DNA from: an uncultured Candidatus Saccharibacteria bacterium
GTDB lineage: Bacteria > Patescibacteriota > Minisyncoccia > Phycocordibacterales > CALRHW01
Direction: 5' to 3'
Assembly: GCA_964407105.1 (NCBI GenBank)
Contig: CAYOUG010000001.1
Location: 8,059-72,058 of the forward strand
DNA length: 64,000 nt
Shown: piece by piece, positions 1-64,000 of the stretch
How the letters are laid out: each line of letters opens with the position of its first letter
How positions within the stretch are numbered: position 1 is the first letter of the stretch
The notes under the pieces: generated by a model
The model's database searches: none
What the model was told of the DNA's origin: nothing
Seen by the model: the letters and a program-made list of their open reading frames with translations, nothing else
Translations under genes and position numbers: made by a program

Positions 1-764
1 AGTATTAAAGAATAAACACCATTGAAATATGGAACTTTATTGATCGTTTCTTGATAATTTCCAGCGAGTACAAGTGGTACACCAGATGTTTTAGGCCACG
101 CAATAGCTCGAACCTCAACTTTTCCATCAGGAAAATCTGCAGCTTTAAGTTTTACCCAATATTCAGCCACATTTGTTGCTGGATTTTTTTGCATCTCTGT
201 AGAATCAATCCACGCACCACCGTTGGCGCTAAAAGAAACTTTTTGTATTCCGTTTGCATGAAATGCAACAACGCCAACCCGAATTTCTTCACCACTGTTT
301 ATCATTTGAAAAGGAACAGTAGTAAAACGTGCAATTGCTTTTGCTGTGTATCCTGAAGCAGAAGCATTACCAACAGGGGCGGGTTGCGCAGTAGGACCAG
401 AAAATCCAGAACCGGGGGTCAAAAAAAGTGCATCATTACCTGACTGTTGTGGGGGTTGTGTATTTCCACCAGACTGATCAGCTGGTGGATTTGCAAGTGA
501 AAGCGCTAAGTCTATTGCGTCTATAATATTGTTTCCGTCACAATTACCAGGAGTGGTTGGTAGAGCAACACCCCAATTATTAACCACCTGCATCAAAGTA
601 CAATTAGCCTGATATATTGTAGCGAATCCATTTGACCGACTCCAATTTGTAACTAAATCACGGATAGTTTGTGTAGACGTCATAAAAAACGCCACAACAG
701 ACACAACAAGAAGAATGGCAACACAAAACACCTTTAGGTTGGGATACTTTTCAAAAATATTCAT
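1..764 (-). CDS. hypothetical secreted/membrane-anchored protein (3'-partial; runs off window start)
   Basis: ATG at 764 on the minus strand. N-terminal hydrophobic segment (MNIFEKYPNLKVFCVAILLVVSVVAFF...) is followed by a Gly/Pro/Gln-rich linker. No stop codon before position 1, so it is absent from the ORF track because it is incomplete. Confidence 0.4.
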   Translation of the reverse strand, partial: MNIFEKYPNLKVFCVAILLVVSVVAFFMTSTQTIRDLVTNWSRSNGFATIYQANCTLMQVVNNWGVALPTTPGNCDGNNIIDAIDLALSLANPPADQSGGNTQPPQQSGNDALFLTPGSGFSGPTAQPAPVGNASASGYTAKAIARFTTVPFQMINSGEEIRVGVVAFHANGIQKVSFSANGGAWIDSTEMQKNPATNVAEYWVKLKAADFPDGKVEVRAIAWPKTSGVPLVLAGNYQETINKVPYFNGVYSLI

Positions 765-846
765 AATTGGTTTTTAATTGATAAAAATCTTATTCAATTG
801 TAATACGATTGAAATAAAAAAAACAGGCGTTGATAGGTCATCAACA

Positions 847-1698
847 TTAAAACTTAAGAAATATTTTTTTACCAAAACGAAGATCAATATATTTAAAATT
901 ATCAATAAATTTTCGCGGATCTGAAGAGGTTGTTTTATCGTTTAAAATAGATGCGAGATTTGAAAAAACCACAGAAAGATCATCTCTAGTAGTAATATAA
1001 ATAACACCTCCACGCTTAGTATGAAGCTCCACATCTCCATCATCGTAAACAAACACACCCTCTAAAGAAAAACCAAGTTTTTGAATTTCAAGAATAAATG
1101 CATGAATCCGATTAAATAATTCTTTATCTTTGTAAAAATATTCACCGATTGGTTTTTCTGAAAAAACACGTCCATAATATTTAATATATACATCACCAGA
1201 AAAATTTGGTGCTGAAGAAAAAATAAAACCACCCTTGTCTATAAAATAACAATCATTCGTAGGAGTAATTTTGTGCGTTTCTTCACTGTTTGTACTCTTA
1301 CACCACACAGCAAAAGGCTCTCGCAAAGATACTTTAATATTTATCGAGTGTAGATTTACAAAAGAAATTGATGCTGTTTCTAATCGAGAAAAATCTTTTA
1401 ATAGTCCGTTTTCAATTGCTTTTTTTGAATATAAAAAAATATTACTTTTTGAAAAAAGTTTAAAATAATTGCCAGAAATATGTTCTTTGGTGTAAGCAAC
1501 CATTTCATCACCCAACACTTCGTTGTTGCCCTCCAACAGAATGTCACGAATAGAAAAAAAAGAGAGCTGTGAAAGAATAATTGGTGTTGCTAAAATAACC
1601 AAAAACACCACGACTCCGAAAGAAAATTTAAACCACACTTGTTTTCTGCGTTTTTTTGCGAGTTGTGGTGATCTTAATGTAGAGTGGTGCTTAAGCAC
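847..1698 (-). CDS. FtsQ/DivIB-like cell-division protein (TM + POTRA-like domain)
   Basis: 283-aa ORF with an N-terminal basic segment and one TM helix, then a beta-rich domain. C-terminal ...YIDLRFGKKIF resembles FtsQ tails. Sits 2 nt downstream of serS. Confidence 0.45.
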   Translation of the reverse strand: MLKHHSTLRSPQLAKKRRKQVWFKFSFGVVVFLVILATPIILSQLSFFSIRDILLEGNNEVLGDEMVAYTKEHISGNYFKLFSKSNIFLYSKKAIENGLLKDFSRLETASISFVNLHSINIKVSLREPFAVWCKSTNSEETHKITPTNDCYFIDKGGFIFSSAPNFSGDVYIKYYGRVFSEKPIGEYFYKDKELFNRIHAFILEIQKLGFSLEGVFVYDDGDVELHTKRGGVIYITTRDDLSVVFSNLASILNDKTTSSDPRKFIDNFKYIDLRFGKKIFLKF

Positions 1699-1700
1699 GT

Positions 1701-2969
1701 TTATGCTTTCTTAATAACTCCTTTGTTCATATATTTATGAAGAACTTCTGGAATAATAATAGATCCGTCTGATTGCTGATTATTTTCAATAATAGAAATA
1801 AGAATGCGTGGAGATGCAAGCGCTGTATTGTTGAGAGAATGTGCAAATTTGAGTTTTCCATCAAAATCTTTATAACGAATATTTAAACGACGGGTTTGAA
1901 AATCGTGAAAATATGAAGATGAATGAGTTTCACCGTAAGCTTTTTGTCCTGCGCGCCATGTTTCGATATCATATTTTTTTACCTGACCCAAACCAAGATC
2001 ACCACCACAATTCACAACAACGTGATATGGGAGACCGAGCGCCTGAAGAAGTTCTTCTGCATTTTTTGTAAGTTCTTCATGGAATGCCACTGAAGTTTCA
2101 TGATTTGCTTCGCAAAGTACAACCTGCTCAAATTTAAAAAATTCATGTACACGATAAAGACCCTTTACATCTTTTCCATGACTTCCAGCTTCACGACGAA
2201 AACATGGAGAAAATGCAAGCATTTTTAATGGAAATTGCGTTCTGTCTATTACTTCGTCCATAAAATGAGCCATCGTCGCCACCTCAGCTGTACCCGCAAG
2301 ATATTCTCCGTCCTGAGTTTTATACAAATCTTCTTCACCTTGAGGAAGGTATCCTGTACCCAAAAGTGTCTCACGTTTTACAAGTGACGGAACAATCATG
2401 GGTGTAAATCCATTTTTGGTTACAAAATGTTCCATAACAAATTGCCAAAGTGCAAAACTAAGCAGAGCTCCATCGCCTTTCAAAAAATATCCACGAAAAC
2501 CAGCAACCTTTGAACCACGATCAAGATCAACCATGTTCAAATTTTCCATTAATTCAATATGGGTTTTTGGAACAAAATCAAATTTTGGAATCTCTCCCCA
2601 AGTGCGTACCTCTCTATTGTCTGCGTCACTTTCACCTTCTGGCACAGAAATATCTGGCACGTTTGGCACCTGCACCATTGCCATTTGCCAATGTTTCATT
2701 ACTTCTTTCAATTCATCTTCTTGGGTAGAGAGTGCCGTTTTCACTTCTTTCATTTCTTCAATAAACTTTGCACGCTCATCTGGATCAGCTTTCGTTATTT
2801 TTTCATTATACTCATTTTGTTGTGCACGTTTTGATTCTATAGAAACAATAAGTTCTCGACGTTTATCATCATGTACAAGCAATTCATCTACATCAAATGA
2901 AAGGTGCTTTTTGCGAGCGGCTTCTTTAATAAGGTCTTTGTTTTCTCTAATAAATTTAATATCAAGCAT
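1701..2969 (-). CDS. serS: seryl-tRNA synthetase
   Basis: 422 aa with an N-terminal coiled-coil arm and a class II aaRS core; full-length similarity to SerRS. Confidence 0.93.
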   Translation of the reverse strand: MLDIKFIRENKDLIKEAARKKHLSFDVDELLVHDDKRRELIVSIESKRAQQNEYNEKITKADPDERAKFIEEMKEVKTALSTQEDELKEVMKHWQMAMVQVPNVPDISVPEGESDADNREVRTWGEIPKFDFVPKTHIELMENLNMVDLDRGSKVAGFRGYFLKGDGALLSFALWQFVMEHFVTKNGFTPMIVPSLVKRETLLGTGYLPQGEEDLYKTQDGEYLAGTAEVATMAHFMDEVIDRTQFPLKMLAFSPCFRREAGSHGKDVKGLYRVHEFFKFEQVVLCEANHETSVAFHEELTKNAEELLQALGLPYHVVVNCGGDLGLGQVKKYDIETWRAGQKAYGETHSSSYFHDFQTRRLNIRYKDFDGKLKFAHSLNNTALASPRILISIIENNQQSDGSIIIPEVLHKYMNKGVIKKA

Positions 2970-3056
2970 GATGTTTAATTATACGGCTTTTATAGCTCTT
3001 GGCGAGTGTAACTAAATGAGACTTTAACATTTCTTTAGGAAAAAATCATATCAGAA

Positions 3057-4013
3057 ATGGTTGAATTTTTAAATACCCACAAAAACATGAAATACGACAA
3101 ACAATACCCCATTAAAATTCTACCGAAATCAGACTTTCCACCACTACTAAAACATATCAATGATCCGCCACAAACACTCTATATAAGAGGTGTTCTACCA
3201 AACGACCCAGAAACCAAATATCTTTGTGTGGTGGGTTCACGAGCATATACAAATTATGGAGAAGAAGTGTGTAAAACACTCATATCTGGCTTACGAGGAC
3301 AAAACATAATAATAGTATCTGGTCTTGCGCTTGGTATTGATTCAATCGCTCACCGCTCTGCACTCGATGCCAAACTTACCACTATTGCTGTACCGGGTTC
3401 TGGTTTAAATTCCCATGTGCTGTATCCGCGAGCAAACTGGCAATTAGCAGAAAAAATTCTTGATTCTGGTGGAGTAATCATTTCTGAAGAAGAACCCTCC
3501 TATCGCGCCACGCCGTATAGTTTTCCAAAACGCAACAGAATTATGGCGGGGATGTCTCATGCTGTGCTTGTTATAGAAGCCGAGCTTAAATCTGGCACAC
3601 TCATCACATCAAAATACGCAACAGAATACAATAGAGACGTTTTCACAGTCCCCGGCTCTATTTTTTCAAAAAAATCTGATGGGCCACACATGCTTCTAAG
3701 ACTGGGCGCTACACCCGTGAGAAAAAGTGATGATATTTTAGAAGCGCTTGGTTTCAGTGTTGAAGATGAAAATAAAAAAGAAAAAACACCGGAACAAATA
3801 CAAGCGCTTTATCAAAAAACTCTTACACTTTGCACACCCGACGAACGCGCCACGCTCAGCATTCTCGCCGACACATCTCATACGCGCGACGAACTCATTA
3901 GACTTCTCACAAAATCTCTTGAAAAACCAGTTTCAGAAATTACAGCATTACTCATGATGATGGAAATTAAAGATCTTATTGTTGAAAAAATGGGAGAAAT
4001 ATTTATAGTGTAA
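3057..4013 (+). CDS. dprA: DNA processing protein DprA (Smf)
   Basis: 318 aa; Rossmann-like DprA core (GSRAYTNYG...GLALGIDSIAHRSAL...VIEAELKSGTLITSKYA). Lies upstream of topA as in many bacteria. Confidence 0.88.
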   Translation: MVEFLNTHKNMKYDKQYPIKILPKSDFPPLLKHINDPPQTLYIRGVLPNDPETKYLCVVGSRAYTNYGEEVCKTLISGLRGQNIIIVSGLALGIDSIAHRSALDAKLTTIAVPGSGLNSHVLYPRANWQLAEKILDSGGVIISEEEPSYRATPYSFPKRNRIMAGMSHAVLVIEAELKSGTLITSKYATEYNRDVFTVPGSIFSKKSDGPHMLLRLGATPVRKSDDILEALGFSVEDENKKEKTPEQIQALYQKTLTLCTPDERATLSILADTSHTRDELIRLLTKSLEKPVSEITALLMMMEIKDLIVEKMGEIFIV

Positions 4014-4044
4014 ATTTGCAAAAAAAAATTATCTATAGTATTAA

Positions 4045-6264
4045 TTGAGTCACATGAAATTACTTATTGTCGAGTCGCCAGCAAAAGCAAAAACTATTTC
4101 AAAATATTTGGATGGTAAATTTACTGTGAAAGCATCAGTAGGTCATATTCGTGATTTACCAAAAAATAATAAAAAAGCAATCGACATCGAAGGTGGTTTT
4201 ATTCCTCACTATGAAATTTCAAAAGGTAAAGAGAATGTTGTGTCAGAAATAAAAGCGCTCGTAAAAAAAGCAGATGAAATTTATCTTGCTACCGACCCTG
4301 ATCGAGAAGGTGAGGCTATAGCTTGGCATATTGCGCAAGCCACGGGGATTAAAAATCCACAACGTGTCGTTTTTCACGAAATCACCAAAGATGCAGTAAC
4401 AGAAGCAATTCAACATCCGCGCGATATAGACGACAATTTAAAACAAGCTCAAGAAGCACGACGTGTGCTCGATCGTCTTGTGGGTTACGATCTTTCCGGC
4501 ATCATCTGGAAAAAAGTACGCTACGGTCTTTCTGCTGGACGCGTACAGTCGCCAGCTCTTCGTATTCTAATGGAAAGAGAACGAGAAATCCGCGCGTTCA
4601 TTTCTAATAAATTTTGGACAATCACCGCAGATCTTGAAAACACTGCAAAAAATAAACTCACATACACATGCGCGGACGAGCCAACAGATTTTTCTGTTGT
4701 AGAAAAAATTCTCTCTGCGGGAAAAGCTGGTGAATGGAAAATTACAGATATTAAAGAAACAGAAGTAAAACGTTCACCACGTGCACCGTTTACCACGTCC
4801 ACACTTCAACAAGCCGCAAGTTCACGACTTGGTTTTGCTCCATCAAAAACGATGGGGATTGCGCAAAAACTTTATGAAGCTGGACATATTTCATACATGC
4901 GCACAGACAGTACAACCCTTAGCTCACTTGCTATCGAACAAATTTCTGGGGTTATAGAAAAAAAGTTTGGAAAAAATTATCTCTCAGTGCGTGCATATAA
5001 AACAAAAAGTAAAAATGCACAGGAAGCACACGAAGCCGTACGACCAACACATTTTGGTAGTGAAAATGCTGGAACAACCGATGAACAAAAAAAACTTTAT
5101 CGACTTATTTGGCGTCGAGCAGTGGCTTCTCAAATGTCTGATGCAAATACGTTGCGTACACGCGTGACCACAAACATTGGTATAGCAGATGGTGTTGCGG
5201 GCGCTAAAACAGAGGCAATCCCCGATTTTCACGTCAATGGTTCTCGTATTCTTTTTGATGGGTGGTATGCCGCTGATCCCGCCGCTCGACAAGAAGATGT
5301 AGAACTCCCAAAAATGAGTATCGGTGAAGCATTAAAACTTATTGAAATAAAAACGGAAGAAAAAGAAACTCAACCACCAACACGTTATTCTGAAGCGGGT
5401 CTTGTAAAAGAGTTAGAAAAGCGCGGTATCGGTCGCCCATCTACTTACGCAAATATCATTAAAACAATTGTCGATCGTGGATACGTCCTCAAACAAAACA
5501 AAGCACTCGTACCCACAGACATTGGCGATGTTGTGAGCTCGTTTCTCGAAGACAATTTTATGAAATATATCAGTGATTCATTTACTGCTGAAATGGAAGA
5601 TAAGCTCGATGATATTGCAGAAGGAAAAGCTGAATATGAGAAAATTTTAAGCGCCTATTACAAACCATTAGCAAAAGAAGTTAAAGAAAAAGAAAAGCTC
5701 GCAAAAGCCACAGACCTCGGAAAAGCTCCAGCAGAATTTAAATGTCCTGTATGCAAAAGCGACATGATTATCAAACTCAGTAAGAGTGGAAGGTTTATGA
5801 GTTGTGAAAAATTTCCTGAATGTACTGGTGCTCGCACAATAGAAGGAAAAGAACTTGAGGGTCCAAAAGAAACAGGCGAAATGTGTCCTGAATGTAGTAC
5901 AGGTAAACTCATAGAACGCGACGGAAAGTTTGGACGTTTTATCGCATGCAACAATTATCCAAAATGTAAGTTTATTAAAAAAGACGCCGAGCTTGAAAAA
6001 CAAAATTCTACTGGTGTAACATGTCCTATCTGTAAAGATGGAATGATGACTGAACGCAGAGGACGTTTTGGACTTTTTTATAGTTGTAGCAATTATCCAA
6101 AATGTAAGCACGCCATAAAAGCAAAACCGACAGGAAATATTTGTGGCTACATGCGCGAAAACGGCCCGTGTCCTGCGCTAATGATGGAAGGTACGAAAAC
6201 AATTCCCGAGCGATGTTCAGATAAACTGTGTCCAAATCATAATCCGCATAAGTTGGGGAAATAA
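4045..6264 (+). CDS. topA: DNA topoisomerase I with C-terminal zinc-ribbon repeats
   Basis: 739 aa; TOPRIM N-terminus (MKLLIVESPAKAKTISKYL...GHIRDLP) and three C4 zinc-finger repeats (CPVC...C..C, CPEC, CPIC). Confidence 0.95.
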   Translation: MSHMKLLIVESPAKAKTISKYLDGKFTVKASVGHIRDLPKNNKKAIDIEGGFIPHYEISKGKENVVSEIKALVKKADEIYLATDPDREGEAIAWHIAQATGIKNPQRVVFHEITKDAVTEAIQHPRDIDDNLKQAQEARRVLDRLVGYDLSGIIWKKVRYGLSAGRVQSPALRILMEREREIRAFISNKFWTITADLENTAKNKLTYTCADEPTDFSVVEKILSAGKAGEWKITDIKETEVKRSPRAPFTTSTLQQAASSRLGFAPSKTMGIAQKLYEAGHISYMRTDSTTLSSLAIEQISGVIEKKFGKNYLSVRAYKTKSKNAQEAHEAVRPTHFGSENAGTTDEQKKLYRLIWRRAVASQMSDANTLRTRVTTNIGIADGVAGAKTEAIPDFHVNGSRILFDGWYAADPAARQEDVELPKMSIGEALKLIEIKTEEKETQPPTRYSEAGLVKELEKRGIGRPSTYANIIKTIVDRGYVLKQNKALVPTDIGDVVSSFLEDNFMKYISDSFTAEMEDKLDDIAEGKAEYEKILSAYYKPLAKEVKEKEKLAKATDLGKAPAEFKCPVCKSDMIIKLSKSGRFMSCEKFPECTGARTIEGKELEGPKETGEMCPECSTGKLIERDGKFGRFIACNNYPKCKFIKKDAELEKQNSTGVTCPICKDGMMTERRGRFGLFYSCSNYPKCKHAIKAKPTGNICGYMRENGPCPALMMEGTKTIPERCSDKLCPNHNPHKLGK

Positions 6265-6309
6265 AAGCACAGAACATATCCGTCTGTTCTTTTATTTCTC
6301 AATTCATTA

Positions 6310-6417
6310 AAACAATAACACTGTGTCTCGAAAACCACGCATAAAAGCCTGCTGGCTTTTTGCTACGCTCGGCCCGTCGGCCTGCGCGATGCTTTTCTCG
6401 ACACAGTGTTATTGTTT
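6310..6417. repeat. nested-hairpin intergenic repeat element, family 2, copy A
   Basis: 26-bp inverted arms (aaaacaataacactgtgtctcgaaaa / ttttctcgacacagtgttattgtttt) flank a GC-rich core ...gcctgctggctttttgctacgctcggcccgtcggcctgcgcgatgc. The core is near-identical to copy B at 11549-11652. Lies between the convergent topA and parB. Confidence 0.7.
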
Positions 6418-6424
6418 TACAAAT

Positions 6425-7480
6425 CTACACACTAAAATTTTTGATTGAATACAGCTCCTCCTCACTCTCCTGCTTTTCTGTTTTTGAGCGATCGTCAGCA
6501 AGATCTGATGTGAGAATTGGTTCTGGCGTTGAGGTTTCTTGCGATACTACATTTTGCCCCATTACCTCATCTGCATTTATAGATAAAGGTGTGGATGTAT
6601 TTTTCCCAAGTGTCTCAATATGTTTATCAAGCATCGCTGTAGCACCGCGAGATTTTTGCGATTCAAGCATATCTAAAATCGTGCGTAAGTCATCGTTTGA
6701 AAAGAAATCAATAGAAAGCTTTCCCCCATTTTCTTTTCGTTCAATAGACACGCGGGTGCCAAGCGTTTCAGAAAGTTTTTCTTCAAGTTCCACAAGCTCC
6801 GGGTCATGCATGAGCTCTTTCTTACGCACTTTATCAAAAGCAATTTTTCGAGAAATTGCTTCAGCTTCGCGTACTGTAAGTTTTTTGTAAACAATTTCTT
6901 TAAAAAGAGTATTTTGTTCTTCTGGTCTATCAACAAGCATCATGAGCGGACGCGTATGACCTTCAGAAATTTTTCCTGCACCGAGTGCATCAAGAATTTC
7001 CGATGGCAAAGAAAGAATACGGAGCGTGTTACTTACATACTCACGACTTTTACCAACCTTCGCAGCAATTTCGTTGTGCTTAAATTTAAATTCAATAGCA
7101 AGTCGCTCAAACGCTCGCGCACGATCAACAGGATTCAAGTCTTCGCGTTGAATATTTTCTATAATCGCGAGCTCAAGCTTCATAAGGTCGCTGTCATCAC
7201 CAGTTTTAATTAGCACCGGCACCTGTGTAAGACCAGCAAGCTTTGATGCACGCAAACGACGTTCACCGGCAATAATTTCATATTCCACCGCAAGTCCACC
7301 GTCTTCTTTTGGAACCTCTTTACGAGTAACGACAAGCGCCTGAAGTACACCGTATTGGCGAATAGAATCAGCGAGACTTTGGAGTTGCGCCTGATCAAAT
7401 TCGCGCCGTGGTTGAAACGGATTTGGTTTTATTTTATCTACATCCACCCAGAAAACTGAATCGTTGTAATACTGTGACAT
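6425..7480 (-). CDS. parB: chromosome partitioning protein ParB/Spo0J
   Basis: 351 aa; ParB box (VLQALVV...EIIAGERRLRASKLAGL) and HTH. No adjacent parA. Confidence 0.88.
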   Translation of the reverse strand: MSQYYNDSVFWVDVDKIKPNPFQPRREFDQAQLQSLADSIRQYGVLQALVVTRKEVPKEDGGLAVEYEIIAGERRLRASKLAGLTQVPVLIKTGDDSDLMKLELAIIENIQREDLNPVDRARAFERLAIEFKFKHNEIAAKVGKSREYVSNTLRILSLPSEILDALGAGKISEGHTRPLMMLVDRPEEQNTLFKEIVYKKLTVREAEAISRKIAFDKVRKKELMHDPELVELEEKLSETLGTRVSIERKENGGKLSIDFFSNDDLRTILDMLESQKSRGATAMLDKHIETLGKNTSTPLSINADEVMGQNVVSQETSTPEPILTSDLADDRSKTEKQESEEELYSIKNFSV

Positions 7481-7534
7481 GGTGGTTTTATTTTAACATT
7501 GATTTATGCCTAAAATCTAGTAGACTCAGTGCAT

Positions 7535-7616
7535 GCCGTGGTGGCGGAATTGGTAGACGCACACGACTCAAAATCGTGCGGAGCAATCCATGAGAGTTCG
7601 ATTCTCTCCCGCGGCA
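7535..7616 (+). tRNA. tRNA-Leu (anticodon CAA)
   Basis: Cloverleaf: acceptor GCCGTGG/CCGCGGC, anticodon stem cacga/tcgtg with loop CTCAAAA, long variable arm, T-loop TTCGATT. Confidence 0.85.
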
Positions 7617-7663
7617 CAGTTTTTAATCTTGGTTTTTAGTTTTTTGAAAAACACCCACAAACC

Positions 7664-7692
7664 TATTGACATTTACATATTTATGTAATACA
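7664..7692 (+). promoter_or_regulatory. sigma70-like promoter (TTGACA-17-TACAAT) for the repeat-protein gene
   Basis: ttgacatttacatatttatgtaatacaat read directly from the sequence. Confidence 0.4.
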
Positions 7693-7710
7693 ATACTTTT
7701 ACATATGAAT

Positions 7711-8349
7711 GGTATGAAATTTTTCATGTTAATAATCTTGATAGCCATCGTGGCAATTCCACGTATTTCCCTCTCGGAATTTCCGGCTAATTCGCCATAT
7801 CCGGGTGAATTTTATGCTCTGTGTCGTGATGGAATTGATAACGATGGCGACGGAATGATTGATGACGGTCTTACTGTGCCCGGCGTACCCGCCGACCCAG
7901 ATTGTCCTAAATGTTACGATGGTATAGACAATGAGCCAGATGGATTTATAGACTTCGAAGATTCAGATTGTCCACAAAGTGGAGAGGTTCTTGGTGCTAA
8001 TAATTCAAACAATGGAAATAATTTAAATGGCAACAGCAATTTAGATGGTACAAGTAACTTGGACGGAAATAGCAACCTTGATGGTAATAGTAATTTAGAT
8101 GGAAATAGTAATCTAAAAGGAAATAGCAACTTAAAGGGCAACAACAATCTTAATGGTTCAAGTAATTTAAATGGGAATAGTAATCTTTCTAGTAACAACA
8201 ATTTAAACGGCACAAGTAATCTTGGTGGCAATAGCAACTTAAATGGAAACAGTAATCTAAACGGAAATAGCAACCTTGATGGTAACAGTAATTTAGATGG
8301 AAATAGTTTTGGTGATGACTGTCATTGTCATTGTGGTTGTGACTGGTAA
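7711..8349 (+). CDS. secreted acidic protein: Cys/DxDxDG calcium-binding-like motifs, 17 tandem G-N-S-N-L-D/N/K hexapeptides, C-terminal CHCHCGC cluster
   Basis: Start at MKFFMLIILIAIVAIP (signal/TM). CRDGIDNDGDGMIDDG and CYDGIDNEPDGFIDFEDSDC motifs. The 18-bp DNA repeat at 8005-8310 encodes GNSNLD-type units. C-terminus is DDCHCHCGCDW. Confidence 0.6.
   Translation, partial: GMKFFMLIILIAIVAIPRISLSEFPANSPYPGEFYALCRDGIDNDGDGMIDDGLTVPGVPADPDCPKCYDGIDNEPDGFIDFEDSDCPQSGEVLGANNSNNGNNLNGNSNLDGTSNLDGNSNLDGNSNLDGNSNLKGNSNLKGNNNLNGSSNLNGNSNLSSNNNLNGTSNLGGNSNLNGNSNLNGNSNLDGNSNLDGNSFGDDCHCHCGCDW
8005..8310 (+). repeat. 18-bp tandem repeat (~17 units) encoding the hexapeptide GNSNL(D/N/K)
   Basis: Repeating ggNaaYagYaaYYTNgaY units are visible. 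The minus-strand ORF 7914..8273 is the mirror-image artefact of this repeat. Confidence 0.85.
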
Positions 8350-8358
8350 TGTGAGCTT

Positions 8359-9270
8359 ATGAATGCTCAAAAAAAACTTATTGTAATACTTGGACCAACA
8401 GCTTCTGGAAAAAGTTCACTTGCTGTTGAGATAGCTCGTGATCTAAAAAAAGACGAAATTAATGCAGAAATTATTTCTGCGGACTCACGACAGATATATA
8501 CAGGCCTTGATATTGGCACAGGAAAAATATCACACAAGGAGATGATGGGAATACCCCACCATCTCCTTGATGTTTGTAGTCCCAAAAAATGCAGATTTAC
8601 TGTGGCAGATTTTCAGCGCCGCGCGCATGCGGCTATCGCCGCAATGCATGCGCGCGGCGCAATCCCCATTCTCTGTGGCGGTACCGGCTTTTATATCCAA
8701 TCAATAGTAGACAACATTACTCTACCCGAAGTTCCACCCAACAAAAAACTTCGCGTAAAACTTGAGAAACAAAGCACTGAGAAACTTTTTGAAACTCTCA
8801 AAAAACTCGATTTGAAACGTGCTCGGGGAATTGATGCGTTCAACAGACCACGCCTCATTCGTGCAATTGAAATCGCAACAGCTCTTGGAAAAGTACCCGC
8901 TGTAAAATCGCGGCCACTGTATGATGTTTTGCAAATTGGAATTATGACAGATGAGAAAAAATTGCGAGCACGCATTCACGAACGCCTTTTTGCACGCATG
9001 AAAAAAGGCATGCTGACCGAAGCAAAAAAACTTCACGCCCGCGGACTTTCATACACACGCATGAATGAGCTTGGTTTGGAATACAAATACCTTGCCTTGT
9101 TTTTACAGAAAAAAATCTCACGCGCAGAAATGCTTAAAACACTTGAACAAGAAATCTGGCACTACGCAAAACGCCAAATGACGTGGTTTAAAAAGGATAC
9201 ACGCATTGCGTGGTTTCCTCTTTCAAAGAAGGTTACGATTAAAAAAGTGGTGCGAAATTTTTTGAAATAA
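8359..9270 (+). CDS. miaA: tRNA dimethylallyltransferase
   Basis: 303 aa; P-loop GPTASGKS followed by the IISADSRQIY motif. Confidence 0.9.
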   Translation: MNAQKKLIVILGPTASGKSSLAVEIARDLKKDEINAEIISADSRQIYTGLDIGTGKISHKEMMGIPHHLLDVCSPKKCRFTVADFQRRAHAAIAAMHARGAIPILCGGTGFYIQSIVDNITLPEVPPNKKLRVKLEKQSTEKLFETLKKLDLKRARGIDAFNRPRLIRAIEIATALGKVPAVKSRPLYDVLQIGIMTDEKKLRARIHERLFARMKKGMLTEAKKLHARGLSYTRMNELGLEYKYLALFLQKKISRAEMLKTLEQEIWHYAKRQMTWFKKDTRIAWFPLSKKVTIKKVVRNFLK

Positions 9271-9295
9271 ATAAAAAATAAACCTATCTTAAAAC

Positions 9296-9853
9296 TTATT
9301 TACGTCGAACAATAAGTATCGCTGAAAGTAGGATGTTTCCACATATCCAAGCTACAATCCAAGAAGAAGAAAGAAATGTGTAATACTCCACAGCAAACAG
9401 TGCCAAACAAAATCTTAAAGCATTGGTTACATAGAGCGAAAGTGTTTCTGAATATGGCTCATAATATGATTTGCGAACTGTTGGAATAAAAGCAAACATA
9501 TCAGCGAGAATAACTAAAATCATAGAGATCACAGGCTGGTCAACGATGAGCCAAAAAAATATTGCAACGAGAGATAAAACTGCCACTACCGTATCAGATC
9601 TTGTTATATCTTTCTTACCATTTTTAAAACTTAAAATAACGACCCCGATACACAAAAGTCCGGCAGATATTGTCACCAACACAGCGGGTCCAGCACCTCC
9701 CTTGATTTGTAGGGCAACAAGTAAGATCGTGAGTAGTCCCCACAATGACCAACTATAAATATGTGGGCGAGTTTTACCATTTAAAATATCACGATAGTAC
9801 GGGATATATGCCACAAAAGTTAGTACAGCAGCAGCAATGCCAATAATTTCTTT
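9296..9853 (-). CDS. integral membrane protein, PQ-loop/SemiSWEET-like repeats (ORF may extend to 9979)
   Basis: About 6-7 TM helices. LTFVAYIPYYRDILNGKTRPHIYSWSLWG resembles the PQ-loop motif (LPQ...K.T...S...W). Start chosen at MKEIIGIAAA; upstream in-frame M residues exist. Confidence 0.35.
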   Translation of the reverse strand, partial: KEIIGIAAAVLTFVAYIPYYRDILNGKTRPHIYSWSLWGLLTILLVALQIKGGAGPAVLVTISAGLLCIGVVILSFKNGKKDITRSDTVVAVLSLVAIFFWLIVDQPVISMILVILADMFAFIPTVRKSYYEPYSETLSLYVTNALRFCLALFAVEYYTFLSSSWIVAWICGNILLSAILIVRRK

Positions 9854-9975
9854 CATTCTTTTTTGCGGGCCCACTCCGACTCGAACGGAGAACTGCGCTT
9901 TTGGAGAGCGATGTTTTACCATTGAAACTATAGGCCCAATGTGGTTATGGTAGCAGAAAAAACTGGTTTTTAAAA

Positions 9976-10032
9976 GCAAAAAACGCTTCCGAACGAGTTA
10001 GCGAAGCGCTTTAGAGAGGAAGCGTTTTTTGC
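9976..10032. repeat. hairpin element family 1 copy (conserved core, co-varying arms); bidirectional terminator-like
   Basis: Arms gcaaaaaacgcttcc/ggaagcgttttttgc flank the core gaacgagttagcgaagcgctttagagag. T-runs lie on both sides. Lies downstream of rpmG. Confidence 0.7.
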
Positions 10033-10039
10033 GTTTTTA

Positions 10040-10198
10040 TTACTTCTTTGCTTCTTTATGAGGAGTGCGTTTCTTACACCAAGAACAATACTTTTTGAGC
10101 TCTATTTTTCGCTCAACAAGCTTCTTGTTTTTACCAGTTTGGTAGTTTGCTCGTTTGCAAGTTTTACAAACAAGTTTGATTAATCGATCTTGTGACAT
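10040..10198 (-). CDS. rpmG: 50S ribosomal protein L33
   Basis: MSQDRLIKLVCKTCKRANYQTGKNKKLVERKIELKKYCSWCKKRTPHKE shows the L33 Cys pattern. The ORF-track start lies upstream; start taken at MSQD. Confidence 0.8.
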   Translation of the reverse strand: MSQDRLIKLVCKTCKRANYQTGKNKKLVERKIELKKYCSWCKKRTPHKEAKK

Positions 10199-10277
10199 AG
10201 GCACTACTATACAAAAAAGCCCTAAAAAAAGCAATATTATGCCTAAGAGCTAACCTTATGCTATCTTGGGCACTTCT

Positions 10278-11420
10278 CTAAAGATAAATACGCTTAATGA
10301 GGGGATTAAGGCGAGTCACAAACTCATAGGGTGAATTGTGGGCCAAATCAGCGAGCTCTTCGGCTCGTATAATTTCCCCACCGTCGGTTCCGATAAGCGT
10401 TACTTCATCACCCACAGAAACATCAGGAATATCAGTAGTGTCGATGATAATCATATCCATAGAAACACGACCGAGGACTCGCGCGCGTGCTCCACGCACA
10501 AGGACACATCCCACGCTCGAAAGCGCGCGCGCATACCCATGCCAATATCCGATCGGACAAATAGCAATAGTACTATCGCGCGAAAAAGTTTCTGTAAAAT
10601 CATAACCCACCGAATCCCCCTTTGGCACCTTTTTTACTTCACCAATAATTGTTCGCCAAGACAAAATTGGTTTTAATTCTACTTTTTGTGAAGAAAACAT
10701 TTTTGTTTCTTTTGATGGCCAAATGCCATAAAGAGCAATACCGATACGCACCATATCAAAATGAGCTTGAGGAAAAATAAGTGTTCCACCACTTGCTGAT
10801 GTGTGTTTTATCGTTTTAAAACCAGCTTGATCAAAAGCACTTACCCACACACCAAAAGAAACCACCTGAGCAAGAGTTTTTTCTGGAACAGACGGATCTT
10901 TTGCTGCCGCAAAATGCGTAAAAAGACCTTCCACCAAAACTTTATTTTCAAGCACTTTGAGCATATCAATCACCTCTTGTATTTGAAATTCCTGAAAACC
11001 CTGTCTGTGCATGCCGGTGTCTACCTTTATATGAATTTTTAGTTTTTTTGAAAAATTAATCGAAGCAATAACTCCAAGTAATTCAAATGTGGAAACGGTA
11101 ATGCTAATATCAAGATCCGCTGCGCGTGGAAGCATTTCTGGAAGTGTATATCCAAGCACAAGTATTGGCTTTGTTACACCTTCTTCACGAAGCGCAAGGG
11201 CTTCCATAATAGAATCAACGCCAATCCAATCGACGCCACTTTTTTCCATCTCTTTTGCAACACCCACAAAGCCGTGCCCATAAGCATTAGACTTCACCAC
11301 CGACATTATTTTGCAGTTTTTTGAAAGATTTTTTTTAAGTGTTAAATAATTATGTTCAAGTGCCTTGGTATCTATTTCAATCCATGTGCGCAAACCTTTT
11401 CTCTCGAGATCTTTTTTCAT
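10278..11420 (-). CDS. alr: alanine racemase
   Basis: Start taken at MKKDLERKGLRTWIEID; PLP-lysine region VVKSNAYGHG. The ORF-track N-terminal extension (MLRSARRPARCFS...) runs through tRNA-Tyr and repeat copy B, so it is rejected. Confidence 0.85.
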   Translation of the reverse strand: MKKDLERKGLRTWIEIDTKALEHNYLTLKKNLSKNCKIMSVVKSNAYGHGFVGVAKEMEKSGVDWIGVDSIMEALALREEGVTKPILVLGYTLPEMLPRAADLDISITVSTFELLGVIASINFSKKLKIHIKVDTGMHRQGFQEFQIQEVIDMLKVLENKVLVEGLFTHFAAAKDPSVPEKTLAQVVSFGVWVSAFDQAGFKTIKHTSASGGTLIFPQAHFDMVRIGIALYGIWPSKETKMFSSQKVELKPILSWRTIIGEVKKVPKGDSVGYDFTETFSRDSTIAICPIGYWHGYARALSSVGCVLVRGARARVLGRVSMDMIIIDTTDIPDVSVGDEVTLIGTDGGEIIRAEELADLAHNSPYEFVTRLNPLIKRIYL

Positions 11421-11421
11421 C

Positions 11422-11508
11422 TGGTGCGTAGGGAAGGATTCGAACCTTCGTAGCCCAATGGGCGACAGATTTACAGTCTGTTGCGATTGACCGCTCCGCC
11501 ACCTACGC
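11422..11508 (-). tRNA. tRNA-Tyr (anticodon GTA), class II long variable arm, encoded CCA
   Basis: Reverse complement folds with acceptor GCGTAGG/CCTACGC, anticodon loop CTGTAAA, long extra arm, T-loop TTCGAAT and a CCA end. Confidence 0.85.
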
Positions 11509-11548
11509 AATACCACGAATTCTAAGCCAAAATTGACCTTAAGTAAAG

Positions 11549-11652
11549 CTGTAAAATAAGTGTTTGAAAAGCATCGCGCAGGCCGACGGGCCGAGCGTAG
11601 CAAAATCGCAGCAGCGATTTATGCGTGGTTTTCAAACACTTATTTTATAGCT
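11549..11652. repeat. nested-hairpin intergenic repeat element, family 2, copy B (inverted relative to A)
   Basis: About 27-bp arms (taaagctgtaaaataagtgtttgaaaa / ttttcaaacacttattttatagcttta). Core is the reverse complement of ccacgcataaatcgctgctgcgattttgctacgctcggcccgtcggcctgcgcgatgc. Lies downstream of gyrB. Confidence 0.7.
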
Positions 11653-11655
11653 TTA

Positions 11656-13737
11656 CTAGATATCAATCGTCGCTTTCTTTGCATTCGACTGAATAAAAGA
11701 TTTTCGAGACGGCACATCAGTACCCATGAGAATATCAAAAACTTTGTCAGCGGCCACACCATCTTCAACGGCTACTTGTTTTAAAATACGATTGCCCGGA
11801 TCCATAGTGGTCTCCCAAAGTTCTTCTGAGTTCATTTCTCCAAGACCTTTGTAACGCTGAATAGAAATTTTATTTTTTCGAGGCACTTTTCCTTTTGTTT
11901 CAGAAGTAGTATTTTCGTTACCCGCTTCTCCACCACCCTCTTCTTCAAAATCTCCACTGTCACCTTGAGAATCTTCCATTATTTCTTCTGCGGAAACATC
12001 TTTTCCAATTTTTTCGATCTTTTCAGCATCAGTGTAGGCATACATTACCTCCTTCCCTTTTTTAATTTTATAGAGTGGTGGCTGAGCAATATATACAAAT
12101 CCCCCGTCAATAAGCGGTCGGAAAAAACGATATAAAAGTGTCAAAATAAGTGTACGAATATGCGCACCGTCCACGTCGGCATCGGTTGCAAGAATAATTT
12201 TGTGATAGCGGAGCTTGGTAATATCAAAAGTGTCGCCAATAGCCGTACCGAGCGCGACCACCAAATTTTTAATTTGCTCTGATTCAAGCATACGATCAAG
12301 ACGCGCACGCTCAATATTTAAAATTTTTCCTCGAAGTGGTAGCACCGCTTGTGTGCGTCTATCGCGACCAGATTTTGCTGTACCGCCCGCAGAATCTCCC
12401 TCTACAATAAAAAGCTCCGACTCACTTGCGTCTTTCGTCTGACAATCTGCAAGTTTTCCGGGAAGTGTCATGCCTTCAAGTGCGCCCTTTCGAAGCACAC
12501 TGTCTTTTGCTGCTTTTGCAGCCTTGCGAGCTTTGAGCGCAAGCACAACCTTATTGATCATTGCACGTGCATCTTCAGGATTTTCTTCTAGAAAATAATT
12601 GAATGATTCACTAAAAATAGTTTCCACCGCGCCACGAGCTTCTACTGTACCGAGTTTTGCTTTTGTTTGACCTTCAAATTGAATTTCTCGAAGTTTGATA
12701 GACACCACAGCGGTCAGACCTTCAAGAGCATCTTCTCCAGTAAAATTATCCTCGTTTTCCTTAACCATATTATTTTTGCGTGCATAGGCATTAAGTGTAC
12801 GAGTGAGAGCGGTTTTAAAACCAGTAATATGTGTTCCACCTTCTGAGTTATAAATATTGTTTGCGAAAGCCAAAATTCTGCTTGAAATATCATCTACATA
12901 CTGCAAAGAAACTTCCACCGACTCATATTCATTTGTTGGCTTTTCAACATAAAAAATATTTTTGTGAATTGGCTTAAGGGTTTGATTGTAAAACTTTACC
13001 ATAGAAAGAATACCTCCTTCAAAATAAAAAGTTTGTGACGGTGCATCTACCCCAAGCTCACTGAAATAAAATATTTCTCCAGGAATTTCTTTTGTATAAT
13101 TTCTTGCGTCAATAACAGAAATACGAAGACCTTTTACAAGATATGCTTGCTGACGCATGTGTCCCACAATACGATTGAAATCGAAAGTTTGTTTACCAAA
13201 AATTTCTTCATCTGGTTCAAAGGAAATTATTGTTCCGCTGTGTTTTGTGGCACTCACACGCTTTACCACTGCTTTTCTTTTTCCTCGACTATACTCCTGA
13301 ACATAATAACCACCGTCTTTATGAATCTCTGCTTTTACATAAACAGAAAGTGCGTTTACTACAGAAGCACCCACACCATGAAGACCTCCCGACACCTTGT
13401 ATCCTTCACCACCAAATTTTCCTCCAGCGTGAAGTGTTGTCATAATTGTTTCAAGTGCAGAAACTTTTGTTTGTTTATGAATATCAACAGGAATACCTCG
13501 GCCGTTGTCTGTTACACGTACGCGATTATTTGGCAAAAGAACAATTTCAATATTATCGGCAAAGTCACCCATCGCTTCGTCGCGGGAGTTATCAAAAATT
13601 TCAGTAACGAGGTGATGGAAACCATCTGGACCGGTAGTACCAATGTACATACCCGGACGTTTTCGTACTGGTTCCAAACCCTCGAGCACCGAGATTGCTT
13701 CTGCGGTATATCCTCCTTTTTTTTCTTCTTTTGCCAT
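11656..13737 (-). CDS. gyrB: DNA gyrase subunit B
   Basis: 693 aa; GHKL ATPase, TOPRIM and C-terminal domains; EGDSAGG motif. Confidence 0.95.
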   Translation of the reverse strand: MAKEEKKGGYTAEAISVLEGLEPVRKRPGMYIGTTGPDGFHHLVTEIFDNSRDEAMGDFADNIEIVLLPNNRVRVTDNGRGIPVDIHKQTKVSALETIMTTLHAGGKFGGEGYKVSGGLHGVGASVVNALSVYVKAEIHKDGGYYVQEYSRGKRKAVVKRVSATKHSGTIISFEPDEEIFGKQTFDFNRIVGHMRQQAYLVKGLRISVIDARNYTKEIPGEIFYFSELGVDAPSQTFYFEGGILSMVKFYNQTLKPIHKNIFYVEKPTNEYESVEVSLQYVDDISSRILAFANNIYNSEGGTHITGFKTALTRTLNAYARKNNMVKENEDNFTGEDALEGLTAVVSIKLREIQFEGQTKAKLGTVEARGAVETIFSESFNYFLEENPEDARAMINKVVLALKARKAAKAAKDSVLRKGALEGMTLPGKLADCQTKDASESELFIVEGDSAGGTAKSGRDRRTQAVLPLRGKILNIERARLDRMLESEQIKNLVVALGTAIGDTFDITKLRYHKIILATDADVDGAHIRTLILTLLYRFFRPLIDGGFVYIAQPPLYKIKKGKEVMYAYTDAEKIEKIGKDVSAEEIMEDSQGDSGDFEEEGGGEAGNENTTSETKGKVPRKNKISIQRYKGLGEMNSEELWETTMDPGNRILKQVAVEDGVAADKVFDILMGTDVPSRKSFIQSNAKKATIDI

Positions 13738-13898
13738 TGGTTTAAATTGTGTAAACAGTAATCCGCTTTGTGGCGGATAAAATAAGGCTTAAAATCTACT
13801 GTTTTATAGCAATATTGTATCAAAAAAAAGGTCAAAAAACAATGAATTGTACACATCACAAAGCACCTTTTTTGTGGTCTAAATACAATGGAAAGTAC

Positions 13899-13926
13899 TT
13901 GACAAATATATTAGGTATGATATAAT
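13899..13926 (+). promoter_or_regulatory. consensus sigma70 promoter TTGACA-16-TATAAT (plus strand)
   Basis: ttgacaaatatattaggtatgatataat. It is divergent from gyrB, and there is no plus-strand protein gene of 60 aa or more downstream. Confidence 0.5.
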
Positions 13927-14008
13927 AGATACAGATGATGCTGGAACAGACCGTGCTCTAGTTGAGTACAGAACCAGCGTTAAGGGGAACCTAGCAAGAG
14001 GAATCCCA

Positions 14009-14098
14009 ATGAAGACTTCACTGATCGTCGCTGTTGATGGTACCACCTACGGATCGTCCGAGGAGTACCTGAGCAACGGTCCGGTTCACACCAAGTGA
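14009..14098 (+). CDS. candidate 29-aa small ORF (MKTSLIVAVDGTTYGSSEEYLSNGPVHTK) within a short promoter-to-terminator unit
   Basis: SD aagagga lies 6 nt upstream of the ATG. The region has higher GC than its flanks. It could instead be a structured sRNA. Confidence 0.3.
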   Translation: MKTSLIVAVDGTTYGSSEEYLSNGPVHTK

Positions 14099-14150
14099 AT
14101 CGGAAGGAAAAGAAGTCTCATGAGTAGTTTATGAGACCAAAAGATGTTTC

Positions 14151-14195
14151 GGGCTCGCAGTAAAATGCGGGCCCTTTCTTTTTGTTTATTTTTCT
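14151..14195 (+). terminator. Rho-independent terminator (9-bp GC stem gggctcgca/tgcgggccc plus T-run)
   Basis: Stem-loop followed by tttctttttgtttattttt. Ends the plus-strand unit that starts at the 13899 promoter. Confidence 0.6.
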
Positions 14196-14220
14196 TCACC
14201 CAAAAATCTAATTTATTTTT

Positions 14221-16203
14221 CTATCTCACTCGCCAACCAGATTGTGCATTCAATATATTTGTCACCTTTTTCATTACTTCGTTTATTTCTTGGTCATCAA
14301 GTGTGCGCTCATCAGATTGAAAAACTAAATTATAAGCAAAAGAAGTTTTCTTTGTACCGTCTTCAAAATTTTTATTAAAAACATCAAAAAGTGAAATTGA
14401 TGTCAAAAGCTTCCCCGCTTCACGAGAGATAAGATCTTCCACAAAATCTGCTCCCACTTCATTTGGTACAAATACAGCGATATCTCTCAACGCAAAAGGA
14501 TACTGTGAAATCTTTTTGTATTTTATTTGTTGATTTACAAAATGAGTATTATCAATATTTTTTTCTGGTAATAATTCAACAATTTCATCAAGATCAAATT
14601 CGAGTGTGTTGGTGGATTTGTTAGCTTTTATTTTTCCTTTAAATCCGATCTGTTCTGCTATAGTATGAGAAATATCTTCTAGCATTTTCAAAATAGTTGC
14701 GTCAGCGTTTTTTATTTTTTTAACAGAAGCAATTGAAATACCCAAAGAAAGATTTTCTCCTTTTGACGTAAATACTTTTCCTATTTCAAAAATTTTTACA
14801 AAGTCATACAGTTTGAGAAGCGGAGCATTATACAAATTTAGATCCAAACTTTGCAACAAACCTTCGGCAAGATTTTCTCGCAAAAACTTTTTATCTGATG
14901 CGATTGGATTTTGTAATTCTCGCTCGCCAGAATTTCTAAATGAATACGTATAAACTTCTGAAAAACCATTCTCTATAAGAATTGAACGGATAACATCGGT
15001 ATAAACAACGGTTTTATTTGGTGTTACATTCGCGAAAGCACCGATAGTATCTTTTGGTTCAAGCGGTGGCACATTGAAAAATCCATACACGCGCCCCACC
15101 TCTTCAATCAGATCCTCTTTTATAACAAGATCTAAACGTTCGTAAGGCACCGTTACTAAAAGTGTGTCGTCTAACATTTCTAACACACAGCCTAGATGTT
15201 TTAAAATTTGAATAATTTTTTTGTGAGTAATTGCGAAACCAAGTACGTTTTCTATATCTTTAAAAGTAAATTTGATGGTGTGTTGGGGTTTTTGATCAAC
15301 TCGCACATCTACAAGTGCTTCAATAGATCCTTCCGCAATATTCACAATGAGTTCACACACATCTTGAAGTGCTTCCACAGTAATTTCTGGAGTAATACCG
15401 TTTTCAAAACGCACAGAAGCATCAGTGCGTAAGCCAAGAAATTTTGAGGTGGTGCGAATTTTTATAGAATCAAAATTTGCAGATTCAAGAAGAATGTTTG
15501 TGGTGTTTTCATCAATAGAAGCAACGGTGCCACCCTTTATACCAGCAATTCCAAGAATTTTATTGTCTTTGCAATTTTTGTCGGTAATAACTAGTGTGTC
15601 CTGAGGAAGTTCATAAGTTTTTCCATCAAGAGCGTCCATTTTTTCACCTTCTTTTGAATTGCGGACTAAAATTGCATAAGAATTATTTTTTTCAATCAAT
15701 TTTGCAAGATCAAATGCGTGGAGTGGTTGACCAAGCGCAAACATTACATAATTTGTTGCATCAACAATATTGTTAATTGATTTTTGACCAATAGCTTCAA
15801 TTTTTTCTACAAGCCACGCTGGCGATTCTTTTACAGACACACCACGAATAATAGCTGAGCTGTATCGAGTACAAAGATTTTTGTCAGCAATGTCCACGGT
15901 CAGCGCTTCACTTTTAAAATCAGCGCTCTCCTTTCGTGGTGTCACCTTTAATTTTCGTCCGAGAAGAGTTCCGATTTCTCTTGCAATACCGCGATGTGAA
16001 AGACAATCATGTGCGCGATTTGGTAATATTTTTATATCAAAAACAAAATCGCTATGAATGCGCCGCGCGCCGTCGATGGCAGGCAAAACTTCATCTACCG
16101 ACTCCACCTCAAAAGCATACATAGTGAAAAGTTCTGCGAGTTCGCGCGGCGCAGGCAGTTTTTCATCAAAATATGTTTGTAGCCAGTTGTATGAAATTTT
16201 CAT
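14221..16203 (-). CDS. pheT: phenylalanyl-tRNA synthetase beta subunit (short form)
   Basis: 660 aa; B3/B4 and B5 domains; overlaps the upstream small gene by 4 nt. Confidence 0.93.
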   Translation of the reverse strand: MKISYNWLQTYFDEKLPAPRELAELFTMYAFEVESVDEVLPAIDGARRIHSDFVFDIKILPNRAHDCLSHRGIAREIGTLLGRKLKVTPRKESADFKSEALTVDIADKNLCTRYSSAIIRGVSVKESPAWLVEKIEAIGQKSINNIVDATNYVMFALGQPLHAFDLAKLIEKNNSYAILVRNSKEGEKMDALDGKTYELPQDTLVITDKNCKDNKILGIAGIKGGTVASIDENTTNILLESANFDSIKIRTTSKFLGLRTDASVRFENGITPEITVEALQDVCELIVNIAEGSIEALVDVRVDQKPQHTIKFTFKDIENVLGFAITHKKIIQILKHLGCVLEMLDDTLLVTVPYERLDLVIKEDLIEEVGRVYGFFNVPPLEPKDTIGAFANVTPNKTVVYTDVIRSILIENGFSEVYTYSFRNSGERELQNPIASDKKFLRENLAEGLLQSLDLNLYNAPLLKLYDFVKIFEIGKVFTSKGENLSLGISIASVKKIKNADATILKMLEDISHTIAEQIGFKGKIKANKSTNTLEFDLDEIVELLPEKNIDNTHFVNQQIKYKKISQYPFALRDIAVFVPNEVGADFVEDLISREAGKLLTSISLFDVFNKNFEDGTKKTSFAYNLVFQSDERTLDDQEINEVMKKVTNILNAQSGWRVR

Positions 16204-16415
16204 AATTCTTTTATAAATTGAAATCTCGGCATCTTTTTGCCATCAATATCCACCTCTTCTAAAAACATACTAAGCGGTCTCACCCAAAACTTAACATCTG
16301 ATTCATATTGCGGTTCATAAACCACCATATCTTCCATGGTTTCAGAATGTTTAGCCACAAAATGTGCACGATACATTTTTCCTTTATAGTGTTTGTAAAT
16401 GCCCGATTTAAACAT
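16200..16415 (-). CDS. DUF1653 family protein
   Basis: 71 aa; YKHYKG...Y.V...HSET..MVVY motif typical of DUF1653. Sits between pheS and pheT. Confidence 0.6.
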   Translation of the reverse strand: MFKSGIYKHYKGKMYRAHFVAKHSETMEDMVVYEPQYESDVKFWVRPLSMFLEEVDIDGKKMPRFQFIKEL

Positions 16416-16424
16416 ATTAATATT

Positions 16425-17180
16425 TCAAAATTGATTTGTTACCCGAAGATCTCCATTATAAAGTAAACGAACATCATCTACTCCGTATTTGAGCATCAAC
16501 AATCTATCTACACCGCCACCAAAAGCAAAACCTCGATATTTTTCTGAATCAATACCCACATCTTTTAAAACTTTTGGATGTACCATTCCTGCGCCCATTA
16601 TTTCTATCCATCCAGTGTTTTTACAAACAGAACAACCCTTTCCATCACACTTAAAACAAGACATATCTATTTCTACACCCGGCTCAACAAAAGGGAAAAA
16701 ACTTGGGCGAAAACGTACAGAAACCGTAGTACTAAAAAGTTTTCGAAAAAAGGTCTCAAGAACCCATTTCAAGTGTGCGAGCGATACGTCTGTATCCACC
16801 ATAAGCCCCTCTATTTGATAAAATTGGGCTTCATGCGTAGCATCTGTGGCTTCATGACGAAACACCTTTCCTGGGGCAATAATGCGAATTGGTGGCTTGT
16901 TTTTTTCCATATGACGCACCTGTACAGGAGAAGTATGGGTACGCAAAAGCTCACGAGTATTTTGTGGTTTAAGCCAAAATGTATCCCACATGTCTCGCGC
17001 AGGATGATGGCTTGGAATATTTAATGTATCGAAATTATAATGTTCATTTTCAATCTCCGGACCGTCAGCAACAGAAAAACCCATATCTGCAAAAATAGAA
17101 ATAATATCTTTTGTAACAATACTTAATGGATGCAGATGTCCGCGTGTCATTTTATTTTTTTGTGTATTTTCTATATCCAT
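16425..17180 (-). CDS. pheS: phenylalanyl-tRNA synthetase alpha subunit (short form)
   Basis: 251 aa; class II motifs ([37 protein letters not shown]). Confidence 0.93.
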
Positions 17181-17190
17181 ATCATTTACA

Positions 17191-18057
17191 TTACAAGTCC
17201 ATCAGTTGATATATTGTGCCCTTGTCTTGCACATATACTCTTCCGTCAAATATACGGAAGTCTGGTTTTTCTCCTTTATATAAAGTATAAAAATTTTGAT
17301 ATTTTCTGGTGTCTAATTCTAAAGCAAAAATTCCTTCCGAAACAGCAATTATCACAACATCATCTCTACCCGGATAAAAATCTATATGACGAATATTATT
17401 TGCACCGTTAAATATAGTTCGAGTCATTTCACACAAACCATTTATACAAAAATATGTCGGTAAACGACTTTCATCCCCCCTCCACTGAGCATAAATTTGC
17501 GTATCATCAAACCACACCTTCATTTTCTTTTTGGTGATTGCATAAATATTTGGGGTTGTAGTAGAAACACTAGAAGTGGCCACCGAAGCTGTTTGTTGAT
17601 ACTTAAAAATTAGAGCCAATCGATCATATTCTGCTTTTGTTACGCGAGTAGAGCTTGCATGAGAAGATGTGGCAGTAATAACCTCAAGCATATCTATTCG
17701 CTTTGGTACAAGAAGTGGGTAAACCGGCGACACTTCTCCTTCTTTTACATCCACATATTTTGCCCATGGCCAAAAAATATCATTTGACACCAACACCAAA
17801 TATGATTGTGGCTTAAGATTTTGTAAAAACATTTCTCTATTAAATGTGCTTGAAACATTTTTCAGTTCATCATTTATATATATTTCAGCGTTATTTTCAG
17901 TCACAAAAACATAAAGACCACCACGTTCAGTAATCTCATAATCTTTTGTAAAACGATAACCGAGAGAATAAAATACAATAAATGGAATAACTATTATAAA
18001 AATAGCAGTGAAAGAAAAAAAATAGAAAGCACGTTTTTTGGGAACCATCGGTTTCAT
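17191..18057 (-). CDS. hypothetical membrane-anchored protein (possible PEGA-like domain)
   Basis: 288 aa; N-terminal TM helix followed by a beta-rich domain. Confidence 0.45.
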
Positions 18058-18078
18058 AGCAATACTATATCACAGCAA

Positions 18079-19623
18079 TTATTGTCCGGCTCGATGTTTA
18101 GGTGTAACCCAAAAACCCATATATTTACCAAAAAGTAATCGTGTTTGTGCTTCCAAACCCGGAATAGATCCAAAAATGGTAATAGTGATTGGTACAAAAA
18201 CCCACTGCAGAACCATAAAAAGTTTTTGATGACGACGTATGTTTAATGGTGCTGGTGGTAAAAAACTAATAGATATAACAGCAGACATCACAAGCCCAGC
18301 CATAGCTAAAATCATAAGATCACGAGTAATGATTGGTAAATTGTAAGACAACACTGTAGTGTGAAAAAATCCATCACCAAGCCATAGTGGTAACCATCCG
18401 AGCAAAAAGATAAGAATTGGATTTGTTGAGAGCGACCAAAAACCCTCTAATTGTACAAAAGATACACGGATTTTTTTCCAAAAAGGAATGTGTGGATTTT
18501 TTATCATACCAAACAAAATATAAGGTACATTTTCTACCCCCCAACCCCAACGACGTTGTTGTTTGTAAATGTTTTTAATCGTCTGCCAAAAAGTTGGTGC
18601 AAGATTTGCATCCATCGAAACCGGATAAGATATCGGCATTACTGTATAATTTCCATCGTAAGCAAGAAATGCATTCCAAAAAATTCGAGAATCTTCTGAA
18701 ACCATATTTTTTTGCCAATACCCTATTTCATAAAGTGTCTTAAAGCTCACAGCATGAGAAGAAAAAGTAGCAAGTTTTTCTGGACGCTCTTGTTGAATCA
18801 TTTGCCAAAAAGTACCTGAAGCCGCTACCACACGAGAAAGTGCCGGGGCTTCCCAAATATTGTTGTTATACAAAGGAACGGGTTGAAACGAAACACGAAA
18901 TGGATTTTCTGCAGTCAAAAAATGCCAAGTAATACAAAGAAAATATTGCGGATATACCACCGTATCAATATCAAAAGCAGACACCACCACATTTTCATAT
19001 GGAATATTGTGCACATCAAGAAGCTCTTTGCGTACCTGTTCTGCAGCATACGCTATATTTGAACCCTTGCCCGGCATTTCACCCAACACACCCTTTGGGT
19101 GGGTTGTGGCCAAAAAATATCCAAACTTTTCTGCATATTTTTTATACATCAACGCATTAATTTCTTGTGCACGTTCTCCATCTGCAAATTCAGAGGCGAG
19201 TACAACAGCAATTTTTTTCTTATCATAATCTGTGCTGAGTAATGCTTGAATACTTTTTTCAACAACATCAATCGGCTCTTTAAAATATGGCAGTATTACA
19301 AGATGTATTACGTGATCATATGAAATATTTTTTAGTGGCACATGCCAATCTAACTTCATATTGTAACGCATGCGTCGCCAGTTGTGACGTAAATAAATAG
19401 AAAGATAAACGGTCTTAAGTAACCAATAAAAATCAAAAGCTATAATAAAAATAGCTGCCAAAATTGGATTAAAATAAGACAAAATCACAGCACCCAAAAG
19501 AGTTCCCCAAGCAAGTGCTCCCGGTATCATTTCAAGCAATCTATACAATACTCTGTCAGATCCACTGAGTTCTGTTGCTCTTCCGATATGAAGAGGTTTA
19601 TGAATATGATACGCTTCAGCCAT
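18079..19623 (-). CDS. processive family-2 glycosyltransferase (cellulose/chitin/hyaluronan-synthase-like), membrane-embedded
   Basis: 514 aa; TM helices on both sides of a GT-A domain; QQRRWGWG (the QxxRW motif of processive beta-glycosyltransferases). Confidence 0.75.
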   Translation of the reverse strand: MAEAYHIHKPLHIGRATELSGSDRVLYRLLEMIPGALAWGTLLGAVILSYFNPILAAIFIIAFDFYWLLKTVYLSIYLRHNWRRMRYNMKLDWHVPLKNISYDHVIHLVILPYFKEPIDVVEKSIQALLSTDYDKKKIAVVLASEFADGERAQEINALMYKKYAEKFGYFLATTHPKGVLGEMPGKGSNIAYAAEQVRKELLDVHNIPYENVVVSAFDIDTVVYPQYFLCITWHFLTAENPFRVSFQPVPLYNNNIWEAPALSRVVAASGTFWQMIQQERPEKLATFSSHAVSFKTLYEIGYWQKNMVSEDSRIFWNAFLAYDGNYTVMPISYPVSMDANLAPTFWQTIKNIYKQQRRWGWGVENVPYILFGMIKNPHIPFWKKIRVSFVQLEGFWSLSTNPILIFLLGWLPLWLGDGFFHTTVLSYNLPIITRDLMILAMAGLVMSAVISISFLPPAPLNIRRHQKLFMVLQWVFVPITITIFGSIPGLEAQTRLLFGKYMGFWVTPKHRAGQ

Positions 19624-19653
19624 ATAGTTTTAAAACCTTCTCACAAATTCCTG

Positions 19654-19726
19654 AGCCACCCGTCGGATTCGAACCGACGACCTATTGTTTACAAAACAAT
19701 TGCTCTACCAACTGAGCTAGGGTGGC
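19654..19726 (-). tRNA. tRNA-Thr (anticodon TGT)
   Basis: Reverse complement GCCACCCTAGCTCAGTTGGTAGAGCAATTGTTTTGTAAACAAT...GGGTGGCT; anticodon loop TTTGTAA. Confidence 0.85.
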
Positions 19727-19731
19727 GTTTT

Positions 19732-20094
19732 TTATTTATTTTTATCTTCAGAAATCTTCTTGATAAAATCTGATGCTTCACCAGTTTGTTTTATCATGTT
19801 TCGTCCACGAATCGTTCGCTCTATTTTTGCATAACGTTCACGAAGTCCGCGTGTCATATCGTGAGCTGTGTTCCATAAATGAAACGGTACGTGGTGTGTA
19901 ATGAAAAAAGAAAGATCCTGTTTTTTCTTTTGAGAACATTGTTTAAACTCATCAAATTTCTCCTCACACAAAGCATCGTACGTATTAACAATATCTGTAA
20001 AACGAAAGACTTTTTGGCGTTTAATCTCAACAAGTCGTACAAATATCATAAGTACGCACACCACACACGATACAACAAAAATTGAAAAAAGCAT
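19732..20094 (-). CDS. hypothetical membrane-anchored protein
   Basis: 120 aa; N-terminal TM helix then a charged domain. Confidence 0.35.
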   Translation of the reverse strand: MLFSIFVVSCVVCVLMIFVRLVEIKRQKVFRFTDIVNTYDALCEEKFDEFKQCSQKKKQDLSFFITHHVPFHLWNTAHDMTRGLRERYAKIERTIRGRNMIKQTGEASDFIKKISEDKNK

Positions 20095-20103
20095 AGTTTT
20101 TGG

Positions 20104-20694
20104 TTACTTTTGAAGAACAGAAAACCGAGAAAATCGGGCTATTTCAGTCTTCTCACCAAACTTCTGTATTGCACCTTCAACGAGCTGTCTTATAGTAAGA
20201 TCTGGATTTTTAATAAACGCCTGATCAAGAAGTGATCGTTCTCCGAAATAAGAATTGAGCTTTCCTTCAAGAATTTTTTGCTTTAGATCTTCTGGCTTAC
20301 CTTCTATATCTTTAGTAAACATTTCTTCTGCCGCTTTTCGCATTTCTTCTGGAACTGAATCCTGCGAGAGATATTGTGGGTCGCTAGCAACTATATGCAT
20401 TGCGATATCATAAGCAAGCGTTTTAAAATCTTCGTTTTTTGCAACGAAATCAGTCTCGCAAAGTAATTCAACCAGAGCTCCAACAGAACCCGTAGAGTGA
20501 ACGTACGCACGCACCACACCAGAACGAAGTGTTCGATCTGTTTTTTTAAGCGCAGTTGCTTTGCTATTTTTTTGAAGAACCATTAAAGCCTTGTTCATAT
20601 CCCCACCAGCTTCTTCTAAAGCTTTTTTGCACTGCATCACAGACACACCTGTTTTATCTCGCAATTCTTTAATTTGATTGGTCGTAATGTCCAT
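20104..20694 (-). CDS. tsf: elongation factor Ts
   Basis: 196 aa; N-terminal UBA-like ITTNQIKELRDKTGVSVMQCKKALEEAGGDMNKA. Confidence 0.9.
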   Translation of the reverse strand: MDITTNQIKELRDKTGVSVMQCKKALEEAGGDMNKALMVLQKNSKATALKKTDRTLRSGVVRAYVHSTGSVGALVELLCETDFVAKNEDFKTLAYDIAMHIVASDPQYLSQDSVPEEMRKAAEEMFTKDIEGKPEDLKQKILEGKLNSYFGERSLLDQAFIKNPDLTIRQLVEGAIQKFGEKTEIARFSRFSVLQK

Positions 20695-20721
20695 ATATAT
20701 ATTATGTAAAAAAACACTTAT

Positions 20722-21429
20722 TTAATCTTTTTTTGCGTTTTTACCAGCCTTGAATGCAGAAGCGATTTCTCCTACTACATAGTTTATTGTATGAATTGAT
20801 GAATCGTTTGCAGGAATCACATAATCTACATCAGCAAAATCACAATCTGATCCAGAGAGGCTAACAATTTTTATATTGTTTTTCTTTGCTTCCGCAATAG
20901 CAATATGCTCTCTTTTTGAGTCTACCACAAAAAGAGCCTTAGGAAATTCTTTCATTGGAATCAGTCCTGAGAAACTTTCTTGAAGATTTATAATGTCGCG
21001 ATCTATTAAAAGACGTTCCTTTTTTGTATATTTTGCAAGTTCTCCTTTTTCTTTTTTTGCTGTAAGATCTTCAAGTTTTGATACTCGTTTTCTAATTTCA
21101 GGAAAGTTTGTAAGAGTACCACCAATCCATCTACCAGCTACATAAGGCTGACCAAGAGATTGCGCTGTGTTTAAAACAGCTTCTTTTGCTTCACTTTTTC
21201 CACCAACAAAAAGTATCATACCGCCAGCAGATGCTATTGATTCGATAAATTTTTTCGCTTCCTCGATTTTTTCTTGTGTTTTTTCAAGATCAAAAATCTC
21301 TACTTTGTTTTTTACTCCAAAAATAAAAGGCTTTGCAGAAGGGTGTCGGCGTGACTTTGTGTAAGCAAAATGAGCGCCTGCTTTAAAAAGGTTTTCTATT
21401 GCATTTTTGGGTGTTTTCTGTGCTTCCAT
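20722..21429 (-). CDS. rpsB: 30S ribosomal protein S2
   Basis: Start taken at MEAQKT to avoid overlap with prfA; LFKAGAHFAYTKSRRHP core. Confidence 0.9.
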   Translation of the reverse strand: MEAQKTPKNAIENLFKAGAHFAYTKSRRHPSAKPFIFGVKNKVEIFDLEKTQEKIEEAKKFIESIASAGGMILFVGGKSEAKEAVLNTAQSLGQPYVAGRWIGGTLTNFPEIRKRVSKLEDLTAKKEKGELAKYTKKERLLIDRDIINLQESFSGLIPMKEFPKALFVVDSKREHIAIAEAKKNNIKIVSLSGSDCDFADVDYVIPANDSSIHTINYVVGEIASAFKAGKNAKKD

Positions 21430-21484
21430 AGGTAGAAAAGAGTCTATCAAATTATGCTTATAAGCGCAATGGTCTAGCCATATC

Positions 21485-22468
21485 TTAATCTTCGTCGTCT
21501 TCTGCGTTTCCAACAACACCTCCCTCACTGTATTTTTTACACGCCTCAATAATTTGATCCAAGTTTCCAAGAAAAATCTGATTGATATTGTGCCAAGATT
21601 GTTTTACGCGATGATCGGTGATACGGTCTTGTAAAATGTTGTAGGTACGAATTTTTTCTGAACGATCAGCTGTTCCTATTTGTCCTATTCGTTCTTTAGA
21701 AAGTGTTTTAACCGCCTCTTCTTCTGCCAACATTTCAAGTTTTGCCGCTAAAATACCCATCGCTTTTTCACGATTTTTTAACTGACTTCGTTCGGCAGTA
21801 GAACGCACATCTATACCAGATGGTTTGTGAATAATACGAACCGCAGTTTCCACCTTGTTCACGTTTTGTCCTCCAGCACCACCCGAACGAGAAAATTCTA
21901 TTTCTAAATCAGCTGGGTTTATTTCAATATGAACTTTTTTACGCATTGGCATAATAGCCACGGACGCTGTAGATGTATGCACACGACCCATTTTCTCTGT
22001 AGCTGGTACACGTTGAATACGATGCACACCAGTTTCAAAACGTAAATCTTTATATACATCTTGACCACGAATTTCAAAAGACGCATCTTTGTATCCACCC
22101 ACAGGACTTCTTGATTCATCTAATTTTCTAAAACCCCACCCACGTTTTATTGAATATTTTTCATACATTTCCGCAAGCTCTTCAGCAAAAAGTGCCGCTT
22201 CATCTCCACCTGCTCCAGCACGTATTTCAAGTACAATTTCGTTTGGAAATTCATCTTCTACTTCATCAACTTTAAGTATTTCATCCATTTGCGCAATCAA
22301 TGCAACTTTTTGATTTTCCAAATTTTTTAGTTCTTCATTTGCAAGTTCCGCCACAGAAGAGTCTTGAGCCAACATTGCTTTCACATTTTCCTCTTCACGC
22401 AAAAGAGACTGATAATGATCAGCCAAATAACTTGTTTTTACATTGTCTTTATATTTTTGAAGGTCCAT
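21485..22468 (-). CDS. prfA: peptide chain release factor 1
   Basis: GGQ motif plus PAT (the P-x-T tripeptide specific to RF1); start at MDLQKYKD. Confidence 0.9.
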   Translation of the reverse strand: MDLQKYKDNVKTSYLADHYQSLLREEENVKAMLAQDSSVAELANEELKNLENQKVALIAQMDEILKVDEVEDEFPNEIVLEIRAGAGGDEAALFAEELAEMYEKYSIKRGWGFRKLDESRSPVGGYKDASFEIRGQDVYKDLRFETGVHRIQRVPATEKMGRVHTSTASVAIMPMRKKVHIEINPADLEIEFSRSGGAGGQNVNKVETAVRIIHKPSGIDVRSTAERSQLKNREKAMGILAAKLEMLAEEEAVKTLSKERIGQIGTADRSEKIRTYNILQDRITDHRVKQSWHNINQIFLGNLDQIIEACKKYSEGGVVGNAEDDED

Positions 22469-22539
22469 GGTGTTTAGTTTAACAGATTTAGTGTAGCAGA
22501 AATTTAATCTGTACACAGAAAATGGTCAAGAATAGGGCT

Positions 22540-22602
22540 AAAAGAAAAAGGACTTCCGAGCGGGTTAGCGTAGCGCTTTAGCGAGGAAGTCCTTTTTCTT
22601 TT
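22540..22602. repeat. hairpin element family 1 copy
   Basis: Arms aaaagaaaaaggacttcc/ggaagtcctttttctttt flank the core gagcgggttagcgtagcgctttagcgag. Lies downstream of rpmE with T-runs on both sides. Confidence 0.7.
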
Positions 22603-22606
22603 GCCA

Positions 22607-22867
22607 TTACTCTTCTTTCTTCTCTTTTGAATCCGAAACCTTTTTAGCTTTCTTAGGAAGAGCCTCTGATTTTGAACGTCGATTTTTAAACTTTTCTACA
22701 CGTCCTGCAGCATCAAGAACCTTTTCATTACCTGTATAAAATGGATGACATGCGCTACAAATTTCCACCGTGATTTTCTCTTTGGTAGATCCAATATTAA
22801 ATTTATTTCCACATGCACACGTCACGCTTGCCTTTGGAAAATACATAGGATGTAACTCTTTTTTCAT
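22607..22867 (-). CDS. rpmE: 50S ribosomal protein L31 with a Lys-rich C-terminal extension
   Basis: [46 protein letters not shown], then [15 protein letters not shown]. Confidence 0.85.
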
Positions 22868-22944
22868 GGGCACAACTATATCAATAAAGGTGTTTTTTTG
22901 CAAGAAAAAGCTCGCAAAAAACACCACTTGGCTCGTGATTACTT

Positions 22945-24354
22945 TTACAAATTCTCTAAAGGGTCAATCATCGTGGTTTGAATCATTTCTGCCTTTGCCA
23001 TCACCTGATTGCCATAAAAAGCATTTGCTGGATTACTCCACGCTCCACCAGCGTAATATTTCAAAGCCGCGGTACGCTCCGAGGTATACGTAGCTACACC
23101 CGCACCAAGTTCACCTAGATAAATCCCCGAGGCCATAAAAGCATCTCGCGGTAACCATGGATTTGCTATGTTCTTTCCAAGTGCTGTGGCAATTTTTGTT
23201 TGATAACTCTCCCATGTGGTTGGAATAAATTGTGCGGGGCCCATAGCGCCACCCCAACCAGAACCCCAAGGACATGAAAGTGGCATAGATTCTGGATCTA
23301 AACCAAGAGCGTTTGTAATACGTAAATACGCACTTTCATCATCACGTTTTGAAAGTTTTTTAGCGATATCTGTGGGGCCGGGCATTATTTGTTGCCAATG
23401 TTTTGACGGAGGATCCTGAGGACGATTGCATGTTCCAATATTTTTTCCAAGATTTGTTTCTTGTGTCAGAATAGCCAAAAGAAATGCTGGGCGGACACCA
23501 GTTTTTTTAGATACTTCATTTGCATATGTGAGTGCGTCTCCAAATGAAATAGCGGCAGTATCTCGAAGTGCAAAAAGTGCCGAACGAATCTGGGCTGCTT
23601 TCAATTCCCGCTCTTTCAACACTTGGCCATATGTTTTTTCTTGCGTTTTACTAATGCCAAGTAATCTCTTTTTTTCAGCTTCGTTTGCTTCTACTTTTTT
23701 CTTCTCTGCTTCCACAACTGCTTTTGTATCTTTTTCCTGATTTTGTTTTAACGCAAGATCTTCTTTTTCTTTTTCTGTAAGATTTTGTGTAGTGCGTATT
23801 TTTTCAAATAAATCTTGCATTGACGCTTTTATGACATCGAAAGAATCTAGATCAGCAAAAAAACCAGACATGTCTTCGTTTGATAACACCATTTCTACTA
23901 TTGAATAGGAATCGATTTCGTTTGTTTTACGTACAATTTGTGAGAGTGATTCTTTGCTACGTTTTATTTTTTCTGATAAATCATCAATTGTTTTTTCTTT
24001 TTGGCCAATATCTTTACCGAGACGTTCAATGGCTAAATTTCTAGCTTTTATTACAAGCTTTGCTTCTTGAATTTTTGCATTTAAAATAGCAGCGTCACGC
24101 TCTAGAGAAGCTGATTCTTGTTGTTTTCCTTGCAAAATACCGCGCCACTGCGCAATTTCTTTTTCTGTTTGTTCGAGTTCTGCTTTTAGTTGTGCTTCAC
24201 GAGCGGCAATTATTTGTTCTGTATCAGACTGGATATCTGCAAATACAAATTTAGGTGTGGGATGATAGATATTAACACCCACAAAAATGGAAAGTGTAAT
24301 GGCTATGTATGATAAAAAGATGGGTCGCATACAAAAAAACACGCTATTTCTCAC
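22945..24354 (-). CDS. secreted coiled-coil protein with C-terminal MltB-like (SLT_2) lytic transglycosylase domain
   Basis: N-terminal TM helix and a long coiled coil. C-terminal ...[16 protein letters not shown]... matches the GxmQFmPsTW motif of lytic murein transglycosylase B. Confidence 0.55.
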
Positions 24355-24381
24355 ACAATATTAGACGAACGAATATAACAA

Positions 24382-25035
24382 TTATTTCTCTTCTGCTGGA
24401 GCTTCTACAGTCTCTTCCTCTTTCTTTCCTTTCTTTTCTACTTCAATAGCAGACAAATCAACAGGAGCTGAAACCTCTTCCACTTCTTCTTTAGCCTCAG
24501 CCACAAGTGCCACTACCTCATCAAAACCACTAACAAGATTAACACCTTCAGGAAGTTTTATGTCTTTTGCAATAATCTGATTTTCAAAAGTAGCAAGAGA
24601 AGAAATATCTACAACAATTTCTCGAGGTAAATCTTTTGGCATAGCTTCCACCTTGAGTTCTCGTAGTACTTTTACTAAAGTACCGCCCAAATCTTTTATT
24701 GCCGGTGCAACACCAATAAATTCAATAGGGATATCAACTTCAATTTTGTGACCTTTTTCAAACACATAGAAGTCTGCGTGTCGTGGTGTTTCTGTAACCG
24801 GATCAAGATCTACGTCATGAATAAGGGCTTCGAGCTCTTCCCCATTTGTTTGTTTTAAAACAACCACAGAAGATTCTCCTGCCTTTTTCCACACCTTCAA
24901 AAAATCGGAAAGTTTAATAGCGATAGGTGTAGATTTCTCTTTTTTACCATAAAAAACAGCGGGCACGGTGCCCTTTTTTCTAAGATCAGCAAGATTTACG
25001 GAAGTGTCCCGTGTTTCTACGTTTAAACTAAGCAT
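24382..25035 (-). CDS. rplY: 50S ribosomal protein L25 / general stress protein Ctc
   Basis: 217 aa; L25 N-domain (PAVFYGK) and the Ctc-type C-domain; acidic tail. Confidence 0.85.
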   Translation of the reverse strand: MLSLNVETRDTSVNLADLRKKGTVPAVFYGKKEKSTPIAIKLSDFLKVWKKAGESSVVVLKQTNGEELEALIHDVDLDPVTETPRHADFYVFEKGHKIEVDIPIEFIGVAPAIKDLGGTLVKVLRELKVEAMPKDLPREIVVDISSLATFENQIIAKDIKLPEGVNLVSGFDEVVALVAEAKEEVEEVSAPVDLSAIEVEKKGKKEEETVEAPAEEK

Positions 25036-25072
25036 TTCACCATTATATATATGACGAGCAAAAAATCAATAG

Positions 25073-26056
25073 TTAAGAGGCCTTTACTTCATTTGGTGGT
25101 ATTTTACCCAAAGAAAAATCAATAATGTTTTGGGCAACTGTTTGAGACATTTCGTTGCGAGCTTCTGTTGTTGCTGAAGCAATATGTGGTGTAAGTACTA
25201 CATTTGAAAGTTTTGTAAGACCATCAGCAAGTCTTGGTTCAAATTCAAATACATCCAAACCAGCACCAGCGATCGTGCCATTTTTAAGGGCTGATACTAA
25301 AGCCCCTTCGTCCACCACCGGACCTCGTGCGGTGTTGATAAGAAAAGCGGTTGGCTTCATAAGTTTTAAACGTTCTTCATTTATGAGATGTTTGGTTGAA
25401 TCTAAAAGTGGCACATGAAGACTCACGATATCTGCTTGTGAAAGCAGTGCTTCTATTGTTTCCATCCGCTTTCCTTGTGATTTTGTTTCGATTGCTTCGT
25501 TTGGTTTTACGTCGTAATAAATAACATTCATATCAAAACCATTTCTCGCATGATAAGCTACTCTTTCTCCTATTCCGCCACCACCAATAATTCCGATAGT
25601 TTTACGAGTAAGTTGAAAACCAATAAAAAGTTCTGGATCCCAACCCTTAAATTTACCCTTTCGAACAAAAGTGTCTGCTTCTACAATACGTTCTGCTAGC
25701 GCAAAAATAAGAGCAAACGTGTGTTCTGCTACGGTTTCGGATGTTGTTTGTGGCTTACCTGGAGTGTTTGTAACAATCACGCCACGTTTAAAACATTCTG
25801 CGACGTCTATGTTGTTAAAACCAACAGCGAAGTTGGCAACGAGTCGCAAAGACGGCGCGGCATCAAGCACTTCTGCGTCCACAGTATCTGTAAGAAGAGA
25901 TAATAAAATATCATACTGATCTTTCTTGAGTTCCTTTTTGAGTTCTTTTTTTGTAAGGGGTCTAGATTTTTGATTTATTTTAAAATAAAAACCACGCTCT
26001 GTGAGCATTGTTAAACATGGGCCAGGAATATGTCGCGTAATGTATATTTTTTTCAT
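25073..26056 (-). CDS. D-isomer-specific 2-hydroxyacid dehydrogenase (glycerate/hydroxypyruvate reductase family)
   Basis: 327 aa; NAD-binding GxGxxG (IGIIGGGGIG); catalytic-domain conservation. Confidence 0.8.
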   Translation of the reverse strand: MKKIYITRHIPGPCLTMLTERGFYFKINQKSRPLTKKELKKELKKDQYDILLSLLTDTVDAEVLDAAPSLRLVANFAVGFNNIDVAECFKRGVIVTNTPGKPQTTSETVAEHTFALIFALAERIVEADTFVRKGKFKGWDPELFIGFQLTRKTIGIIGGGGIGERVAYHARNGFDMNVIYYDVKPNEAIETKSQGKRMETIEALLSQADIVSLHVPLLDSTKHLINEERLKLMKPTAFLINTARGPVVDEGALVSALKNGTIAGAGLDVFEFEPRLADGLTKLSNVVLTPHIASATTEARNEMSQTVAQNIIDFSLGKIPPNEVKAS

Positions 26057-26071
26057 AATTTGTTTAAATAA

Positions 26072-27709
26072 TTACTTATGTGCAATGTGGGCCTTCATAT
26101 ATTCAACAGTTGCGTCCACCTTTTTTCTGGGATTAAAGATATTGTTTGAATCAAAAATATTTTTGGTCTGTTTAAAGAGATCAATTATTTTTTGACTGTA
26201 CATTTTATTTAAATAAGGTGTCCTAATGATACCGTCATTGTGTTCACCTGAAATTGAACCCTTATAAGACGCCACCAAATCAAAAATCTTGTCTGAAACA
26301 ACAGGAATTAGGTCGTGGTTTTTTTGTTGTTTCATATCCATGAGTGGAATAATGTGAAAATTACCATTACCCGCATGACCAGCTATAGTATAGATAAGTT
26401 TATAATCATCAAGAATTTTACGCATCTTTGGAAGAAATTCTGGTAAATATTGTGGCTGTACCACTACGTCGTCTATAAACGGAGCGGTGCGCATACCATG
26501 TACGTGCTTGCGAAGAAGACTAAAGCTTTCGCGCCGAATCGTCCAATATTTCTCTGCTTCAGACACAGTTTTTGTGGCTCGCATTGTAAATTTAAAATGC
26601 TTAATTTTATCTGCAAGTTTTTTCATTTGTGCATCAATTTCCTGCTCATTGTTGCCACTAAACTCTACGAGTAAAATTAATTTTGGAATACCACCGGTAA
26701 TCATCATAAAAACTTCAGGAATAAAACTAAAAATAAGTTTGAAAAAACTACCAGTCTTCATGGTTTTAAGCATTTCTGGCAAAAAACGAATGGCGAGTTT
26801 CATCGTACTATCGTCGTAAGATTCTACGGATTCTGGATTGAGTTCAAGCGCTTCTTTTACCAAATCTCCAAGATTGGTAAGATCACGCAAAAATATGACA
26901 AAAAGTTTTGAATATTTTTCTACTGGTATCAAACGAAGTTTTGCTTCAGTTACAATACCGAGCGTGCCTTGAGAACCCACGATAAGTCTAGTGAGATCAA
27001 AAGTATTACCATCCCAAACATTCCACAAATAGTATCCAGCAGAATTTTTAGAGACTTGTGGTTTTGCAGATTTAATTTCTGCTTCATTTTTTGTAATCAA
27101 CTCAAAAATGTTTTTGTAAAGATTGCCCTCAAAATCACCTTGTGACATTTTCAAATCTAATTCTGAACACGAAAGAGGTTTTACTGTATATTCTTTTCCG
27201 TCTACAAAAACAACTTTGAGTTCTTCTACAAAATTTTCCATCTTTCCATAACGAAGTGTTTTTTCTCCAGCAGCGTTGTTGCCTATCATTCCACCTATCG
27301 CGCACAGATTTTTTGAAGCAGTAAAACATGGCAAAATTAAGTTTCGTTTTAATGTTTCTGGTTCAAAGTCCCGATAAAAAGTGCCGGGAAGAACGCGCAC
27401 AGACTGACCTTCAAAACCAACAATTCCTTGCATGTGTTTTGAAACGTCGGCAATAATAGATTCATTAATCGGCCCACCAGACATACAGCTTCCCGCGGCA
27501 CGCACAGTAATAGAAAGATTTTGGTTTTCTGATTTATGTTCTGCTACATATTTTGTAAGTGCCACAATATCTTTTGCGTGCTTTGGAAAAACCACCAAAC
27601 ACGGCTTCACCTCAAGCAAGCTCGCATCATGACTATATTGTTCGAGCGTTTTAGCATCATCAACACACTCCCCCTCAATCAAAGCTTGAATTTCTTCTTT
27701 TAGAGCCAT
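26072..27709 (-). CDS. FAD-linked oxidase (GlcD/D-lactate dehydrogenase family)
   Basis: 545 aa; PCMH-type FAD-binding domain followed by a C-terminal oxidase domain. Confidence 0.8.
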   Translation of the reverse strand: MALKEEIQALIEGECVDDAKTLEQYSHDASLLEVKPCLVVFPKHAKDIVALTKYVAEHKSENQNLSITVRAAGSCMSGGPINESIIADVSKHMQGIVGFEGQSVRVLPGTFYRDFEPETLKRNLILPCFTASKNLCAIGGMIGNNAAGEKTLRYGKMENFVEELKVVFVDGKEYTVKPLSCSELDLKMSQGDFEGNLYKNIFELITKNEAEIKSAKPQVSKNSAGYYLWNVWDGNTFDLTRLIVGSQGTLGIVTEAKLRLIPVEKYSKLFVIFLRDLTNLGDLVKEALELNPESVESYDDSTMKLAIRFLPEMLKTMKTGSFFKLIFSFIPEVFMMITGGIPKLILLVEFSGNNEQEIDAQMKKLADKIKHFKFTMRATKTVSEAEKYWTIRRESFSLLRKHVHGMRTAPFIDDVVVQPQYLPEFLPKMRKILDDYKLIYTIAGHAGNGNFHIIPLMDMKQQKNHDLIPVVSDKIFDLVASYKGSISGEHNDGIIRTPYLNKMYSQKIIDLFKQTKNIFDSNNIFNPRKKVDATVEYMKAHIAHK

Positions 27710-27719
27710 GTTTGATTTG

Positions 27720-28589
27720 TTAATTTAATTTATTGAATATTTTTAATTTTTCTTCTGCCACTTTTTCTACAGCAAGAAGTGCTGGTTTTAAAATTTTATA
27801 TGGTGCCACCTCATCAGGATTTTCTTGTAAAAAAAGCTTTAGCGCATCACGGTATGCCACACGAAGCTCTGTGTTTATATGTACAATTCCTACACCAGCA
27901 TCAATACCATTTTGAAAATCATCGCTACTGTTGCCTGATCCACCATGAAGCACAAGTGGTACACCGGTTGCTTGTGAAATTTTTTTGATGCGTTCAATAT
28001 TTAATTTTGGATCACTTCCACCACGAAGCATGCCGTGAATATTGCCCACAGCAGGAGCAAGCATATCCACACCCGTTTCCTCTACAAACATTTTTGCTTC
28101 GTCCGAACTGGTAAGCATGTCTTCTCCTTGTGCCGCACCCTCTGGAATTTCATCTAAAATTTTTGATGACTGACCAATATATCCGAGCTCTCCTTCTATC
28201 ACTACATCACGACCACCTGACCTAGCATATTCAACACATTTTTTTGCCATCATGACATTTTCTTCAAAAGAAACTTTTGCGCCATCGAAAATAACAGAAT
28301 CAAAACCAGCGTCTATAGCCTCTTTCACTTTTTCAAATGAATATGTGTGATCGGCGTTTAGAAAAATTGGAAAATTGTGCTCTTCACGAATACTTTTCAC
28401 AAGCGCTACCGCCTGACGCACACCCACAAACTCTCGCTCACCTTCTGACACACCGATAATCACCGGCACATTTAGCTTTTTTGCTGCATTAAAAATCCCC
28501 CACAACGCCTCAAGATTTGAAATATTAAAATGTCCCACCGCCACACCTTTTTGCATCGCCTCCGCGACCGTTTCTCGTAATGTTTTCAT
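27720..28589 (-). CDS. fba: class II fructose-bisphosphate aldolase
   Basis: Start at MKTLRETVAEAMQKGVAVGHFN; LNADHTYSFE and LHGGSG metal-site motifs. Confidence 0.9.
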   Translation of the reverse strand: MKTLRETVAEAMQKGVAVGHFNISNLEALWGIFNAAKKLNVPVIIGVSEGEREFVGVRQAVALVKSIREEHNFPIFLNADHTYSFEKVKEAIDAGFDSVIFDGAKVSFEENVMMAKKCVEYARSGGRDVVIEGELGYIGQSSKILDEIPEGAAQGEDMLTSSDEAKMFVEETGVDMLAPAVGNIHGMLRGGSDPKLNIERIKKISQATGVPLVLHGGSGNSSDDFQNGIDAGVGIVHINTELRVAYRDALKLFLQENPDEVAPYKILKPALLAVEKVAEEKLKIFNKLN

Positions 28590-28761
28590 GGATATATAGT
28601 AACACACCAATGTGTAGACTATTTCCACATAAAAGAAAAAGCCCTGCACGCGATGTACAGAGCTTCCATTGTTTACGTTTTGGAATACGTTGCGACAACA
28701 TTGTCGCGAAGGACTAAGGTCAAGGGTTCAAGAAGACCCAAGGTGACCGAAGTCCTGAGTA

Positions 28762-29385
28762 CTAACTTTCGAAGCGAGCTGCGAGGCTGCGGCCGTCCCA
28801 GACGCTGTCGAGCCTGTCCCAAGGCACCACCACCTGGTCGCCGTAGCCGTAAAAATACGGGACGCAGCGACGGCCGTAGCGATCGCGTACGACGCTCTTC
28901 CAGCAGAAGACGACCTTTTTCCCGAACCGTTTCCGGAAGGTCTTGATGTCCACCAGCTTGGCGATGGCAAGTGCGTCGTGGAGACCAAGACATGTCTTGA
29001 GCGTGCCATTCTGACCAAGATGGTCGTAGATGACGTCGCCAGTCGTAGTGCAGCCATCCTTCTGGTCGTTGTGGAGCCAGAGCTTAACCCGTGTAAGGTC
29101 GTACTCGGTTGGACCGACAGACTCCAATTCTGGATGGAGTACCTCCGTTACCCAGTTTGGGTAAACGGGACGAATGGAACGGTCGACGCGGATGAAGGTG
29201 TTAGACGGTTCTTGTTCAGACGATCCGCTAACGATACCCTGAAAGATGTTTACGATCTTCTCAGGGTCACGCTTGCCGTCCAAGACAAGCTTGTTGACTG
29301 TCGTCTGAAGCTTCCAAAGCCGTGAAATCACAGCCGCTTCAGCGATTTGATCCATATCTTCTTTCGTCATACCATTACTCATGGC
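28762..29385 (-). CDS. hypothetical protein in a ~65% GC island (likely horizontally acquired)
   Basis: Start taken at MSNGMTKEDMDQ, with aggggaaacgcc immediately upstream. No recognisable family. Confidence 0.5.
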   Translation of the reverse strand, partial: AMSNGMTKEDMDQIAEAAVISRLWKLQTTVNKLVLDGKRDPEKIVNIFQGIVSGSSEQEPSNTFIRVDRSIRPVYPNWVTEVLHPELESVGPTEYDLTRVKLWLHNDQKDGCTTTGDVIYDHLGQNGTLKTCLGLHDALAIAKLVDIKTFRKRFGKKVVFCWKSVVRDRYGRRCVPYFYGYGDQVVVPWDRLDSVWDGRSLAARFES

Positions 29386-29570
29386 GTTTCCCCTAAAAAG
29401 AGTTTGCCCGCTACTTACAGGCATCTGAAGGGACGTATGGTTCCACAATAGAGCCACTATGTCCGAACAATTCCATTAATTATTATAAACTTTTTTTAAA
29501 AAATGTCAATATATCTGAGTAACCATTCTTCTATTCCTCCCACATTCACTTTTTATGCTACAATTTTCTC

Positions 29571-30572
29571 ATGTTCAAACAATTAGATTTTTTAGCTATT
29601 GGTGACACTGTTACCGATGCATTTATTAGACTTGAAGACGCGGACGTGCACTGTGATGTAAACCGCGAACATTGTAAACTTTGTGTAAAATTTGCAGATA
29701 AAATTCCTTACGAATTTGTAGAGGTGGTAAAAGCTGTGGGAAATAGTGCAAACGCCGCAGTATCTGCAGCTCGACTCGGATTGAATACCGGAATCATAAC
29801 CAACTTAGGAAAAGATGCTAATGGTGTGGATTGTTTAAAAGAGTTCAAAAGAAATGGCGTCTCAACAAAATACGTCACGATGCATCGTGGAATGCAAACA
29901 AACTATCACTACGTATTGTGGTTTGAAGATGAGCGCACTATTTTAGTAAAACATCAAGAATATCCATATTCATTTCCTTCAGCACGAGCACCAAAATGGT
30001 TGTATTTAAGTTCGCTTGCATCAAATTCTTTTGAATATCACATGCAGATTGCTCAATATCTTAAAAAAAATCCCTCAGTCAAACTCGCTTTTCAACCCGG
30101 CACATTTCAAATGAAACTTGGTTATGAAAAATTAAAAGAAATTTATCAACACACTGAAATATTTTTCTGCAACGTAGAAGAAGCAAAAAGAATTTTAGGA
30201 ATTTCTGAGGGTGAACAAATAGAAATTAAAGATTTGCTTAAAAAAATGCGTGAAAGCGGACCAAAAATTGTTTGCATTACAGACGGACCAAAGGGTTCAT
30301 ATGCTTTTGACGGAACGGATACATGGTTTATGCCTCCATATCCAGACACTAAACCTCCATACGAACGCACTGGCGCTGGTGATGCTTTTTCTTCGACCGT
30401 CACTTCTGCACTTGCACTTGGAAAAAATTTAGAAACGGCTCTTATGTGGGGACCTATTAATTCTATGTCTGTGGTGCAATATGTGGGCGCTCAAAAGGGT
30501 TTACTTTCTCAACAAGCACTCTTAGATTTTCTTGCAAAAGCTCCAGCAGACTACAAGCCAAGAAAAATTTAA
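29571..30572 (+). CDS. PfkB-family carbohydrate/nucleoside kinase
   Basis: 333 aa; ribokinase-like fold; C-terminal TGAGDAF anion-hole motif. Confidence 0.8.
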   Translation: MFKQLDFLAIGDTVTDAFIRLEDADVHCDVNREHCKLCVKFADKIPYEFVEVVKAVGNSANAAVSAARLGLNTGIITNLGKDANGVDCLKEFKRNGVSTKYVTMHRGMQTNYHYVLWFEDERTILVKHQEYPYSFPSARAPKWLYLSSLASNSFEYHMQIAQYLKKNPSVKLAFQPGTFQMKLGYEKLKEIYQHTEIFFCNVEEAKRILGISEGEQIEIKDLLKKMRESGPKIVCITDGPKGSYAFDGTDTWFMPPYPDTKPPYERTGAGDAFSSTVTSALALGKNLETALMWGPINSMSVVQYVGAQKGLLSQQALLDFLAKAPADYKPRKI

Positions 30573-30582
30573 TACACACAAA

Positions 30583-30615
30583 TAAAAAACCTCGAGAATA
30601 ATCGGGGTTTTTTAT
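30583..30615. terminator. bidirectional hairpin terminator between convergent pfkB kinase and transketolase
   Basis: aaaaacctcgagaataatcggggtttttt: stem with A-run and T-run flanks. Confidence 0.5.
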
Positions 30616-31604
30616 TTTCTTTTCAAAACCTTATCAACCGCCTCAGTGATTGCTTTTTCTCCCATACCATAGTGTTCAATAAGTTCTGCTGGCGTTCCTG
30701 ACTGACCAAATTTATCTTTTACTCCAACAAATTCAATCGGTACAGGTTTGTGTTGAGCAAGACATTCTGTCACAGCGCTTCCCATTCCTCCCGCTATTTG
30801 ATGCTCTTCGACTGTTACAATTGCGCCAGTTTCTTGCGCAAGATCGATGAGCGCTTTTTCATCGAGAGGTTTTATCGTCGATAAATTTAAAACTTTCACA
30901 CCAACACCTTTTTCGGTGAAATTTTTTGCAACCATTAATGCCTTGTGCACAAGCGCGCCCGTAGCCACAATTCCAACCTGAGCAAATCCATTTTCTGGAG
31001 CAAAAAATATCTGCGCTTTTCCAATTTCAAATGGAGTATCGATGGTGGTTATCACTGGAGTTTTATCTCGAATCAAACGAATATATACGGGGGTGTTTGT
31101 TTGAGCTGCGGCAAGTGTCGCCTTTTTTGCTTCTATATGATCGCACGGAGAAAGCACTACCAGATTTGGTATCACACGTGTAATCGCCAAGTCTTCTATC
31201 GCTTGATGTGTGCCGCCGTCTGGTCCAACAGAAATACCCGCGTGTGATCCAGCGATTTTTACAGGTCGATCGTTATAGCAAATTGTCGTGCGAATTTGCT
31301 CCCAATTTCTTCCGGGAGAAAACATTGCATAGGAAGTAATAAAAGGAATTTTTCCCATCGCCGCCATGCCGGATGCTACCGACGCAAGATTTTGCTCGGC
31401 CACCCCCATTTCAATAAAACGCTCCGGAAACTTTTGCGCAAAAAGATGTGTTTGTGTTGATTCTGTAAGATCAGCGCAAAGTGCCACTACTCGTTCATCA
31501 GTAATACCCGCAGTAAGCAAACCCTCACCATACCCTTTTCGTATCGGCACTTGTTCGACATCTGCGTCAAATACTTTTGGGTTTAAATGTAAATTATTAT
31601 TCAT
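30612..31604 (-). CDS. transketolase, C-terminal subunit (split transketolase)
   Basis: 330 aa; pyrimidine-binding and C-terminal domains; overlaps the N-terminal subunit gene by 8 nt. Confidence 0.9.
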   Translation of the reverse strand: MNNNLHLNPKVFDADVEQVPIRKGYGEGLLTAGITDERVVALCADLTESTQTHLFAQKFPERFIEMGVAEQNLASVASGMAAMGKIPFITSYAMFSPGRNWEQIRTTICYNDRPVKIAGSHAGISVGPDGGTHQAIEDLAITRVIPNLVVLSPCDHIEAKKATLAAAQTNTPVYIRLIRDKTPVITTIDTPFEIGKAQIFFAPENGFAQVGIVATGALVHKALMVAKNFTEKGVGVKVLNLSTIKPLDEKALIDLAQETGAIVTVEEHQIAGGMGSAVTECLAQHKPVPIEFVGVKDKFGQSGTPAELIEHYGMGEKAITEAVDKVLKRK

Positions 31605-32469
31605 GTTCGCTTTTAATTTTTCCCTCTAGGGTGCGCAACTCTTTAATTGCCATTGCCGCCTCTTCTTTGTTTGGCGGCTTACCATGCCATTCGTATTTTC
31701 GCTCAAAACCATGCACACCCTTACCTGGAATTGTATGAGCAATAATTATTGTTGGCTTTTCAAAAGTTGCTTTTGCGCGCTGTACTGCATAAATAATTTC
31801 TTCAAAATTGTGTCCATCTATTTCAAGCACATTCCAATTCCATGTTCGCCATTTTTCTGCTAAAGGTTCAAGTGGCATCACGTCTTCAGTAAAACCATCA
31901 ATCTGGATATTGTTACGATCAAGAATACCAATAATGTTTCGAAGTTTATGTTTACCGGCAAGCATTGCCGCCTCCCACACCTGACCCTCGTTGAGTTCGC
32001 CATCACTCATAAGACAATAAATATATCTATCATTTGAAATTCCCCGATCCATTCTGTCTGCAAGTGCCATACCCACCGCCTGCGAAAGACCAGAACCAAG
32101 TGGACCAGAACTATTTTCAAGCATTGGTAAAAATTCACGATGCGGATGTCCTTGCAAACGCGAACCAAACTTTCGCAAAGTCATGAGCTCTCCCACCGGA
32201 AAATATCCGGAATGTGCCATGGAAGCATAAAGTACTGGACAAATATGTCCGTTTGAAAGTACGACACGATCACGTTCTGCCCACTTTGGATTACGTGGAT
32301 TGTGTTTGAGAATATGAAAATATAAAGCTGTAAAAATATCTGCCATACCAAGGGGGCCAGCAGTGTGTCCTGAGCCAGCCTCAAGAAGCATTGAAATAAT
32401 AGAACGACGAATTTCGTTTGCTTTTAGCTCAAGCTCTTGAATTTTTTCTTCAGTAAATGTTTTACGCAT
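31597..32469 (-). CDS. transketolase, N-terminal subunit (TPP-binding)
   Basis: 290 aa; GSGHTAGPLGMADI...GDG-type ThDP motifs. Confidence 0.9.
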   Translation of the reverse strand: MRKTFTEEKIQELELKANEIRRSIISMLLEAGSGHTAGPLGMADIFTALYFHILKHNPRNPKWAERDRVVLSNGHICPVLYASMAHSGYFPVGELMTLRKFGSRLQGHPHREFLPMLENSSGPLGSGLSQAVGMALADRMDRGISNDRYIYCLMSDGELNEGQVWEAAMLAGKHKLRNIIGILDRNNIQIDGFTEDVMPLEPLAEKWRTWNWNVLEIDGHNFEEIIYAVQRAKATFEKPTIIIAHTIPGKGVHGFERKYEWHGKPPNKEEAAMAIKELRTLEGKIKSEHE

Positions 32470-32474
32470 TAAAT

Positions 32475-33188
32475 TTAGGCAAACAAATGTTCAAAAGCAG
32501 ATACAGCACTTGGCACATCTTCTTGTGCAAAAATTGCAGATCCAACAACAAGTCTCTTTACACCCGCTTCAATTAGTTTCGGCGCCACATCCAAACTGAC
32601 ACCACCATCAACACTAAGTATAAGATCTGGATACTTTGTATGCAAATCTGTAATTTTTTCAAAAACACGTTCATCAAAATCGCTTCCCTGTATGCCTATG
32701 TCTGCAATTCCCATAAGTTGAACAAAATCGATATCTTCAACAAAAGGATACACAGACTCAACTGACGCATTCATGCCGAGCGCAAAACCAATCTCAGTGT
32801 AAAGTGGTGACTCTTTTGCAACAGCACTTTTTCGTATCACATCAAGAAATGTTTTTGGTTCAATAACAGATTCCATGTGAAAAATCAGACGCTTTGCTCC
32901 AGCTTTAACCCAATCACGCCACACTTTTTCTGGTTCACGAATCATAAGGTCAACCTCAAAATCTACATCATTCCAAAATGGAAAACCTTCATCTTCACTT
33001 AAAATACGTACAAAATTTCTGTCAAAATCGGCGCCCAAATATGGCCAAGTGCGTTTTGGCGTAAGACGTCCATCCATTACATCTATTTGAATAAGCGGTA
33101 CAAGCTGAGCCACAAGAGAAATTTTTTCCTCAAGGTCTTCAAAACTCGTTGGCATTATTGCTGGAATTATTTCAATTTTTGATTTCAT
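32475..33188 (-). CDS. rpe: ribulose-phosphate 3-epimerase family
   Basis: 237 aa; TIM barrel with IDVMDG, DLMI.EP and SVDGG...GSAIF motifs aligning to Rpe. Confidence 0.7.
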   Translation of the reverse strand: MKSKIEIIPAIMPTSFEDLEEKISLVAQLVPLIQIDVMDGRLTPKRTWPYLGADFDRNFVRILSEDEGFPFWNDVDFEVDLMIREPEKVWRDWVKAGAKRLIFHMESVIEPKTFLDVIRKSAVAKESPLYTEIGFALGMNASVESVYPFVEDIDFVQLMGIADIGIQGSDFDERVFEKITDLHTKYPDLILSVDGGVSLDVAPKLIEAGVKRLVVGSAIFAQEDVPSAVSAFEHLFA

Positions 33189-33651
33189 CTATTTTTTTGA
33201 GTCGACGAGTGTGACGTTCATCGCCAGTAAATGGTGTAGCAAGCCATATTTCCACCGCATCTTTTGCATCTTTTTCAGAAAGAAAACGTGCACCGAGTGA
33301 AAGAATGTTTGCGTCATTGTGTTCTCGAGAAACAATTATTTCATGAGGTATCACACGATCATTTTCTGGTTTGTATTGACCGTTAAAAACAACCGCCCGC
33401 ACGTGTGGTAAACGGTTTGCTGTTATGGCTTCACCCTGACCAGAACCGCCAATAATAATTCCCTTTTGCTTTCCTTCACTTTTTGAAACTTCACGCGCAA
33501 GTGGAATAATAAAATCTGGATAATCGTCATCAGCATTAAATTCAAGTGCGCCAAAATCTTTTACTTCATATCCTAAATCACGCAAAAATGGCATGAGTTC
33601 TGCTTTAAGTTCAAAACCGGCGTGATCGGCTGCAATTAAAATTTTTTCCAT
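33172..33651 (-). CDS. rpiB: ribose-5-phosphate isomerase B
   Basis: Start at MEKILIAADHAGFELK; RpiB/LacAB fold. Confidence 0.85.
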   Translation of the reverse strand: MEKILIAADHAGFELKAELMPFLRDLGYEVKDFGALEFNADDDYPDFIIPLAREVSKSEGKQKGIIIGGSGQGEAITANRLPHVRAVVFNGQYKPENDRVIPHEIIVSREHNDANILSLGARFLSEKDAKDAVEIWLATPFTGDERHTRRLKKIDEIKN

Positions 33652-33767
33652 GCATATATTGTACCACGCGACACGACACAGAAAAAATACTTGACACAAT
33701 AATAAATTATCAATACAGTGTTTTAAGTCTCTTGTTCCCCAACACTCTCAACGAAAGGAGTATTTCA

Positions 33768-34118
33768 ATGGGAAAAATTATCGGATTGAGCTTCTCTCGT
33801 TGTGTGGCTGCCATTGCACGAGATGAAGAATCACCTGAAGATGTAGTGAAAATCTACACAAGCACTCGTATTTCCACAAACGAAGCGTGGAAAGCGGCAC
33901 TTCTGTGGCATCAACAACACCGCTGGCAAAACGACAACCCGCATCTTTGCATGCAAATTGCCGTCAAGCTCATCAAAGCTAAGAAGATTATCCAGCCATG
34001 GATCACAAAGGGTGTGGTGCCCGAAGTGATCAGCAACGACAAAATCTGGATCCTAGAATCAGAGGAAGGAAAAATCGTCTGGATCCAAGCGCCACAGGTT
34101 GTCCAAAAGCAAAGCTAA
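33768..34118 (+). CDS. hypothetical protein (GC-rich, ~50% GC, isolated plus-strand gene)
   Basis: Start at MGKIIGLSF with SD aaaggag. No family recognised. Followed by a hairpin and T-run at about 34150-34195. Confidence 0.4.
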   Translation: MGKIIGLSFSRCVAAIARDEESPEDVVKIYTSTRISTNEAWKAALLWHQQHRWQNDNPHLCMQIAVKLIKAKKIIQPWITKGVVPEVISNDKIWILESEEGKIVWIQAPQVVQKQS

Positions 34119-34210
34119 CAAACCGAGCACACCAAAAAGCTCGATCACCATCACCCCCGCAAAACCCCCCGTGGTCTGCGAGGGTTTTTGTTTTAAAATT
34201 TATTGTTTTT

Positions 34211-35236
34211 TTAAATCGCCGCACCGGTTTTCATCACATGATCCACAAGGGTGTGCGTATACCCCATTTCGTTGTCGTACCATGCAAGAACTTTTACAAG
34301 ATTGCCACCTACCACGCGAGTAAAAGAAAGATCGGCGATAGATGCATATTTACTTCCTTTAATGTCTGAAGATACCAACTGTTCTTCTGTCACTGAAAAA
34401 ATATTTCTCCATCTGTTTTGTTGTGATGCTTTTTTTAGAAGTCCGTTTATCTCTTCCACGCTTGTATCTCGCTTTGCGATAAATGTAATGTCAGCAATAG
34501 AACCAACCACTACCGGTACACGCATTGAGATACCATCAAATTTCCCCACAAGCTCTGGGAATGCTTTTGTAACAGCGATAGCCGCACCGGTGGTGGAAGG
34601 AACAATATTTTGCGCCGCAGCGCGACCTTCACGGAAATCTTTTTTACTTGGACCGTCTACAATAGACTGACTTGCTGTGTAAGCGTGCACAGTATTTAGA
34701 ACTGCTTTTTCAATACCAATAGTTTCATGCAAAATAGCAATAAGCGGACTTGCGGAATTGGTCGTACACGAAGCGTTTGAAGAAATAACACATGTTTCAA
34801 ATTTTTCTTCGTTGATACCCATTAGTATCGTTCCTGTATCAGCTGTTGCTTCATCTTTTGCTGGTGCGGTAATCACCACCCGTTTTGCACCAGCAGAAAT
34901 GTGCACACGTGCCTTTTCAAATTCCACAAAAAAACCAGTAGACTCTACCACAACGTCAATATCAAGTGCTTTCCATGGAAGCGAAGCCGGATCTTTTTCG
35001 CTAAAATATGCAATTTCATCACCGTCAACAATTATTTTTTTCTTATCTGAAGATACTTCTACATCAAACGGACTCACACCATATGCAGTATCGTATTTAA
35101 GTAAATATGCAATATTGTCGATATTTCCAAGATCATTTATTGCAACGATTTGAATTTCTTTATGTTCACGCGCCACTTTTATAAACGCTCGCCCTATTCG
35201 TCCTGCACCATTTATTGCAACTTTTATTTTTTTCAT
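34211..35236 (-). CDS. gap: glyceraldehyde-3-phosphate dehydrogenase
   Basis: 341 aa; NAD-binding INGAGRIGR; catalytic SNASCTTN. Confidence 0.95.
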   Translation of the reverse strand: MKKIKVAINGAGRIGRAFIKVAREHKEIQIVAINDLGNIDNIAYLLKYDTAYGVSPFDVEVSSDKKKIIVDGDEIAYFSEKDPASLPWKALDIDVVVESTGFFVEFEKARVHISAGAKRVVITAPAKDEATADTGTILMGINEEKFETCVISSNASCTTNSASPLIAILHETIGIEKAVLNTVHAYTASQSIVDGPSKKDFREGRAAAQNIVPSTTGAAIAVTKAFPELVGKFDGISMRVPVVVGSIADITFIAKRDTSVEEINGLLKKASQQNRWRNIFSVTEEQLVSSDIKGSKYASIADLSFTRVVGGNLVKVLAWYDNEMGYTHTLVDHVMKTGAAI

Positions 35237-35300
35237 TGTCTAATTCTTTTAATCTGTAAGTGATTATAGTATACCACTACTCTTAAAAAGTTATAGAAAA

Positions 35301-35340
35301 AGACAGCTCCTTTGAAAAAGCTGTCTTTTGTGGTGGCAAA
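35301..35340 (-). terminator. Rho-independent terminator downstream of the desaturase gene
   Basis: Hairpin aaaagacagcttttt/caaaggagctgtcttt followed by a T-run on the minus strand. Confidence 0.5.
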
Positions 35341-35364
35341 AAATCTTTCGATCATCACCAACCA

Positions 35365-36309
35365 CTATTGTGTTGCTACGATTTTTTCCTTTCTTTTGAA
35401 GATGGTTTCAATGTGAGGCTTGCCTTCAGAATCAAATCTGGGAACTTTCACGTCCCAAACAAGTCTGAGTTGTGCGAGAGTCCAGATGAGATACCACGTG
35501 GGGTCGATTTCCCACCACGAAATTCCGTGACGCGCAGAGTTTTGGATCGCGTGATGATTGTTGTGATTACCCTCACCAAAACCAATGATGGCAAGAATGG
35601 GGTTGTTTACACTATGATCATCAGTATCAAATCTCCTTATGCCCCAAATGTGACAAATTGAGTTGATACTCCACGTAATGTGATAGACGATGAAAAGCCG
35701 AATCATTCCTCCCCACAAAAATCCAAACAACGCCCCCTTCCAAGACCAAGAGATGAGTCCGCCGATCAAGCCCGGCAACAAAAGACCCAGCACAAACCAC
35801 AGAACAAAATACTTATTTACAAAAACAAGCGCTGGGTCACGAGACAGGTGTTTTGTGTACTGATCTTCTTTTGAATGACGGGGTTGCGAAAACCATCCCA
35901 TATGGGCGTGGTAAAAACCAAGCCAAAAACCATTCCATCCATCACCGTGTAGATGTGGTGAATGCGGATCTCCGATCTGGTCTGAGTACTGGTGGTGAAC
36001 ACTATGATCTGCGACCCATCGAAAAAATGAATTTTGTCCAGACATTGATCCACAAATCGCAAGTGTTATCTGAGTCCATCTGTAAGTCTTGTAAGAAGCG
36101 TGTGTAAACAATCGGTGAAAACCGGCAGTCACACCAAAACCACTCACAAAGACAAACACGATGAACAAGGAAAGAGATGTCGCGTCAATTCCCCGATTCC
36201 ACCAGTAAAAAACACCCCAGATGGCCACCAGAAATGGTGCCCAAACAAAAAAGTGAGTTAGGGCTTTTTCTGCCTTTCCAGGCCCAGCATGAAGTCCAGA
36301 TCTACTCAT
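35365..36309 (-). CDS. membrane fatty-acid (acyl-CoA/acyl-lipid delta-9-type) desaturase
   Basis: Histidine boxes HRLFTH, HSVHHQY and HNNHH, plus TM helices. Start at MSRSGL with SD ggagg 6 nt upstream. Confidence 0.8.
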   Translation of the reverse strand: MSRSGLHAGPGKAEKALTHFFVWAPFLVAIWGVFYWWNRGIDATSLSLFIVFVFVSGFGVTAGFHRLFTHASYKTYRWTQITLAICGSMSGQNSFFRWVADHSVHHQYSDQIGDPHSPHLHGDGWNGFWLGFYHAHMGWFSQPRHSKEDQYTKHLSRDPALVFVNKYFVLWFVLGLLLPGLIGGLISWSWKGALFGFLWGGMIRLFIVYHITWSINSICHIWGIRRFDTDDHSVNNPILAIIGFGEGNHNNHHAIQNSARHGISWWEIDPTWYLIWTLAQLRLVWDVKVPRFDSEGKPHIETIFKRKEKIVATQ

Positions 36310-36366
36310 GATTGACCTCCAAAAGGTAGAGTAGTAAGAAAAAAACAACAAGGAACGCCAAATTTA

Positions 36367-36864
36367 CTATATCACAACAGTATCATCTACTTTTATATTG
36401 TTTTTTTGTGCCGATCCAGCGTTTATTTCAAGTACGTATAATGATTTTTCTGTTGGTGTAAAAATTTTCGGAAAAGATTCTGGTGTAGCGTTTTTTTCTA
36501 TTCCCACGATTTTCATATTTTCACCAATCCAAATAATATCTATTGGAAAAAGCATGTCTTTCATCCAAATACCCGCATATTCTGGTGCGTTTAGTATAAA
36601 AAGTAGACCGCTTTGTGCATCAAGTGAGGTTTTTCCCGAAAGTCCTTGAGCGCGTTTTTGTGGTGTATCGGCAACGTCTATATTAAAAAATATTGATGTG
36701 CTGTTAGAAGAAATAATTTTTAGAGTTTTTGTATTTTTTATTTCAGAAATCGTATTTTGATCAAAAGTAACTGGCGCTCTAGCTAAATATTTCGGTAAAA
36801 AAAACATTAAACCAAGCGCACAAAGAACAATGCAAAAAATAATTAGAAGTATTTTGCTTTTCAT
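36367..36864 (-). CDS. DUF192 family secreted protein
   Basis: 165 aa; signal/TM segment; GLSGKTSLDAQSGLLF...WMKDMLFPIDIIW, typical of DUF192 (COG1430). Confidence 0.6.
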   Translation of the reverse strand: MKSKILLIIFCIVLCALGLMFFLPKYLARAPVTFDQNTISEIKNTKTLKIISSNSTSIFFNIDVADTPQKRAQGLSGKTSLDAQSGLLFILNAPEYAGIWMKDMLFPIDIIWIGENMKIVGIEKNATPESFPKIFTPTEKSLYVLEINAGSAQKNNIKVDDTVVI

Positions 36865-36885
36865 AACAACAAGTATAGCAAACTC

Positions 36886-37158
36886 TCAAACTCTCCGTGG
36901 AGGTCGATCTTCCATTGGACGAGCTTCATTTACGATAAGATTGCGACCGTCGAGTGGTTTTCCGTGCCACATTTCTATCGCCTTTTTAGCTTCTTCTGGA
37001 GTAGACATTTCCACAAAACCAAAACCGCGAGATCGATTTGTTTCTCTATCAATAATAATAGAAGCTGACACCACTGTGCCGGCCTTTGCAAATGCATCTT
37101 TTAAACCATTTTCATTAACACCATATGAGATACCACCAACATATAATTTTATTGCCAT
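36886..37158 (-). CDS. RRM-type RNA-binding protein
   Basis: 90 aa; RNP2 KLYVGGI and RNP1 RGFGFVEM. A TTGACT-16-TAAAAT promoter about 7 nt upstream of the ATG suggests a leaderless mRNA. Confidence 0.85.
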   Translation of the reverse strand: MAIKLYVGGISYGVNENGLKDAFAKAGTVVSASIIIDRETNRSRGFGFVEMSTPEEAKKAIEMWHGKPLDGRNLIVNEARPMEDRPPRRV

Positions 37159-37397
37159 AAATAAATTTTAACGACAGGCAGACAAAAGTCAATTATTTAA
37201 TAAGGTGGATAGACTCATTGACGCCACCACAAATGAGTATAGTATGAAATATAGGAATAGAGTGTACGAGTTTTACACAACCCAAACCGCAGAAAGGGAT
37301 CCTCTCAGACACCATCTCTCCTGTGACCAGCGCGGATCACCGAAGAGCTGTTTGAGCTGTGCACAAACTCGGTGGTGTTTTCCATATTCACCTCTCC

Positions 37398-38006
37398 TCA
37401 CCTCCGTTCCTCCCTCTCACGTCTGACCACAGGCGTGAGGGGTTTTATTTTATATCTAAAACATTGTGTTGTGTGATCATTTACCATTCCTGTCGCTTGC
37501 ATAAACGCATAACAAATAGTAGAGCCGACAAATTTAAAACCGCGCGCTTTCATATCTTTACTCATCGCATCAGACTCTGCACTTCGTGCTGGCAAATCTT
37601 TGTGTGTCTTCCACGCATTCACTTTTGGTTTCCCTCCCACAAACTGCCAAATATATGCATCGAAAGAGCCGAATTCTTTTTGTACACGCAAAAATTCTTT
37701 TGCATTTGTTATGGTCGCACGAATTTTAAGCTGATTTCGAATAATGCCCGCATCTTGCATCAATGTCGCGATTTTCTTTTCATCATACCGTGCAATCTTC
37801 CGCGCATTAAAATTGCTGAAAGCTTTACGAAAATTCTCTCGTTTTTTTAAAATAGTAAACCAAGAAAGTCCAGCTTGAAATCCATCAAGCAAAATAGCTT
37901 CAAAAAGTTTTTGATCATTGTGCAAAGGAACGCCCCATTCTGTGTCGTGATACTTTTGGTAAAGTGCGTCATCGCTCACCCATCCGCAACGGATTTTTTG
38001 TTTCAT
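37398..38006 (-). CDS. tag: DNA-3-methyladenine glycosylase I with an Arg/Glu-rich C-terminal tail
   Basis: Start at MKQKIRCGW; Tag zinc-site motifs (C..W...D..Y..YHD.EWG). The ORF-track N-terminal extension overlaps tRNA-Ser and is rejected. Confidence 0.85.
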   Translation of the reverse strand: MKQKIRCGWVSDDALYQKYHDTEWGVPLHNDQKLFEAILLDGFQAGLSWFTILKKRENFRKAFSNFNARKIARYDEKKIATLMQDAGIIRNQLKIRATITNAKEFLRVQKEFGSFDAYIWQFVGGKPKVNAWKTHKDLPARSAESDAMSKDMKARGFKFVGSTICYAFMQATGMVNDHTTQCFRYKIKPLTPVVRREREERR

Positions 38007-38008
38007 TT

Positions 38009-38098
38009 TGGCGGAAGATAAGGGATTTGAACCCTTGATGGAGTTTCCCCCATACCGCCTTTCCAAGGCGGCGCACTAGACCACTATGCGAATCTTCC
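38009..38098 (-). tRNA. tRNA-Ser (anticodon GGA), long variable arm, encoded CCA
   Basis: Reverse complement GGAAGATTCGCATAGTGGTCTAGTGCGCCGCCTTGGAAAGGCGG...TTCAAATCCCTTATCTTCCGCCA. Confidence 0.85.
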
Positions 38099-38141
38099 TC
38101 AATTTTTCCACACACGGCGCGTCTTACAGCGCGCCGCTCAT

Positions 38142-39044
38142 TTATCTACTATCCTTCATCCCACGCAAAATTTCAATACGTTCTGCTACTGGTGGATGTG
38201 TCATAAAAAGTTTTGAGAATCCACCTTTTGAGAGAGCACCGAAAGGATTCATGATAAAAAGATGAGCTGTGGCATTGTGTGCATGAGTAAGAGGAATGGC
38301 TTGTGATGTACGTGAAATTTTTTCAAGCGCTGATGCGAGTCCTTCTGGATAACGTGTGAGTAAGGCGCCAGACGCGTCAGCAAGAAATTCTCTTTTGCGC
38401 GATATGGCAAGACGAATAATAAGTGCAACAATTGGCGCAAGTATCGCAAGCACAACTCCAATAATTACAAAAATTCCGCCACCAGAATTATTGTTTCTAT
38501 TTCGTCCACCAAACATAAGTGATCGCAAAAAGAAATCTGACGCAAGAGAAACAACTCCAGCCAAAACCACAATCAAAGTAGAAAGAAGCATGTCGCGATT
38601 GCCTATGTGTGAAAGTTCATGAGCAATGACACCCTCTAGCTCGGTGCGATTTAAAATTGTAAGAAGGCCGGTGGTCACTGCCACCACCGCATGTTCTTTA
38701 TTGCGTCCAGTTGCAAAAGCATTGGGTGATTGATCTTCAATAATATAAAGCTTTGGCATCGGCAAACCAGCAGTAATCGCCAAATTTTCTACGACATTCC
38801 ACAAGTCTCGGTGCGACTCACGTGTTGCTGGATGTGCTTTGTGAAGCGAAAGTACGAGTTTGTCTGACCACCAATACGCACCAATATTCATAATCACACT
38901 AAAAATTACTGCGAATACTAAAATTGCAGAATTGTTGTAAGCGACAGAAAAAACATAACCAAGAGCAATAATCAACACAAAAAAACTTGCCATAAAAAGC
39001 CACGTCTTAAAAATATTTTCGCTTTGGTGTTTGTAGATGTTCAT
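38142..39044 (-). CDS. htpX: protease HtpX (M48 zinc metalloprotease)
   Basis: 300 aa; HELSHIGNRD zinc motif; TM helices. Confidence 0.9.
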   Translation of the reverse strand: MNIYKHQSENIFKTWLFMASFFVLIIALGYVFSVAYNNSAILVFAVIFSVIMNIGAYWWSDKLVLSLHKAHPATRESHRDLWNVVENLAITAGLPMPKLYIIEDQSPNAFATGRNKEHAVVAVTTGLLTILNRTELEGVIAHELSHIGNRDMLLSTLIVVLAGVVSLASDFFLRSLMFGGRNRNNNSGGGIFVIIGVVLAILAPIVALIIRLAISRKREFLADASGALLTRYPEGLASALEKISRTSQAIPLTHAHNATAHLFIMNPFGALSKGGFSKLFMTHPPVAERIEILRGMKDSR

Positions 39045-39052
39045 AAGGTTGT

Positions 39053-39170
39053 GAAATTCGTTTTAATAGTATGTTCGGAGGGGGTCTCGAGCGCGACGGC
39101 GCGAGAGCTTCAGGATTTTTTAAGCTTCAAAAAATCCGTACCCGGAGAACATACTATTAAAACGAATTTT
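39053..39170. repeat. nested-hairpin intergenic element, family 2-like divergent copy D
   Basis: About 27-bp arms (aaattcgttttaatagtatgttcgg / ccggagaacatactattaaaacgaattt). GC-rich core contains ctcgagcgcgacggcgcgagag, related to the cgccgtcgcgcctgcgcgag core of copy C. Lies downstream of lemA. Confidence 0.6.
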
Positions 39171-39176
39171 TATCAA

Positions 39177-39725
39177 CTAAAACTTCACCGCCACAGGCTC
39201 TTGCGCCACCGCATCGTCTGGGAGATCAAAAAATTCCATTTTTGAGAATTTAAACATTCCAGCAATAATATTTCCAGGAAATGATTCTATGCCGGTGTTG
39301 AGATCACGCACGTTTGTATTGTAAAAACGTCGCGCTGCTTGAATTTTGTTTTCTGTATCTGAAAGCTCACGCTGAAGCTCAAGAAAATTTTGGTTTGCTT
39401 TTAGATCTGGATACGCTTCTGAAATTGCAAAAATACTTTTAAGTGCACCTGTGAGCATATTTTCCGCCTTTCCTTTTTCTTCTATATTCCCTGCGCCCAT
39501 TGCGTTTGCACGAGCTTTTGTAACATTTTCAAACGCAGAACTTTCGTGAGTTGCATAACCCTTGACCGTCTCAACAAGATTTGGAATGAGATCGTAGCGA
39601 CGCTTGAGTTGTACCTCAATATCTGACCACGCTTCCTTTGCACGATTGATAAGTCGCACAAAACTGTTGTAAGAGAAAATGAACCAAAGAACAACAACTG
39701 CGACAATAATGAGTAAAATGTACAT
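39177..39725 (-). CDS. lemA: LemA family protein
   Basis: 182 aa; N-terminal TM helix; LemA signature (NRAKEAWSDIEVQLKRRYDLIPNLVETVKGY). Confidence 0.85.
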   Translation of the reverse strand: MYILLIIVAVVVLWFIFSYNSFVRLINRAKEAWSDIEVQLKRRYDLIPNLVETVKGYATHESSAFENVTKARANAMGAGNIEEKGKAENMLTGALKSIFAISEAYPDLKANQNFLELQRELSDTENKIQAARRFYNTNVRDLNTGIESFPGNIIAGMFKFSKMEFFDLPDDAVAQEPVAVKF

Positions 39726-39789
39726 ATTTTTATGATTAAATAATTAGGAACACATTATACCACAATTTTACTGGGTAAGTGTAAACGAT

Positions 39790-41466
<1,677 letters not shown>

Positions 41467-41526
41467 TTATGTGGTTTATTTCGCGCCGATTTTTTCCGGT
41501 CGTTTTTTTCGCGACATCCGCGTCAG

Positions 41527-41931
41527 TTATTTATTAATAATCGCCAAAATACTTTCTTCTTTTAAAATATAAAATTCTTTGCTATCGAGTGTAACGTCAT
41601 CAAAACCGTATTTTGAAAAAAGTACAATATCACCAACCTTAACCTTTACTGGTATAAGTTTGCCGTCGTTATAATGTCCTGGACCCACGGCCACCACCTC
41701 CCCTTGCTCAGGTTTTTCTTTTTGCACTGTTTCAGGAATGATAATACCGAAACTATTTGGCTTCGCTATTTCTTCCGCACTAAAAGGCCGCACAAGCACA
41801 CGGTCGCCAAGTGGCATGATGGGGTGTTTGAAAGATGGTGCAACAGGCTTTGTAACAGGTCGAGCTGCTGGTCGTGCGGGGGCTTTTTTCACACTCTTTT
41901 TCAAAATTTTCTGTTTCTTTTTTATAGCCAT
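41527..41931 (-). CDS. groES: co-chaperonin GroES with a Lys/Pro-rich N-terminal extension
   Basis: GroES core PLGDRVLVRP...GIIIPE...GEVVAVGPG...VKVGDIVLF. The start is ambiguous between MAIKKKQK and MPLGDRV. Confidence 0.75.
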   Translation of the reverse strand: MAIKKKQKILKKSVKKAPARPAARPVTKPVAPSFKHPIMPLGDRVLVRPFSAEEIAKPNSFGIIIPETVQKEKPEQGEVVAVGPGHYNDGKLIPVKVKVGDIVLFSKYGFDDVTLDSKEFYILKEESILAIINK

Positions 41932-42072
41932 AGATATATCTTTAGGGTAATTATTAATTAGGGTAAATACAATATTATCTGAAGACGATTTGGAGTCAAT
42001 ATTTAGAGATAAAATCTGTTTGTTATCGTGGGGGGGCGCAATGTAATAAATACTTTTAAACATGTTGTGTTA

Positions 42073-42149
42073 CTGGAGCGGTATGAAATATGCTTTTGAG
42101 CGAGTTAGCAAAGCGCTTTAGCGAGAAAGCATATTTCACACCGCTCCAG
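42073..42149. repeat. hairpin element family 1 copy (longest arms)
   Basis: Arms ctggagcggtatgaaatatgcttt/aaagcatatttcacaccgctccag flank the core tgagcgagttagcaaagcgctttagcgag. Lies between the divergent groES and secG. Confidence 0.7.
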
Positions 42150-42173
42150 CCAATCAGATTTGCAATATTTCTC

Positions 42174-42431
42174 ATGGTTTGTATAATACTTGGAATGAGT
42201 ATTGTCGCTTCTATATTACCGTATACACAGGTTGTGTTGTCTATAGTTCTAATCGCCCTGATTCTCTTGCAGAGATCAGAAGCTGGCCTTGGTGGTGCTT
42301 TTGGTGGTGGCGACGGCTTTAGCTCTGGATTTCACACAAAACGAGGCCTAGAAAAGACCTTATTCATAGGAACAATTATTGTTGCTCTACTTTTTGTTAC
42401 CTCGACATTCTTTTCACTCTTTGTACGATAA
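42174..42431 (+). CDS. secG: preprotein translocase subunit SecG
   Basis: Start at MVCIILGMSIV; LLQRSEAGLGGAFGGG signature; two TM helices. The ORF-track N-terminus is a translation of the hairpin repeat and is rejected. Confidence 0.75.
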   Translation: MVCIILGMSIVASILPYTQVVLSIVLIALILLQRSEAGLGGAFGGGDGFSSGFHTKRGLEKTLFIGTIIVALLFVTSTFFSLFVR

Positions 42432-42486
42432 AACACAACACTCAATATATTAAATTTCTGGTTATTTTATTTGACCTTATATTCAT

Positions 42487-44205
42487 ATGATATCTCATAA
42501 TCGGGCAGACGCTCCTATTCCAAAAAAAATTGCATTAGCAATAAAAACATTCTCTTTTACAGAAAAAATAATTTTTTTCTTGTTTTTTGTTGTGTTTGTT
42601 ATAAGCGGCCTACTTATTATCTGGGGTATAAATAAATATTTTCTTGTTGATGTGCCAAGCAAAGGAGGTTCTCTTGTAGAAGGCATTGTGGGTTCTCCAA
42701 GATTTATAAACCCACTTCTTGCTGTCTCTGATGCAGACAAAGATCTTTCTTCACTCATTTATTCTGGTCTTTTAAAAGCAACCTCGGGGGGCGTTCTCAT
42801 AAACGATTTAAGCAAAGAATACAGTATTTCAGAAAATGGACTTGAATACACCGTCACATTAAAAGATGATGTGCATTTTCATGATGGTGAACCAATCACC
42901 GCAGACGATATTGTGTTTACAGTAAAACGAGCACAGGATAGTAGTTTAAAAAGTCCACGTCGTTTAAATTGGGTTGATGTTATGGTAGAAAAAATTAATG
43001 AAAAGCAGATAAAATTTATTCTCAAACAACCATATTCTCCGTTCATAGAAAATCTTACACTCGGAATTTTACCAGAACATATTTGGAAAAATTTAGATGC
43101 TGATCAATTTTCAGCTAGTCTTTTTAACACCGAACCAATAGGTTCTGGTCCGTACAAACTTAAAAAAGTAAAAAGAAATTCTGGGGGACTTCCAATACTA
43201 TACGAGCTTACCCCTTTTGATAAATACACACTCGGCGAAACTTATATAGAACATCTGACCCTGCGTTTTTATACCAATGAAGACGATCTCATCGAAGCAT
43301 ACACTGGTGGTTATGTAGAAAGTATCAACGGCGTTCCACCACAACGTATCGATAATATTCTTAAAAAGGGTACGGTGGTAGCCACATCACCGCTTCCTCG
43401 CGTGTTTGGTTTGTTTTTTAATCAAAACCAAGCTCCAGTTTTTGTAAATAAAGAAGTAAGAACGGCATTAAATATGTCACTTGATAAAGAACGTATTGTA
43501 CGAGAAGTTCTTCGTGGATACGGTAGCGTATTAAATGGTCCTGTTTTACTTGATAAATCCGCAAAAGCGACATCAACATTTTCTGGTATAGATTCAGCAA
43601 TTGCTCTGCTTACAAAAAATGGTTGGACACTAAATGAAAAAACTGGAGTGATGGAAAAAAAGATAAAAAACGATATAACACCTCTTTCTTTTTCTATAGC
43701 CACAGGTAATGCTCCAGAGCTAAAACAAACCGCACTAATAATGCAAGAAGAATGGAAAAAAATTGGCGCAGATGTGAATATAAAAGTATTTGAAACAAGT
43801 AATCTAAACCAAGATATTATTCGTCCACGTAAATATGATGCGTTACTTTTTGGAGAAGTCACTGGTCGCGACCTTGATCTTTTTCCTTTTTGGCATTCAT
43901 CTCAACGCAACGATCCTGGTTTAAATATTTCAATGTATGTAAATAGCAAAGCAGACAAACTTTTAGAAGAGATGCGATCTACAACCGATGCAACAATAAA
44001 AAAAGAAAAATATCTTGCGTTTGAATCACTTGTTGCCGAAGATATACCAGCAATATTTACATACTCGCCAGATTTTATTTATCTTGTGCCAACAAAAATT
44101 AAAAATCTTACTCTCGGAAATATTACAGCACCATCAGAACGATTTATGAATATTGACGAATGGTATGTACAAACGAATAAAGTATGGAAAATATTTGTAA
44201 AATAA
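42487..44205 (+). CDS. extracellular solute-binding protein, family 5 (peptide/nickel ABC-type SBP)
   Basis: 572 aa; N-terminal TM anchor; SBP_bac_5-like regions. No adjacent permease or ATPase genes. Confidence 0.75.
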   Translation: MISHNRADAPIPKKIALAIKTFSFTEKIIFFLFFVVFVISGLLIIWGINKYFLVDVPSKGGSLVEGIVGSPRFINPLLAVSDADKDLSSLIYSGLLKATSGGVLINDLSKEYSISENGLEYTVTLKDDVHFHDGEPITADDIVFTVKRAQDSSLKSPRRLNWVDVMVEKINEKQIKFILKQPYSPFIENLTLGILPEHIWKNLDADQFSASLFNTEPIGSGPYKLKKVKRNSGGLPILYELTPFDKYTLGETYIEHLTLRFYTNEDDLIEAYTGGYVESINGVPPQRIDNILKKGTVVATSPLPRVFGLFFNQNQAPVFVNKEVRTALNMSLDKERIVREVLRGYGSVLNGPVLLDKSAKATSTFSGIDSAIALLTKNGWTLNEKTGVMEKKIKNDITPLSFSIATGNAPELKQTALIMQEEWKKIGADVNIKVFETSNLNQDIIRPRKYDALLFGEVTGRDLDLFPFWHSSQRNDPGLNISMYVNSKADKLLEEMRSTTDATIKKEKYLAFESLVAEDIPAIFTYSPDFIYLVPTKIKNLTLGNITAPSERFMNIDEWYVQTNKVWKIFVK

Positions 44206-44232
44206 AATTAATTAAAAAAACAAAAATATATT

Positions 44233-46164
44233 ATGAAAGATGCATTTGAAGCGCAAACATCAAACAGCGCTATAGAAAAAGGTCCGATACAAACAGTCGG
44301 GCCAACAAAAGAAAATTCACCACAAAACCCAGCTGGTGAAGCACAAAGAAACAACAGCCGAGGAACTCGCCGACCAAACTCTTCTGGTATGGGACGTGGT
44401 GGTGGACATCGACGTATGGGCGGTATGCGACGCGACAGCTCCCCTCTTCGTGTAGCAAAAAAACAAGAAGACACCATTCCACCAATCGGTGAGAGTGTGC
44501 GTATTATTCCACTTGGAGGAGTAGAAGAAGTTGGAAAAAACATGACAGCAATTGAATACAAGGACGATATTATCGTTCTTGATATGGGTTTTGGTTTCAG
44601 TGAAGAAAACACACCGGGTGTAGACTACATTTTGCCAAATTCAAAATACTTAGAAGACAATAAACACAAAATTAAAGCCGTGGTTATCACTCACGGACAT
44701 CTCGACCATATCGGTGGAATTCCATACATCATGCCTAGAATAGGTAATCCGCCAATGTACACCCGAGAACTGACATCGATTATGATCAGAAAGCGACAAG
44801 AAGAATTTGCTCATCTGCCACCGCTAGATATTCGTGTTGTGGAAAAAGACGATCATATTCGCATCGGTAATTTACCTGTACGCTTTTTTGCAGTTACTCA
44901 CACCATTCCAGATTCAATGGGAGTAATCATTGAAACTCCTTACGGCTCTATCGTAAACGCAGGTGATCCAAAACTCGACCATGACGACGGCGTTCCTACA
45001 GACGCTGAACAAAACGAGTACAAAAAATTTGAAAAAGAAAAGGTACTTCTTTTTATGAACGATTCAACAAACGTTGAAAACCCAGGCTGGTCTACTCCCG
45101 AAAAACTCGTACATAAAAACCTTGAAGAAATCATAAAAAATATAAAAGGGAGAATAATTATTGGTACTTTTGCTTCCCAACTTGAACGTATCATTAAAAT
45201 TATCGAGATTGCAGAAATGTATGGCAAAAAAGTGGCGGTAGAAGGCCGAAGCATGAAAACCAACATTGAAGTAGCAAGACTTGCTAAAATGCTCAATGTT
45301 AAAAAAGAAACCATGATCCCTATTGAGGACGTGGAAAAATATCCGCCAGACAAAATCGTAATACTTGCCACTGGTGCTCAAGGTGAAGAGTTTGCCGCAC
45401 TTATGCGTATGGCAAACAAAACTCACAAAAATTTCCGCATCAACAAACGTGATACGGTTTTGCTTTCATCTTCAATCATTCCAGGTAACGAACGCACAGT
45501 ACAAAAACTAAAAGATAATATTGCTAGACAAGGTGCAAAAATAATTCACTATCGTACATCAGATGTGTATATTCATTCCACCGGTCACGGCAACAGAGCA
45601 GAATTAGAGTGGATGTTCAAAAAAATCAATCCAAAATTTTTCATGCCAATTCACGGCAATCACTACATGCTTCGTCTACATGCACAAACTATCGAAGCTC
45701 TTGGAATGCCAGAAGATCACATCATCATTCCTGACAACGGTTCTATTATCGAAATTCAAGAAGAAGGAACAAAACTTGTTCGTCTAAAAGAATCAGCTCC
45801 AAGCGGAATGATGATGGTGGATGGATTTTCTATCGGTGATATGCAAGAAGTGGTAATACGCGACCGAAAAATGCTTGCCGAAGATGGAATGTTTGTCATT
45901 ATCGCAAGTGTTAATTTAAAAACTGGAAAACTCAGAAAATCTCCCGATATTATTTCTCGAGGATTTGTGTATTTACGTGAATCTCAAGATCTTCTTCAAG
46001 ACGCACGACATATTATTAAAAAAAGTGTCGAGGACACAACGGTTGGAATGAACCCTATCAACTTTGATTACGTAAAAGCAAACATTACCGACGTGGTGAC
46101 TCGTTTTCTCTTTCAGAAAACCGCAAAAAAGCCTATTGTTATTCCTGTAGTGCTTGGAATGTAA
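44233..46164 (+). CDS. rnj: ribonuclease J (beta-CASP metallo-beta-lactamase) with Arg/Gly-rich N-terminal extension
   Basis: 643 aa; HGHLDHIGG motif and beta-CASP region; N-terminal ~85-aa RG-rich segment. Confidence 0.9.
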   Translation: MKDAFEAQTSNSAIEKGPIQTVGPTKENSPQNPAGEAQRNNSRGTRRPNSSGMGRGGGHRRMGGMRRDSSPLRVAKKQEDTIPPIGESVRIIPLGGVEEVGKNMTAIEYKDDIIVLDMGFGFSEENTPGVDYILPNSKYLEDNKHKIKAVVITHGHLDHIGGIPYIMPRIGNPPMYTRELTSIMIRKRQEEFAHLPPLDIRVVEKDDHIRIGNLPVRFFAVTHTIPDSMGVIIETPYGSIVNAGDPKLDHDDGVPTDAEQNEYKKFEKEKVLLFMNDSTNVENPGWSTPEKLVHKNLEEIIKNIKGRIIIGTFASQLERIIKIIEIAEMYGKKVAVEGRSMKTNIEVARLAKMLNVKKETMIPIEDVEKYPPDKIVILATGAQGEEFAALMRMANKTHKNFRINKRDTVLLSSSIIPGNERTVQKLKDNIARQGAKIIHYRTSDVYIHSTGHGNRAELEWMFKKINPKFFMPIHGNHYMLRLHAQTIEALGMPEDHIIIPDNGSIIEIQEEGTKLVRLKESAPSGMMMVDGFSIGDMQEVVIRDRKMLAEDGMFVIIASVNLKTGKLRKSPDIISRGFVYLRESQDLLQDARHIIKKSVEDTTVGMNPINFDYVKANITDVVTRFLFQKTAKKPIVIPVVLGM

Positions 46165-46193
46165 AGGAATACTCAAAAATAGATTACAAAAAA

Positions 46194-46230
46194 GCCCCCG
46201 CGACCGAAGTCGGGGGGGCGTTTGTTCTAC
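46194..46230. terminator. bidirectional Rho-independent terminator (gcccccgcgaccgaagtcgggggggc)
   Basis: GC hairpin with T-run on the plus side (end of rnj) and on the minus side (end of the GC-rich gene pair). Confidence 0.6.
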
Positions 46231-46275
46231 ACGACGCAACCGTCGTCTAGAACTCTCTGTTTTGTTGACTAGTCG

Positions 46276-46869
46276 TCAGTCCTCAGCCTGCGGCTTGGGC
46301 TTAGGCTTCGGTGCTGGCGTCGGTGGTGGTCCAGGTGGTGGACCGCCGCCAACCCAGAAACAAGTGCTGGCTGTGAGAGCGTCGCACTTTGTGCCATTGG
46401 TGCACATTGTCGTTGTGCAACCGAACGTGACACCGTCATGGCAATCACATGGTTGCATGAGCACAACGACCGTGCCTCCGGGTGCAGGCATCGAGACTCC
46501 ACCGATTGCTCCGGCGACAATCACGTTGTCGCCAAGGTCGATGTTGTACTCAAACACCTGCACGCCGTTTGGCAAGATTCCGAGTGTGCCAAACACCGAG
46601 ACAACCATTCCGCTGGAAGTGGGAACAGCTGTGTAGGAAAACTTGTTTCCTACAACGGTTTGTGTGACGACGAATTCTTGTTCGCCGACAACAACCGTGA
46701 TGTTTCCGCTCACATGAGCGACGGAAACATCCTCGAACGGCAATTCAAAGGAAGCCGTTTTTCCCGTCATCGCCTTGGCGATATCAAAGCCGTTTCCAGC
46801 AAACGCTGGAACGGTGGGGATCGCCATTGCAACAAGCAAGGCGACAAGGCTCATCATTTTCCTGATCAT
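46276..46869 (-). CDS. hypothetical secreted protein, Cys-rich, with C-terminal Pro/Lys-rich tail (GC-rich island)
   Basis: 197 aa; signal peptide MIRKMMSLVALLVAMAIPTVPAFA; C-terminus ...GGGPPPGPPPTPAPKPKPKPQAED. About 55% GC versus a ~37% background. Confidence 0.5.
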   Translation of the reverse strand: MIRKMMSLVALLVAMAIPTVPAFAGNGFDIAKAMTGKTASFELPFEDVSVAHVSGNITVVVGEQEFVVTQTVVGNKFSYTAVPTSSGMVVSVFGTLGILPNGVQVFEYNIDLGDNVIVAGAIGGVSMPAPGGTVVVLMQPCDCHDGVTFGCTTTMCTNGTKCDALTASTCFWVGGGPPPGPPPTPAPKPKPKPQAED

Positions 46870-46937
46870 TACTCACTCCTTTGTTTGGAGTTTTCCCGAC
46901 CGAAAAAAAACGCAATCCCCTCTCTAAATCAGTAGTT

Positions 46938-47954
46938 TCAATCTGTTTTTCGCGCGGTCACCTCCATGGTTTGTGTTGGAACGAGATGAGAGTATTTGTA
47001 GCTGTACCTGTCGAACAGGTAATTTTGCCACGGCGTATACGGTGGCTCTGGCCATCGTACGTCGTTTGTGCGTTCAATTTCCCACCGAAGAATCAAAAAC
47101 GTTTTTGTGTCGATGTACATGTGGTCGTTTCTGACCGTCCATGACCGACGCGCACTGCCTCTCATCTTGCCCTCAGATCCTTCGTCCTGAGTAGCAACGT
47201 GGTAAACCTCCTTTCCGTCAAGCGTTTCTAGAGTAACAACTGATGTTCGACCAATTGTATCCATGAAAGCTTTGGCCTGAGAACTCCTATCGAGCCATGT
47301 GTTATGGAACTGTCCAATAGCACACACCGCCGCAGGAATTTCATCCGTAAGACAAGGCTGTGTTTTTAGATTCACATCACCAAACCCATGTGGATCTGGA
47401 GCTGGATATGAATCTGAGAAGTAGCCAACTTGCCCTGGTGTGTCATACCAGTTTGTTTCAGTGCACTCCCCGTCCTTGAGACTGAGGATGAGCTGTGGTT
47501 TATCAGCAGAAGTCTTCCGCATTTTGGTGCTGAAAGATTTTCTACCCATATCCGCACTTATTGAAACATGAGATGTGATAACACCAGGAAGGGTTGCTAC
47601 CGCGACACGAGGATTGAGCATCTCTCGCACCTGTCCCTCAGCAAGCTGGGGGGTTTGTACATAAGAGATCTCTAGCGTGGCTTCAAAAGCCAGTGAATCG
47701 AGAGAAGCATAGGCTTCCCCGACCTTTTTTGCAATTTCCTCCACGGTTGGAAGCGGAATTGAAATTGGCTTTGCCGACGTTTCGGGGGTTCCGATCGAAG
47801 CTTTCGCTTCGCTCGGAACTGTTTCTTCAGTCGCCACAACCAATGCCATACTGGCGGTAGTTGCGACAAGCATCAGAAGCGCGGTCCAAACAAGCGTTAG
47901 ACTTTTCACGGAATCCACCTTTCTTGAAAATTTAGAGTAGGAAAAAAACGGCAC
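46938..47954 (-). CDS. hypothetical secreted protein (possible LolA/RseB-like fold), GC-rich island
   Basis: 338 aa; N-terminal TM/signal; no confident family. Lies upstream of, and on the same strand as, the 197-aa secreted protein. Confidence 0.45.
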   Translation of the reverse strand: MPFFSYSKFSRKVDSVKSLTLVWTALLMLVATTASMALVVATEETVPSEAKASIGTPETSAKPISIPLPTVEEIAKKVGEAYASLDSLAFEATLEISYVQTPQLAEGQVREMLNPRVAVATLPGVITSHVSISADMGRKSFSTKMRKTSADKPQLILSLKDGECTETNWYDTPGQVGYFSDSYPAPDPHGFGDVNLKTQPCLTDEIPAAVCAIGQFHNTWLDRSSQAKAFMDTIGRTSVVTLETLDGKEVYHVATQDEGSEGKMRGSARRSWTVRNDHMYIDTKTFLILRWEIERTNDVRWPEPPYTPWQNYLFDRYSYKYSHLVPTQTMEVTARKTD

Positions 47955-48077
47955 CTCTATCTAGAACTGTCAACATGACAGAGAGCTATCTGCTTCAATC
48001 GTATAACTTTCTTTTATGTGTGTCAATGGCCATTACAATCCACATATATTTACAGCCATTTTTGCTATACTTACCTC

Positions 48078-49274
48078 ATGGTAAATTCTCTTTCAAAACC
48101 AGAAATTCATCAAAAAGCGCTGTCTATAATATATCTATCCAACCTTCTTCTTTCTTTTCATTACTTCCTAATCCTCTATATACATTCTTCATTTTTAAGT
48201 ATCTATGTAAACGCTTCACAGCTCGCTCTACTTTTTGTGGCTGGATCTATTTTAAATCTTTTTATTTTTTTAAATATTCCACACATTCTTGAACGTATCG
48301 GAAATTATAAATTTACTTTGTGGGCAATTATTTTTGAGGGTCTAGCAATAACGGGTATGGCTTTGGGTACATCTGCATGGACGATTAGTATGGCATTTAT
48401 TCTTCATCAAGCTGTTATTTCAATGATACTTTTTGGACTCGATATTTTTCTTGAAGGTACTGTAAAAAATGAAGCACACACCGGCACAATTCGTGGCATC
48501 TATCTCACACTTTCAAATCTCACTTTGGTGTTTTCACCTCTTATTGCGGGCATTTTAATTGCAAATAGTAATTTCAAAAAGGTTTATTTTATTTCTCTTA
48601 TTTTGCTTGTGCCACTGTTTCTACTTGTACAGAGAAATTTGAAACACGCGGCTTATAAATATAAAGATGGTGTACGCATCACAACAACTTATCTTATTGC
48701 TAGAAAAAATAAAGATGTTCGGGGTGTGTTGTATGCACACTTTATGCTTCAATTTTTCTACGCGTGGATGGTTATTTATGTGCCAATTTTCCTTCACCAA
48801 CATATTGGATTTGATTGGAAAGAAATCGGAGTAATTTTTACTGTTATGCTTTTACCATTTCTTCTTTTTGAACTTCCAATAGGACGTCTGGCTGACAAAA
48901 AATTCGGCGAAAAAGAAATCATGCTTGTTGGCTTTGTGATTATGGCTGTTTCAACATTTTATATTCCATTAATTTCAAGTACTCATATATTGGTATGGGC
49001 TGTTGTATTATTTCTTACTCGAGTTGGCGCAAGTTTTGTAGAAATCACTTCAGAAAGTTATTTTTTTAAACATGTAAATGAAAAAAATCCCGGATTGATT
49101 AGTTTGTTTCGAATGGCACGACCACTTGCATACATTACCGCCCCCGCCGTTGTAACTGGATCTATTGCTGTTTTTGGTTTAGAAAATGATTTGTATGCTT
49201 ATATTTTTCCTATTCTTTCTGTGTTTATGTTTTTAGGAATGAGATATGCTCTCTCTATCACTGACACCAAATAA
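48078..49274 (+). CDS. MFS transporter
   Basis: About 12 TM helices. Start taken at MVNSLSKPEI; an upstream in-frame start at 48018 is possible. Confidence 0.7.
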   Translation: MVNSLSKPEIHQKALSIIYLSNLLLSFHYFLILYIHSSFLSIYVNASQLALLFVAGSILNLFIFLNIPHILERIGNYKFTLWAIIFEGLAITGMALGTSAWTISMAFILHQAVISMILFGLDIFLEGTVKNEAHTGTIRGIYLTLSNLTLVFSPLIAGILIANSNFKKVYFISLILLVPLFLLVQRNLKHAAYKYKDGVRITTTYLIARKNKDVRGVLYAHFMLQFFYAWMVIYVPIFLHQHIGFDWKEIGVIFTVMLLPFLLFELPIGRLADKKFGEKEIMLVGFVIMAVSTFYIPLISSTHILVWAVVLFLTRVGASFVEITSESYFFKHVNEKNPGLISLFRMARPLAYITAPAVVTGSIAVFGLENDLYAYIFPILSVFMFLGMRYALSITDTK

Positions 49275-49406
49275 CACACTTTGAAATATTGTGCAATATG
49301 TTGATAACTCTTTACAAAAAGATAAATTAAGGAGTAATATTGTAGATGGATCGAGTGCGCCTCTCCCGCTAACCCAAAAATAGGCCACTCCTTCTGCATC
49401 TCTTCT

Positions 49407-49445
49407 CCACCCAGGGCGACATACAGCCCTGGGTATATTTTTGTT
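49407..49445 (+). terminator. Rho-independent terminator after the MFS gene
   Basis: cccagggcgacatacagccctggg followed by tatattttt. Confidence 0.55.
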
Positions 49446-49451
49446 TAAATT

Positions 49452-50210
49452 TTAATTTTTTCTAATCTCTGTGTATAAAAATAGAGGAATCTCTTTTCGC
49501 ATTCTGTCTTCTTCTTTTTGTCTTACGCCCGATGCACTTTTTTTGTGAGAAATCCACTCTTCAAGACGTGTTAGAACAAAACCAGCAGATGTAAAAGCTT
49601 TTACATAAAATTGTAAAGGACGATGAAAAGAAATTGTTTCGATTTTTTCTTTTTTTCCTGGATGCATGTCAATAAACACTCGAGACTGAGATAAATAACT
49701 ATCAATACGACGATACTGTACAGAAGATGCATCATCCCAACCCCAAGCAGATGCTTTTGGAATTCTAAATGCTGGATGGTTCATCACAATGTGCACTGTG
49801 CCACCAGAAACGAGCACACGATTACATTCCATAAGCACTGCTTTTATTTCATCAATGTTTTGAATTGCAAGAACAAAAGAGATTTTATTAATTGATGCAC
49901 TTGCAATAGAACTTAAATCATTTGCTGAAGATATTATATACCGCACATGTGGTGGAGAATTTTTTTGAGCAATTTCAATAAGTTCTGAAGACACATCAAC
50001 ACCAATCACATGCTCTGTATTTTTTGCATATTCACGAGTAAAAAAACCCGTGCCACAAGCAAGATCAAGAACCTTGTCTTGCGCAGTGATTGCCATGAGT
50101 CTAATCATGTTTGGTAACAACACTTTTTGATGATAAGAATCATCGTCTCTCGAAAGATGTTCATCATACCAAGAGGCCACCCCTCCCCACGACGTGTCTT
50201 GTTTTTTCAT
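49452..50210 (-). CDS. class I SAM-dependent methyltransferase
   Basis: 252 aa; motif I VLDLACGTG. Confidence 0.8.
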   Translation of the reverse strand: MKKQDTSWGGVASWYDEHLSRDDDSYHQKVLLPNMIRLMAITAQDKVLDLACGTGFFTREYAKNTEHVIGVDVSSELIEIAQKNSPPHVRYIISSANDLSSIASASINKISFVLAIQNIDEIKAVLMECNRVLVSGGTVHIVMNHPAFRIPKASAWGWDDASSVQYRRIDSYLSQSRVFIDMHPGKKEKIETISFHRPLQFYVKAFTSAGFVLTRLEEWISHKKSASGVRQKEEDRMRKEIPLFLYTEIRKN

Positions 50211-50242
50211 AACGGCTAGTATATCACGAACACAATTTGTTG

Positions 50243-51037
50243 TTACTTTTTAGAATTTTGAATGCAAAGAGAAAGTGCTTCTGTTTGTGTCCATCCGCAT
50301 TCGCCATTATTTTGGAGCTTACATTCTGCTGCCGAATAACACGCATATTCGTTTTTAAATTCACAAGTACTTACTAAATCTTGATCAGCACAAAGCTGAC
50401 CACTACAACCAGTGGGACGACATTCTTTAGTTCCAGATGAGGCCCCATCAGAAACAAGTGCTGGATCAAAAATAATAGGAATTTCTATTTGGGCTGAATT
50501 TTCAATAAGACCAGACGGATTGTCTTTTTGAAGAACAAGGGTACCTTTTTTTGTGTTTACCTTACCAAACATCATTGATCCTGAAAACGGCACAAAATCT
50601 GTCGTCATCCATTCACCTTGCGCGGTAATTGGAATCACCGCTATTTCTTTACCATTTGCGTCAAGTAATTTAGCAGGAAAGGATCCTTCAAAAAACCACT
50701 GCCCACGTGCTTCACCAGAAATAGAAAATGGACTTGAAATAATTGCGTTTAATGTGGGTGACACAACACGAATCATGTCCTCAATACCAATCTTGGGTTT
50801 ATTTATATTTTTATCAATCTCGACTTCAGTACTAGATTTTTTTTCTTCTACAAATGTTTTACCGTCTGGGGTTTTACATTGACGTGGATCAGACTCCATC
50901 ACAGGAAATCCATTATCTACACAAGTAGCAAAGTCTCTAATTAAAACAATATCGCCACGTTCACGCATATAAAAAACAGCAACAAAAACAAGTACCAAAA
51001 ATACTATAAAAAAAAGAATAAAGATGGTTTTTTTCAC
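50243..51037 (-). CDS. hypothetical secreted protein (Gmad2-like Ig domain plus C-terminal Cys-rich domain)
   Basis: 264 aa; signal/TM segment; ...GQWFFEGSFPAKLLDANGKEIAVIPITAQGEW...; 8-Cys C-terminal module. Confidence 0.45.
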   Translation of the reverse strand: MKKTIFILFFIVFLVLVFVAVFYMRERGDIVLIRDFATCVDNGFPVMESDPRQCKTPDGKTFVEEKKSSTEVEIDKNINKPKIGIEDMIRVVSPTLNAIISSPFSISGEARGQWFFEGSFPAKLLDANGKEIAVIPITAQGEWMTTDFVPFSGSMMFGKVNTKKGTLVLQKDNPSGLIENSAQIEIPIIFDPALVSDGASSGTKECRPTGCSGQLCADQDLVSTCEFKNEYACYSAAECKLQNNGECGWTQTEALSLCIQNSKK

Positions 51038-51070
51038 ATCTTTATTATACTACACCGAAAAATGAAAAAA

Positions 51071-51463
51071 TTATGAACTAAAATCAACCTCAAATGGATA
51101 CATACCCATTCCACAAGTACCTTGAAGAGTAGAGACTGGTTGCACGCCAACATCTATATCTGTAGCACCAGACTGTGGCAGATTTTTGCTTATATTCATA
51201 TTAGCAATTCTCACAGACGCAGAACAATCAAATGTGCCGTTTGTAAAAAATCTTAATATTGTTGGAATTCCCGCTTTTGCGATACTTCTTTCTGGGAGAT
51301 ATCCACCTCTAGCCCTGATTTCAATAATTTGTTTTCCATCTACAATACTTACATTGTTTTCTGTGGTTTGTGCACCAACACCATTATTTTTTTTAGAAAC
51401 AATAATTGCTCCTCCAATAATAAGTGCGGCAATTAAAATTGATAATACTACTGTTGTTTTCAT
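51071..51463 (-). CDS. small secreted protein, possible metal-binding (CxMxM-type), in the copper operon
   Basis: 130 aa; signal peptide; C-terminal TCGMGMYPF. Sits in the operon with the HMA permease and copA. Confidence 0.4.
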   Translation of the reverse strand: MKTTVVLSILIAALIIGGAIIVSKKNNGVGAQTTENNVSIVDGKQIIEIRARGGYLPERSIAKAGIPTILRFFTNGTFDCSASVRIANMNISKNLPQSGATDIDVGVQPVSTLQGTCGMGMYPFEVDFSS

Positions 51464-51477
51464 GTGGACTTATTATA

Positions 51478-52509
51478 TTAAAAATTAAAGATTGATGGAA
51501 TGACCCCCAATACAACCAGGCTATTTATAAGATTGAAAATCGCAAACATAATTACAACAAGTCCCGCTGATTTAAAGAATATTCCAGACTTTGCACTGTT
51601 TTTTATACTAAACGAACTAAAACTTACTAGAGCAAGAACCGGAAAAGTGCCTAAAGCAAAAGCAAGCATTGTGAGTCCACCATTCCAAAAATTTCCAGTT
51701 GTAAGTGTGTAAAGTTGCATCGACTGAGTAAATCCGCATGGCAAAAAGAATGTGGCGATACCGACCAAAATGGGTGTGAGAGTATGATTAAATTTTGAAA
51801 TACCGTGAGCATGTTTTGCAATAAATTTCGGCATTGACGGTTGAAGTTTTTTGGCCCAAGGAAAAACATCAAGAAGATTAATACCGAGTATGAGCATCAC
51901 GAGACCGATAATTAAACTTAAAATAAATGTCGAGGAAGAGTTGAGAGTAAATGCCGAACCTATCGCACCGATTATTCCACCAAGAATAAAAAAGGATACA
52001 ATACGCCCAACATGAAACATAATTTGCGGTTTAATTTTATCTCCTTCTTTTGCAAAGGTGGCCGACATTGAAAGTACCAAACCGCCAACCACAGCCATGC
52101 AAGTAGAAAGAGAAGCAATAATACCAACCACAAAAGCGGTACCGTAAGTAACATTGCTGGTATTAATAAAATTAATTATTCCAATTTTTTGAAGTATCAC
52201 GAAAAATATACCGAAAAGTAAAGCGACGGGAATAGCAATTTTAAAATCTCCCCAATTTGCTATGTGCTGTTGCTTTTCAACAGAAACCGTATAGCCGTTT
52301 GGTTTTAATAAATCTGTAAACTCTTGTGCAATTTCCTCTGGAGTTTTATTTCCAAAATCTCCCCACACCTCAAGGGAGTGGTTTTTTAAACTTGAAACAA
52401 CCCGACTGATTTGGGGTAAATCTTTTAATGCACTTTCCATCACAAGCACACACGCGTTGCAATGCATACCGTGCACATGAAATTTATAATTTTGCGTTTG
52501 GTTAGACAT
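51478..52509 (-). CDS. heavy-metal-associated (HMA) domain fused to a multi-TM permease (DsbD/CcdA- or TauE-like)
   Basis: N-terminal HGMHCNAC metal-binding motif; about 8 TM helices. Confidence 0.55.
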   Translation of the reverse strand: MSNQTQNYKFHVHGMHCNACVLVMESALKDLPQISRVVSSLKNHSLEVWGDFGNKTPEEIAQEFTDLLKPNGYTVSVEKQQHIANWGDFKIAIPVALLFGIFFVILQKIGIINFINTSNVTYGTAFVVGIIASLSTCMAVVGGLVLSMSATFAKEGDKIKPQIMFHVGRIVSFFILGGIIGAIGSAFTLNSSSTFILSLIIGLVMLILGINLLDVFPWAKKLQPSMPKFIAKHAHGISKFNHTLTPILVGIATFFLPCGFTQSMQLYTLTTGNFWNGGLTMLAFALGTFPVLALVSFSSFSIKNSAKSGIFFKSAGLVVIMFAIFNLINSLVVLGVIPSIFNF

Positions 52510-52512
52510 AAA

Positions 52513-54735
52513 TTATTTTAATTTTTTTGTTTTTAATCGAAGTGAATTTGTAACTACTGATACACTGCTTCCCGCCATAGCAAGTCCCGCAAAAATCGGA
52601 TTGAGCACTATGCCCCATATTGGATAAAGTACACCAGCCGCAACAGGAATACCTATAACGTTATAAATAAATGCCCAAAAAAGATTTTGCTTTACTGTTC
52701 TCATCGTTGCTCGCGAGAGATCAAACGCTTGAGAAAGTTTGTTGATATCTCCATGAAGCAAAGTAATGCCGGCTGACTCAATTGCTATATCAGTACCCGT
52801 AGCCATTGCTATTCCAACATCAGCCTGCACCAAAGCTGGCGCATCATTTATTCCGTCTCCCGCCATCGCTACTTTTTTCCCTTCATCTTGAAGTTGTTTA
52901 ATTTTATTAGCTTTTTCAGCAGGCATTACTTCAGAAATAACGTTGTCGATGTTTGCTTGTTTTGCTATGTACTGCGCCGCTAAATGATTGTCACCAGTAA
53001 GCATTACAACCTTAATACCTCTTTTATGAAGTTTGGCAATCGCCTCTTTTGCTTCATTTTTTAAAGTATCAGAAAGTGCAACAAGTCCTATTTTTTTATC
53101 ATCAACCTCTACCACCACAACCGTTTTTCCTTGTTCTTGTAAGGCCGTCAATTTAATTTCTTTTTTGTCATTTTCATTTGGCTTATGCACGTAAACCAAC
53201 GCACCATCAACATTTGCTTTCACCCCCACGCCCTCAAGTGAAGAAAAATTTTCTGCTTTACTAAGAGAAAGTTTTTGTTCATCGGCTTTTAAAACAATAG
53301 CCTGAGCAAGTGGGTGTTCAGAAAGTTTTTCTACACTTGCAGTAAGTTGTAAAATTTGATTTTCATTCCATTTAGAATCAAGAACCACAATGTCTGTAAC
53401 TTCTGGTTTTCCTTTTGTTATAGTTCCTGTTTTATCAAGCACAATCGTATCCACCTTACTTAATTTTTCTAACGCTTCAGCGTTTTTAATAAGGATGCCA
53501 TACTCAGCGCCCTTACCAACGCCCACAATAATAGCTGTTGGTGTGGCAAGACCAAGCGCACACGGACAAGCAATCACCAAAATTCCTACGCACGACAAAA
53601 TACCATAAGATAGCGCCATAGAAAATCCTATCGTAGGAATTCCCACCGCAATCCACAAAACAAACGTAACCAGAGCAATTATTAAAACAACAGGTACAAA
53701 AATACTAGAAATTTTATCGGCGAGAGCCTGAATAGGCGCTTTTGAACCCTGAGCTTCTTCTACCATACGAATAATTTGTGAAAGCAGTGTGTCCTTACCT
53801 ATCTTTGTGGCGCCAAAAGTAAAGTGACCTTGTTTATTTATTGTGGCACCCACCACAAAATCTCCAATTTTTTTATCGACAGGAATCGGCTCTCCACTAA
53901 TCATAGATTCATCAACAGAAGAATGTCCTTCAATAATTTTGCCATCAACAGGAATTTTTGCCCCCGGTTTTACAATTACAGCATCTCCTTCATGAACATC
54001 GTTTATAGAAATCTCAACTTCTTTTCCATCACGAAAAACAAGCGCCGTCTTTGCTTGCAATCCCAATAATTTTTCAATAGCTTCGCCGGTGCGAAGTTTG
54101 GACCGTGCTTCAAGATATTTTCCAAGGGTTACAAAACCTATCACAACTATTGTTACATCAAAATATGTGTATTCTGGTAAACCAAGTGATTCTCTTATTT
54201 GGGGTAAAAGGACGACCGCAACGCTATATACGTACGCGGTGAGAGTACCTATGCCGATAAGTGTGTCCATGTTTGCAACACGATATAAAACAAATCTTTT
54301 AACCCCCCGCAAAAATGGCTGTCCTATCCAAAAAAGTACTATTGTGGCCAATATCATTCCAACTATATTAAAAAGCATCATTGATATTGGAAGGCTTGGA
54401 ATAAATGAAAATGTTTTTGCTGCTATATCCCAAAGCATTAAAACAAACACAACAAGAGCAATGGGAAAAACAAATTGCATCTTTACTTTCATTTTGGAAA
54501 GTTCTTTGTTTTTGTCCTCTTTTGGTTGATCAACAAATTTGTATCCAAGCTTTTCAATTTCTTTATTCATTTTTTCAACAGAAATTTTTTGTGGATCAAA
54601 ATTAATGCTCGCTTTTTCTGTAGCAAAATTAACATCTATTTTTTTCACCCCATCTAATCCTAAAACTGTTTGAGAAATTATGGCCGAACAACTTGCGCAA
54701 TGCATTCCCTCAATTTTTAAAGTCTGATTATTCAT
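52513..54735 (-). CDS. copA: copper-translocating P1B-type ATPase
   Basis: 740 aa; N-terminal HMA (GMHCASC); CPC in TM6; DKTGT; GDGINDAP. Confidence 0.9.
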
Positions 54736-54756
54736 ATAAAAAATGTATATGTCGAT

Positions 54757-55008
54757 TTATTTCCTCTTAAGTTTATAGACCTTAAGAATCTCTTCTTTTG
54801 CTTTCTCGGTTTGTCCTTTGGTAACCTGATTTAAAACACAACTACCCAAATGGTTTTCAAGAAGCAGATCTTCTACATTTGAAAGAGCTTGTTTTACAGC
54901 AGACGTTTGAGTAATAACATCAATACAATAAGTATTATTTTCAATCATTTTTTGAAGACCGCGCACCTGACCCTCAACAAGTTTTAATCGACGAATAATT
55001 TTTTTCAT
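54757..55008 (-). CDS. csoR: CsoR/RcnR-family metal-sensing transcriptional repressor
   Basis: 83 aa; RLKLVEGQVRGLQKMIENNTYCIDVITQTSAV...H...C. This is the W-X-Y-Z fingerprint of DUF156. Confidence 0.85.
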   Translation of the reverse strand: MKKIIRRLKLVEGQVRGLQKMIENNTYCIDVITQTSAVKQALSNVEDLLLENHLGSCVLNQVTKGQTEKAKEEILKVYKLKRK

Positions 55009-55020
55009 ACCAATATTCTA

Positions 55021-55043
55021 TACCCCCCAAGGGGTATGTGTCA
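55021..55043. promoter_or_regulatory. CsoR-type operator palindrome (ATACCCC-N-GGGGTAT) overlapping the csoR promoter
   Basis: ctataccccccaaggggtatgtg lies 13 nt upstream of the csoR start. A minus-strand TTGCAA-16-TAAATT promoter sits just upstream. Confidence 0.6.
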
Positions 55044-55064
55044 ATTTAGTATCATAAGAGAAAG

Positions 55065-55242
55065 TTGCAAAATTGGTGCTGCCGATCAGGGACTCTCGGC
55101 TACCGCCGCGGGTGCTTTTCGGTCTCGCATGCGAGTACGCACACTCGACAACGAAAAGCCTTTCGAGTCCCTGACGAAAGTGCCGCGGGGCACTTTCTAT
55201 CGCCAGCACTCCGCTTCGCTACGTGCTGCCGATCAGGGACTC
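55065..55242. repeat. 20-bp direct repeats (gtgctgccgatcagggactc) duplicating the 3' end of tRNA-Gln, flanking ~140 bp of hairpin-rich DNA (att-like scar)
   Basis: Identical 20-mers at 55065-55084 and 55223-55242. The second is the 3' end of the tRNA gene. The interval has inverted repeats (cagggactc/gagtccctg; gaaagtgcc/ggcactttc). Confidence 0.6.
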
Positions 55243-55296
55243 GAACCCCAATTAACCGCTCCAGAGGCGGTCGTCCTACCATTAGACGAATCGGCA
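55226..55296 (-). tRNA. tRNA-Gln (anticodon CTG), U1-A72
   Basis: Reverse complement TGCCGATTCGTCTAATGGTAGGACGACCGCCTCTGGAGCGGTTAATTGGGGTTCGAGTCCCTGATCGGCAG. Anticodon loop CTCTGGA; a T-stem with two G-U pairs lowers confidence. Confidence 0.65.
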
Positions 55297-55344
55297 ATAA
55301 ACCTTACGATACTTTAAAAATAGCCTTTTTTCAAGCAAACAAAA

Positions 55345-55372
55345 ACCGGCCTCGGGGGTCGGTTTTTTGCGA
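55345..55372. terminator. bidirectional hairpin terminator (aaaaccggcctcgggggtcggtttttt)
   Basis: Palindromic GC stem flanked by an A-run and a T-run. Lies downstream of the 70-aa gene on the minus strand. Confidence 0.55.
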
Positions 55373-55397
55373 CAAAAATTGTGTCGCGTTTGTTTCG

Positions 55398-55610
55398 TTA
55401 TCGGATGGTTGCACCACGCTCGTTCAGAACGAGCCGTCCGAAGTCATCAACGTAAGAACGTTTTTCTGGGTCATACCTCAATCCACGCGCCTCAGCCGCT
55501 TCAACGTTGCGAGGATGCTCTGGTCTCAAACTCGCACAAAAAACTGGTTGGGGTTTTGTTGCAGGTTTCTGTGTTGCTGACTTCGGATTCGGAGTCTTCT
55601 TCGTCGTCAT
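55398..55610 (-). CDS. hypothetical small basic protein (70 aa), GC-rich
   Basis: SD aaaggaaa 6 nt upstream of the ATG; followed by the terminator hairpin. About 55% GC. Confidence 0.45.
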   Translation of the reverse strand: MTTKKTPNPKSATQKPATKPQPVFCASLRPEHPRNVEAAEARGLRYDPEKRSYVDDFGRLVLNERGATIR

Positions 55611-55681
55611 ACAGTTTCCTTTCTTTTGTACACACCCAAAAAAACTGTATCAGATTAAATAATAATTGTCTACACAAAAAA

Positions 55682-57355
55682 CTATTTCTTCTTCTTTAAA
55701 AGTGCTGCTCGTATAAAAGCAGTGAAAAGTGGATGCGGATCAAGTGGACGCGCTTGAAATTCTGGATGAAACTGTACACCAACAAAAAATGGATGAACAC
55801 TTCGTGGAAGCTCAGCTATTTCCATAAGCTGACGACTTGGTGATACACCAGAAAAAACTAGGCCAGCATTAGTGAGTTGCTCAACATACGCCGGATTTAC
55901 CTCAAAACGATGTCTATGACGCTCAGAAATTTCTTCGCAACCATATGCTTCTTGAGCAATCGTTCCTTTTGTAAGAACAGCCGCACACGCGCCGAGTCGC
56001 ATCGTGGCACCATATGCACCATCTTTCATGTGTTTTTCTTGCTCAGGCATTATGTAAATAACGGGATGTGGTGTTTTAGGATTTACTTCGGTGGTATGAG
56101 CATCTTTAAGGCCCGCCACATGGCGCGCGTATTCTATAACTGCAAGTTGCATACCGTAACACAAACCATAAAAAGGAATTTTTTCTTTGCGCACGTACTC
56201 AATAACTTTTATTTTCCCTTCAACGCCAGTAGAACCAAAACCACCCGGCACAAGAACGCCGTCATATTTTTTAAGTACGTTTAATTTTGTTTTTCCGATT
56301 TCAAAATCTTTTGCGCTTAAATAATGAATAACAGGTTTTACACCAAGAGAATATGCAGAAAATTTTATTGCGTGAATAACAGAAAGATAAGCATCAGAAA
56401 GAGAAAATTCACCTGAATCAAAATATTTTCCAACCATAGCAATATGCACTTCACCATTGCCATTTTTTACGTGAGCCACAAATTTTTTCCATTCATTCAA
56501 ATCGCCAACTTTATTTTTTGGTGTAAGTGAAAGTGTTTTACAAAGAATATCGCTCAAGTGATCACGTTCAAAATTGATAGGAACATCATAAATACTATCT
56601 ACGTCTGGTGCAGAAATAACATGATCTGGATGAATATTACAAAAAAGCGCAATTTTATCTTTTCGTTTTTGATCAAGCGAAACTTCACTACGAGCGATAA
56701 TGATATCTGCTTGAACTCCAACGCTATTTAGGGAACGCGCCGCGTATTGCGTTGGTTTAGTTTTCATTTCACCAATCTTGCTAGGCATTGGTAAATAAGA
56801 GACCATTACAACAGCAACATCATTCCAATTTTTTGCCTTCATCATTCGCGCCGCTTCCAAAAATAAAATATTTTGGTACTCACCTATCGTGCCTCCTATT
56901 TCTATCACCGTTACATCAGCATTTGCATTTTCAGCAGCAACCTCAATACGACGTATCACTTCAAAAGGCACGTCTGGCACCACCTCGACCGTCTTTCCTT
57001 TATATTCCAAATTACGTTCTTTACGTATCACTTCCTGATATACCCGACCGGTCGTCATGTAATTTATACGAGTAAGATCGATATTTAAAAAACGTTCATA
57101 ATTACCCATATCTTGATCCGTCTCATCTCCATCTTTTAAAACAAATACTTCGCCGTGTTCTGTGGGATTCATTGTTCCGGCGTCCATGTTTATATACGGA
57201 TCAATTTTAAGAGCGGTAACAGAAAAACCACGCGCCTTTAAAATAAGAGCGATAGAAGAAGCCGCGACACCCTTGCCCACCCCAGACATAACACCTCCGG
57301 TGACGAAGATATATTTTCTGATTTTCTGTGTAACTTGTGTTTTCTGTGTTTTCAT
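55682..57355 (-). CDS. pyrG: CTP synthase
   Basis: 557 aa; N-terminal synthase domain and C-terminal glutamine amidotransferase domain. Confidence 0.95.
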   Translation of the reverse strand: MKTQKTQVTQKIRKYIFVTGGVMSGVGKGVAASSIALILKARGFSVTALKIDPYINMDAGTMNPTEHGEVFVLKDGDETDQDMGNYERFLNIDLTRINYMTTGRVYQEVIRKERNLEYKGKTVEVVPDVPFEVIRRIEVAAENANADVTVIEIGGTIGEYQNILFLEAARMMKAKNWNDVAVVMVSYLPMPSKIGEMKTKPTQYAARSLNSVGVQADIIIARSEVSLDQKRKDKIALFCNIHPDHVISAPDVDSIYDVPINFERDHLSDILCKTLSLTPKNKVGDLNEWKKFVAHVKNGNGEVHIAMVGKYFDSGEFSLSDAYLSVIHAIKFSAYSLGVKPVIHYLSAKDFEIGKTKLNVLKKYDGVLVPGGFGSTGVEGKIKVIEYVRKEKIPFYGLCYGMQLAVIEYARHVAGLKDAHTTEVNPKTPHPVIYIMPEQEKHMKDGAYGATMRLGACAAVLTKGTIAQEAYGCEEISERHRHRFEVNPAYVEQLTNAGLVFSGVSPSRQLMEIAELPRSVHPFFVGVQFHPEFQARPLDPHPLFTAFIRAALLKKKK

Positions 57356-57376
57356 ATCTTCGTAAGATATTAAATA

Positions 57377-58303
57377 TTAAATTTTTAGGTATCTCCTTAC
57401 TGCCAGATAACTTGAAACCGCACCAATAAAAATACCAGAACCAATTACAATCAAGAAAATCTGACCGAAATTTGAAATGTAATAATCAAAAACATTTAAA
57501 CCAACAAAAAAATCTTTGGTCACTCCTCCGAGCCAAAGTGTTAGTGGATAAAAAATACAGAGAGTAATGATGCCAGCAAGAGCACCATACATAATACCAC
57601 TCACAACAAATGGACCACGAATATAAAGTGCGCTTGCCCCCACAAGACGCATCACAGAAATTTCTTCTCGAGAAATAAAAATCACCAAACGAATTGTGTT
57701 AAACGTAATTAAAATAGAAATAACAACCAATATCAGTGTAAACGCAAAACCAAAACGATTTGCGGCTGAAATAATTTGAGTAAGTTTGTTAATCGAGTCT
57801 TTGTTTTTAAAATAATTTACATTATCAACAATGGGTGCACCATTTTTTGCAAGAATATTTTCTCCCTGCAAAAACGTAGCGATACCCTCATACTGCTGTG
57901 GCTCTTTTGCTTTTATGTTTATTTTAGCGCCAAGAGGATTTTGACCGAGCTCATCTAAAGCCTGAAGTGTAAATGCATCGTTTTCATGACGTTTACGAAA
58001 ATCTGCAAGCTCTTGTTCACGAGACACGTATGTTGCGGTCGATACCTCAGGTAATTTTTCAATAGAACTTTTTATAGCCAGAATATCTTCTTCTTGTGCG
58101 GTGGTTAAAAAATAAACATTTACGTCAACCTTGTTACGAATTTCTTCAAGACTCTTATTTAGAATTGCACCAAAAAAAACTACCGAACCAATGACGGAAA
58201 GTGTCACTATCATTACAAGTATCGAAGAAAGTGAAACGAAACCGTTGCGGAAAAAACTAAAAAATCCAGACTTAATGATGCGTTTTAAATTGGTCCTAAA
58301 CAT
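57377..58303 (-). CDS. ftsX: cell-division ABC transporter permease FtsX
   Basis: 308 aa; 4 TM helices with a large periplasmic loop. Confidence 0.88.
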   Translation of the reverse strand: MFRTNLKRIIKSGFFSFFRNGFVSLSSILVMIVTLSVIGSVVFFGAILNKSLEEIRNKVDVNVYFLTTAQEEDILAIKSSIEKLPEVSTATYVSREQELADFRKRHENDAFTLQALDELGQNPLGAKINIKAKEPQQYEGIATFLQGENILAKNGAPIVDNVNYFKNKDSINKLTQIISAANRFGFAFTLILVVISILITFNTIRLVIFISREEISVMRLVGASALYIRGPFVVSGIMYGALAGIITLCIFYPLTLWLGGVTKDFFVGLNVFDYYISNFGQIFLIVIGSGIFIGAVSSYLAVRRYLKI

Positions 58304-58311
58304 GAGACTTA

Positions 58312-58992
58312 TTATATTACATATCTACCCTCTTTGTCGTCTCGAATAATACGTCCGTTTTCCATCGTTATAACACGACGACTAAGTGAATCGATGACTC
58401 CTTTGTTGTGTGTTGTGAGAATTACCATTGTCCCAAGATCGTTTATCTTTTTCAAAATTTGCACTATTTCATAAGTATTAACCGGATCAAGATTGCCGGT
58501 GGGTTCATCTGCAATAATAATATCTGGCTGATTAACTATCGCCCGAGCTATTGCTACACGCTGTTTTTCTCCACCAGATAGTTCGTGAGGAAAATTCCAA
58601 ATTTTATTACCAAGATCGACTAAATTTAGAACGTGTGGCACGTCGGCCTGAATTTCATCTTCAGCTCTACCAGCCGCCTCCATCGCAAACGAAATATTTT
58701 CAAACACCGTTTTATCCGGCAACAACCTATAATCCTGAAACACCACTCCTATTCGGCGGCGATAATTATTTATCTCTCTTGCACGCAAAGAATGAATGTC
58801 GGTTGATTCAATAAAAACCCTACCTTCGGTGGGTTTTTCTTCAGCCAAAAGCATTTTTAAAAGAGTGGTCTTTCCGGCACCAGAGTGACCGACAATAGAA
58901 ACAAACTCTTGGGGTTCAATAGAAAAAGTAATACCCTCTAGAGCAATCGAGTTGTCTGAATATATTTTTGAAACCTTGTCGAAATAAATCAT
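58312..58992 (-). CDS. ftsE: cell-division ABC transporter ATP-binding protein FtsE
   Basis: 226 aa; Walker A GHSGAGKTT; signature LSGGEKQR. Confidence 0.9.
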   Translation of the reverse strand: MIYFDKVSKIYSDNSIALEGITFSIEPQEFVSIVGHSGAGKTTLLKMLLAEEKPTEGRVFIESTDIHSLRAREINNYRRRIGVVFQDYRLLPDKTVFENISFAMEAAGRAEDEIQADVPHVLNLVDLGNKIWNFPHELSGGEKQRVAIARAIVNQPDIIIADEPTGNLDPVNTYEIVQILKKINDLGTMVILTTHNKGVIDSLSRRVITMENGRIIRDDKEGRYVI

Positions 58993-59049
58993 GAATTGTT
59001 ACTTTCGTGCTTAGTATATCATCAAAAAGAAATTAGAAAAAACTGTTCA

Positions 59050-59168
59050 AAAAAAGCAGAGAAATGTGTGTTTTCTCAGCACGCGTCAAAGCCTGCTGGC
59101 TTTGCTGCTCCGCTCGGCGCCGTCGCGCCTGCGCGAGTCTTCGTAAACACACATTTCTCTGCTTTTTT
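59050..59168. repeat. nested-hairpin intergenic repeat element, family 2, copy C
   Basis: Arms aaaaaagcagagaaatgtgtgttt/aaacacacatttctctgctttttt flank the core ...aagcctgctggctttgctgctccgctcggcgccgtcgcgcctgcgcgag. Lies downstream of prfB. Confidence 0.7.
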
Positions 59169-59183
59169 TGATTTTTTTGATTT

Positions 59184-60059
59184 TTATAGACCCTTTTCAG
59201 CCTCAATAAATTCATCGAGTTCACCCCCCAATACTTTTTCAATATCTCTCACTTCTACTTCTGTACGGTGATCTTTTACCATTTGGTAAGGGTGCATCAC
59301 ATACGAGCGTATCTGACTTCCCCATTCATTTTGAGTTGTTTTACTTACATACATACCACTTTCCTTACTTTTTCTATCATCTTCTACCATTTTATAAAGT
59401 TTCCCACGCAAAATTTGCATTGCATGTTCACGATTTTGTGCCTGAGAACGCTCTGAATCTGCATGTACAGCAATACCGCTAGGAATATGCACCACCCGCA
59501 CCGCCGTCTCTCTTTTGTTTACATTTTGTCCACCCGGCCCACTTGAACGTGAAAACTCAAAACGAATATCGTCATCAGGAATATCCAAATCATCAAGTTT
59601 TTCAAATTTTGGAATTACTTCAACCATTGAAAAAGAGGTGTGTCGAAGTTTTTTTGCACTAAAAGGAGAAATGCGAACGAGCCGATGAACCCCAGATTCA
59701 TTTTTTAATGTTCCATAAACATTTTTTCCTATTATTTCAAGCATCACATTACGATAACCCCCGTGATCATTTTCATGTTTGTGTATAAAATTTACACTCC
59801 AATCGTGATTTTGAATATACTTCAAATACATTTCAAGAAGAATGTGCGTAAAATCTTCGGCGTCATCACCTCCAGCACCAGAAAAAATGGTCATGATGGC
59901 GTTACCTTTGTCGTATTTTCCCACCCCCCCAAGCTCATCTTTTAAAGTCTGAAGTTCTTTAATTATATTTTGCGCGAGAACCTTGTCGTTCCAAAAATCA
60001 GGCGCTAGCATACGCGCCTCAATTTCAGCAATTTTTTTCTCAATCTCTTCTTTCTGCAT
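59184..60059 (-). CDS. prfB: peptide chain release factor 2 (no programmed +1 frameshift site evident)
   Basis: SPF and GGQ motifs. The ORF starts in the region equivalent to post-frameshift E. coli RF2. No upstream CUU-UGA-C window was found. Confidence 0.88.
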   Translation of the reverse strand: MQKEEIEKKIAEIEARMLAPDFWNDKVLAQNIIKELQTLKDELGGVGKYDKGNAIMTIFSGAGGDDAEDFTHILLEMYLKYIQNHDWSVNFIHKHENDHGGYRNVMLEIIGKNVYGTLKNESGVHRLVRISPFSAKKLRHTSFSMVEVIPKFEKLDDLDIPDDDIRFEFSRSSGPGGQNVNKRETAVRVVHIPSGIAVHADSERSQAQNREHAMQILRGKLYKMVEDDRKSKESGMYVSKTTQNEWGSQIRSYVMHPYQMVKDHRTEVEVRDIEKVLGGELDEFIEAEKGL

Positions 60060-60130
60060 TGATACAGTGTAACAAAAAGATTACACAAAAGAAAAACCGG
60101 GCACCTTCGTGGGTGCCCGGCTGGATTGTC

Positions 60131-60415
60131 AGAAACGCTGTGTCTGTTCAGGTCATTGGATGGGAAACGTCCCCATGAACATCCATCCTAGCCGTGGTGC
60201 CAAATTGTTACCCCAAAACCCCCTTTGGGATCAGAGTTACTATCAAGCATGCCTACGGCATGTTGTTGCACTTTACGGACACACGCATCTCTGACAATCA
60301 ACACGGAGGATCTTGCGCCCTCTTTATGAGCCTTGCTTGGGAAGTCGCCGTCCGGGTCTAACCCTTTTAGCGCTTCGAGCTCTAAGGCCTACAGATTGCT
60401 CCATGTGAACCAACT
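60131..60415 (-). ncRNA. candidate ~285-nt structured ncRNA (GC ~50%), own promoter and terminator; identity unresolved
   Basis: Minus-strand TTGACA-16-TAGACT promoter (plus coordinates 60423-60450). Terminator hairpin ccgggcacc/ggtgcccgg plus T-run at 60095-60130. No ORF of 60 aa or more on either strand. No RNase P P4, tmRNA tag or SRP domain IV motifs recognised. Confidence 0.35.
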
Positions 60416-60460
60416 GAATACGAGTCTACACCCACAAAAAAACATGTCAAGTGGATATTG

Positions 60461-60533
60461 AGCCACCTCGCAGAATCGAACTGCGGACCCCCACTTTACG
60501 AAAGTGGTGCTCTACCAACTGAGCTAAGGTGGC
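60461..60533 (-). tRNA. tRNA-Thr (anticodon CGT)
   Basis: Reverse complement GCCACCTTAGCTCAGTTGGTAGAGCACCACTTTCGTAAAGTGG...GAGGTGGCT. Confidence 0.85.
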
Positions 60534-60624
60534 GTACATATTTTTTAAGGATACACAAAAAATAACATCTGTGCCATGCATAAAGCGTGCATTGCAAAAG
60601 AAAAAACTTTGACTTTTGTTGCGG

Positions 60625-60697
60625 AGCCGTTGTCCGGGATTGAACCGGAGACCTCGTCATTACCAATGACGTGCTCTACCAACTGAGCTACAACGGC
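60625..60697 (-). tRNA. tRNA-Thr (anticodon GGT)
   Basis: Reverse complement GCCGTTGTAGCTCAGTTGGTAGAGCACGTCATTGGTAATGACG...GACAACGGCT. Confidence 0.85.
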
Positions 60698-60811
60698 ACT
60701 AATTAGTATTTGTGAATCATACTACAGGGTACTTTTTTTTCAATCTTTAGGGATGAATACTTTAGGAAAACTTTAGCACTTCTTGAGCCGTTGTTTTGTA
60801 ATATATATCCA

Positions 60812-61576
60812 ATGGCGAAATACCAAAAAAAACTCATAGCGATCGAACTCAGGAAAAAAGGACTGAGTATTAATGCTATTGCTAAAAAACTTGATATTTC
60901 AAAAGGAACGGTTAGCTTGTGGTGTAAAGATATGAAACTTACAGAAGAACAAAAAAATGTTTTAAAACAAAATACTATAAAAGCTGGTCATAAAGGCAGA
61001 AGTCTGGGAACAGAAAAACAAAAAAAGAAAAAATTGGATATTGTAAATTTTTATAATAACCTTGCAGAAAAAGATGTTGGGGCACTTTCCAATCGAGATT
61101 TTTTACTTATTGCTGCCGCGCTGTATTGGGGAGAAGGAAGTAAAACCAGCAACAGATTTATTTTTGTGAATTCAGACCCAAACATGATTAAATGTATGTA
61201 TATTTTTTTAACAGAAGTGTTAAAAATTGATAAAAATGACATACGACCCACCATACAAATAAACGAAATCCATCGACCACGTATCGACAAGGTCTTAACT
61301 TTTTGGCATATTTTGCTACAATTACCACTTAGTAGCTTCAATAAACCATATTATGTAAAGACCCCACAAAGAAAAGTCTATGCAAACTATGATTCATATT
61401 ATGGAGTACTAAGACTTAAGATCTTGAAGGGATCACGCATACAGTATAGAATACTGGGTCTTATTAAAGCATTATGTCGAGGTAGCTCAATGGTGGAGCA
61501 GTCGTTTCATAAGCGACAGGATATGGGTTCGACTCCCATCCTCGACACTATTTCAGATAATGATTTAGTGTATTGA
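60812..61576 (+). CDS. HTH + LAGLIDADG-like (single-motif) endonuclease-fold protein; the ORF reads through the tRNA-Met gene
   Basis: N-terminal HTH (KGLSINAIAKKLDISKGTVSLW). FLLIAAALYWGEGSKTSNRFIFVNSD resembles LAGLIDADG (GEG in place of DGDG). No in-frame stop until 61576, so the last ~33 codons overlap the tRNA-Met at 61476-61547. Confidence 0.35.
   Translation: MAKYQKKLIAIELRKKGLSINAIAKKLDISKGTVSLWCKDMKLTEEQKNVLKQNTIKAGHKGRSLGTEKQKKKKLDIVNFYNNLAEKDVGALSNRDFLLIAAALYWGEGSKTSNRFIFVNSDPNMIKCMYIFLTEVLKIDKNDIRPTIQINEIHRPRIDKVLTFWHILLQLPLSSFNKPYYVKTPQRKVYANYDSYYGVLRLKILKGSRIQYRILGLIKALCRGSSMVEQSFHKRQDMGSTPILDTISDNDLVY
61476..61547 (+). tRNA. tRNA-Met (anticodon CAT; elongator Met or Ile2/lysidine type, not initiator-like)
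   Basis: GTCGAGGTAGCTCAATGGTGGAGCAGTCGTTTCATAAGCGACAGGATATGGGTTCGACTCCCATCCTCGACA. Lacks the three G-C pairs that mark an initiator anticodon stem. Confidence 0.8.
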
Positions 61577-61611
61577 TATACGAGTCATTGTCTGTTAGAT
61601 TAAAACGTATT

Positions 61612-61685
61612 GCGGTCGTAGCTCAACTGGTTAGAGCACTCGCCTGTCACGTGAGAGGTTGTGGGTTCAAGTCCCATCGGCCGCG
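61612..61685 (+). tRNA. tRNA-Asp (anticodon GTC)
   Basis: GCGGTCGTAGCTCAACTGGTTAGAGCACTCGCCTGTCACGTGAGAGGTTGTGGGTTCAAGTCCCATCGGCCGCG. Confidence 0.85.
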
Positions 61686-61772
61686 CAAATAAAATTTATC
61701 TAAAAAGTCCTTCTTTTGCGGGGTGTTTTTGGTTCTAACCAATGTTTTAGGTACACACATTACCTAATGTGC

Positions 61773-61801
61773 TTGACTTATACAATTAAATATGCTATAT
61801 T
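61773..61801 (+). promoter_or_regulatory. strong sigma70-like promoter TTGACT-17-TATATT
   Basis: ttgacttatacaattaaatatgctatatt; drives the 85-aa Cys/His protein gene. Confidence 0.5.
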
Positions 61802-61820
61802 CGAAGCAGGAGGTCACAAC

Positions 61821-62075
61821 ATGATGACACTGTTTCGTGGTTTTGCCTCGTCCGTCACTGCATTCGTGGATGCGAACAGAGGCGAGAAGTCACGGCTTGA
61901 GAAAATCAGGGGGTGTGATGGTCATTATCATGTCACTTGGCCAATCAAGACGTTCTGCAATACTGCTGAAGAAGTGGTATTTGCAGAAAGCCAGCCACTT
62001 CATGATGTGGAACTTTGTGACGGTTCGTGTTTTGAACACACGACTGTCGCTATGTTCATGGCTGAAGCGTACTAG
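61821..62075 (+). CDS. hypothetical small Cys/His-rich protein (85 aa), GC-rich
   Basis: Perfect SD aggagg 7 nt upstream of ATGATG. Carries CDGHYH...C...CDGSCFEH. The ORF-track version starts upstream at 61716 without SD support. Confidence 0.5.
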   Translation: MMTLFRGFASSVTAFVDANRGEKSRLEKIRGCDGHYHVTWPIKTFCNTAEEVVFAESQPLHDVELCDGSCFEHTTVAMFMAEAY

Positions 62076-62229
62076 CTCCGCACAAAGAAGTCCTAAACTT
62101 CATCTTGTGTGGGGCTTCTTTGTTTACAAAAATAAATAATGTATTAGAGAAGTATTTTGAATAACAGTTCTAACATCGTCCACTAATCCGCGCAAATTAT
62201 ATAAGTTAAAAAAATGCTAGAATAAACCA

Positions 62230-62634
62230 ATGAACACATACAATTGGTACTCACAACTTATCAAACCAACATGGGCTCCTCCTTCGTGGATTTTTGGGCC
62301 AGTATGGACGGTGCTATATGCAATCATCGCCGTTTCTTTTTGTGCAGTTTTTTACAAATCATTCACAGGAAAACTTGCTTGGATCGTAGCTTTGCCTTTT
62401 GTCCTCAATCTAATTTTTAATTTCGCATTCACACCAATTCAATTTGGGCTCAAAAATAATCTTCTGGCTTCTGTTGATATCTTGCTTATTCTTGGCACGC
62501 TCATCTGGGCGCTCTACGTCCTATGGCACGCTTCACCCGAACTTCGTTGGGTGGTTTACGCCAACATTCCATATCTTTTGTGGGGTACATTTGCTACTTT
62601 TTTGCAATTAACAATTACTTATCTGAACAGATAA
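62230..62634 (+). CDS. tspO: TspO/MBR family tryptophan-rich sensory protein
   Basis: 134 aa (short); 4-5 TM helices; W/P-rich signature (LIKPTWAPPSWIFGPVWTVLY). Confidence 0.8.
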   Translation: MNTYNWYSQLIKPTWAPPSWIFGPVWTVLYAIIAVSFCAVFYKSFTGKLAWIVALPFVLNLIFNFAFTPIQFGLKNNLLASVDILLILGTLIWALYVLWHASPELRWVVYANIPYLLWGTFATFLQLTITYLNR

Positions 62635-62702
62635 TGATCAGTTTAGATTTTATTGGGTTATTTATTTTTATTAGTATATTATCTTACTTATAGCTAACTT
62701 CA

Positions 62703-63161
62703 ATGCATAGAAAAGTAAAATCAAAAAAAACTTTTGATCCACGTTTCAAACCAGATTTAACTCCAAAAGAAATGCTTGAGCTGGGTGTGTTTGGTGGATT
62801 ATATTTTTCAGATAGACCGAAGGAGTTTCCAAAAAATTGGTTTACTAAAGCAAAACTATCACCCGACGGAAAACGTCACAAAGAACTTAATTTTTTTGGT
62901 GTAAACGCTAGTCAACCACTCTCTGTGTGGCAAGCCAAGGGCTGGATTCATCCGCAAGATCCTCGTGGTTGGTGGCAGTGGTACTGTCGATATTATATGG
63001 GTCGCAGAACAGATGACGATGAGCGTCAGATTAAAAGATGGCTCGCTATGCGCAGACACATAACACAAATTAAAAATAATTGTCGGGCAGGAGACATTTT
63101 TTGTCGACCCAGACAAAGGCAAGCACTTTTGCACTGGGCATATGATTCAAGAAAGATTTAG
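62703..63161 (+). CDS. hypothetical conserved protein with GW...GWWQWYCRYYMGRR motif
   Basis: 152 aa; basic; no confident family assignment from memory. Confidence 0.45.
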   Translation: MHRKVKSKKTFDPRFKPDLTPKEMLELGVFGGLYFSDRPKEFPKNWFTKAKLSPDGKRHKELNFFGVNASQPLSVWQAKGWIHPQDPRGWWQWYCRYYMGRRTDDDERQIKRWLAMRRHITQIKNNCRAGDIFCRPRQRQALLHWAYDSRKI

Positions 63162-63257
63162 GGAGTTAAGTCGTTCACTAAGTTGCGCAGTAAAAAACAT
63201 AATAAAAAAACGACCTTAGGGGTCATTTTTTTATTCAGCTTATAAAATCTTGTTGCG

Positions 63258-63330
63258 GAGGCCGGAATTGCACCGGCGGCTGGAGGTTATGAGCCTCCCG
63301 AGATACTACTTCTCCACCCCGCTATGAAGA
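63258..63330 (-). other. tRNA-like element (CAT anticodon loop, atypical T-loop TGCAATT and imperfect acceptor); possible tRNA pseudogene
   Basis: Reverse complement AGCGGGGTGGAGAAGTAGTATCTCGGGAGGCTCATAACCTCCAGCCGCCGGTGCAATTCCGGCCTCCGCA. D stem gaga/tctc, anticodon stem ggagg/cctcc and T stem gccgg/ccggc all fold. Position 55 is G and the acceptor has a mismatch. Confidence 0.3.
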
Positions 63331-63374
63331 ACATCATATCATGAAAGTTTAAAAACACAATAGAACTAAGCGGA

Positions 63375-64000
63375 TTATATATACCTAAATTCCTCAAAAA
63401 CGCTTTGGTAAAGCGCCACCACCCTTCGTGCTTCCCTTTCGTCCATCTGAAAAGATGCTTCGTGTGCGATCAAATTGCGTACTTTGTGTGCCTCCCAAGC
63501 GTTGTTTATGGTCGTAAAATCACTCTGCTCTATAGCTTTCAATTTTTCACCAAGTGTTTCTCCGTGATAACCCATACTGTCCACCATTTCATCAAGAATC
63601 GCATCTGCTTCAATTATGGCAATTTTCCAATCGTTTGGATTTACAGACTCAATATGTTTTACCACGCGCTCCCATTTTTTTGCTGCAGGATTTGGAGCAA
63701 TTTCACTGGTTTGTGATTCGCTTGCCTCCAACTGTGCGGGAGTTGGCGCATATTTTTCACTCTCCCTTTTTTGAAGCTTAGAGAGTTTAAATGATGTTGA
63801 AATAATCGCGTACACCAAAAGAGAAGATAGTAAAAAAGAAAGAATTTTTAAATATGGCAAAGCAATTTGCCACCACAATTTAATATTATTTAATAACTGA
63901 TCAATACGAAGCGAACGTGTAAGAGAATTTGAACCAAGAAAATTTGAAAAATTTGCGACAGCGTAGCTTAAAAGAATGATTAAAATGCCAGCTATAATCA
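63375..64000 (-). CDS. membrane-anchored protein with HEPN-like Rx4H motif (5'-partial; continues past window end)
   Basis: The reading frame is open from 64000 with no in-frame stop upstream of the ORF-track TTG start. TM helices; soluble domain ...LGEKLKAIEQSDFTTINNAWEAHKVRNLIAHEASF... with R-N-L-I-A-H matching the HEPN Rx4-6H motif. Confidence 0.4.
   Translation of the reverse strand, partial: IIAGILIILLSYAVANFSNFLGSNSLTRSLRIDQLLNNIKLWWQIALPYLKILSFLLSSLLVYAIISTSFKLSKLQKRESEKYAPTPAQLEASESQTSEIAPNPAAKKWERVVKHIESVNPNDWKIAIIEADAILDEMVDSMGYHGETLGEKLKAIEQSDFTTINNAWEAHKVRNLIAHEASFQMDEREARRVVALYQSVFEEFRYI

Follow-up and report, generated by a model that had tools for sequence, protein, structure and literature searches.

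The spacer between the convergent topA and parB genes contains a hairpin element (copy A), at distances of 5 nt to the stop of parB and 43 nt to that of topA. Seven hairpin elements of this one architecture were found in the window, that is, in the whole 64-kb stretch of DNA analysed here (Table 1). Four of them are the copies of family 1 together with a sister copy (copy D), and the other three belong to a second family (family 2). The elements are 65-125 bp long, contain no plausible ORF and are multi-copy, with seven copies in the 64 kb and further copies in many MAGs; loci outside the window are given below by their L numbers. Reading of the sites and an inverted-repeat scan bore out the four copies that a preliminary description of this DNA had placed next to topA/parB, gyrB, lemA and prfB. 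That set was incomplete, as the scan also revealed the three copies of family 2, which have the same architecture.

Table 1. Hairpin elements of the 64-kb window and tRNA-linked units of other genomes.
Element	Position	Strand	Arms and core
Family 1, copy A	6308..6419	+	arms 6308-6337 and 6390-6419; subtype CCACGCAT...GCGATGC
Family 1, copy B	11542..11657	-	29-nt arms, one mismatch
Family 1, copy C	59047..59171	+	perfect arms 27/27; subtype GCACGCGT...GCGAGTC
Sister family, copy D	39054..39169	-	perfect arms 23/23; divergent core
Family 2	9972..10036	+	19-nt arms around core GAACGAGTTAGCGAAGCGCTTTAGAGAG
Family 2	22528..22614	+	inner 18-bp arms 22540-22557 and 22585-22602, perfect
Family 2	42073..42149	+	24-nt arms, 96% complementary; divergent secG|groES region
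tRNA-linked units	L037:3195-3270, 3604-3679, 4223-4319, 5588-5663		
tRNA-linked units	L044:285-362, 4775-4846, 5489-5563, 5671-5746		
tRNA-linked unit	L023:4350-4422		

The arms of copy A are 30 nt long and show 90% complementarity in the inverted-repeat scan, with 20 nt of them perfect, and its core contains two hairpins, P2 (AAAAGCC-TGCT-GGCTTTT) and P3 (GGCC-CGTC-GGCC). In copy B the start of the hairpin overlaps the gyrB stop codon, a tRNA gene lies downstream, and a weaker 82% inverted repeat reaches out to 11524-11675. The core of this copy is that of copy A except for the P2 stem (AAATCGC/GCGATTT), and the near-identity previously claimed for the two cores holds, since they differ only by compensated changes in one inner stem. 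Copy C occupies the spacer between two minus-strand genes, prfB and ftsE, at a distance of 12 nt from the stop of prfB. The prfB gene (59184-60059, minus strand) is called as a 291-aa piece, here and in public contigs, which is consistent with the programmed +1 frameshift usual for this gene. The motif GCTCGGC(G)CCGTCG(C)GCCTGCGCGA (23-25 nt) is exact in copies A, B and C, and was found in none of 100 dinucleotide-preserving shuffles. The identical core read in frame explains the identical spurious ORF starts ('MLRSARRPARCFS') that had been pointed out earlier.

Copy D lies between lemA and the gene for an M48 peptidase, 7 nt from the lemA stop. Its hairpins are GGATTTTTT-GAAGCTT-AAAAAATCC for P2 and GCGC-CGTC-GCGC for P3, and the copy scores 35.6 bits with covariance model R1. 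The sister family has the P3 module in common with family 1, and members of the same type were found in L042, L053 and L127.

The family-2 core, GAGCGAGTTAGCGAAGCGCTTTAGCGAG, is 27-29 nt long and can be written in degenerate form as GA(A/G)CG(A/G)GTTAGC(G/A)(A/T)AGCGCTTTAG(A/C)GAG. It contains GCGAAGC, a very stable DNA mini-hairpin motif. The first copy of this family (9972) has an unannotated stretch, apparently a short gene, on one side and a tRNA gene on the other. The second (22528) is located between rpmE (L31) and prfA, with an outer arm overlapping the 3' end of rpmE; the same intergenic position is occupied in L026 by a family-1 copy. Outside the window, family 2 was found at L015:3432 and L100:7957.

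A consensus structure was drawn from an alignment of 21 AT-type copies, in which the arms are gap-free. It consists of a conserved GC-rich apex module on the tip of copy-specific arms. The arms are 12-41 bp long and 97% Watson-Crick (WC) paired. The module comprises, in order, a short CGC(G)/(C)GCG closing helix, the P2 hairpin with a variable stem of 6-7 bp and a fixed UGCU loop, the junction CUGCUCC GCUC, and the P3 hairpin with stems GGCGC, GGCC, GGCCC or GGCUC and a fixed CGUC loop; the pairing of the junction is not identical among subtypes. The inner arm is conserved as GAAAAG/CTTTTC, sometimes with a small UC/UC internal loop. Recurring arm sequence is confined to the inner ~9-12 nt (e.g. 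TTYGAAAAG/CTTTTCRAA), and the outer arms differ in every copy. The covariation of the arms around a conserved core, already proposed from the window copies, is clear in this alignment and extends to an inner stem: 96.5% of the cells pair and 23 of the 37 pairs are changed on both sides, values that none of 500 shuffles reached and that slid registers did not come close to. On either strand, the predicted fold of each window copy is much more stable than that of shuffled sequence (z-scores from -8.2 to -14.1). Many of the arms finish in runs of T that are matched by runs of A, some copies have no clear T run, and the apical 'loop' is 27-71 nt long.

The P2 stem variants (alignment A2, columns 30-48) are few and recurring (…TCCC, …TCGC, …AGCC, …TCGT, …TCCT and …AATC), and they occur in both core subtypes and in different genomes, with the rest of the core invariant. 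A nested insertion was observed at L118:12151-12363 (minus strand), where a family-1 copy has its P3 replaced by a different hairpin of ~120 nt with 15-bp arms of its own.

Both neighbours were called for 32 copies, and these are flanked by convergent genes in 12 cases, by tandem genes in 19 and by divergent genes in one. All but one of them (31/32) face at least one gene 3' end, a location at the 3' ends of transcription units that they have in common with intrinsic terminators. The exception, family-2 copy 42073, is located in a region of divergent promoters, so that the earlier statement that all copies adjoin gene 3' ends stands for copies A to D and fails for this one. Most copies start between -15 and +25 nt from a stop codon, and the arms often take in the stop of one or both genes. 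With respect to the upstream gene, copies divide 13:6 between the two orientations, a difference without statistical significance. In most tandem copies, the G.U-bearing strand runs antisense to the gene upstream.

The arms of 37 distinct copies contain 753 WC pairs, 3 G.T, 14 A.C and 7 other pairs, and one-sided changes from G-C to G-U are nearly missing. This near-pure WC compensation points to a process at the DNA level that would keep the palindrome perfect, rather than to ordinary RNA covariation. Selection on an RNA stem would hardly produce arms of 27-41 bp with at most one mismatch, which argues for templated DNA copying from arm to arm. Since plain terminators of the relatives are also long perfect palindromes (15-26 bp in L133, L134, L137, L195 and L201), this palindrome-perfecting process seems to be general in these organisms. 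The 14:3 ratio of A.C over G.T implies G.U-type pairs on the complementary strand; the A.C excess is unlinked to the direction of the neighbouring genes.

Changes in the arms were also visible between orthologous copies. Those of L025 and L067 differ at several compensated arm positions, and the right arm of L067 is extended by 9 nt, which are an inverted copy of the 3' end of the left gene. L020:4680-4782 and L088:5896-5998 have a common convergent site and homologous arms, with the core flipped and a different P2 stem variant; the flip is as expected for recombination between the inverted arms.

A variant of the module was found 3' of tRNA genes, on the tRNA strand, in L023, L037, L044 and L090. 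Within the two loci L037 and L044, a unit follows most of the tRNA genes, and six of the seven units examined there end in an exact 21-nt copy of the cognate tRNA 3' end, from C56 in the T loop to CCA, which the tRNA genes of both loci encode. The L023 unit bears a 20-nt tail copy with C75 as its last tRNA position (...ACC-T), which matches the context of the gene. These direct repeats of 20-21 nt are a feature of the tRNA-linked units and are not applicable to the window copies. In front of several units there is a partial inverted copy, with its start at the CCA complement. In L044 two units stand in tandem after tRNA-Phe, and one L037 unit bears the tail of tRNA-Leu(gag), the gene of which is ~1.1 kb away. 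In L093 and L102 the arms correspond to the T-loop and 3' sequence of the neighbouring tRNA. In one helix of this subtype, G.U wobbles are kept on the tRNA-sense strand, at pair 38-67 in six of eight units and at another pair in three of eight.

The arms thus derive from the adjacent tRNA in the tRNA-linked subtype, and one flank-derived extension is present in L067. For 35 copies, a permutation test (median p 0.62, one copy <0.1) rejected a general rule that arms are inverted duplications of their immediate flanks, and no other source sequence for the arms of any interspersed copy was found in the window. Candidate processes for the tRNA-tail copies are staggered-cut duplication, an att-like event and RNA-end capture. 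Remnants of an integrase-borne island were also considered and rejected, as no integrase lies next to the tRNA-linked units, whose neighbours are rpsA and ruvX.

The closest relatives available share 82-86% amino-acid identity with the window in GyrB, GroEL and ParB. Three of the seven window copies are wholly missing there, arms included, and two are present but decaying; the sites of copy C and of the family-2 copy 9972 are covered by none of the relatives and lie outside this comparison. At the site of copy B, a 28-nt spacer separates the gyrB stop from the same tRNA in the closest relative (L115). Copy D is missing in L198/L199, where the lemA TAA abuts the ATG of the M48 gene, and in L195, which has a 39-nt spacer. 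The family-2 copy 42073 is missing at the same site in L195, L198 and L201. The orthologue of copy A in L204 is degenerate, with 6 of 73 core positions changed and the inner arm pairing lost, and in L207 the site is empty, the two stops being 6 nt apart. A decayed orthologue of the family-2 copy 22528 was found in L115. Decay was thus seen in a sister lineage that has no new insertions.

Both filled 3'-end sites (copies B and D) carry the stop codon TAG, versus TAA in their empty orthologues, a hint that insertion may lie within or beside the stop codon, from two sites in diverged sequences. An origin by insertion of the core into the loop of a pre-existing terminator was rejected for copies B, D and 42073, because the relatives have no hairpin at all at these sites; it may have taken place elsewhere, as in the nesting in L118.

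When 0.94 Mb of gyrB surroundings from 80 relatives was searched with covariance models, no more than 4-5 loci had copies, and loci L195-L202 of the relatives had none. Orthologous cores differ, P2 apart, at ~1 in 50 nt, with coding flanks 72-85% identical, which suggests a sequence-specific function or ongoing gene conversion and not plain junk. The core is near-identical also among the other aligned MAG copies, and this high identity together with the patchy spread indicates recent spread, gene conversion or strong constraint.

A plain terminator hairpin with 16-bp arms is located at 6258-6298, between topA and copy A, and is missing from the orthologous spacer of L204; ordinary palindromic terminators likewise come and go in this group.

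By its GroEL and ParB homologues, the window belongs to the Paceibacterota/Parcubacteria part of Patescibacteria. An exact-pattern scan of one genome per species found ~50 copies of the core in MAGs of Saccharibacteria, Paceibacterota/Parcubacteria, Kaiserbacteria, Berkelbacteria and Doudnabacteria. About 40 of them are inside long copy-specific inverted arms, and the rest are tRNA-linked or cut by contig ends. The base composition of the arms tracks the host genome. The same scan gave no convincing match outside Patescibacteria: matches in actinomycetes, myxobacteria and other GC-rich genomes were attributed to chance, as neither a P2 hairpin nor arms were found on inspection. A phage origin was rejected because viral contigs contain no exact match to either core.

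The elements are not pieces of a known IS, rRNA or Rfam family; the Rfam searches gave no relevant match. At the gathering score tRNAs alone were reported, and at E<=10 over 6200-11800 the matches were weak (18-24 bits), far under threshold. A tRNA, tmRNA or tRNA-like gene was rejected as well, because ARAGORN and Rfam call ordinary tRNAs only and no cloverleaf could be drawn. Neither a transposase nor a RAYT was found in the 30 window ORFs scanned, and no transposase, integrase or reverse transcriptase lies beside any copy, in a view that covers part of one genome. No locus has two cores flanking an ORF. A literature search returned no description of these hairpin elements.

Taken as a whole, we regard these hairpins as a Patescibacteria-specific superfamily of non-coding palindromic elements, each gained and lost as a whole, with DNA-templated arms and a predicted role as bidirectional-stop hairpins, a reading that we place slightly above even odds (about 0.55). 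A mobilising enzyme would act in trans on the non-autonomous element. Copies settle immediately after stop codons, and in many cases they provide the stop or overlap it. The arms would be kept complementary by intra-strand template switching or palindrome correction, and not by selection at the RNA level. Once settled, the hairpin (-50 to -70 kcal/mol, with A/T runs in many copies) could stop transcription both ways, or alternatively protect RNA 3' ends or serve as an RNase III site between packed genes. Judging from position, predicted stability and A/T runs, the elements probably act as a bidirectional terminator or RNA-end hairpin. Against the mobile part of this reading, there is no clear target-site duplication; filled and empty sites of copies B and D leave at most 1 nt of ambiguity at the stop codon, in relatives that are diverged. 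Against the terminator part, one copy lies between divergent promoters, and copy D splits a pair in which lemA and the M48 gene overlap in a relative. The preliminary description had favoured selection on structure rather than a recent mobile copy. Covariation and the conserved core agree with the first half of that view; whole-unit gain and loss, patchiness, decay and compensation that is almost purely WC speak against the second.

A part of the evidence could also be read as that of a cis-acting structured RNA, in which P2/P3 would be a 3'-UTR or trailer motif for a Patescibacteria-specific protein or RNA factor, presented by the arms, with each copy under selection. Conservation is much higher in the core than in the coding flanks, the core is common to deep lineages, its loops are fixed while its stems covary, the A.C excess on one strand amounts to G.U on the other, and the tRNA-linked subtype keeps its G.U pairs on the tRNA-sense strand (38-67 in 6/8 units). 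The A.C excess and the tRNA-subtype wobbles suggest that one strand may indeed fold, as RNA or as single-stranded DNA. However, the orientation of copies to the upstream gene varies (13 versus 6), the core is flipped at an orthologous site, and the closest relatives lack most copies. The stem compensation is WC only, and most tandem copies have their G.U strand antisense to the gene upstream, so that we hold this explanation to be doubtful, at about one chance in five. Rather less probable is that P2/P3 is the active unit of an undescribed mobility mechanism, which would join a hairpin apex or 3' ends (C56-CCA, gene ends) and be copied into both arms. It would explain why the tips sit on copy-specific arms, the nesting in L118, the tRNA tails of L037 and L044 and the strand-specific G.U pairs; if true, the elements would be a bacterial counterpart of tRNA-linked SINE-type or hairpin-capping elements.

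The tRNA-linked units also bring to mind 3'-end capture, whereby the module would join the 3' end of an RNA or DNA (tRNA CCA, a terminated transcript) and be copied back, with the interspersed copies as SINE-like descendants. We consider this unlikely, even with the exact 21-nt tRNA-tail copies in 6/7 units of L037 and L044, the partial inverted copies from the CCA complement before several units, the arms of L093 and L102 from a neighbouring tRNA and the lack of an integrase nearby. The interspersed arms resemble neither their own flanks (median p 0.62) nor the rest of the window, and the L023 tail copy ends ...ACC-T, as in the gene context, and not ...ACCA. Moreover, CCA is gene-encoded in L037 and L044, a staggered-cut duplication at the DNA level gives the same pattern, and there is no reverse transcriptase among the sequence examined. 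Very improbable is a signal at the DNA level, that is, a self-recognition uptake sequence or a recombination or replication site within terminators, on the model of the Neisseria DUS pairs. A GC-rich conserved motif in an AT-rich genome, orientation-independent and placed in terminator-like palindromes, would suit such a signal, as would the very stable mini-hairpin GCGAAGC of family 2 and the presence of dprA within the window; in addition, Saccharibacteria are reported to be naturally competent (PMC10187176). Yet the density is far too low (7 per 64 kb, and none in most relatives), the units are structured and ~100 nt long instead of 10-12-mers, and close relatives have no copies.

The elements were also compared with known systems. 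Correia elements (CREE) of Neisseria are non-coding intergenic palindromes of ~100-150 bp that form transcript hairpins, have effects on termination and RNase III processing, and encode no transposase of their own. The elements described here are likewise non-coding palindromic repeats near gene ends without a transposase of their own. Correia elements, however, are bounded by conserved terminal inverted repeats of 26 bp, duplicate a TA target and have a centre that is variable or binds IHF, whereas here the centre is conserved, the outer arms are copy-specific and no TA duplication was observed. REP/BIME/REPIN sequences are units of 20-40 nt whose stem with a GTAG head is conserved within a genome, and are associated with RAYT transposases. 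Points in common are the extragenic palindromes at 3' ends, the convergent genes and the use as targets of nested insertions, together with roles as terminator or mRNA stabiliser and a non-autonomous nature with mobilisation in trans, which are predicted for the elements described here. In contrast to them, the window elements have neither a GTAG head nor a conserved stem, and no RAYT occurs in the window ORFs scanned; a 20-40-nt palindrome with conserved stem and GTAG-type head is replaced by a conserved apex on variable stems.

The uptake-sequence pairs of Neisseria and Haemophilus are similar in that a conserved short GC-rich motif lies, in either orientation, in hairpins that are, or here are predicted to be, bidirectional terminators, but there the motif is the stem and occurs about once per kb, while here it is the structured apex and is rare. 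Integrative elements at tRNA sites and CIMEs, with att sites of the T-loop class, share the direct repeat of the tRNA 3' end from the T loop and tandem accretion (compare tRNA-Phe in L044); they differ from the units found here, which are only ~90-150 bp, stand behind many different tRNAs of one genome, have an inverted partial copy and lack an integrase nearby. Integron attC sites are also imperfect palindromes at gene 3' ends that act as folded single strands, with conserved outer R/L boxes and a variable centre; the window elements have the opposite layout and no integron context. The outer arms, being copy-specific, are not terminal inverted repeats conserved among copies, and the elements are therefore not classic MITEs. 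The earlier suggestion of a 'REP-like terminator/insulator or MITE-like' element was thus in the right neighbourhood, but the defining sequence features of REP and MITE are lacking. Since the behaviour is like that of Correia, REP/REPIN and uptake-sequence terminators and their defining sequence features fail, the elements are best classed as a kind of small interspersed palindromic repeat.

Patescibacteria have tiny, tightly packed genomes, thought to be poor in repetitive and selfish DNA. Yet one small structured element is common to several of their lineages and has proliferated in some genomes; it can land inside a stop codon or between overlapping genes. Should it act as a portable bidirectional terminator, it would illustrate how the limits of transcription units arise and disappear in streamlined genomes. 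The layout reverses the designs of MITE, REP and attC, with a conserved tip on free but perfectly complementary arms. The growth of arms and the tRNA-tail copies offer a tractable system for the formation of palindromes, and possibly a new insertion mechanism. Covariance models such as R1 and R2 could flag these sites for annotators and avoid spurious 'MLRSARRPARCFS' ORF starts.

Other features of the window were recorded. An ORF in a tRNA cluster (60791-61576, plus strand) has an N-terminal HTH (HTH_23) and the stretch AAALYWGEGSK, which is LAGLIDADG-like by eye, and may encode a homing-endonuclease-like protein; its limits are doubtful, as a tRNA call extends over its 3' end. GC content in the window is highest at 46276-47954 (0.49 versus ~0.39); this stretch contains two minus-strand ORFs (197 and 338 aa) without a Pfam match and may be foreign DNA. 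A GC-rich hairpin of 16 bp, CAAGGAGATGGTGGGG-TAT-TCCCATCATCTCCTTG, is located inside the miaA coding region (8535-8569, minus strand).

Follow-up and report, generated by a model that had tools for sequence, protein, structure and literature searches.

In the 64-kb window, the whole stretch of DNA that was analysed, the gene between tRNA-Leu and miaA encodes a small, very acidic protein in which two cysteine-bracketed acidic loops of calcium-site type are followed by an array of 16 hexapeptide units and a C-terminal cluster of alternating cysteines. The reading that we favour, to which we give about even confidence, is that this is a genuine exported protein of an ultra-small member of the Patescibacteria (Paceibacteria/Parcubacteria type), and that its calcium-loop head, 16-unit solenoid and Cys cluster make up an abundant structural or adhesive element, either extracellular or on the cell surface. 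The gene carried no prior annotation, its motifs are confined within the window to this one gene, and all named family matches are labelled 'hypothetical protein'. In the literature, no description was found of the family, of the loop repeat NF033662 or of a six-residue pentapeptide variant. The features are compiled in Table 1.

Table 1. Features of the gene and its surroundings (positions in the window; aa, amino acid residues)
Feature	Position	Strand	Basis or detail
tRNA-Leu(CAA), upstream neighbour	7535..7617	+	ARAGORN, Rfam
sigma-70-type promoter	7666..7694	+	-35 TTGACA 7666-7671, 17-nt spacer, -10 TACAAT 7689-7694; 11/12 matches
coding sequence	7705..8349	+	214 aa plus stop
signal-peptide-like segment, aa 1-24	7705..7776	+	sequence and family alignments
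putative mature N-terminus EFPANSPYPGEFYAL, aa 25-39, conserved	7777..7821	+	alignment A1
acidic disulfide loop 1, C40...C67-P68	7822..7908	+	family alignments; teneurin-4 C-rich domain ligand positions
acidic disulfide loop 2, C70...C89-P90	7912..7974	+	spacing as in teneurin C-rich core
linker QSGEVLGANNSNN with conserved G-x-V-L-G	7975..8013	+	G93, V95, L96, G97 invariant in alignment A3
16 hexapeptide units, consensus N-S-N-L-[DNK]-G	8014..8301	+	Leu every 6 residues, aa 107-197
degenerate 17th unit, GNSFGD / NSFGDD	8302..8319	+	sequence
alternating-Cys cluster CHCHCGCDW	8320..8346	+	sequence
miaA, tRNA dimethylallyltransferase	8359..9270	+	Pfam IPPT; starts 9 nt 3' of the gene

The reading frame runs uninterrupted to the end at 8349 that the sequence-only reading had given, whereas position 7711, taken there as the start, is a GGT codon; translation begins at the upstream ATG, and the orthologues likewise open with MNG-x-KFF. 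An independent Logan contig yielded the same gene, identical in sequence, and an antisense frame at 7914-8273 was dropped as a by-product of the repeat. Positional orthologues (parB, tRNA-Leu, gene, miaA) occur in at least nine Patescibacteria loci, and the order dprA-topA-(relA)-parB(-)-tRNA-Leu-gene-miaA-rpmG is kept in L096, L097-99, L100, L102, L103, L105/106, L107, L108 and L109; for L096, L097 and L100 it was seen that the same tRNA-Leu precedes the orthologue. In all orthologous loci the gene adjoins miaA, from an overlap to a gap of 20 nt. No plus-strand terminator was found between the two in the window, and they are probably co-transcribed. The promoter announced earlier, TTGACA and TACAAT at a distance of 17 nt, is present and retained in orthologues: similar boxes occur in L107, L105, L103, L096, L097, L101 and L102, where 6-11 nt separate their ends from the start codon, the distance from the end of the -10 box to the ATG being 10 nt here. 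Because the -10 box lies so near the ATG, the transcript probably has little or no leader, with a transcription start site that we infer from the promoter. The gene would probably be highly and constitutively expressed from such a leaderless mRNA, shared with miaA.

The N-terminus (MNGMKFFMLIILIAIVAIPRISLS) combines a lysine-containing n-region, a hydrophobic core of 13 residues and S-L-S before a conserved E-F-P, and throughout the family alignments the hydrophobic core is followed by a small-x-small motif and an invariant E-[FL]-P. This conserved, signal-like N-terminus agrees with the earlier account of a secreted protein. The product would leave the cell by the Sec pathway, with a probable cleavage after I-S-L-S and before E25, although it may instead keep an uncleaved signal anchor; neither a lipobox nor an LPXTG anchoring motif was seen in the protein. 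The mature form would comprise about 190 residues, and E25, P27, N29, P31, Y32, P33 and Y37 near its predicted beginning are invariant. The protein is very acidic, with a pI of about 4. It contains 45 Asn, the orthologues contain 48-54 Asp plus Glu, and the totals of Asn, Asp and Glu stay steady at about 70-77 across the orthologues.

The head consists of two tandem loops, with one predicted disulfide closing each of them, C40-C67 the first and C70-C89 the second. Both of the C-x-DGIDNDGDG motifs previously pointed out are there, as C40-R-DGIDNDGDG and C70-Y-DGIDNEPDG, the second thus having NEPDG in place of NDGDG. Over aa 25-95 the protein is 92% and 80% identical to its two nearest orthologues, for which MiaA is 80% and 72% identical, and the head is therefore more conserved than MiaA. 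The best solved relative of the loop module is the C-rich domain of teneurin-4 (7PLP; module profile, E = 1.1e-4), which bears out the earlier comparison of the acidic, Cys-framed motifs with thrombospondin type-3 or calcium-binding repeats. Of the three Ca2+ that this domain binds, two have thrombospondin type-3 geometry. The domain is stabilised by calcium, and conserved columns of the family line up with seven of its eight acidic Ca ligands, with N844 and with the C838-C857 disulfide, the equivalent of C40-C67 and C70-C89 (PMC9058538; motif table in PMC3278476). The ligand spacing of 7PLP is reproduced exactly in loop 2. In loop 1 it is broken by a subclade-specific insertion of eight residues, DGLTVPGV, that falls between ligand positions five and six and may disrupt one Ca site. 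Since the spacing of the Asp and Asn ligands is that of teneurin C-rich and thrombospondin type-3 sites, each loop would be expected to hold Ca2+ and to be rigid only when Ca-bound. The likeness has limits, as teneurin is a eukaryotic protein with a very different context, its E835 is not conserved in the family, and its domain carries six cysteines (paired 1-3, 2-5 and 4-6) and a conotoxin-like C-terminal part, both missing here; each loop of the window protein has two cysteines, equivalent to the 1-3 pair.

The loops belong to the class of the NCBIfam 'acidic double-disulfide repeat' NF033662 (cutoff 41 bits), with which they share the core C-x-D-G-x-D-N-D-G-D-G-x-x-D-x-x-D-x-D-C; C40...C67 and C70...C89 supply such a Cys-bracketed acidic core in tandem, with conserved Asp and Asn columns. 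The window protein scored 21.9 bits in two stretches (best aa 69-90), below the cutoff, and its relatives P0002, P0001, P0005 and P0003 scored 36.9, 41.0, 43.9 and 45.6 bits; the wider family qualifies for NF033662, and the window protein is a divergent member. Typical members carry 5-36 copies in giant proteins, whereas here there are exactly two, placed N-terminally in a small protein. The repeat is widespread, occurring in Myxococcota, Peribacteria, DPANN archaea and CPR: a profile search with the loop module retrieved 3335 representative proteins, and a scan of GTDB genomes was dominated by this motif. The overlapping Pfam family PF11617 (Cu-binding_MopE, 'putative metal-binding motif'; cutoff 27 bits) did not match the window protein at E<=10 and gave 17.2 bits for the orthologue in L105 and 14 bits for P0003. 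A weak match to the calcineurin B EF-hand pair (E = 0.0012) was also obtained. Dockerin and EF-hand pairs resemble the head in that a module of about 65 aa contains two D-x-D-x-D-G loops in tandem, some 30 residues from one another, but the 12-residue EF-hand loop is flanked by helices, which did not appear at the loops in the structure models, the loops here being shut by disulfides instead. EF-hand families of Pfam (PF13499 and others) did not match the window protein, and its relatives reached 10-18 bits against cutoffs of 25-30. In Pfam searches with the intact window protein and with its tail no family was matched at all.

The array had been described as 17 tandem hexapeptides at 8005-8310 encoded by perfect DNA repeats that were expected to vary in length by slippage. 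The hexapeptide array itself stands, as 16 leucine-containing units and a degenerate one. Identity at a lag of six residues is 0.64 (z = 12.7 against shuffles), and a leucine every six residues with a serine two positions before it persists in five orthologues, in which the other positions vary, the tail being the least conserved part of the protein. The DNA, however, is not a perfect repeat: the 18-nt units are on average 67% identical in pairwise comparison (44-83% between adjacent units), only one pair is identical, and the longest exact repeat comprises two 25-nt copies that lie 198 nt apart. Sharing of synonymous codons between units equals random expectation and is lower than expected between adjacent units (19/68, where 29 would be expected; p = 0.009). 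In the reading that we favour, the peptide is kept periodic by selection and the DNA stays non-repetitive, and the locus is very probably not phase-variable. We accordingly consider it very improbable that slipped-strand mispairing shifts the copy number of the 18-bp repeat and so varies a surface adhesin. Such a contingency locus would suit the 18-nt periodicity of a coding repeat, the 12, 14 or 17 units of more distant orthologues and the tails of sister branches, which differ between near-identical strains. It is at odds with a unit identity of 61-69% in each of the five orthologues examined, with the randomised codons, with the identity of the independent assembly and with the finding of 16 units in all three closest orthologues, which belong to different species-level lineages (MiaA 72-80% identical). 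On/off switching of expression is impossible in any case, as the 18-nt unit preserves the reading frame. An invariant repeat number, which the sequence-only reading had named as an outcome that would count against it, was thus seen among close relatives; a match to a characterised family, named alongside, was not found. Because the more distant orthologues range from 12 to 17 units, the length of the array is not strictly fixed. A diversity-generating retroelement target was also discarded, the tail differences including indels and complete divergence rather than A-specific substitutions.

The fold of the array was approached by structure prediction and profile searches. Modelled alone with AlphaFold, the tail reached a pLDDT of 72.3 (74-82 for residues 11-100), each unit forming one short strand, and the full-length model (pLDDT 56.7) showed the same strand pattern. 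These models of moderate confidence suggest that the array forms a beta-solenoid, which would be a short rod with Leu and Ser pointing inward and Asn and Asp outward. The intact array did not match the Pfam Pentapeptide family PF00805, whereas removal of one residue, that after Gly, from each unit yielded 75.2 bits (E = 2.8e-21), and 40.4 bits for Pentapeptide_4; the pattern [STAV][DN]L-x-G is followed by 12 of the 16 units. Agreement with the consensus of the pentapeptide repeats (Rfr right-handed quadrilateral beta-helix; Qnr/MfpA, cyanobacterial Rfr) extends to five of the six positions, S-N-L-D-G, and the array is best described as the motif S-N-L-x-G plus one residue per unit. With a period of six against the five of PF00805 (A[DN]LXX), it resembles that family and is not a member of it. 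Characterised pentapeptide repeat proteins are cytoplasmic DNA mimics, unlike the window protein, which is predicted to be exported and is joined to a calcium-loop head. In addition, the strand pattern of the models repeats every 18 residues, i.e., three units per coil, where the pentapeptide analogy predicts four. Foldseek searches with both models against PDB and BFVD returned nothing with E < 0.3, and a PDB sequence search with the tail gave chance collagen matches alone (E > 1).

The same period and the 18-residue strand repeat could point to a left-handed beta-helix of the transferase hexapeptide type (PF00132; three units per coil), forming a trimeric fibre with a Cys/His metal-binding apex. 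Like the array, this family has a period of six, an aliphatic residue at i and a small one at i+4, the latter being S or T in 14 of our 16 units; moreover, the tail of P0003 passes Pfam Hexapep (30.2 against 27 bits), and P0003 and P0006 match LbH_EIF2B weakly. The window tail, however, has no Hexapep match even at E<=10, only 7 of 16 units fit [LIV][GAED]xx[STAV]x, and Foldseek found none of the left-handed transferases although the PDB holds many, its non-significant top matches being right-handed helices. The catalytic context of PF00132 is likewise missing around the window protein. In phage spikes, HxH motifs form a metal-binding apex, but the histidines are not conserved in the orthologues, for which reason an HxH iron site was also dropped. 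We regard the left-handed helix as distinctly unlikely. Unlikely, too, is a tail without any fold, an Asn/Asp-rich polyanionic spacer or calcium sponge (Ca2+ buffer, mineral nucleation or hydrated brush) with the head as the sole folded part. The extreme composition and low pI, the absence of significant fold matches, the low conservation of the tail and the quite different tail composition in other family branches would all be in keeping with it. Yet the strictly retained Leu and Ser positions are typical of a buried core, AlphaFold placed regular strands at a pLDDT of about 80 from a single sequence, and most tails of the family, however composed, show period 6. Of very little probability, finally, are an ice-binding or antifreeze protein and a ribosomally made peptide precursor with a Cys-rich modified core. 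For the former, ice-binding beta-helices headed the Foldseek matches of the full-length model, but without significance (all E-values >= 1); a weak CfAFP signal in Pfam arose with artificially edited sequences only, and there is no flat Thr/Ala ice-binding face. The latter is favoured by the alternating cysteines at the C-terminus and opposed by a putative Sec signal atypical of such precursors, by housekeeping neighbours in place of radical-SAM or modification enzymes, and by a Cys cluster that is missing in L108 and L109; the precursor was dropped on account of the signal and the neighbours.

The C-terminus reads ...FGDDCHCHCGCDW-stop, with the CHCHCGC cluster just as the sequence-only reading had it. 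C-x-C-x-C-G-C-(x)-W is kept in L107 and L105, and only the alternating cysteines and the terminal Trp are conserved; L108 and L109 have Tyr/Gly-rich tails in its place. In the solenoid reading that we prefer, the cluster of four cysteines with its final Trp would probably cross-link the protein, either through intermolecular disulfides or through a thiolate-metal cluster.

Searches for further relatives returned few. A profile search with the subclade alignment recovered P0112 as the sole full-length protein, the exact-sequence cluster look-up did not contain the protein, and a scan of JGI metagenomes yielded distant loop-containing proteins alone and no close allele. A scan of viral contigs found no relative, and tblastn of the tail against phage genomes gave no match, probably owing to low-complexity masking. 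Among the PHROG families, phrog_7964, phrog_5070 and phrog_31248 were matched (E ~1e-7), all of unknown function; these matches may be compositional.

Wholesale replacement of the tail was seen in sister branches, between strains whose flanking DNA is about 99% identical. A wider reading, which we put forward tentatively and hold to be possible rather than probable, is that the parB-tRNA-Leu-X-miaA slot of Paceibacteria-like genomes houses a gene, lineage-wide, leaderless and highly expressed, for a surface protein that is locked by calcium and whose period-6 tail is the variable outer face of the organism, swapped as a cassette in some branches; here the tail would be a solenoid of a hitherto undescribed class, a 'pentapeptide repeat plus one', with codons actively scrambled against recombination and an alternating-Cys cap for cross-linking or metal binding. 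If so, the slot protein could determine host or phage interaction in ultra-small episymbionts. Patescibacteria have tiny genomes, many live attached to other cells, and only a minority of the proteins that they export have been assigned a function. The fixed locus beside housekeeping genes, the near-consensus promoter, a head more conserved than MiaA and a very fast-evolving tail make this protein a candidate major component of the envelope or of attachment, and the earlier suggestion of a surface fibre or adhesin is plausible. In the head one would have a teneurin/thrombospondin-type calcium site reduced, in a bacterial protein, to a minimum of two loops and convenient for biophysics. The array, in turn, illustrates that selection can hold a peptide periodic while erasing the repetitiveness of its DNA, and a regular peptide repeat is thus not evidence for a slippage-prone locus.

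Between the gene for tRNA-Leu(CAA) and miaA, a single uninterrupted ORF is present on the + strand, ending at position 8349. As the two nearest orthologues begin with MNGSKFF and MNGAKFF, the first ATG (7705), not the second (7714), is biologically supported as the start, giving a predicted product of 214 aa. The sequence-only reading, which had proposed a calcium-motif protein encoded by perfect repeats, was largely right; however, its start at 7711 is not a start codon, and in place of its 17 units (8005-8310) the tail holds 16 Leu-bearing hexapeptides and one degenerate unit. The period of the tail is pronounced (self-identity of 0.64 at lag 6, z = 12.7 versus shuffles), and the loop and repeat motifs are absent from all other ORFs of the 64-kb window. 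An antisense ORF (7914-8273) was rejected as a gene, being a by-product of the repeat.

Features of the locus and layout of the encoded protein (window positions)
Feature	Position	Strand	Remark
tRNA-Leu(CAA)	7535-7617	+	ARAGORN, Rfam; upstream neighbour
Promoter TTGACA-17-TACAAT	7666-7694	+	11/12 matches
Signal-like N-terminus			MNGMKFFMLIILIAIVAIPRISLS; translation
Segment before C40			EFPANSPYPGEFYAL; translation
Loop 1			C40-RDGIDNDGDGMIDDGLTVPGVPADPD-C67-PK; translation
Loop 2 and following segment			C70-YDGIDNEPDGFIDFEDSD-C89-PQSGEVLGANNSNN; translation
16 hexapeptides, Leu at each sixth residue	aa 107-197; nt 8014-8301	+	translation
Degenerate unit after the hexapeptides			NSFGDD; translation
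C-terminal end			CHCHCGCDW; translation
miaA	8359-9270	+	downstream neighbour
GC-rich element copies	6308-6419 and 11524-11675		
GC-rich element, partial copy	59088-59136		

Homology searches with the protein returned only a handful of small 'hypothetical' Patescibacteria proteins, all encoded in the order dprA-topA-(relA/spoT)-parB(-)-tRNA-Leu(CAA)-gene-miaA-...-rpmG, which the window order matches (serS, dprA, topA, parB, tRNA-Leu, gene, miaA, membrane protein, rpmG, alr, gyrB). This shared order identifies the gene as an orthologue with a conserved position. The window MiaA, whose relatives with names belong to Parcubacteria, Paceibacterota and Taylorbacteria and thereby place the organism, served as query to reach the closest lineages. 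These yielded orthologues of 218 aa (locus L107), 210 aa (L105 and L106), 204 aa as called (L108) and 250 aa (L109); compared with L109, the L108 call (1882-2496) probably lacks its true start. An independent Logan contig (SRR12487045) was 100% identical to the window across 2306 nt. Between miaA and rpmG, the - strand encodes a 227-aa multi-pass membrane protein without Pfam family (9296-9979), and several orthologous loci have equivalent unannotated ORFs in this slot.

In the family alignment, the N-terminal head has the invariant columns E25, P27, N29, P31, Y32, P33, Y37, C40, D42, D45, N46, D47, G48, D49, G50, D53, D64, D66, C67, P68, K69, C70, D72, D75, N76, D79, I82, D83, D86, D88, C89 and P90. 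The sole curated model recognising it is NCBIfam NF033662 ('acidic double-disulfide repeat'), which scores the window protein at 21.9 bits, under the cutoff of 41, the family members P0001, P0005 and P0003 at 41.0-45.6 bits and multi-repeat proteins at 85-145 bits. A profile of the head retrieved 3335 representative proteins, the majority of which are giant, carry 5-36 copies and come from Myxococcota, Peribacteria, DPANN archaea and other groups; about 15 small proteins with one N-terminal head form the sub-family treated here. The best solved-structure match was the C-rich domain of teneurin-4 (7PLP, 49 residues, E = 1.1e-4), which contains three octahedral Ca2+ sites, two with thrombospondin type-3 repeat coordination, a C838-C857 disulfide and calcium-dependent stability (PMC9058538). 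Teneurin C838, D840, D843, N844, D845, D847, D851, D854, D856 and C857 align with the C, D, D, N, D, D, D, D, D and C columns of the family, and an earlier paper (PMC3278476) placed the core motif of teneurins, algal proteins and Pfam PF11617 in one alignment. In the window protein, the teneurin spacing is retained exactly by loop 2, with E77 in place of D845; loop 1 carries a subclade-specific 8-residue insertion, and each loop has two cysteines versus six in the teneurin domain. This homology supports the earlier assignment of the motifs as thrombospondin-type-3-like or calcium-binding, and the loops would thus be expected to bind calcium. Weak EF-hand matches (calcineurin B, E = 0.0012; Pfam EF-hand models under cutoff in relatives) would fit the same calcium-loop picture, although the D-x-D-x-D-G loops of the family lack the flanking helices of EF-hands. 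In a separate locus from a Candidatus Parcubacteria MAG (L073, 4422-7007), a prepilin N-terminal methylation signal occurs in one 862-aa protein together with six NF033662 repeats, a myxo_disulf_rpt/DUF4215 repeat and a PF11617 motif, suggesting display of calcium-loop repeats on a pilin-like protein.

Within the hexapeptide unit, small or apolar positions (G/P, S, L) alternate with polar ones (N/D, N/D, D/N/K), a pattern expected of strands with a buried face. AlphaFold2 models from a 7-sequence family alignment (pLDDT 56.7 overall, tail 62-70) and from the tail alone as single sequence (72.3; residues 11-100 at 74-82) both form each unit as one short strand, with a strand-length pattern recurring every three units. 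Neither PDB nor BFVD yielded a significant Foldseek match; every one of the top non-significant hits was a beta-solenoid (ice-binding proteins, CAP C-terminal domain, a pentapeptide-repeat protein, autotransporters). The intact array had no match in Pfam, but when the residue following the Gly of every unit was artificially deleted, Pentapeptide PF00805 (75.2 bits, E = 2.8e-21) and Pentapeptide_4 (40.4 bits) were matched, deletions at other single positions scoring much lower. [STAV][DN]L-x-G fits 12/16 units and the transferase-hexapeptide consensus 7/16. On these grounds, the unit is best regarded as a pentapeptide-repeat motif extended by one residue. The tail of P0003, a sister-family member, passes Pfam Hexapep, and most family members have tails dominated by a six-residue period despite differing composition (GGTIPS, APGYTx and xANLNS types). 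Overall, the tail probably folds as a beta-solenoid. The window tail (7993-8346) also matches phrog_7964, phrog_5070 and phrog_31248 (E ~1e-7), families of unknown function likewise matched by the L107 and P0112 tails; these matches may be compositional.

The array had been read as contingency-locus-like, with perfect repeats expected to vary in length by slippage. The 18-nt units average only 67% identity (neighbours 44-83%, one identical pair only), exact repeats reach at most 25 nt, at a distance of 198 nt, and units of orthologue arrays are 61-69% identical. At synonymous positions, codons are shared between units as by random draws from genome codon usage at every lag, and adjacent window units share even fewer than expected (19/68 versus 29, p = 0.009). 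The array of L109 (1505-2257, from aa 100) clearly illustrates how a protein repeat can be codon-scrambled: NSDLRP recurs in 12/17 units, unit DNA identity is 66%, and the codons comprise AGT, AGC and TCT for serine, thus including AGY/TCT switches, along with five for Leu, four for Arg and three for Pro. Exactly 16 Leu-bearing units in identical register occur in each of the three closest orthologues, whose MiaA is 72-80% identical; positions drift between G and P and between N and D, and N+D+E stays at 70-77. More distant orthologues differ (14 units in L108, 17 in L109, 12 in P0112). Among these orthologues, array length does change, but only across long evolutionary distances. Diverged unit DNA, scrambled codons and the constant 16 units in the closest orthologues argue strongly against a slippage tract; the pattern indicates purifying selection on the peptide period with de-repeated DNA, the opposite of a contingency locus.

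Variability of another kind occurs in sister branches. In two strain pairs (L100/L101 and L097/L102), the upstream region, the 5' 420 nt of the gene and the downstream miaA region are ~97-100% identical at DNA level, extending over >1.4 kb on the miaA side in L097/L102 and, for L100/L101, taking in the final 170 nt of the gene as well, whereas the 450-550 nt encoding the tail are ~40-65% identical, with indels. The tail is thus a localised, cassette-like hypervariable segment in those lineages, which would fit allelic replacement or strong selection for diversity in an exposed part. This partly bears out the expected variability, but by another mechanism and in other branches than that of the window.

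The C-terminus C-x-C-x-C-G-C-(x)-W-stop is common to the window protein, L107 (CGCYCECHCGCGW) and L105 (CDCNCGCW), with the His residues not conserved. P0112 ends in PCGCYDSYVYFRF, and L108 and L109 have long Tyr/Gly-rich tails with GYDYYGYND repeats instead of alternating Cys. Each of these termini abounds in Cys or Tyr, residues that can be cross-linked, a hint that the protein may be joined into a matrix or oligomer by covalent or metal-mediated links.

Equivalent -35/-10 boxes precede every orthologue examined (L107, L105, L103, L096, L097, L101, L102), and in all these loci the start codon lies 6-11 nt past the -10 hexamer. As this leaves no space for a Shine-Dalgarno leader, the mRNAs of this Patescibacteria gene family are inferred to be leaderless or nearly so. 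No + strand terminator was found between the gene and miaA, and the gap is short (9 nt; overlap to 20 nt in other loci), making co-transcription likely. Elsewhere in the window, a GC-rich element without Rfam family has a ~68-nt core (CACGCATAAAAGCCTGCTGGCTTTTTGCTACGCTCGGCCCGTCGGCCTGCGCGATGC...) at 6330-6397, an inverted copy at 11566-11633 (91%) and the partial copy (~90%). Long local AT-rich hairpins hold the first two copies in their loops, within the gaps between convergent topA and parB and between alr and gyrB; the element creates spurious ORFs, both starting MLRSARRPARCFS.

The protein represents a family of small proteins not described before and assembled from parts of known kinds, apparently a calcium loop pair of the NF033662/teneurin type and a solenoid repeat that is pentapeptide-like but has a six-residue period. 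The best-supported working model is that of an abundant, exported, calcium-stabilised protein with a structural or adhesive role at the cell surface.

Follow-up and report, generated by a model that had tools for sequence, protein, structure and literature searches.

A family of small hairpin repeats with a conserved 27-nt centre and locus-specific arms in a Patescibacteria genome

Described hairpin repeats and terminators

Among the described systems that resemble the elements reported here are the REP sequences and REPINs, which are mobilised by RAYT. In REPINs, the inverted REP 16-mers at the ends are conserved and the spacer between them less so (Bertels & Rainey 2011, PMC3116915). The elements found in the window (the whole 64-kb stretch of DNA that was analysed, with a G+C content of 38.9%) are, like REP and REPIN sequences, short extragenic repeats that can form a long hairpin as single-stranded DNA or mRNA and in which compensatory changes are common. 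Both kinds lie at transcription-unit ends, are lineage-restricted and mostly inherited vertically, and for both an asymmetric, strand-specific recognition element is expected. The conserved ends of REPINs were not found here; instead, conservation is inverted, with a mean pairwise identity of 0.91 in the centre and of 0.46-0.66 in the arms. The copy number is also low, and none of the 68 ORFs in the 64-kb window is a RAYT (Y1/HUH) gene.

Bidirectional Rho-independent terminators likewise place a hairpin right behind a stop codon; an A-run precedes it and a T-run follows it, and either strand provides a stem and a U-tract. For two of the three window copies (copies 1 and 2) the predicted promoter of the next gene follows, as it does in such terminators. 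Canonical terminators have unconserved loops of 3-8 nt, whereas here a conserved 27-nt centre, which appears to be structured, caps the stem. Moreover, two copies lie away from 3' ends, namely one from a related genome (L001) and copy 3, which also has no T-runs.

MITEs and the Correia/NEMIS, RPE, ERIC and BOX repeats (review PMC3184786) resemble the present elements in being non-coding, bounded by inverted repeats and intergenic, and in showing presence/absence differences; such repeats may also supply terminators or promoters. Rickettsia palindromic elements can provide the C-terminus and stop codon of a gene, as the copy at L012 does. MITEs carry conserved terminal inverted repeats and target-site duplications. 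The termini of the present elements differ from locus to locus, and copies 1-3 are not flanked by direct repeats. Integron attC sites are also hairpins at gene 3' ends with locus-unique arms, recognised as folded single strands, but their base (R''/R') is conserved and their apex variable, which is the reverse of what we observed, and the window holds neither an integrase nor a cassette array. A conserved centre with free ends departs from the logic of REPINs, MITEs and attC sites, and may point to an undescribed mechanism of recognition or propagation.

Two further systems are similar in other respects. The cyanobacterial SDR elements, of 21-27 nt, are said to have been proposed by Elhai et al. 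in 2008 as the smallest mobile elements. Reportedly, they also have a conserved unit of ~27 nt whose predicted secondary structure is backed by compensatory changes, are embedded in repeats or palindromes and occur in one clade; their sequences and hosts are different, and they have reportedly not been described as capping long locus-specific stems at terminator positions. The GC clusters of yeast mitochondria are short GC-rich mobile hairpins in AT-rich spacers, with several families coexisting. They share with our elements the scattering of GC-rich hairpin insertions over the AT-rich spacers of a reduced genome, but they are organellar and the GC-rich palindrome is itself the conserved stem, whereas the present elements are moderately GC-rich and have AT-rich, locus-specific arms. 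As for a generic mobile element, presence/absence polymorphism with empty sites was found for copy 3, for the site between rpmE and prfA, and for another hairpin family (family B) at L004/L005. We class the element with the small palindromic repeats or terminator cassettes, as a variant that belongs to no named family. The small hairpin-repeat family is previously undescribed; a search of a literature library for such elements in CPR/Patescibacteria found nothing relevant there.

The genomes of CPR/Patescibacteria are tiny, tightly packed and usually called repeat-poor. In the window, ~8 of ~12 strong hairpins at transcription-unit ends are of the cassette type, with a conserved GC-containing centre and locus-specific arms, and they form at least four families, which in related genomes take each other's place at the same sites. 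Should the organisms use these cassettes as their terminators, part of the transcription punctuation would be supplied by semi-mobile DNA, which would bear on operon prediction and on models of genome reduction for CPR.

The repeat family and the structure of its members

The three window copies all carry the core on the + strand. The hairpin of copy 1 extends over 9972-10036 (covariance model score of 81.8 bits), with perfect arms of 15 bp (9976-9990 and 10018-10032), or of 19 bp if one mismatch is allowed (9972-9990 and 10018-10036), around the 27-nt centre GAACGAGTTAGCGAAGCGCTTTAGAGA (9991-10017); its A-run and T-run fall inside the arms. Copy 2 (22540-22602, 80.1 bits) has perfect arms of 18 bp (22540-22557 and 22585-22602), which also include its A-runs and T-runs, around the centre GAGCGGGTTAGCGTAGCGCTTTAGCGA (22558-22584). 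In both of these copies the pair closing the centre is C-G. Copy 3 (42073-42149, 72.2 bits) has arms of 24 bp (42073-42096 and 42126-42149) with one mismatch between paired stretches of 13 and 10 bp, and its centre, GAGCGAGTTAGCAAAGCGCTTTAGCGA (42098-42124), is closed by the pair T42097.G42125; the arms hold no A/T-runs, and no T-runs flank the hairpin. The first-pass annotation had located the same three copies, describing a conserved loop of 29 nt within perfectly complementary arms of 13, 18 and 24 bp. Its conserved centre stands, but with a length of 27 nt in every copy. The arm length of 18 bp and the perfect complementarity are correct for copy 2; the core arms of copy 1 are also perfect, at 15 bp, and those of copy 3 do measure 24 bp but contain the mismatch. 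On both strands, the folding energy of the three copies is well below that of shuffled sequences (z = -4.4 to -9.6).

When one genome per GTDB species was scanned for exact matches to GTTAGCNNAGCGCTTTAGNGAG, genuine copies were found in only three species representatives; a match in Marinobacter was an obvious chance match. In all, 16 copies were seen, 3 in the window and 13 from relatives, in ~5 genome bins with that of the window counted. Bins with copies include Candidatus Paceibacterota STL-PAT9 and the TPA MAGs SRP286056_co1_301 and SRP135725_co2_60, the latter two carrying a Saccharibacteria label. Locus L006 of SRP286056_co1_301 is syntenic with positions 5566-13597 of the window at 64-81% identity, and we therefore regard the copy-bearing bins as relatives of the source organism. 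Exact-core searches of JGI metagenome and viral contigs gave only chance matches, in GC-rich or coding DNA and without a hairpin. One orthologue of copy 2 (L018/L019), which came from PrfA homologues, matches the centre at 18/27 positions; the strict search pattern therefore under-samples the family, and it biases the 16-copy sample toward conserved centres.

The first-pass annotation had named membership of a known Rfam family, or further copies devoid of the hairpin context, as findings that would speak against it. Every additional genuine copy keeps the hairpin context, and no Rfam family matched: at gathering thresholds only tRNAs were found in the window, and in an E-value scan of 9900-10100 the best match was SpF10_sRNA, with 24.8 bits against a gathering score of 60, the others being generic hairpins and a cut-off piece of the tRNA-Trp. 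Comparison by eye with CIRCE, the Cheo/LexA box, parS, dif and sigma-54 promoters gave no fit. A covariance model, also proposed in that annotation, was built from the 16 copies and run over 299 kb of related loci, where it detected no further or more diverged members. All copies scored 62.9-83 bits except L018 (47.6 bits), and anything else in the 299 kb reached at most 27 bits, namely reverse-strand hits on known copies (up to 27 bits) or short weak stretches.

These scores leave chance similarity or an assembly artefact with virtually no probability, and we consider this explanation refuted. Nothing but the small copy number in the window speaks for it. The 18-mer GTTAGCRWAGCGCTTTAG has three matches in the window at up to three mismatches, compared to 0.06 expected from shuffles, and the elements recur in assemblies made independently, among them JGI contigs, NCBI MAGs and a Logan assembly (L017). 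The contig to which the window belongs is 284 kb long and occurs in a Logan assembly as well.

When all perfect stems were searched exhaustively, the unpaired part proved to be exactly 27 nt long in every genuine copy. The cassettes measure ~55-77 bp and share one order of parts. The left arm is A-rich and leads up to a YYYC stem top; the centre, of consensus GARCGRGTTAGCRWAGCGCTTTAGNGA, follows, and then come a GRRR stem top and a T-rich right arm. Averaged over pairs of the 12 non-orthologous copies, identity reaches 0.91 in the centre, compared with 0.62 for the stem top, 0.46 for the mid arms and 0.66 for the distal arms with the A/T-runs. The family is thus real, with a centre much more strongly conserved than the arms, in line with the earlier observation that the loop is conserved rather than the stem. 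The arms had also been called unrelated in sequence between copies, which is largely true of them, except that in the top 3-4 stem pairs the 5' side is always a pyrimidine and the 3' side always a purine. The three pairs under the closing C-G are always Y-R and vary by compensated transitions only.

The co-variation of the arms that had been noted in the window was borne out by the larger sample. In a 55-column alignment, 94.9% of the arm cells form standard pairs and 12 pairs are altered on both sides, a combination of pairing and double-sided changes that was reached by none of 500 shuffles; when the 3' partners were slid out of register, pairing fell to 41-54%. Comparison of copy 1 with its orthologue in L006 revealed a 4-nt indel matched in both arms, and comparison of L004a with L005 a compensated change from T-A to C-G. 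The arms thus stay paired through compensated substitutions and a compensated 4-nt indel. The remaining arm mismatches comprise 8 of the G.U type and 7 of the A.C type, and therefore neither strand appears to be favoured as RNA.

In three of the four orthologous pairs, the centres are identical at 26/27 or 27/27 positions, and centre orientation is the same in every pair. The exception is L018, a decayed orthologue of copy 2 with 18/27 centre positions retained, imperfect arms and a folding z of -1.25, which is still located directly after rpmE. The spacer beside copy 1 aligns poorly with its orthologue. Because the centre is far more conserved than both the arms and this flanking spacer, some sequence-specific recognition of the centre is likely. 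The binding motif displayed on a hairpin that the first-pass annotation had suggested is in this respect probably correct.

The centre also has regularities of its own. Positions 1/27 and 2/26 form G.A and A.G in every copy except the decayed L018, where 2/26 is A.A. A tandem G.A mismatch in the 5'-YGAR-3' context is stable in RNA and DNA alike. Positions 3/25 covary (GC in 6 copies, AU in 3, GU in 1 and AA in 6), the pair C4-G24 is almost invariant, and AGCG-WAG-CGCT inside the centre makes a mini-hairpin of 4 bp. In the model that we propose for the core-sense strand, the centre is therefore a structured cap, in which the stem would extend via G.A/A.G, pair 3/25 and C4-G24 to the mini-hairpin. 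A direct repeat, TTAGCGNAG-CGCT-TTAGNGAGG, is also contained in the centre.

Placement next to genes and promoters

Most copies begin 0-12 nt past a stop codon, where a transcription unit ends, and the stem of most copies is flanked by an A-run and a T-run. Copies 1 and 2 had been placed directly downstream of ribosomal protein genes, and this position was found to be precise. The stop codon of rpmG (L33; 10040-10234, - strand) is 3 nt from the hairpin base of copy 1, and the tRNA-Trp gene (9865-9937) follows downstream on the same strand. The stop codon of rpmE (L31; 22607-22867, - strand; the ORF spans 22607-22927, and the start was placed at MKKELHP) is 2 nt from the hairpin of copy 2. Downstream of this copy lies prfA (RF-1; 21485-22468, - strand), with a predicted promoter TTGACC-17-TAAATT (22501-22529, - strand) 11 nt from the hairpin base. 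All promoters given here are consensus matches only. In the MAGs, copies are found past the 3' ends of genes that we read as rplL, rplB, pth, a helicase and a response regulator, or sit between convergent genes; gene directions at MAG loci were taken from ORF reading, not from annotation.

A stable hairpin with a T-run on the transcribed strand is present on both strands for copies 1 and 2, but not for copy 3. By their position after the stops and their A-runs and T-runs, copies 1 and 2 look like bidirectional intrinsic terminators, as had been suggested. A consensus terminator scan does not call these outer hairpins, because their loop is longer than 8 nt. Plain terminators also occur in the window, at 30580-30617, 63201-63235 and 6258-6298. 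A reading as terminators alone agrees with the position and flanks of most copies, but leaves unexplained the 91% conservation of the centre, its disregard for the direction of transcription, and the two copies in promoter spacers.

The position of copy 3 between groES and secG was likewise confirmed, and can be narrowed to the interval between their predicted divergent promoters. The predicted groES promoter, TTGACT-16-TAATAT (41972-41999, - strand), leaves copy 3 upstream and outside the groES transcript. The predicted secG promoter, TTTGCA-17-TATAAT (42159-42187, + strand), matches the consensus at 10 of 12 positions, and its -35 hexamer begins 10 nt past copy 3. The copy at L001 has a similar position, with predicted promoters pointing away from it on either side, and a -35-like hexamer is contributed by one of its arms. 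Therefore, neither of the neighbouring genes should transcribe copy 3 or the L001 copy. We also considered a coding reading of the centre, since an ORF (MLLSELAKRF...) starting at 42090 runs through copy 3. The true start of secG is likely the ATG at 42197, and this ORF is therefore regarded as spurious; the predicted secG promoter lies inside it, and SecG of relatives is 76-97 aa long.

Relative to the neighbouring transcript, the centre is in the sense orientation at two loci and antisense at five, with rpmG and rpmE among the latter.

Turnover at orthologous sites and origin of the cassettes

The spacer between rpmE and prfA was compared among relatives with 69-81% PrfA identity. At this site the window and, in decayed form, L018/L019 have the 27-nt-centre family, L025 has a hairpin of family B, L023 one of family A, L024 a plain short-loop terminator, and L022 nothing in a spacer of 12 nt. 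Between rpmG and the tRNA-Trp gene, the window and L006/L025 share the 27-nt-centre family, and L023 carries a fourth family (family C) with 24-bp arms and a GC-rich centre of 84 nt. Families A, B and C are other GC-rich hairpin-cassette families, distinct from the 27-nt-centre family. A permissive E-value search of Rfam gave nothing for families A and B, and no match to the family A core was found in viral contigs. Copy 3 is missing, including its arms, from L027, L028 and L029 (82-85% GroEL identity). Copy 3 was aligned with these loci to see whether one arm might be original flanking sequence and the other its inverted copy; the spacers are too diverged for this, and the scores were indistinguishable whether the left arm, the right arm or neither was kept. 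A further GroEL contig (L030, 99% identical) ends within groES, short of the copy 3 site. Family B offers a filled allele in L004 and an empty one in L005; their flanks are ~85% identical, and the empty allele has no arms. Cassettes are thus present, absent or replaced at orthologous sites, and gain and loss can be assigned by parsimony only, so that the direction of change at these sites is a tentative reading. Gain or loss of the cassette as a unit, as of a mobile or repeat element, had not been considered in the first-pass annotation.

This turnover bears on two readings in which the hairpin serves the host. In the first, it would be a cis-regulatory RNA element, with the centre as a putative protein- or RNA-binding site carried on terminator stems, acting on 3'-end formation, stability or processing in a regulon rich in ribosomal-protein genes. 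Conservation of the centre well above that of arms and flanks would be expected of such an element, pair 3/25 covaries, the G.U or A-U alternatives at 6/22 and 7/21 pair on the core-sense strand only, and 4 of ~10 gene-adjacent copies follow ribosomal-protein genes (rpmG, rpmE, rplL and rplB). The centre is, however, antisense to the adjacent mRNA in five of the seven co-oriented cases, rpmG and rpmE among them; no predicted transcript covers copy 3 or the L001 copy; and no consistent promoter was found for a core-sense transcript. In addition, the same sites in relatives hold unrelated cassettes, a plain terminator or nothing, and L018 stays after rpmE with 9 of 27 centre positions changed. 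We consider this explanation decidedly unlikely. Mixed orientation, untranscribed copies, interchangeable cassettes, the decayed L018 and the lack of strand bias in the mismatches also argue against an RNA motif on mRNA 3' ends, and this part of the earlier proposal of a displayed binding motif was not sustained.

A host site acting at the DNA level, where the centre, as cruciform or duplex, would bind a putative nucleoid, topology, insulator or recombination factor, comparable to the BIME/REP sequences bound by IHF or gyrase, agrees with the orientation, which is independent of transcription. Two copies located directly upstream of -35 hexamers in untranscribed promoter spacers, perfect Watson-Crick arms whose mismatches show no strand bias, the direct repeat within the centre, and the stability of the tandem 5'-YGAR-3' G.A in DNA are also consistent with such a site. 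Yet there are only three copies per 64 kb, unevenly spaced, and no candidate binding protein was found. Between close relatives the sites turn over, with cassettes of unrelated families occupying them, and copy 3 is missing in three relatives. This reading seems quite unlikely to us.

Identical centres were found at non-orthologous loci: copy 2 has the same centre as L004a and L005, and copy 1 the same as L011. Such sharing would be explained if the hairpins were ordinary intrinsic terminators whose apical loops are homogenised by ectopic gene conversion between A/T-run hairpins, with a functionless centre and no transposition machinery. The terminator-like placement, the A/T-runs and the lack of a transposase within the window are in agreement with this, and palindromic A-rich arms could pair either way round and give mixed orientations. 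On the other hand, copy 3 and L001 are off terminator positions, the arms of copy 3 contain no A/T-runs, and no pre-existing hairpin is found at the copy 3 site in relatives. Without the conserved stem top, only 2-3 variable bp would precede the A-run, which is too short for a terminator stem, and a centre that is intact across genus-level divergence would be left unexplained. We think homogenisation by gene conversion rather unlikely.

The explanation that we favour, although we rate its chance of being correct as about even, is that the hairpins are lineage-restricted, REP/MITE-like palindromic cassettes supplying terminator hairpins, with a centre recognised at the DNA level and arms kept complementary by compensated change. 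This reading, in which the cassette would be gained, lost or replaced as a unit and would have been co-opted as a bidirectional terminator, or be tolerated for acting as one, accounts for most of the observations. At most loci the cassette would serve as a bidirectional Rho-independent terminator or as a 3' stabilising hairpin of the upstream gene, with A/T-run arms that would give a U-tract on either strand, and it would spread much as REPs and MITEs do, as selfish or semi-domesticated DNA. Since the orientation of the asymmetric centre is independent of transcription, this centre would probably be recognised in the form of DNA, either as a cruciform or as a single-stranded hairpin. The arms may be held as perfect Watson-Crick complements by selection on both transcripts or by templated correction within the hairpin. 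As to their origin, a module of ~35 nt could enter the tips of existing hairpins, the whole hairpin could move, or the arms could be built locally after insertion.

Some observations speak against mobility. No two loci share arms, and the arms of all elements have no second match in 299 kb of sequence. No mobilising enzyme is encoded among the 68 window ORFs, in which we found no transposase, integrase, reverse-transcriptase or HUH domain. A generic HTH_23 ORF at 60791-61573 was considered as a transposase and rejected, as it has no catalytic domain. Centres conserved at 26-27 of 27 positions in a constant orientation in orthologous pairs also fit vertical inheritance under host selection, and the absence of copies in relatives could reflect the precise loss of a palindrome rather than a gain. 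The loci L007 and L012, which appeared to be two loci with the same arms, proved to be a single locus differing by a microhomology deletion of the intervening gene.

A more specific route by which the cassettes might arise is, in our estimate, improbable to much the same extent as gene conversion. A very small mobile module of ~35 nt, consisting of the asymmetric 27-nt centre and the 4-bp Y/R stem and possibly representing a class of its own, would land in AT-rich CPR spacers. Templated inverted copying, through intra-strand template switching, would then let it gain or build perfectly complementary, locus-specific arms, making portable bidirectional terminators; the unrelated families A, B and C would arise in this way too, in competition for a small number of shared intergenic sites. 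Locus-unique arms that are missing from empty alleles, and the compensated 4-nt indel, fit this scheme. So do perfect GC-rich palindromes elsewhere in the window, in miaA, which have arisen inside the coding sequence with its length unchanged.

Whatever its origin, the family could be a handy marker for strain-level variation and assembly breaks. Several contigs of a co-assembled MAG end within these elements.

Placement of cassette hairpins in the window

The cassette-type hairpins of the window, in which a conserved GC-containing centre sits on locus-specific arms, begin 0–12 nt past the stop codon of a gene on the - strand; the genes followed in this way are parB, rpmG, gyrB, rpmE, lemA and prfB. 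Exceptions to this placement are copy 3 of family-2 (42073–42149, between groES and secG) and an element adjacent to tRNA-Gln at 55077–55245. Together with four plain terminators (ordinary short-loop hairpins lacking a cassette centre), the cassettes mark the ends of transcription units in the window, where they outnumber the plain terminators by about 2 to 1.

Both mechanical gene calls beside copy 3 are overcalled. The predicted promoter of secG falls within the longer ORF at 42090–42431, and the SecG start is therefore most likely at 42197. On the other side, the GroES ORF (41527–42063) carries a long N-terminal extension that overlaps its own predicted promoter. The window's sole trace of anything transposase-like is an ORF at 60791–61573, which runs into tRNA-Met and contains only a generic HTH_23 domain; its matches to transposase N-terminal domains were weak (at most 21 bits, with cutoffs of at least 100).

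Cassette families other than family-2

Family A is present in the window at 6308–6419, 11540–11657 and 59047–59171, and in loci from related assemblies at L002 2383–2499, L011 4083–4185 and L023 about 2630–2700, and it is found in both orientations. Its GC-rich centre of about 52–80 nt is enclosed by long, perfect arms of 19–27 bp that differ locus by locus. Within the centre there are two mini-hairpins that covary from copy to copy: one reads AAAGCC-TGCT-GGCTTT, AATCCC-TGCT-GGGATT or AATCGC-TGCA-GCGATT, and the other GGCGC-CGTC-GCGCC or GGCC-CGTC-GGCC. Family B has one copy in the window (39054–39169) and two in related loci (L004 7637–7748 and L025 5495–5606), with unique arms of 15–27 bp around a GC-rich centre of about 58–82 nt that contains GTCKCGAG and TTCAGGAYTTTTTAAGCTTCAAAAARTCCGTACCC. 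The L004 allele is filled and the L005 allele empty, and the arms are missing from the latter. Searches of Rfam returned no matches for either family A or family B. Family C, at L023 11654–11785, takes the place that copy 1 of family-2 (9972–10036) has in the window; its perfect 24-bp arms begin at the stop codon of rpmG, and the GC-rich centre between them is 84 nt long and contains two hairpins of its own.

Arms and ends of the elements

In the tRNA-Gln-adjacent element (55077–55245; tRNA-Gln itself lies at 55225–55296 on the - strand), the 3'-terminal 20 nt of the tRNA gene (gtgctgccgatcagggactc) are directly repeated at 55077–55096 and 55223–55242, and a 13-nt inverted copy (ttcgagtccctga) at 55162–55174 is flanked by two GC-rich centres. 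The hairpin arms at this site are therefore copies of the neighbouring tRNA gene, which may give a clue to the origin of arms or may instead be what is left of an integration site.

A family-2 locus in a co-assembled MAG is represented by L012 1–90 (reverse strand) and L007 1700–1825. In L012, an amine-oxidase-like ORF runs through the left arm of the hairpin, and its TAG stop lies within the conserved 27-nt centre. In a second haplotype this gene has been deleted via an ATTTT microhomology, the deletion ending at the base of the hairpin. The MAG has several contigs that terminate inside family-2 elements.

Palindromes within coding sequence

Two inverted pairs of GCGCCGCGCG (five matches against 0.84 expected) both lie within coding sequence, at 8616–8660 in miaA and at 16060–16152 in pheT. 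The miaA pair supplies the perfect 15-bp arms of an in-frame palindrome. The length of MiaA is the same as in two relatives (FQRRAHAAIAAMHARG versus FKKLADKKIAEIFARG), so the GC-rich palindromic patch was made by substitution, not by insertion.

Follow-up and report, generated by a model that had tools for sequence, protein, structure and literature searches.

The question raised by the present locus is whether a short G+C-rich island, bracketed by a strong promoter and a terminator and lying between two genes of the opposite strand, encodes a small protein or gives rise to a structured RNA. The genomes of CPR/Patescibacteria are small and little understood, with no function assigned to a large part of their genes; to our knowledge, the small open reading frames (ORFs) in these genomes are essentially unannotated. 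In the window analysed here (the whole stretch of 64,000 nucleotides), a plus-strand unit of about 300 bases occurs between gyrB and pheT, which an initial annotation had described as a stand-alone transcription unit for either a small protein or a structured sRNA. Inspection of the sequence located every signal named in that annotation at the positions given there, including the consensus promoter, the Shine-Dalgarno (SD) sequence with the ATG and the 29-codon ORF, the 7-bp hairpin gtctcat/atgagac (arms at 14115-14121 and 14131-14137) and the strong terminator with its U-tract. The features of the unit and its neighbours, together with the homologous units discussed below, are listed in Table 1.

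Table 1. Features of the gyrB-pheT spacer and its flanks in the window, and products of the homologous units in related genomes
Feature	Position	Strand	Description
gyrB	11656-13737	-	Flanking gene
Sigma-70-type promoter	13899-13926	+	-35 TTGACA 13899-13904, 16-nt spacer, -10 TATAAT 13921-13926; 12/12 in the scan
5' stem-loop	13936-13982	+	P1 13936-13944/13974-13982, internal loop, P2 hairpin 13953-13958/13964-13969
SD hairpin	13985-14007	+	Part of the SD AAGAGGA (13996-14002) pairs with an upstream CCU; from folding
Small ORF	14009-14098	+	29 codons and TGA; SD AAGAGGA 13996-14002; product MKTSLIVAVDGTTYGSSEEYLSNGPVHTK
Stop-codon hairpin	14081-14103	+	CCGGUUCAC, loop ACCAA, GUGAAUCGG; from the MFE fold
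Probable pheT terminator	14102-14137	-	Hairpin GTCTCAT...ATGAGAC 14137-14115, then TTCTTTTCCTTCC 14114-14102; read from the sequence
Intrinsic terminator of the unit	14151-14184	+	GGGCTCGCAGTAAAATGCGGGCCC then TTTCTTTTTG; stem-loop 14151-14174, 9 pairs, 7 of them GC
pheT, short form	14221-16203	-	Flanking gene, convergent to the unit; stop codon 14221-14223
Unit in L001			TTGACA-17-TGATATAAT, 5' stem-loop, GGAG then ATG, 33-codon ORF MHNLTLVIFSDGTVIDSDHLDDGPVHPGPGGDH, terminator
Peptide in L190/L324			MRTNLIVDVDGTTYDSVEDRLKNGPVHTK
Peptide in L322/L323/L197			MRTNYIVTVDGQVFGSEEEFREMGPVHTDGHPDR
Peptide in L191-193			MFQKNAVVVINGEVYTDSVYRDYSPIHGK
Peptide in L319			MVNSSKSRSNLGTPKAIVIDGDVYDSPDQFRSDGKIHDGR

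The promoter carries, in addition to the two consensus hexamers, a TG extended -10 element at 13918-13919, and transcription is predicted to start near 13933. Only one other perfect TTGACA-16-TATAAT was found in the 64 kb by a custom scan (29509-29482, minus strand). The unit's promoter lies about 160 nt from the start codon of gyrB and is directed away from it. The 7-bp hairpin read on the minus strand is followed by a U-tract, and this element (14137-14102) is the probable terminator of the convergent pheT; the terminator scan, whose limit for loops is 8 nt, did not flag it, and by our own count its minus-strand loop has 9 nt. In the relatives, an A/G-rich tract upstream of a single hairpin and U-tract gives the layout of a bidirectional terminator. 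The description of the unit as antisense to nothing is therefore only approximate, as its last 80 nt or so probably overlap the 3' UTR of pheT. The relative G+C richness noted earlier is borne out, with values of 0.49-0.53 between 13950 and 14100 and of about 0.3 in both flanks, and the predicted transcript of 254 nt folds at -97 kcal/mol (z = -5.5), below all its dinucleotide shuffles.

A comparison of the RNA with Rfam had been proposed in the initial annotation, and it yielded no family for the unit in the window or in its relatives. Searches of the 64 kb with Rfam 15 at gathering thresholds returned tRNAs only, and a permissive search of 13850-14260 (411 nt) gave sub-threshold matches with E >= 1, none of them to 6S, RNase P, tmRNA or a riboswitch and none to SRP even at E <= 10. 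The homologous units in five other genomes likewise matched no Rfam family, the best sub-threshold value being E = 0.17 (L319). The top-ranked match, Trp_leader (E = 1), owes most of its score to the terminator hairpin, through which the suhB match and the ctRNA match in L319 score as well. The SRP-like fragments had been judged non-canonical, in agreement with the lack of an SRP covariance match in the window and in the relatives. GGTCCGG is accounted for as Gly-Pro-Val codons, because the relatives write the same residues as GGC CCC GTC or GGA CCA GTT, and GGAAGGAA is accounted for as the complement of the U-tract in the probable pheT terminator. Strings noted by eye that resemble RNase P or SRP were set aside, since neither P4 nor domain IV can be built from them and they have no support from any covariance model.

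A gyrB-anchored scan with one genome per GTDB species placed the window in the Paceibacterota/Parcubacteria (CPR), the closest species having GyrB identities of 85-86%. BLASTN and nhmmer searches with the unit against 80 gyrB-anchored loci, which included the closest genome, L001, detected no DNA similarity, and the L001 homologue was found solely by reading the syntenic pheT-gyrB spacer. Further contigs retrieved through PheT and GyrB homologues added four more lineages. The unit is thus present in six lineages (the window, L190/L324, L322/L197, L001, L191-193 and L319), always in the spacer bounded by the stop of pheT and the start of gyrB and on the opposite strand, so that the region is conserved in related genomes at the same site. 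The order of promoter, 5' UTR, SD, ORF and terminator is common to all six, as are the neighbours pheS, a DUF1653 gene, pheT, gyrB and alr; the ATG follows the -10 element at a distance of 82, 82, 80, 81, 76 and 73 nt in the six lineages, and the peptide, 29 residues long in the window, ranges from 29 to 40 residues across the relatives. Promoters of the relatives are identical to that of the window at 21-25 of 28-29 positions in pairwise global alignments; the promoter assignment is uncertain in L191, where the P1 stem and the predicted -10 overlap. A terminator hairpin with a U-tract is found in all complete members. No gene had been called in the L191 intergenic region that holds the unit.

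The unit is single-copy at its fixed site. An HMM built from the six peptides recovered all members (E-values 1e-13 to 1e-17), and no other match was found in the window and 1.1 Mb of related loci. In four relatives (L003, L004, L194 and L320) pheT and gyrB are adjacent and intact and the unit is absent from between them; the L003 spacer, which retains TTGACA and both flanks, looks like a deletion scar. The unit is therefore either dispensable in these four or located elsewhere in their genomes. Where pheST does not adjoin gyrB (L002/L327-329, L330 and L005), no unit was found near gyrB. Searches farther afield were likewise negative: in viral contigs the DNA pattern GGTACC...GGTCCGGTNCA gave 109 matches, all by chance, a peptide-alignment scan confirmed nothing and a degenerate reverse-complement pattern for [DN]G..Y...P[VI]H.K followed by a stop gave one chance match; the same type of pattern gave at least 120 matches in metagenome contigs, those listed being all by chance and the known JGI member not among them; and tblastn against phage and plasmid collections gave no match. 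Vertical inheritance is the simplest explanation of the constant position beside gyrB and pheT, which provides no evidence for a partner.

The availability of six diverged copies allows the coding question to be addressed directly. An ATG lies 4-7 nt downstream of an SD sequence (AGGA, GGGG, GGAG or AGGAG) in all six lineages, and the indels among the members comprise whole codons only. Between the window and L190 the ORFs differ at 28 positions, distributed 4/7/17 over the three codon positions, and further comparisons gave counts of 9/11/19 and 7/10/17. The window and L190 peptides share 21 of 29 residues, and 11 of the 20 identical residues other than Met are written with different codons (pS 0.61 vs pN 0.23). 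For the three closest pairs pS is 0.60-0.70 and pN 0.23-0.37, with dN/dS values of 0.22, 0.26 and 0.36 by the Nei-Gojobori method; synonymous sites are saturated in all other pairs among the six lineages compared. The invariant Gly is encoded by GGT, GGA or GGC, and Gly-Pro-Val-His by GGT CCG GTT CAC, GGC CCC GTC CAC or GGA CCA GTT CAC. In the window stops interrupt both alternative frames, and in L190 they interrupt one of them. The ORF is thus taken to be protein-coding (29-40 residues), because the frame, the SD and the start are kept, the differences fall preferentially at third positions and dN/dS is low. Such a pattern, read from sequence comparison, points to purifying selection on the amino acid sequence and favours a small-protein gene over an sRNA. 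The initial annotation had suggested weighing peptide conservation in relatives against synonymous drift; on that comparison, and on the recurrence of the layout in six lineages, its stand-alone unit is upheld, with the codon evidence favouring the protein among the two products it had allowed.

The peptides share a hydrophobic strand, a [DN]-G pair, x-x-[YF] (with Ile in L001), an acidic stretch that contains a near-conserved Ser, an aromatic residue and a G/S-[PK]-[VI]-H motif near the C-terminus, Gly11 and His27 being invariant across the members. The peptide of the window is hydrophilic and acidic, without a transmembrane segment, without Cys and without a recognisable leader/core pattern. 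An AlphaFold2 model from the single sequence, of moderate confidence (pLDDT 71.6), predicts a beta-hairpin at the D-G turn and then a short helix, the strands spanning residues 6-8 and 14-17 and the helix residues 18-24. Neither sequence nor structure searches connected the peptide with a known protein: no match below E = 0.04 was obtained in Pfam-A, NCBIfam, PHROGs and PDB (best E = 0.07 in Pfam, NCBIfam and PHROGs), phmmer against 1.84 billion representative proteins gave no hits, the exact peptide sequences are absent from a collection of 15 billion proteins, and Foldseek of the model against PDB returned nothing below E = 4. A resemblance to a dsRBD (PDB 2dmy, GPVH and VDVDGTTY) is in reverse order with E = 2.1 and was dismissed as coincidence. 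A RiPP precursor was also considered and rejected, there being no maturation enzyme in the immediate neighbourhood and neither Cys nor a leader/core pattern in the peptide. A tryptic or semi-tryptic digest of the predicted product would yield TSLIVAVDGTTYGSSEEYLSNGPVHTK, for example.

Conservation is also evident in the untranslated parts of the unit. The 5' stem-loop has the same topology in six lineages (P1 of 7-9 bp, an internal loop and P2 of 4-9 bp). In the window its MFE and centroid structures coincide (z = -4.2), and z ranges from -2.6 to -4.3 for the element in the window, L190, L001 and L319, with a weaker value in L191, these five being the members covered by this test. Canonical or wobble pairs account for 41 of 42 pairs in P1 and all 33 in P2 across the six lineages, as counted manually on structure-anchored positions, since MAFFT/RNAalifold left the stems of the 5' UTRs unaligned. 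Two to four pair types occur per P1 column (C-G, G-C, U-A and A-U, for example), that is, compensatory changes. P1 starts 12-13 nt after the -10 element in five of the six members, which is only a few nucleotides into the predicted transcript. Downstream of it, the SD is paired in five members, the stems in the relatives being CCC/GGG (L190), CCCU/AGGG (L322), UCC/GGA (L001) and CUCCUU/AAGGAG (L319), and in L191 the SD lies in a loop. The 5' UTRs of the window and L190 are 0.70 identical, against 0.51 +/- 0.03 for shuffles, and the 5' UTR changes more slowly than the synonymous sites; the 3' UTR is at background identity apart from its hairpins. Hairpins similar to that at the stop codon are seen in L190, L001 and L319 when their sequences are read by eye.

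The codons of the small ORF are strongly biased towards G and C. GC3 is 0.69 in the window and 0.50-0.97 in the relatives, against 0.25-0.40 for the flanking gyrB and pheT and a median of 0.27 for the window, and the ORF uses codons that are rare in the genome (CTG 4%, GTC 6%, TCC 5%). As the synonymous sites change freely and yet stay G/C, selection acts on composition and not on a particular sequence, and it could concern the folding or stability of the mRNA, or its decoding. The same turnover makes a base-pairing seed inside the ORF unlikely. The unit does have a structured-RNA component, formed by its 5' stem-loop and its G+C richness, and this looks like a feature of an mRNA rather than a separate sRNA function. 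Synonymous G+C enrichment of this strength is unusual for a plain coding gene, and it leaves room for a role at the RNA level.

Several other readings of the unit were weighed against a small-protein gene. In one of them the unit would be a non-coding sRNA with conserved RNA structure and an incidental ORF, for which the G+C-rich island in an A+T-rich genome, as is typical of structural RNAs, the strong predicted fold and the absence of the ORF from databases and from the output of gene callers may be cited. It is strongly disfavoured by the three-base periodicity of the substitutions and the low dN/dS, by conserved residues written with different codons and indels kept in frame, by an SD and ATG at the correct spacing in all six lineages, and by the lack of any Rfam match, SRP and 6S included. 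In another reading the RNA has two functions, the transcript being both the message for the peptide and a structured or base-pairing regulator; a length of about 250 nt, an own promoter and terminator, a central small ORF and long UTRs fit that class. The unusually stable fold of the whole transcript, the enrichment of G+C at synonymous sites in all lineages, and the slow evolution of a 5' UTR that contains a covarying stem-loop are also in its favour. Nevertheless, dS reaches 1.2-2.0 in the closest pairs with only the composition kept, which speaks against a seed in the ORF; the 3' UTR lacks sequence conservation, a role as mRNA stabiliser is a sufficient explanation for the conserved 5' element, and neither complementarity to a target nor a seed was identified. 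A dual function is thus considered unlikely, and the small probability left for an added RNA-level role is owed mainly to the G/C composition at the synonymous sites.

The fixed position of the unit in every member invites the explanation that the promoter and the convergent terminator form a cis-acting device which modulates the neighbours and has no product of its own, whether by antisense overlap with the 3' UTR of pheT, by read-through into pheT under the control of a leader peptide, or by supercoiling coupling to the divergent gyrB promoter. The overlap of the 3' end of the unit with the probable pheT terminator and the proximity of its promoter to the gyrB start, pointing away from it, are in keeping with such a device. 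Vertical inheritance by itself would keep the position fixed, however, and purifying selection on amino acids is left unexplained by a role purely in cis, while pheT and gyrB are intact in relatives without the unit; the sole attenuator-like Rfam match is the Trp_leader one, which reflects mainly the terminator hairpin. Runs of a regulatory amino acid are lacking in the peptide, and downstream the plus strand carries no gene, only the antisense strand of pheT; a leader peptide or attenuator was rejected on this ground. A cis-only device is accordingly regarded as very improbable. The least probable reading is that of a type I toxin-antitoxin system, with a stable, structured toxin mRNA, a sequestered SD and a small toxic peptide. 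A 5' UTR that pairs the SD, a small ORF and the pattern of presence and absence among close relatives are in its favour, but the peptide, which is polar and acidic, is predicted to form a beta-hairpin and a helix and lacks a transmembrane segment, a scan found no minus-strand promoter within 13899-14195, the unit is single-copy at a vertically inherited site, and there is no Pfam or NCBIfam match.

The unit is therefore very probably an independently transcribed monocistronic gene for a previously undescribed family of small proteins, confined to a narrow group of uncultivated Paceibacterota. We infer its transcription and translation, the stabilisation of its mRNA and the binding of a partner by its product, as follows. 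The near-consensus promoter would start a transcript of about 250 nt, beginning a few bases upstream of the conserved stem-loop and ending at the intrinsic terminator. By analogy with ompA, ermC and aprE, a stem-loop so placed would give a long-lived and abundant mRNA, the short hairpin that pairs the SD would probably tune initiation, and the genome-rare, G/C-rich codons may hold the message tightly folded. Selection preserves the peptide, with its hydrophobic strand, [DN]-G turn, aromatic second strand, acidic segment and C-terminal G-[PK]-[VI]-H. Most of the characterised bacterial microproteins act by binding a larger protein, and by analogy with them the peptide may bind and modulate a larger cellular protein.

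Since the promoter is one of the two strongest in the 64-kb window, the conserved microprotein is likely to be abundant, and its likely abundance makes it a reasonable candidate for a lineage-specific regulator. There is a slight chance that the unit is a dedicated high-expression cassette, made up of a consensus promoter, a 5' stabiliser hairpin and a G/C-recoded ORF, whose abundant product modulates one of the core enzymes of these reduced-genome episymbionts, for instance gyrase or Phe-tRNA ligase, beside which the unit has remained in every lineage, or else that it is a true dual-function RNA; in either case the sustained G/C recoding of so small a gene in an A+T-rich genome would point to selection on the structure or stability of the mRNA in addition to the coding constraint. 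More generally, a promoter, a G+C-rich island and a terminator in an A+T-rich genome need not signify a structural RNA, and comparative codon analysis can settle the choice between coding sequence and RNA even where no similarity can be detected in the DNA. A small but real puzzle concerning selection on the structure or stability of mRNAs is posed by the G/C enrichment that persists at synonymous sites.

Among the known systems, bacterial SRP RNA (Bacteria_small_SRP and Bacteria_large_SRP) resembles the unit in its G+C richness and in the short strings GGTCCGG and GGAAGGAA only, and differs in that the unit has no covariance match to domain IV and its GGTCCGG is coding and varies synonymously. 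The stabiliser stem-loops of the ompA 5' UTR, ermC and the aprE leader provide a closer parallel, with a stable hairpin near the (here predicted) 5' end and upstream of the SD; in the unit it is the structure rather than the sequence of this element that is conserved, its start site is predicted, and a stabilising effect is suggested by those systems. Dual-function sRNAs such as SR1/SR1P of Bacillus, SgrS/SgrT of E. coli and RNAIII/hld of S. aureus share with the unit a length of about 200-500 nt, an ORF of 26-43 codons, an own promoter and terminator (predicted for the unit) and structured UTRs. They differ from it in that the free synonymous turnover of the unit opposes a conserved seed in the ORF, and the unit shows no Rfam homology to these RNAs. 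The microproteins of fewer than 50 residues (MciZ, Sda, SgrT and SR1P) have no similarity in sequence or fold to the peptide, and the unit stands apart from them in its host, an uncultivated Paceibacterota lineage, and in codons strongly G/C-biased relative to the genome. The likeness to these microproteins lies in the short, monocistronic form of the gene and in its own set of promoter, SD and terminator, all predicted here; the gene is missed by annotation pipelines, encodes a soluble product without an enzymatic domain and is recognised by its evolutionary coding signature.

The sequence TTGACA-16-TATAAT occurs in a perfect copy at only one place in the window besides the promoter of the short ORF located between gyrB and pheT, namely at 29509-29482 on the minus strand, where it is predicted to drive a strongly GC-rich gene. 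The gene (GC3 0.65; peak G+C 0.67) encodes a product of ~200 aa, MSNGMTKEDMDQIAE...RFES, for which a Pfam search returned no match. The combination of a consensus promoter with G/C-rich codons is common to this gene and the short ORF. A further GC-rich ORF, identified at 46174-46869, encodes a product that likewise has no match in Pfam and whose N-terminus, MIRKMMSLVALLVAMAIPTVPAFAG, resembles a signal peptide. GC-rich stretches also follow two near-consensus promoters, one of which, at 55044, adjoins both a tRNA gene (55226-55296, minus) and the GC-rich stretch 55046-55321.

Features identified around the short-ORF unit and elsewhere in the window
Feature	Position	Strand	Remarks
Hairpin ATCCGCC ACAA/ttac GGCGGAT in gyrB leader	13761-13778	minus	directly upstream of gyrB SD
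~16-nt motif TTTTGTGGTCTAAA(A)T	13872-13888		~140 nt upstream of gyrB start
Phe-tRNA ligase genes, reduced forms	14221-17180		
DUF1653 gene	16200-16415		between pheS and pheT; overlaps pheT start
GC-rich gene with its predicted promoter	28762-29509	minus	promoter at 29509-29482
Second GC-rich ORF	46174-46869	minus	GC3 0.59; 197 aa
338-aa ORF	46938-47954		adjoins second GC-rich ORF; no Pfam match
Near-consensus promoter TTGACA-18-TAGAAT, then GC-rich stretch	55044 (region 55015-55321)	minus	
Near-consensus promoter TTGACT-17-TATATT with TG, then GC-rich stretch	61773 (region 61773-61926)	plus	

In L003, a relative's locus without the short-ORF unit, the -35 hexamer TTGACA and both flanks of the unit are retained (220-250, minus-strand view) and the entire stretch from the -10 hexamer through the terminator is missing, as though the unit had been cleanly deleted. 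The motif TTTTGTGGTCTAAA(A)T upstream of gyrB is found in five relatives' loci (L001, L003, L004, L190 and L322), being kept both with and without the unit, and may belong to the promoter of gyrB or to an operator. The hairpin of the gyrB leader, marked as terminator-like by the terminator scan, is conserved in two further loci (L319, ~2680-2700; L320, ~2715-2735).

Among the reduced Phe-tRNA ligase genes, PheS is 251 aa long, and the match of PheT (660 aa) to the bacterial model begins only at profile position 158, which indicates that the N-terminal tRNA-binding domain is missing.

When the predicted peptides of the short-ORF unit were compared with the PDB, both of their conserved blocks (GPVH and VDVDGTTYEA) were recognised in 2dmy_A, the dsRBD of human STRBP; there the two blocks are arranged the other way round, the match lacks significance (E = 2.1), and the resemblance to this known domain is probably a coincidence.
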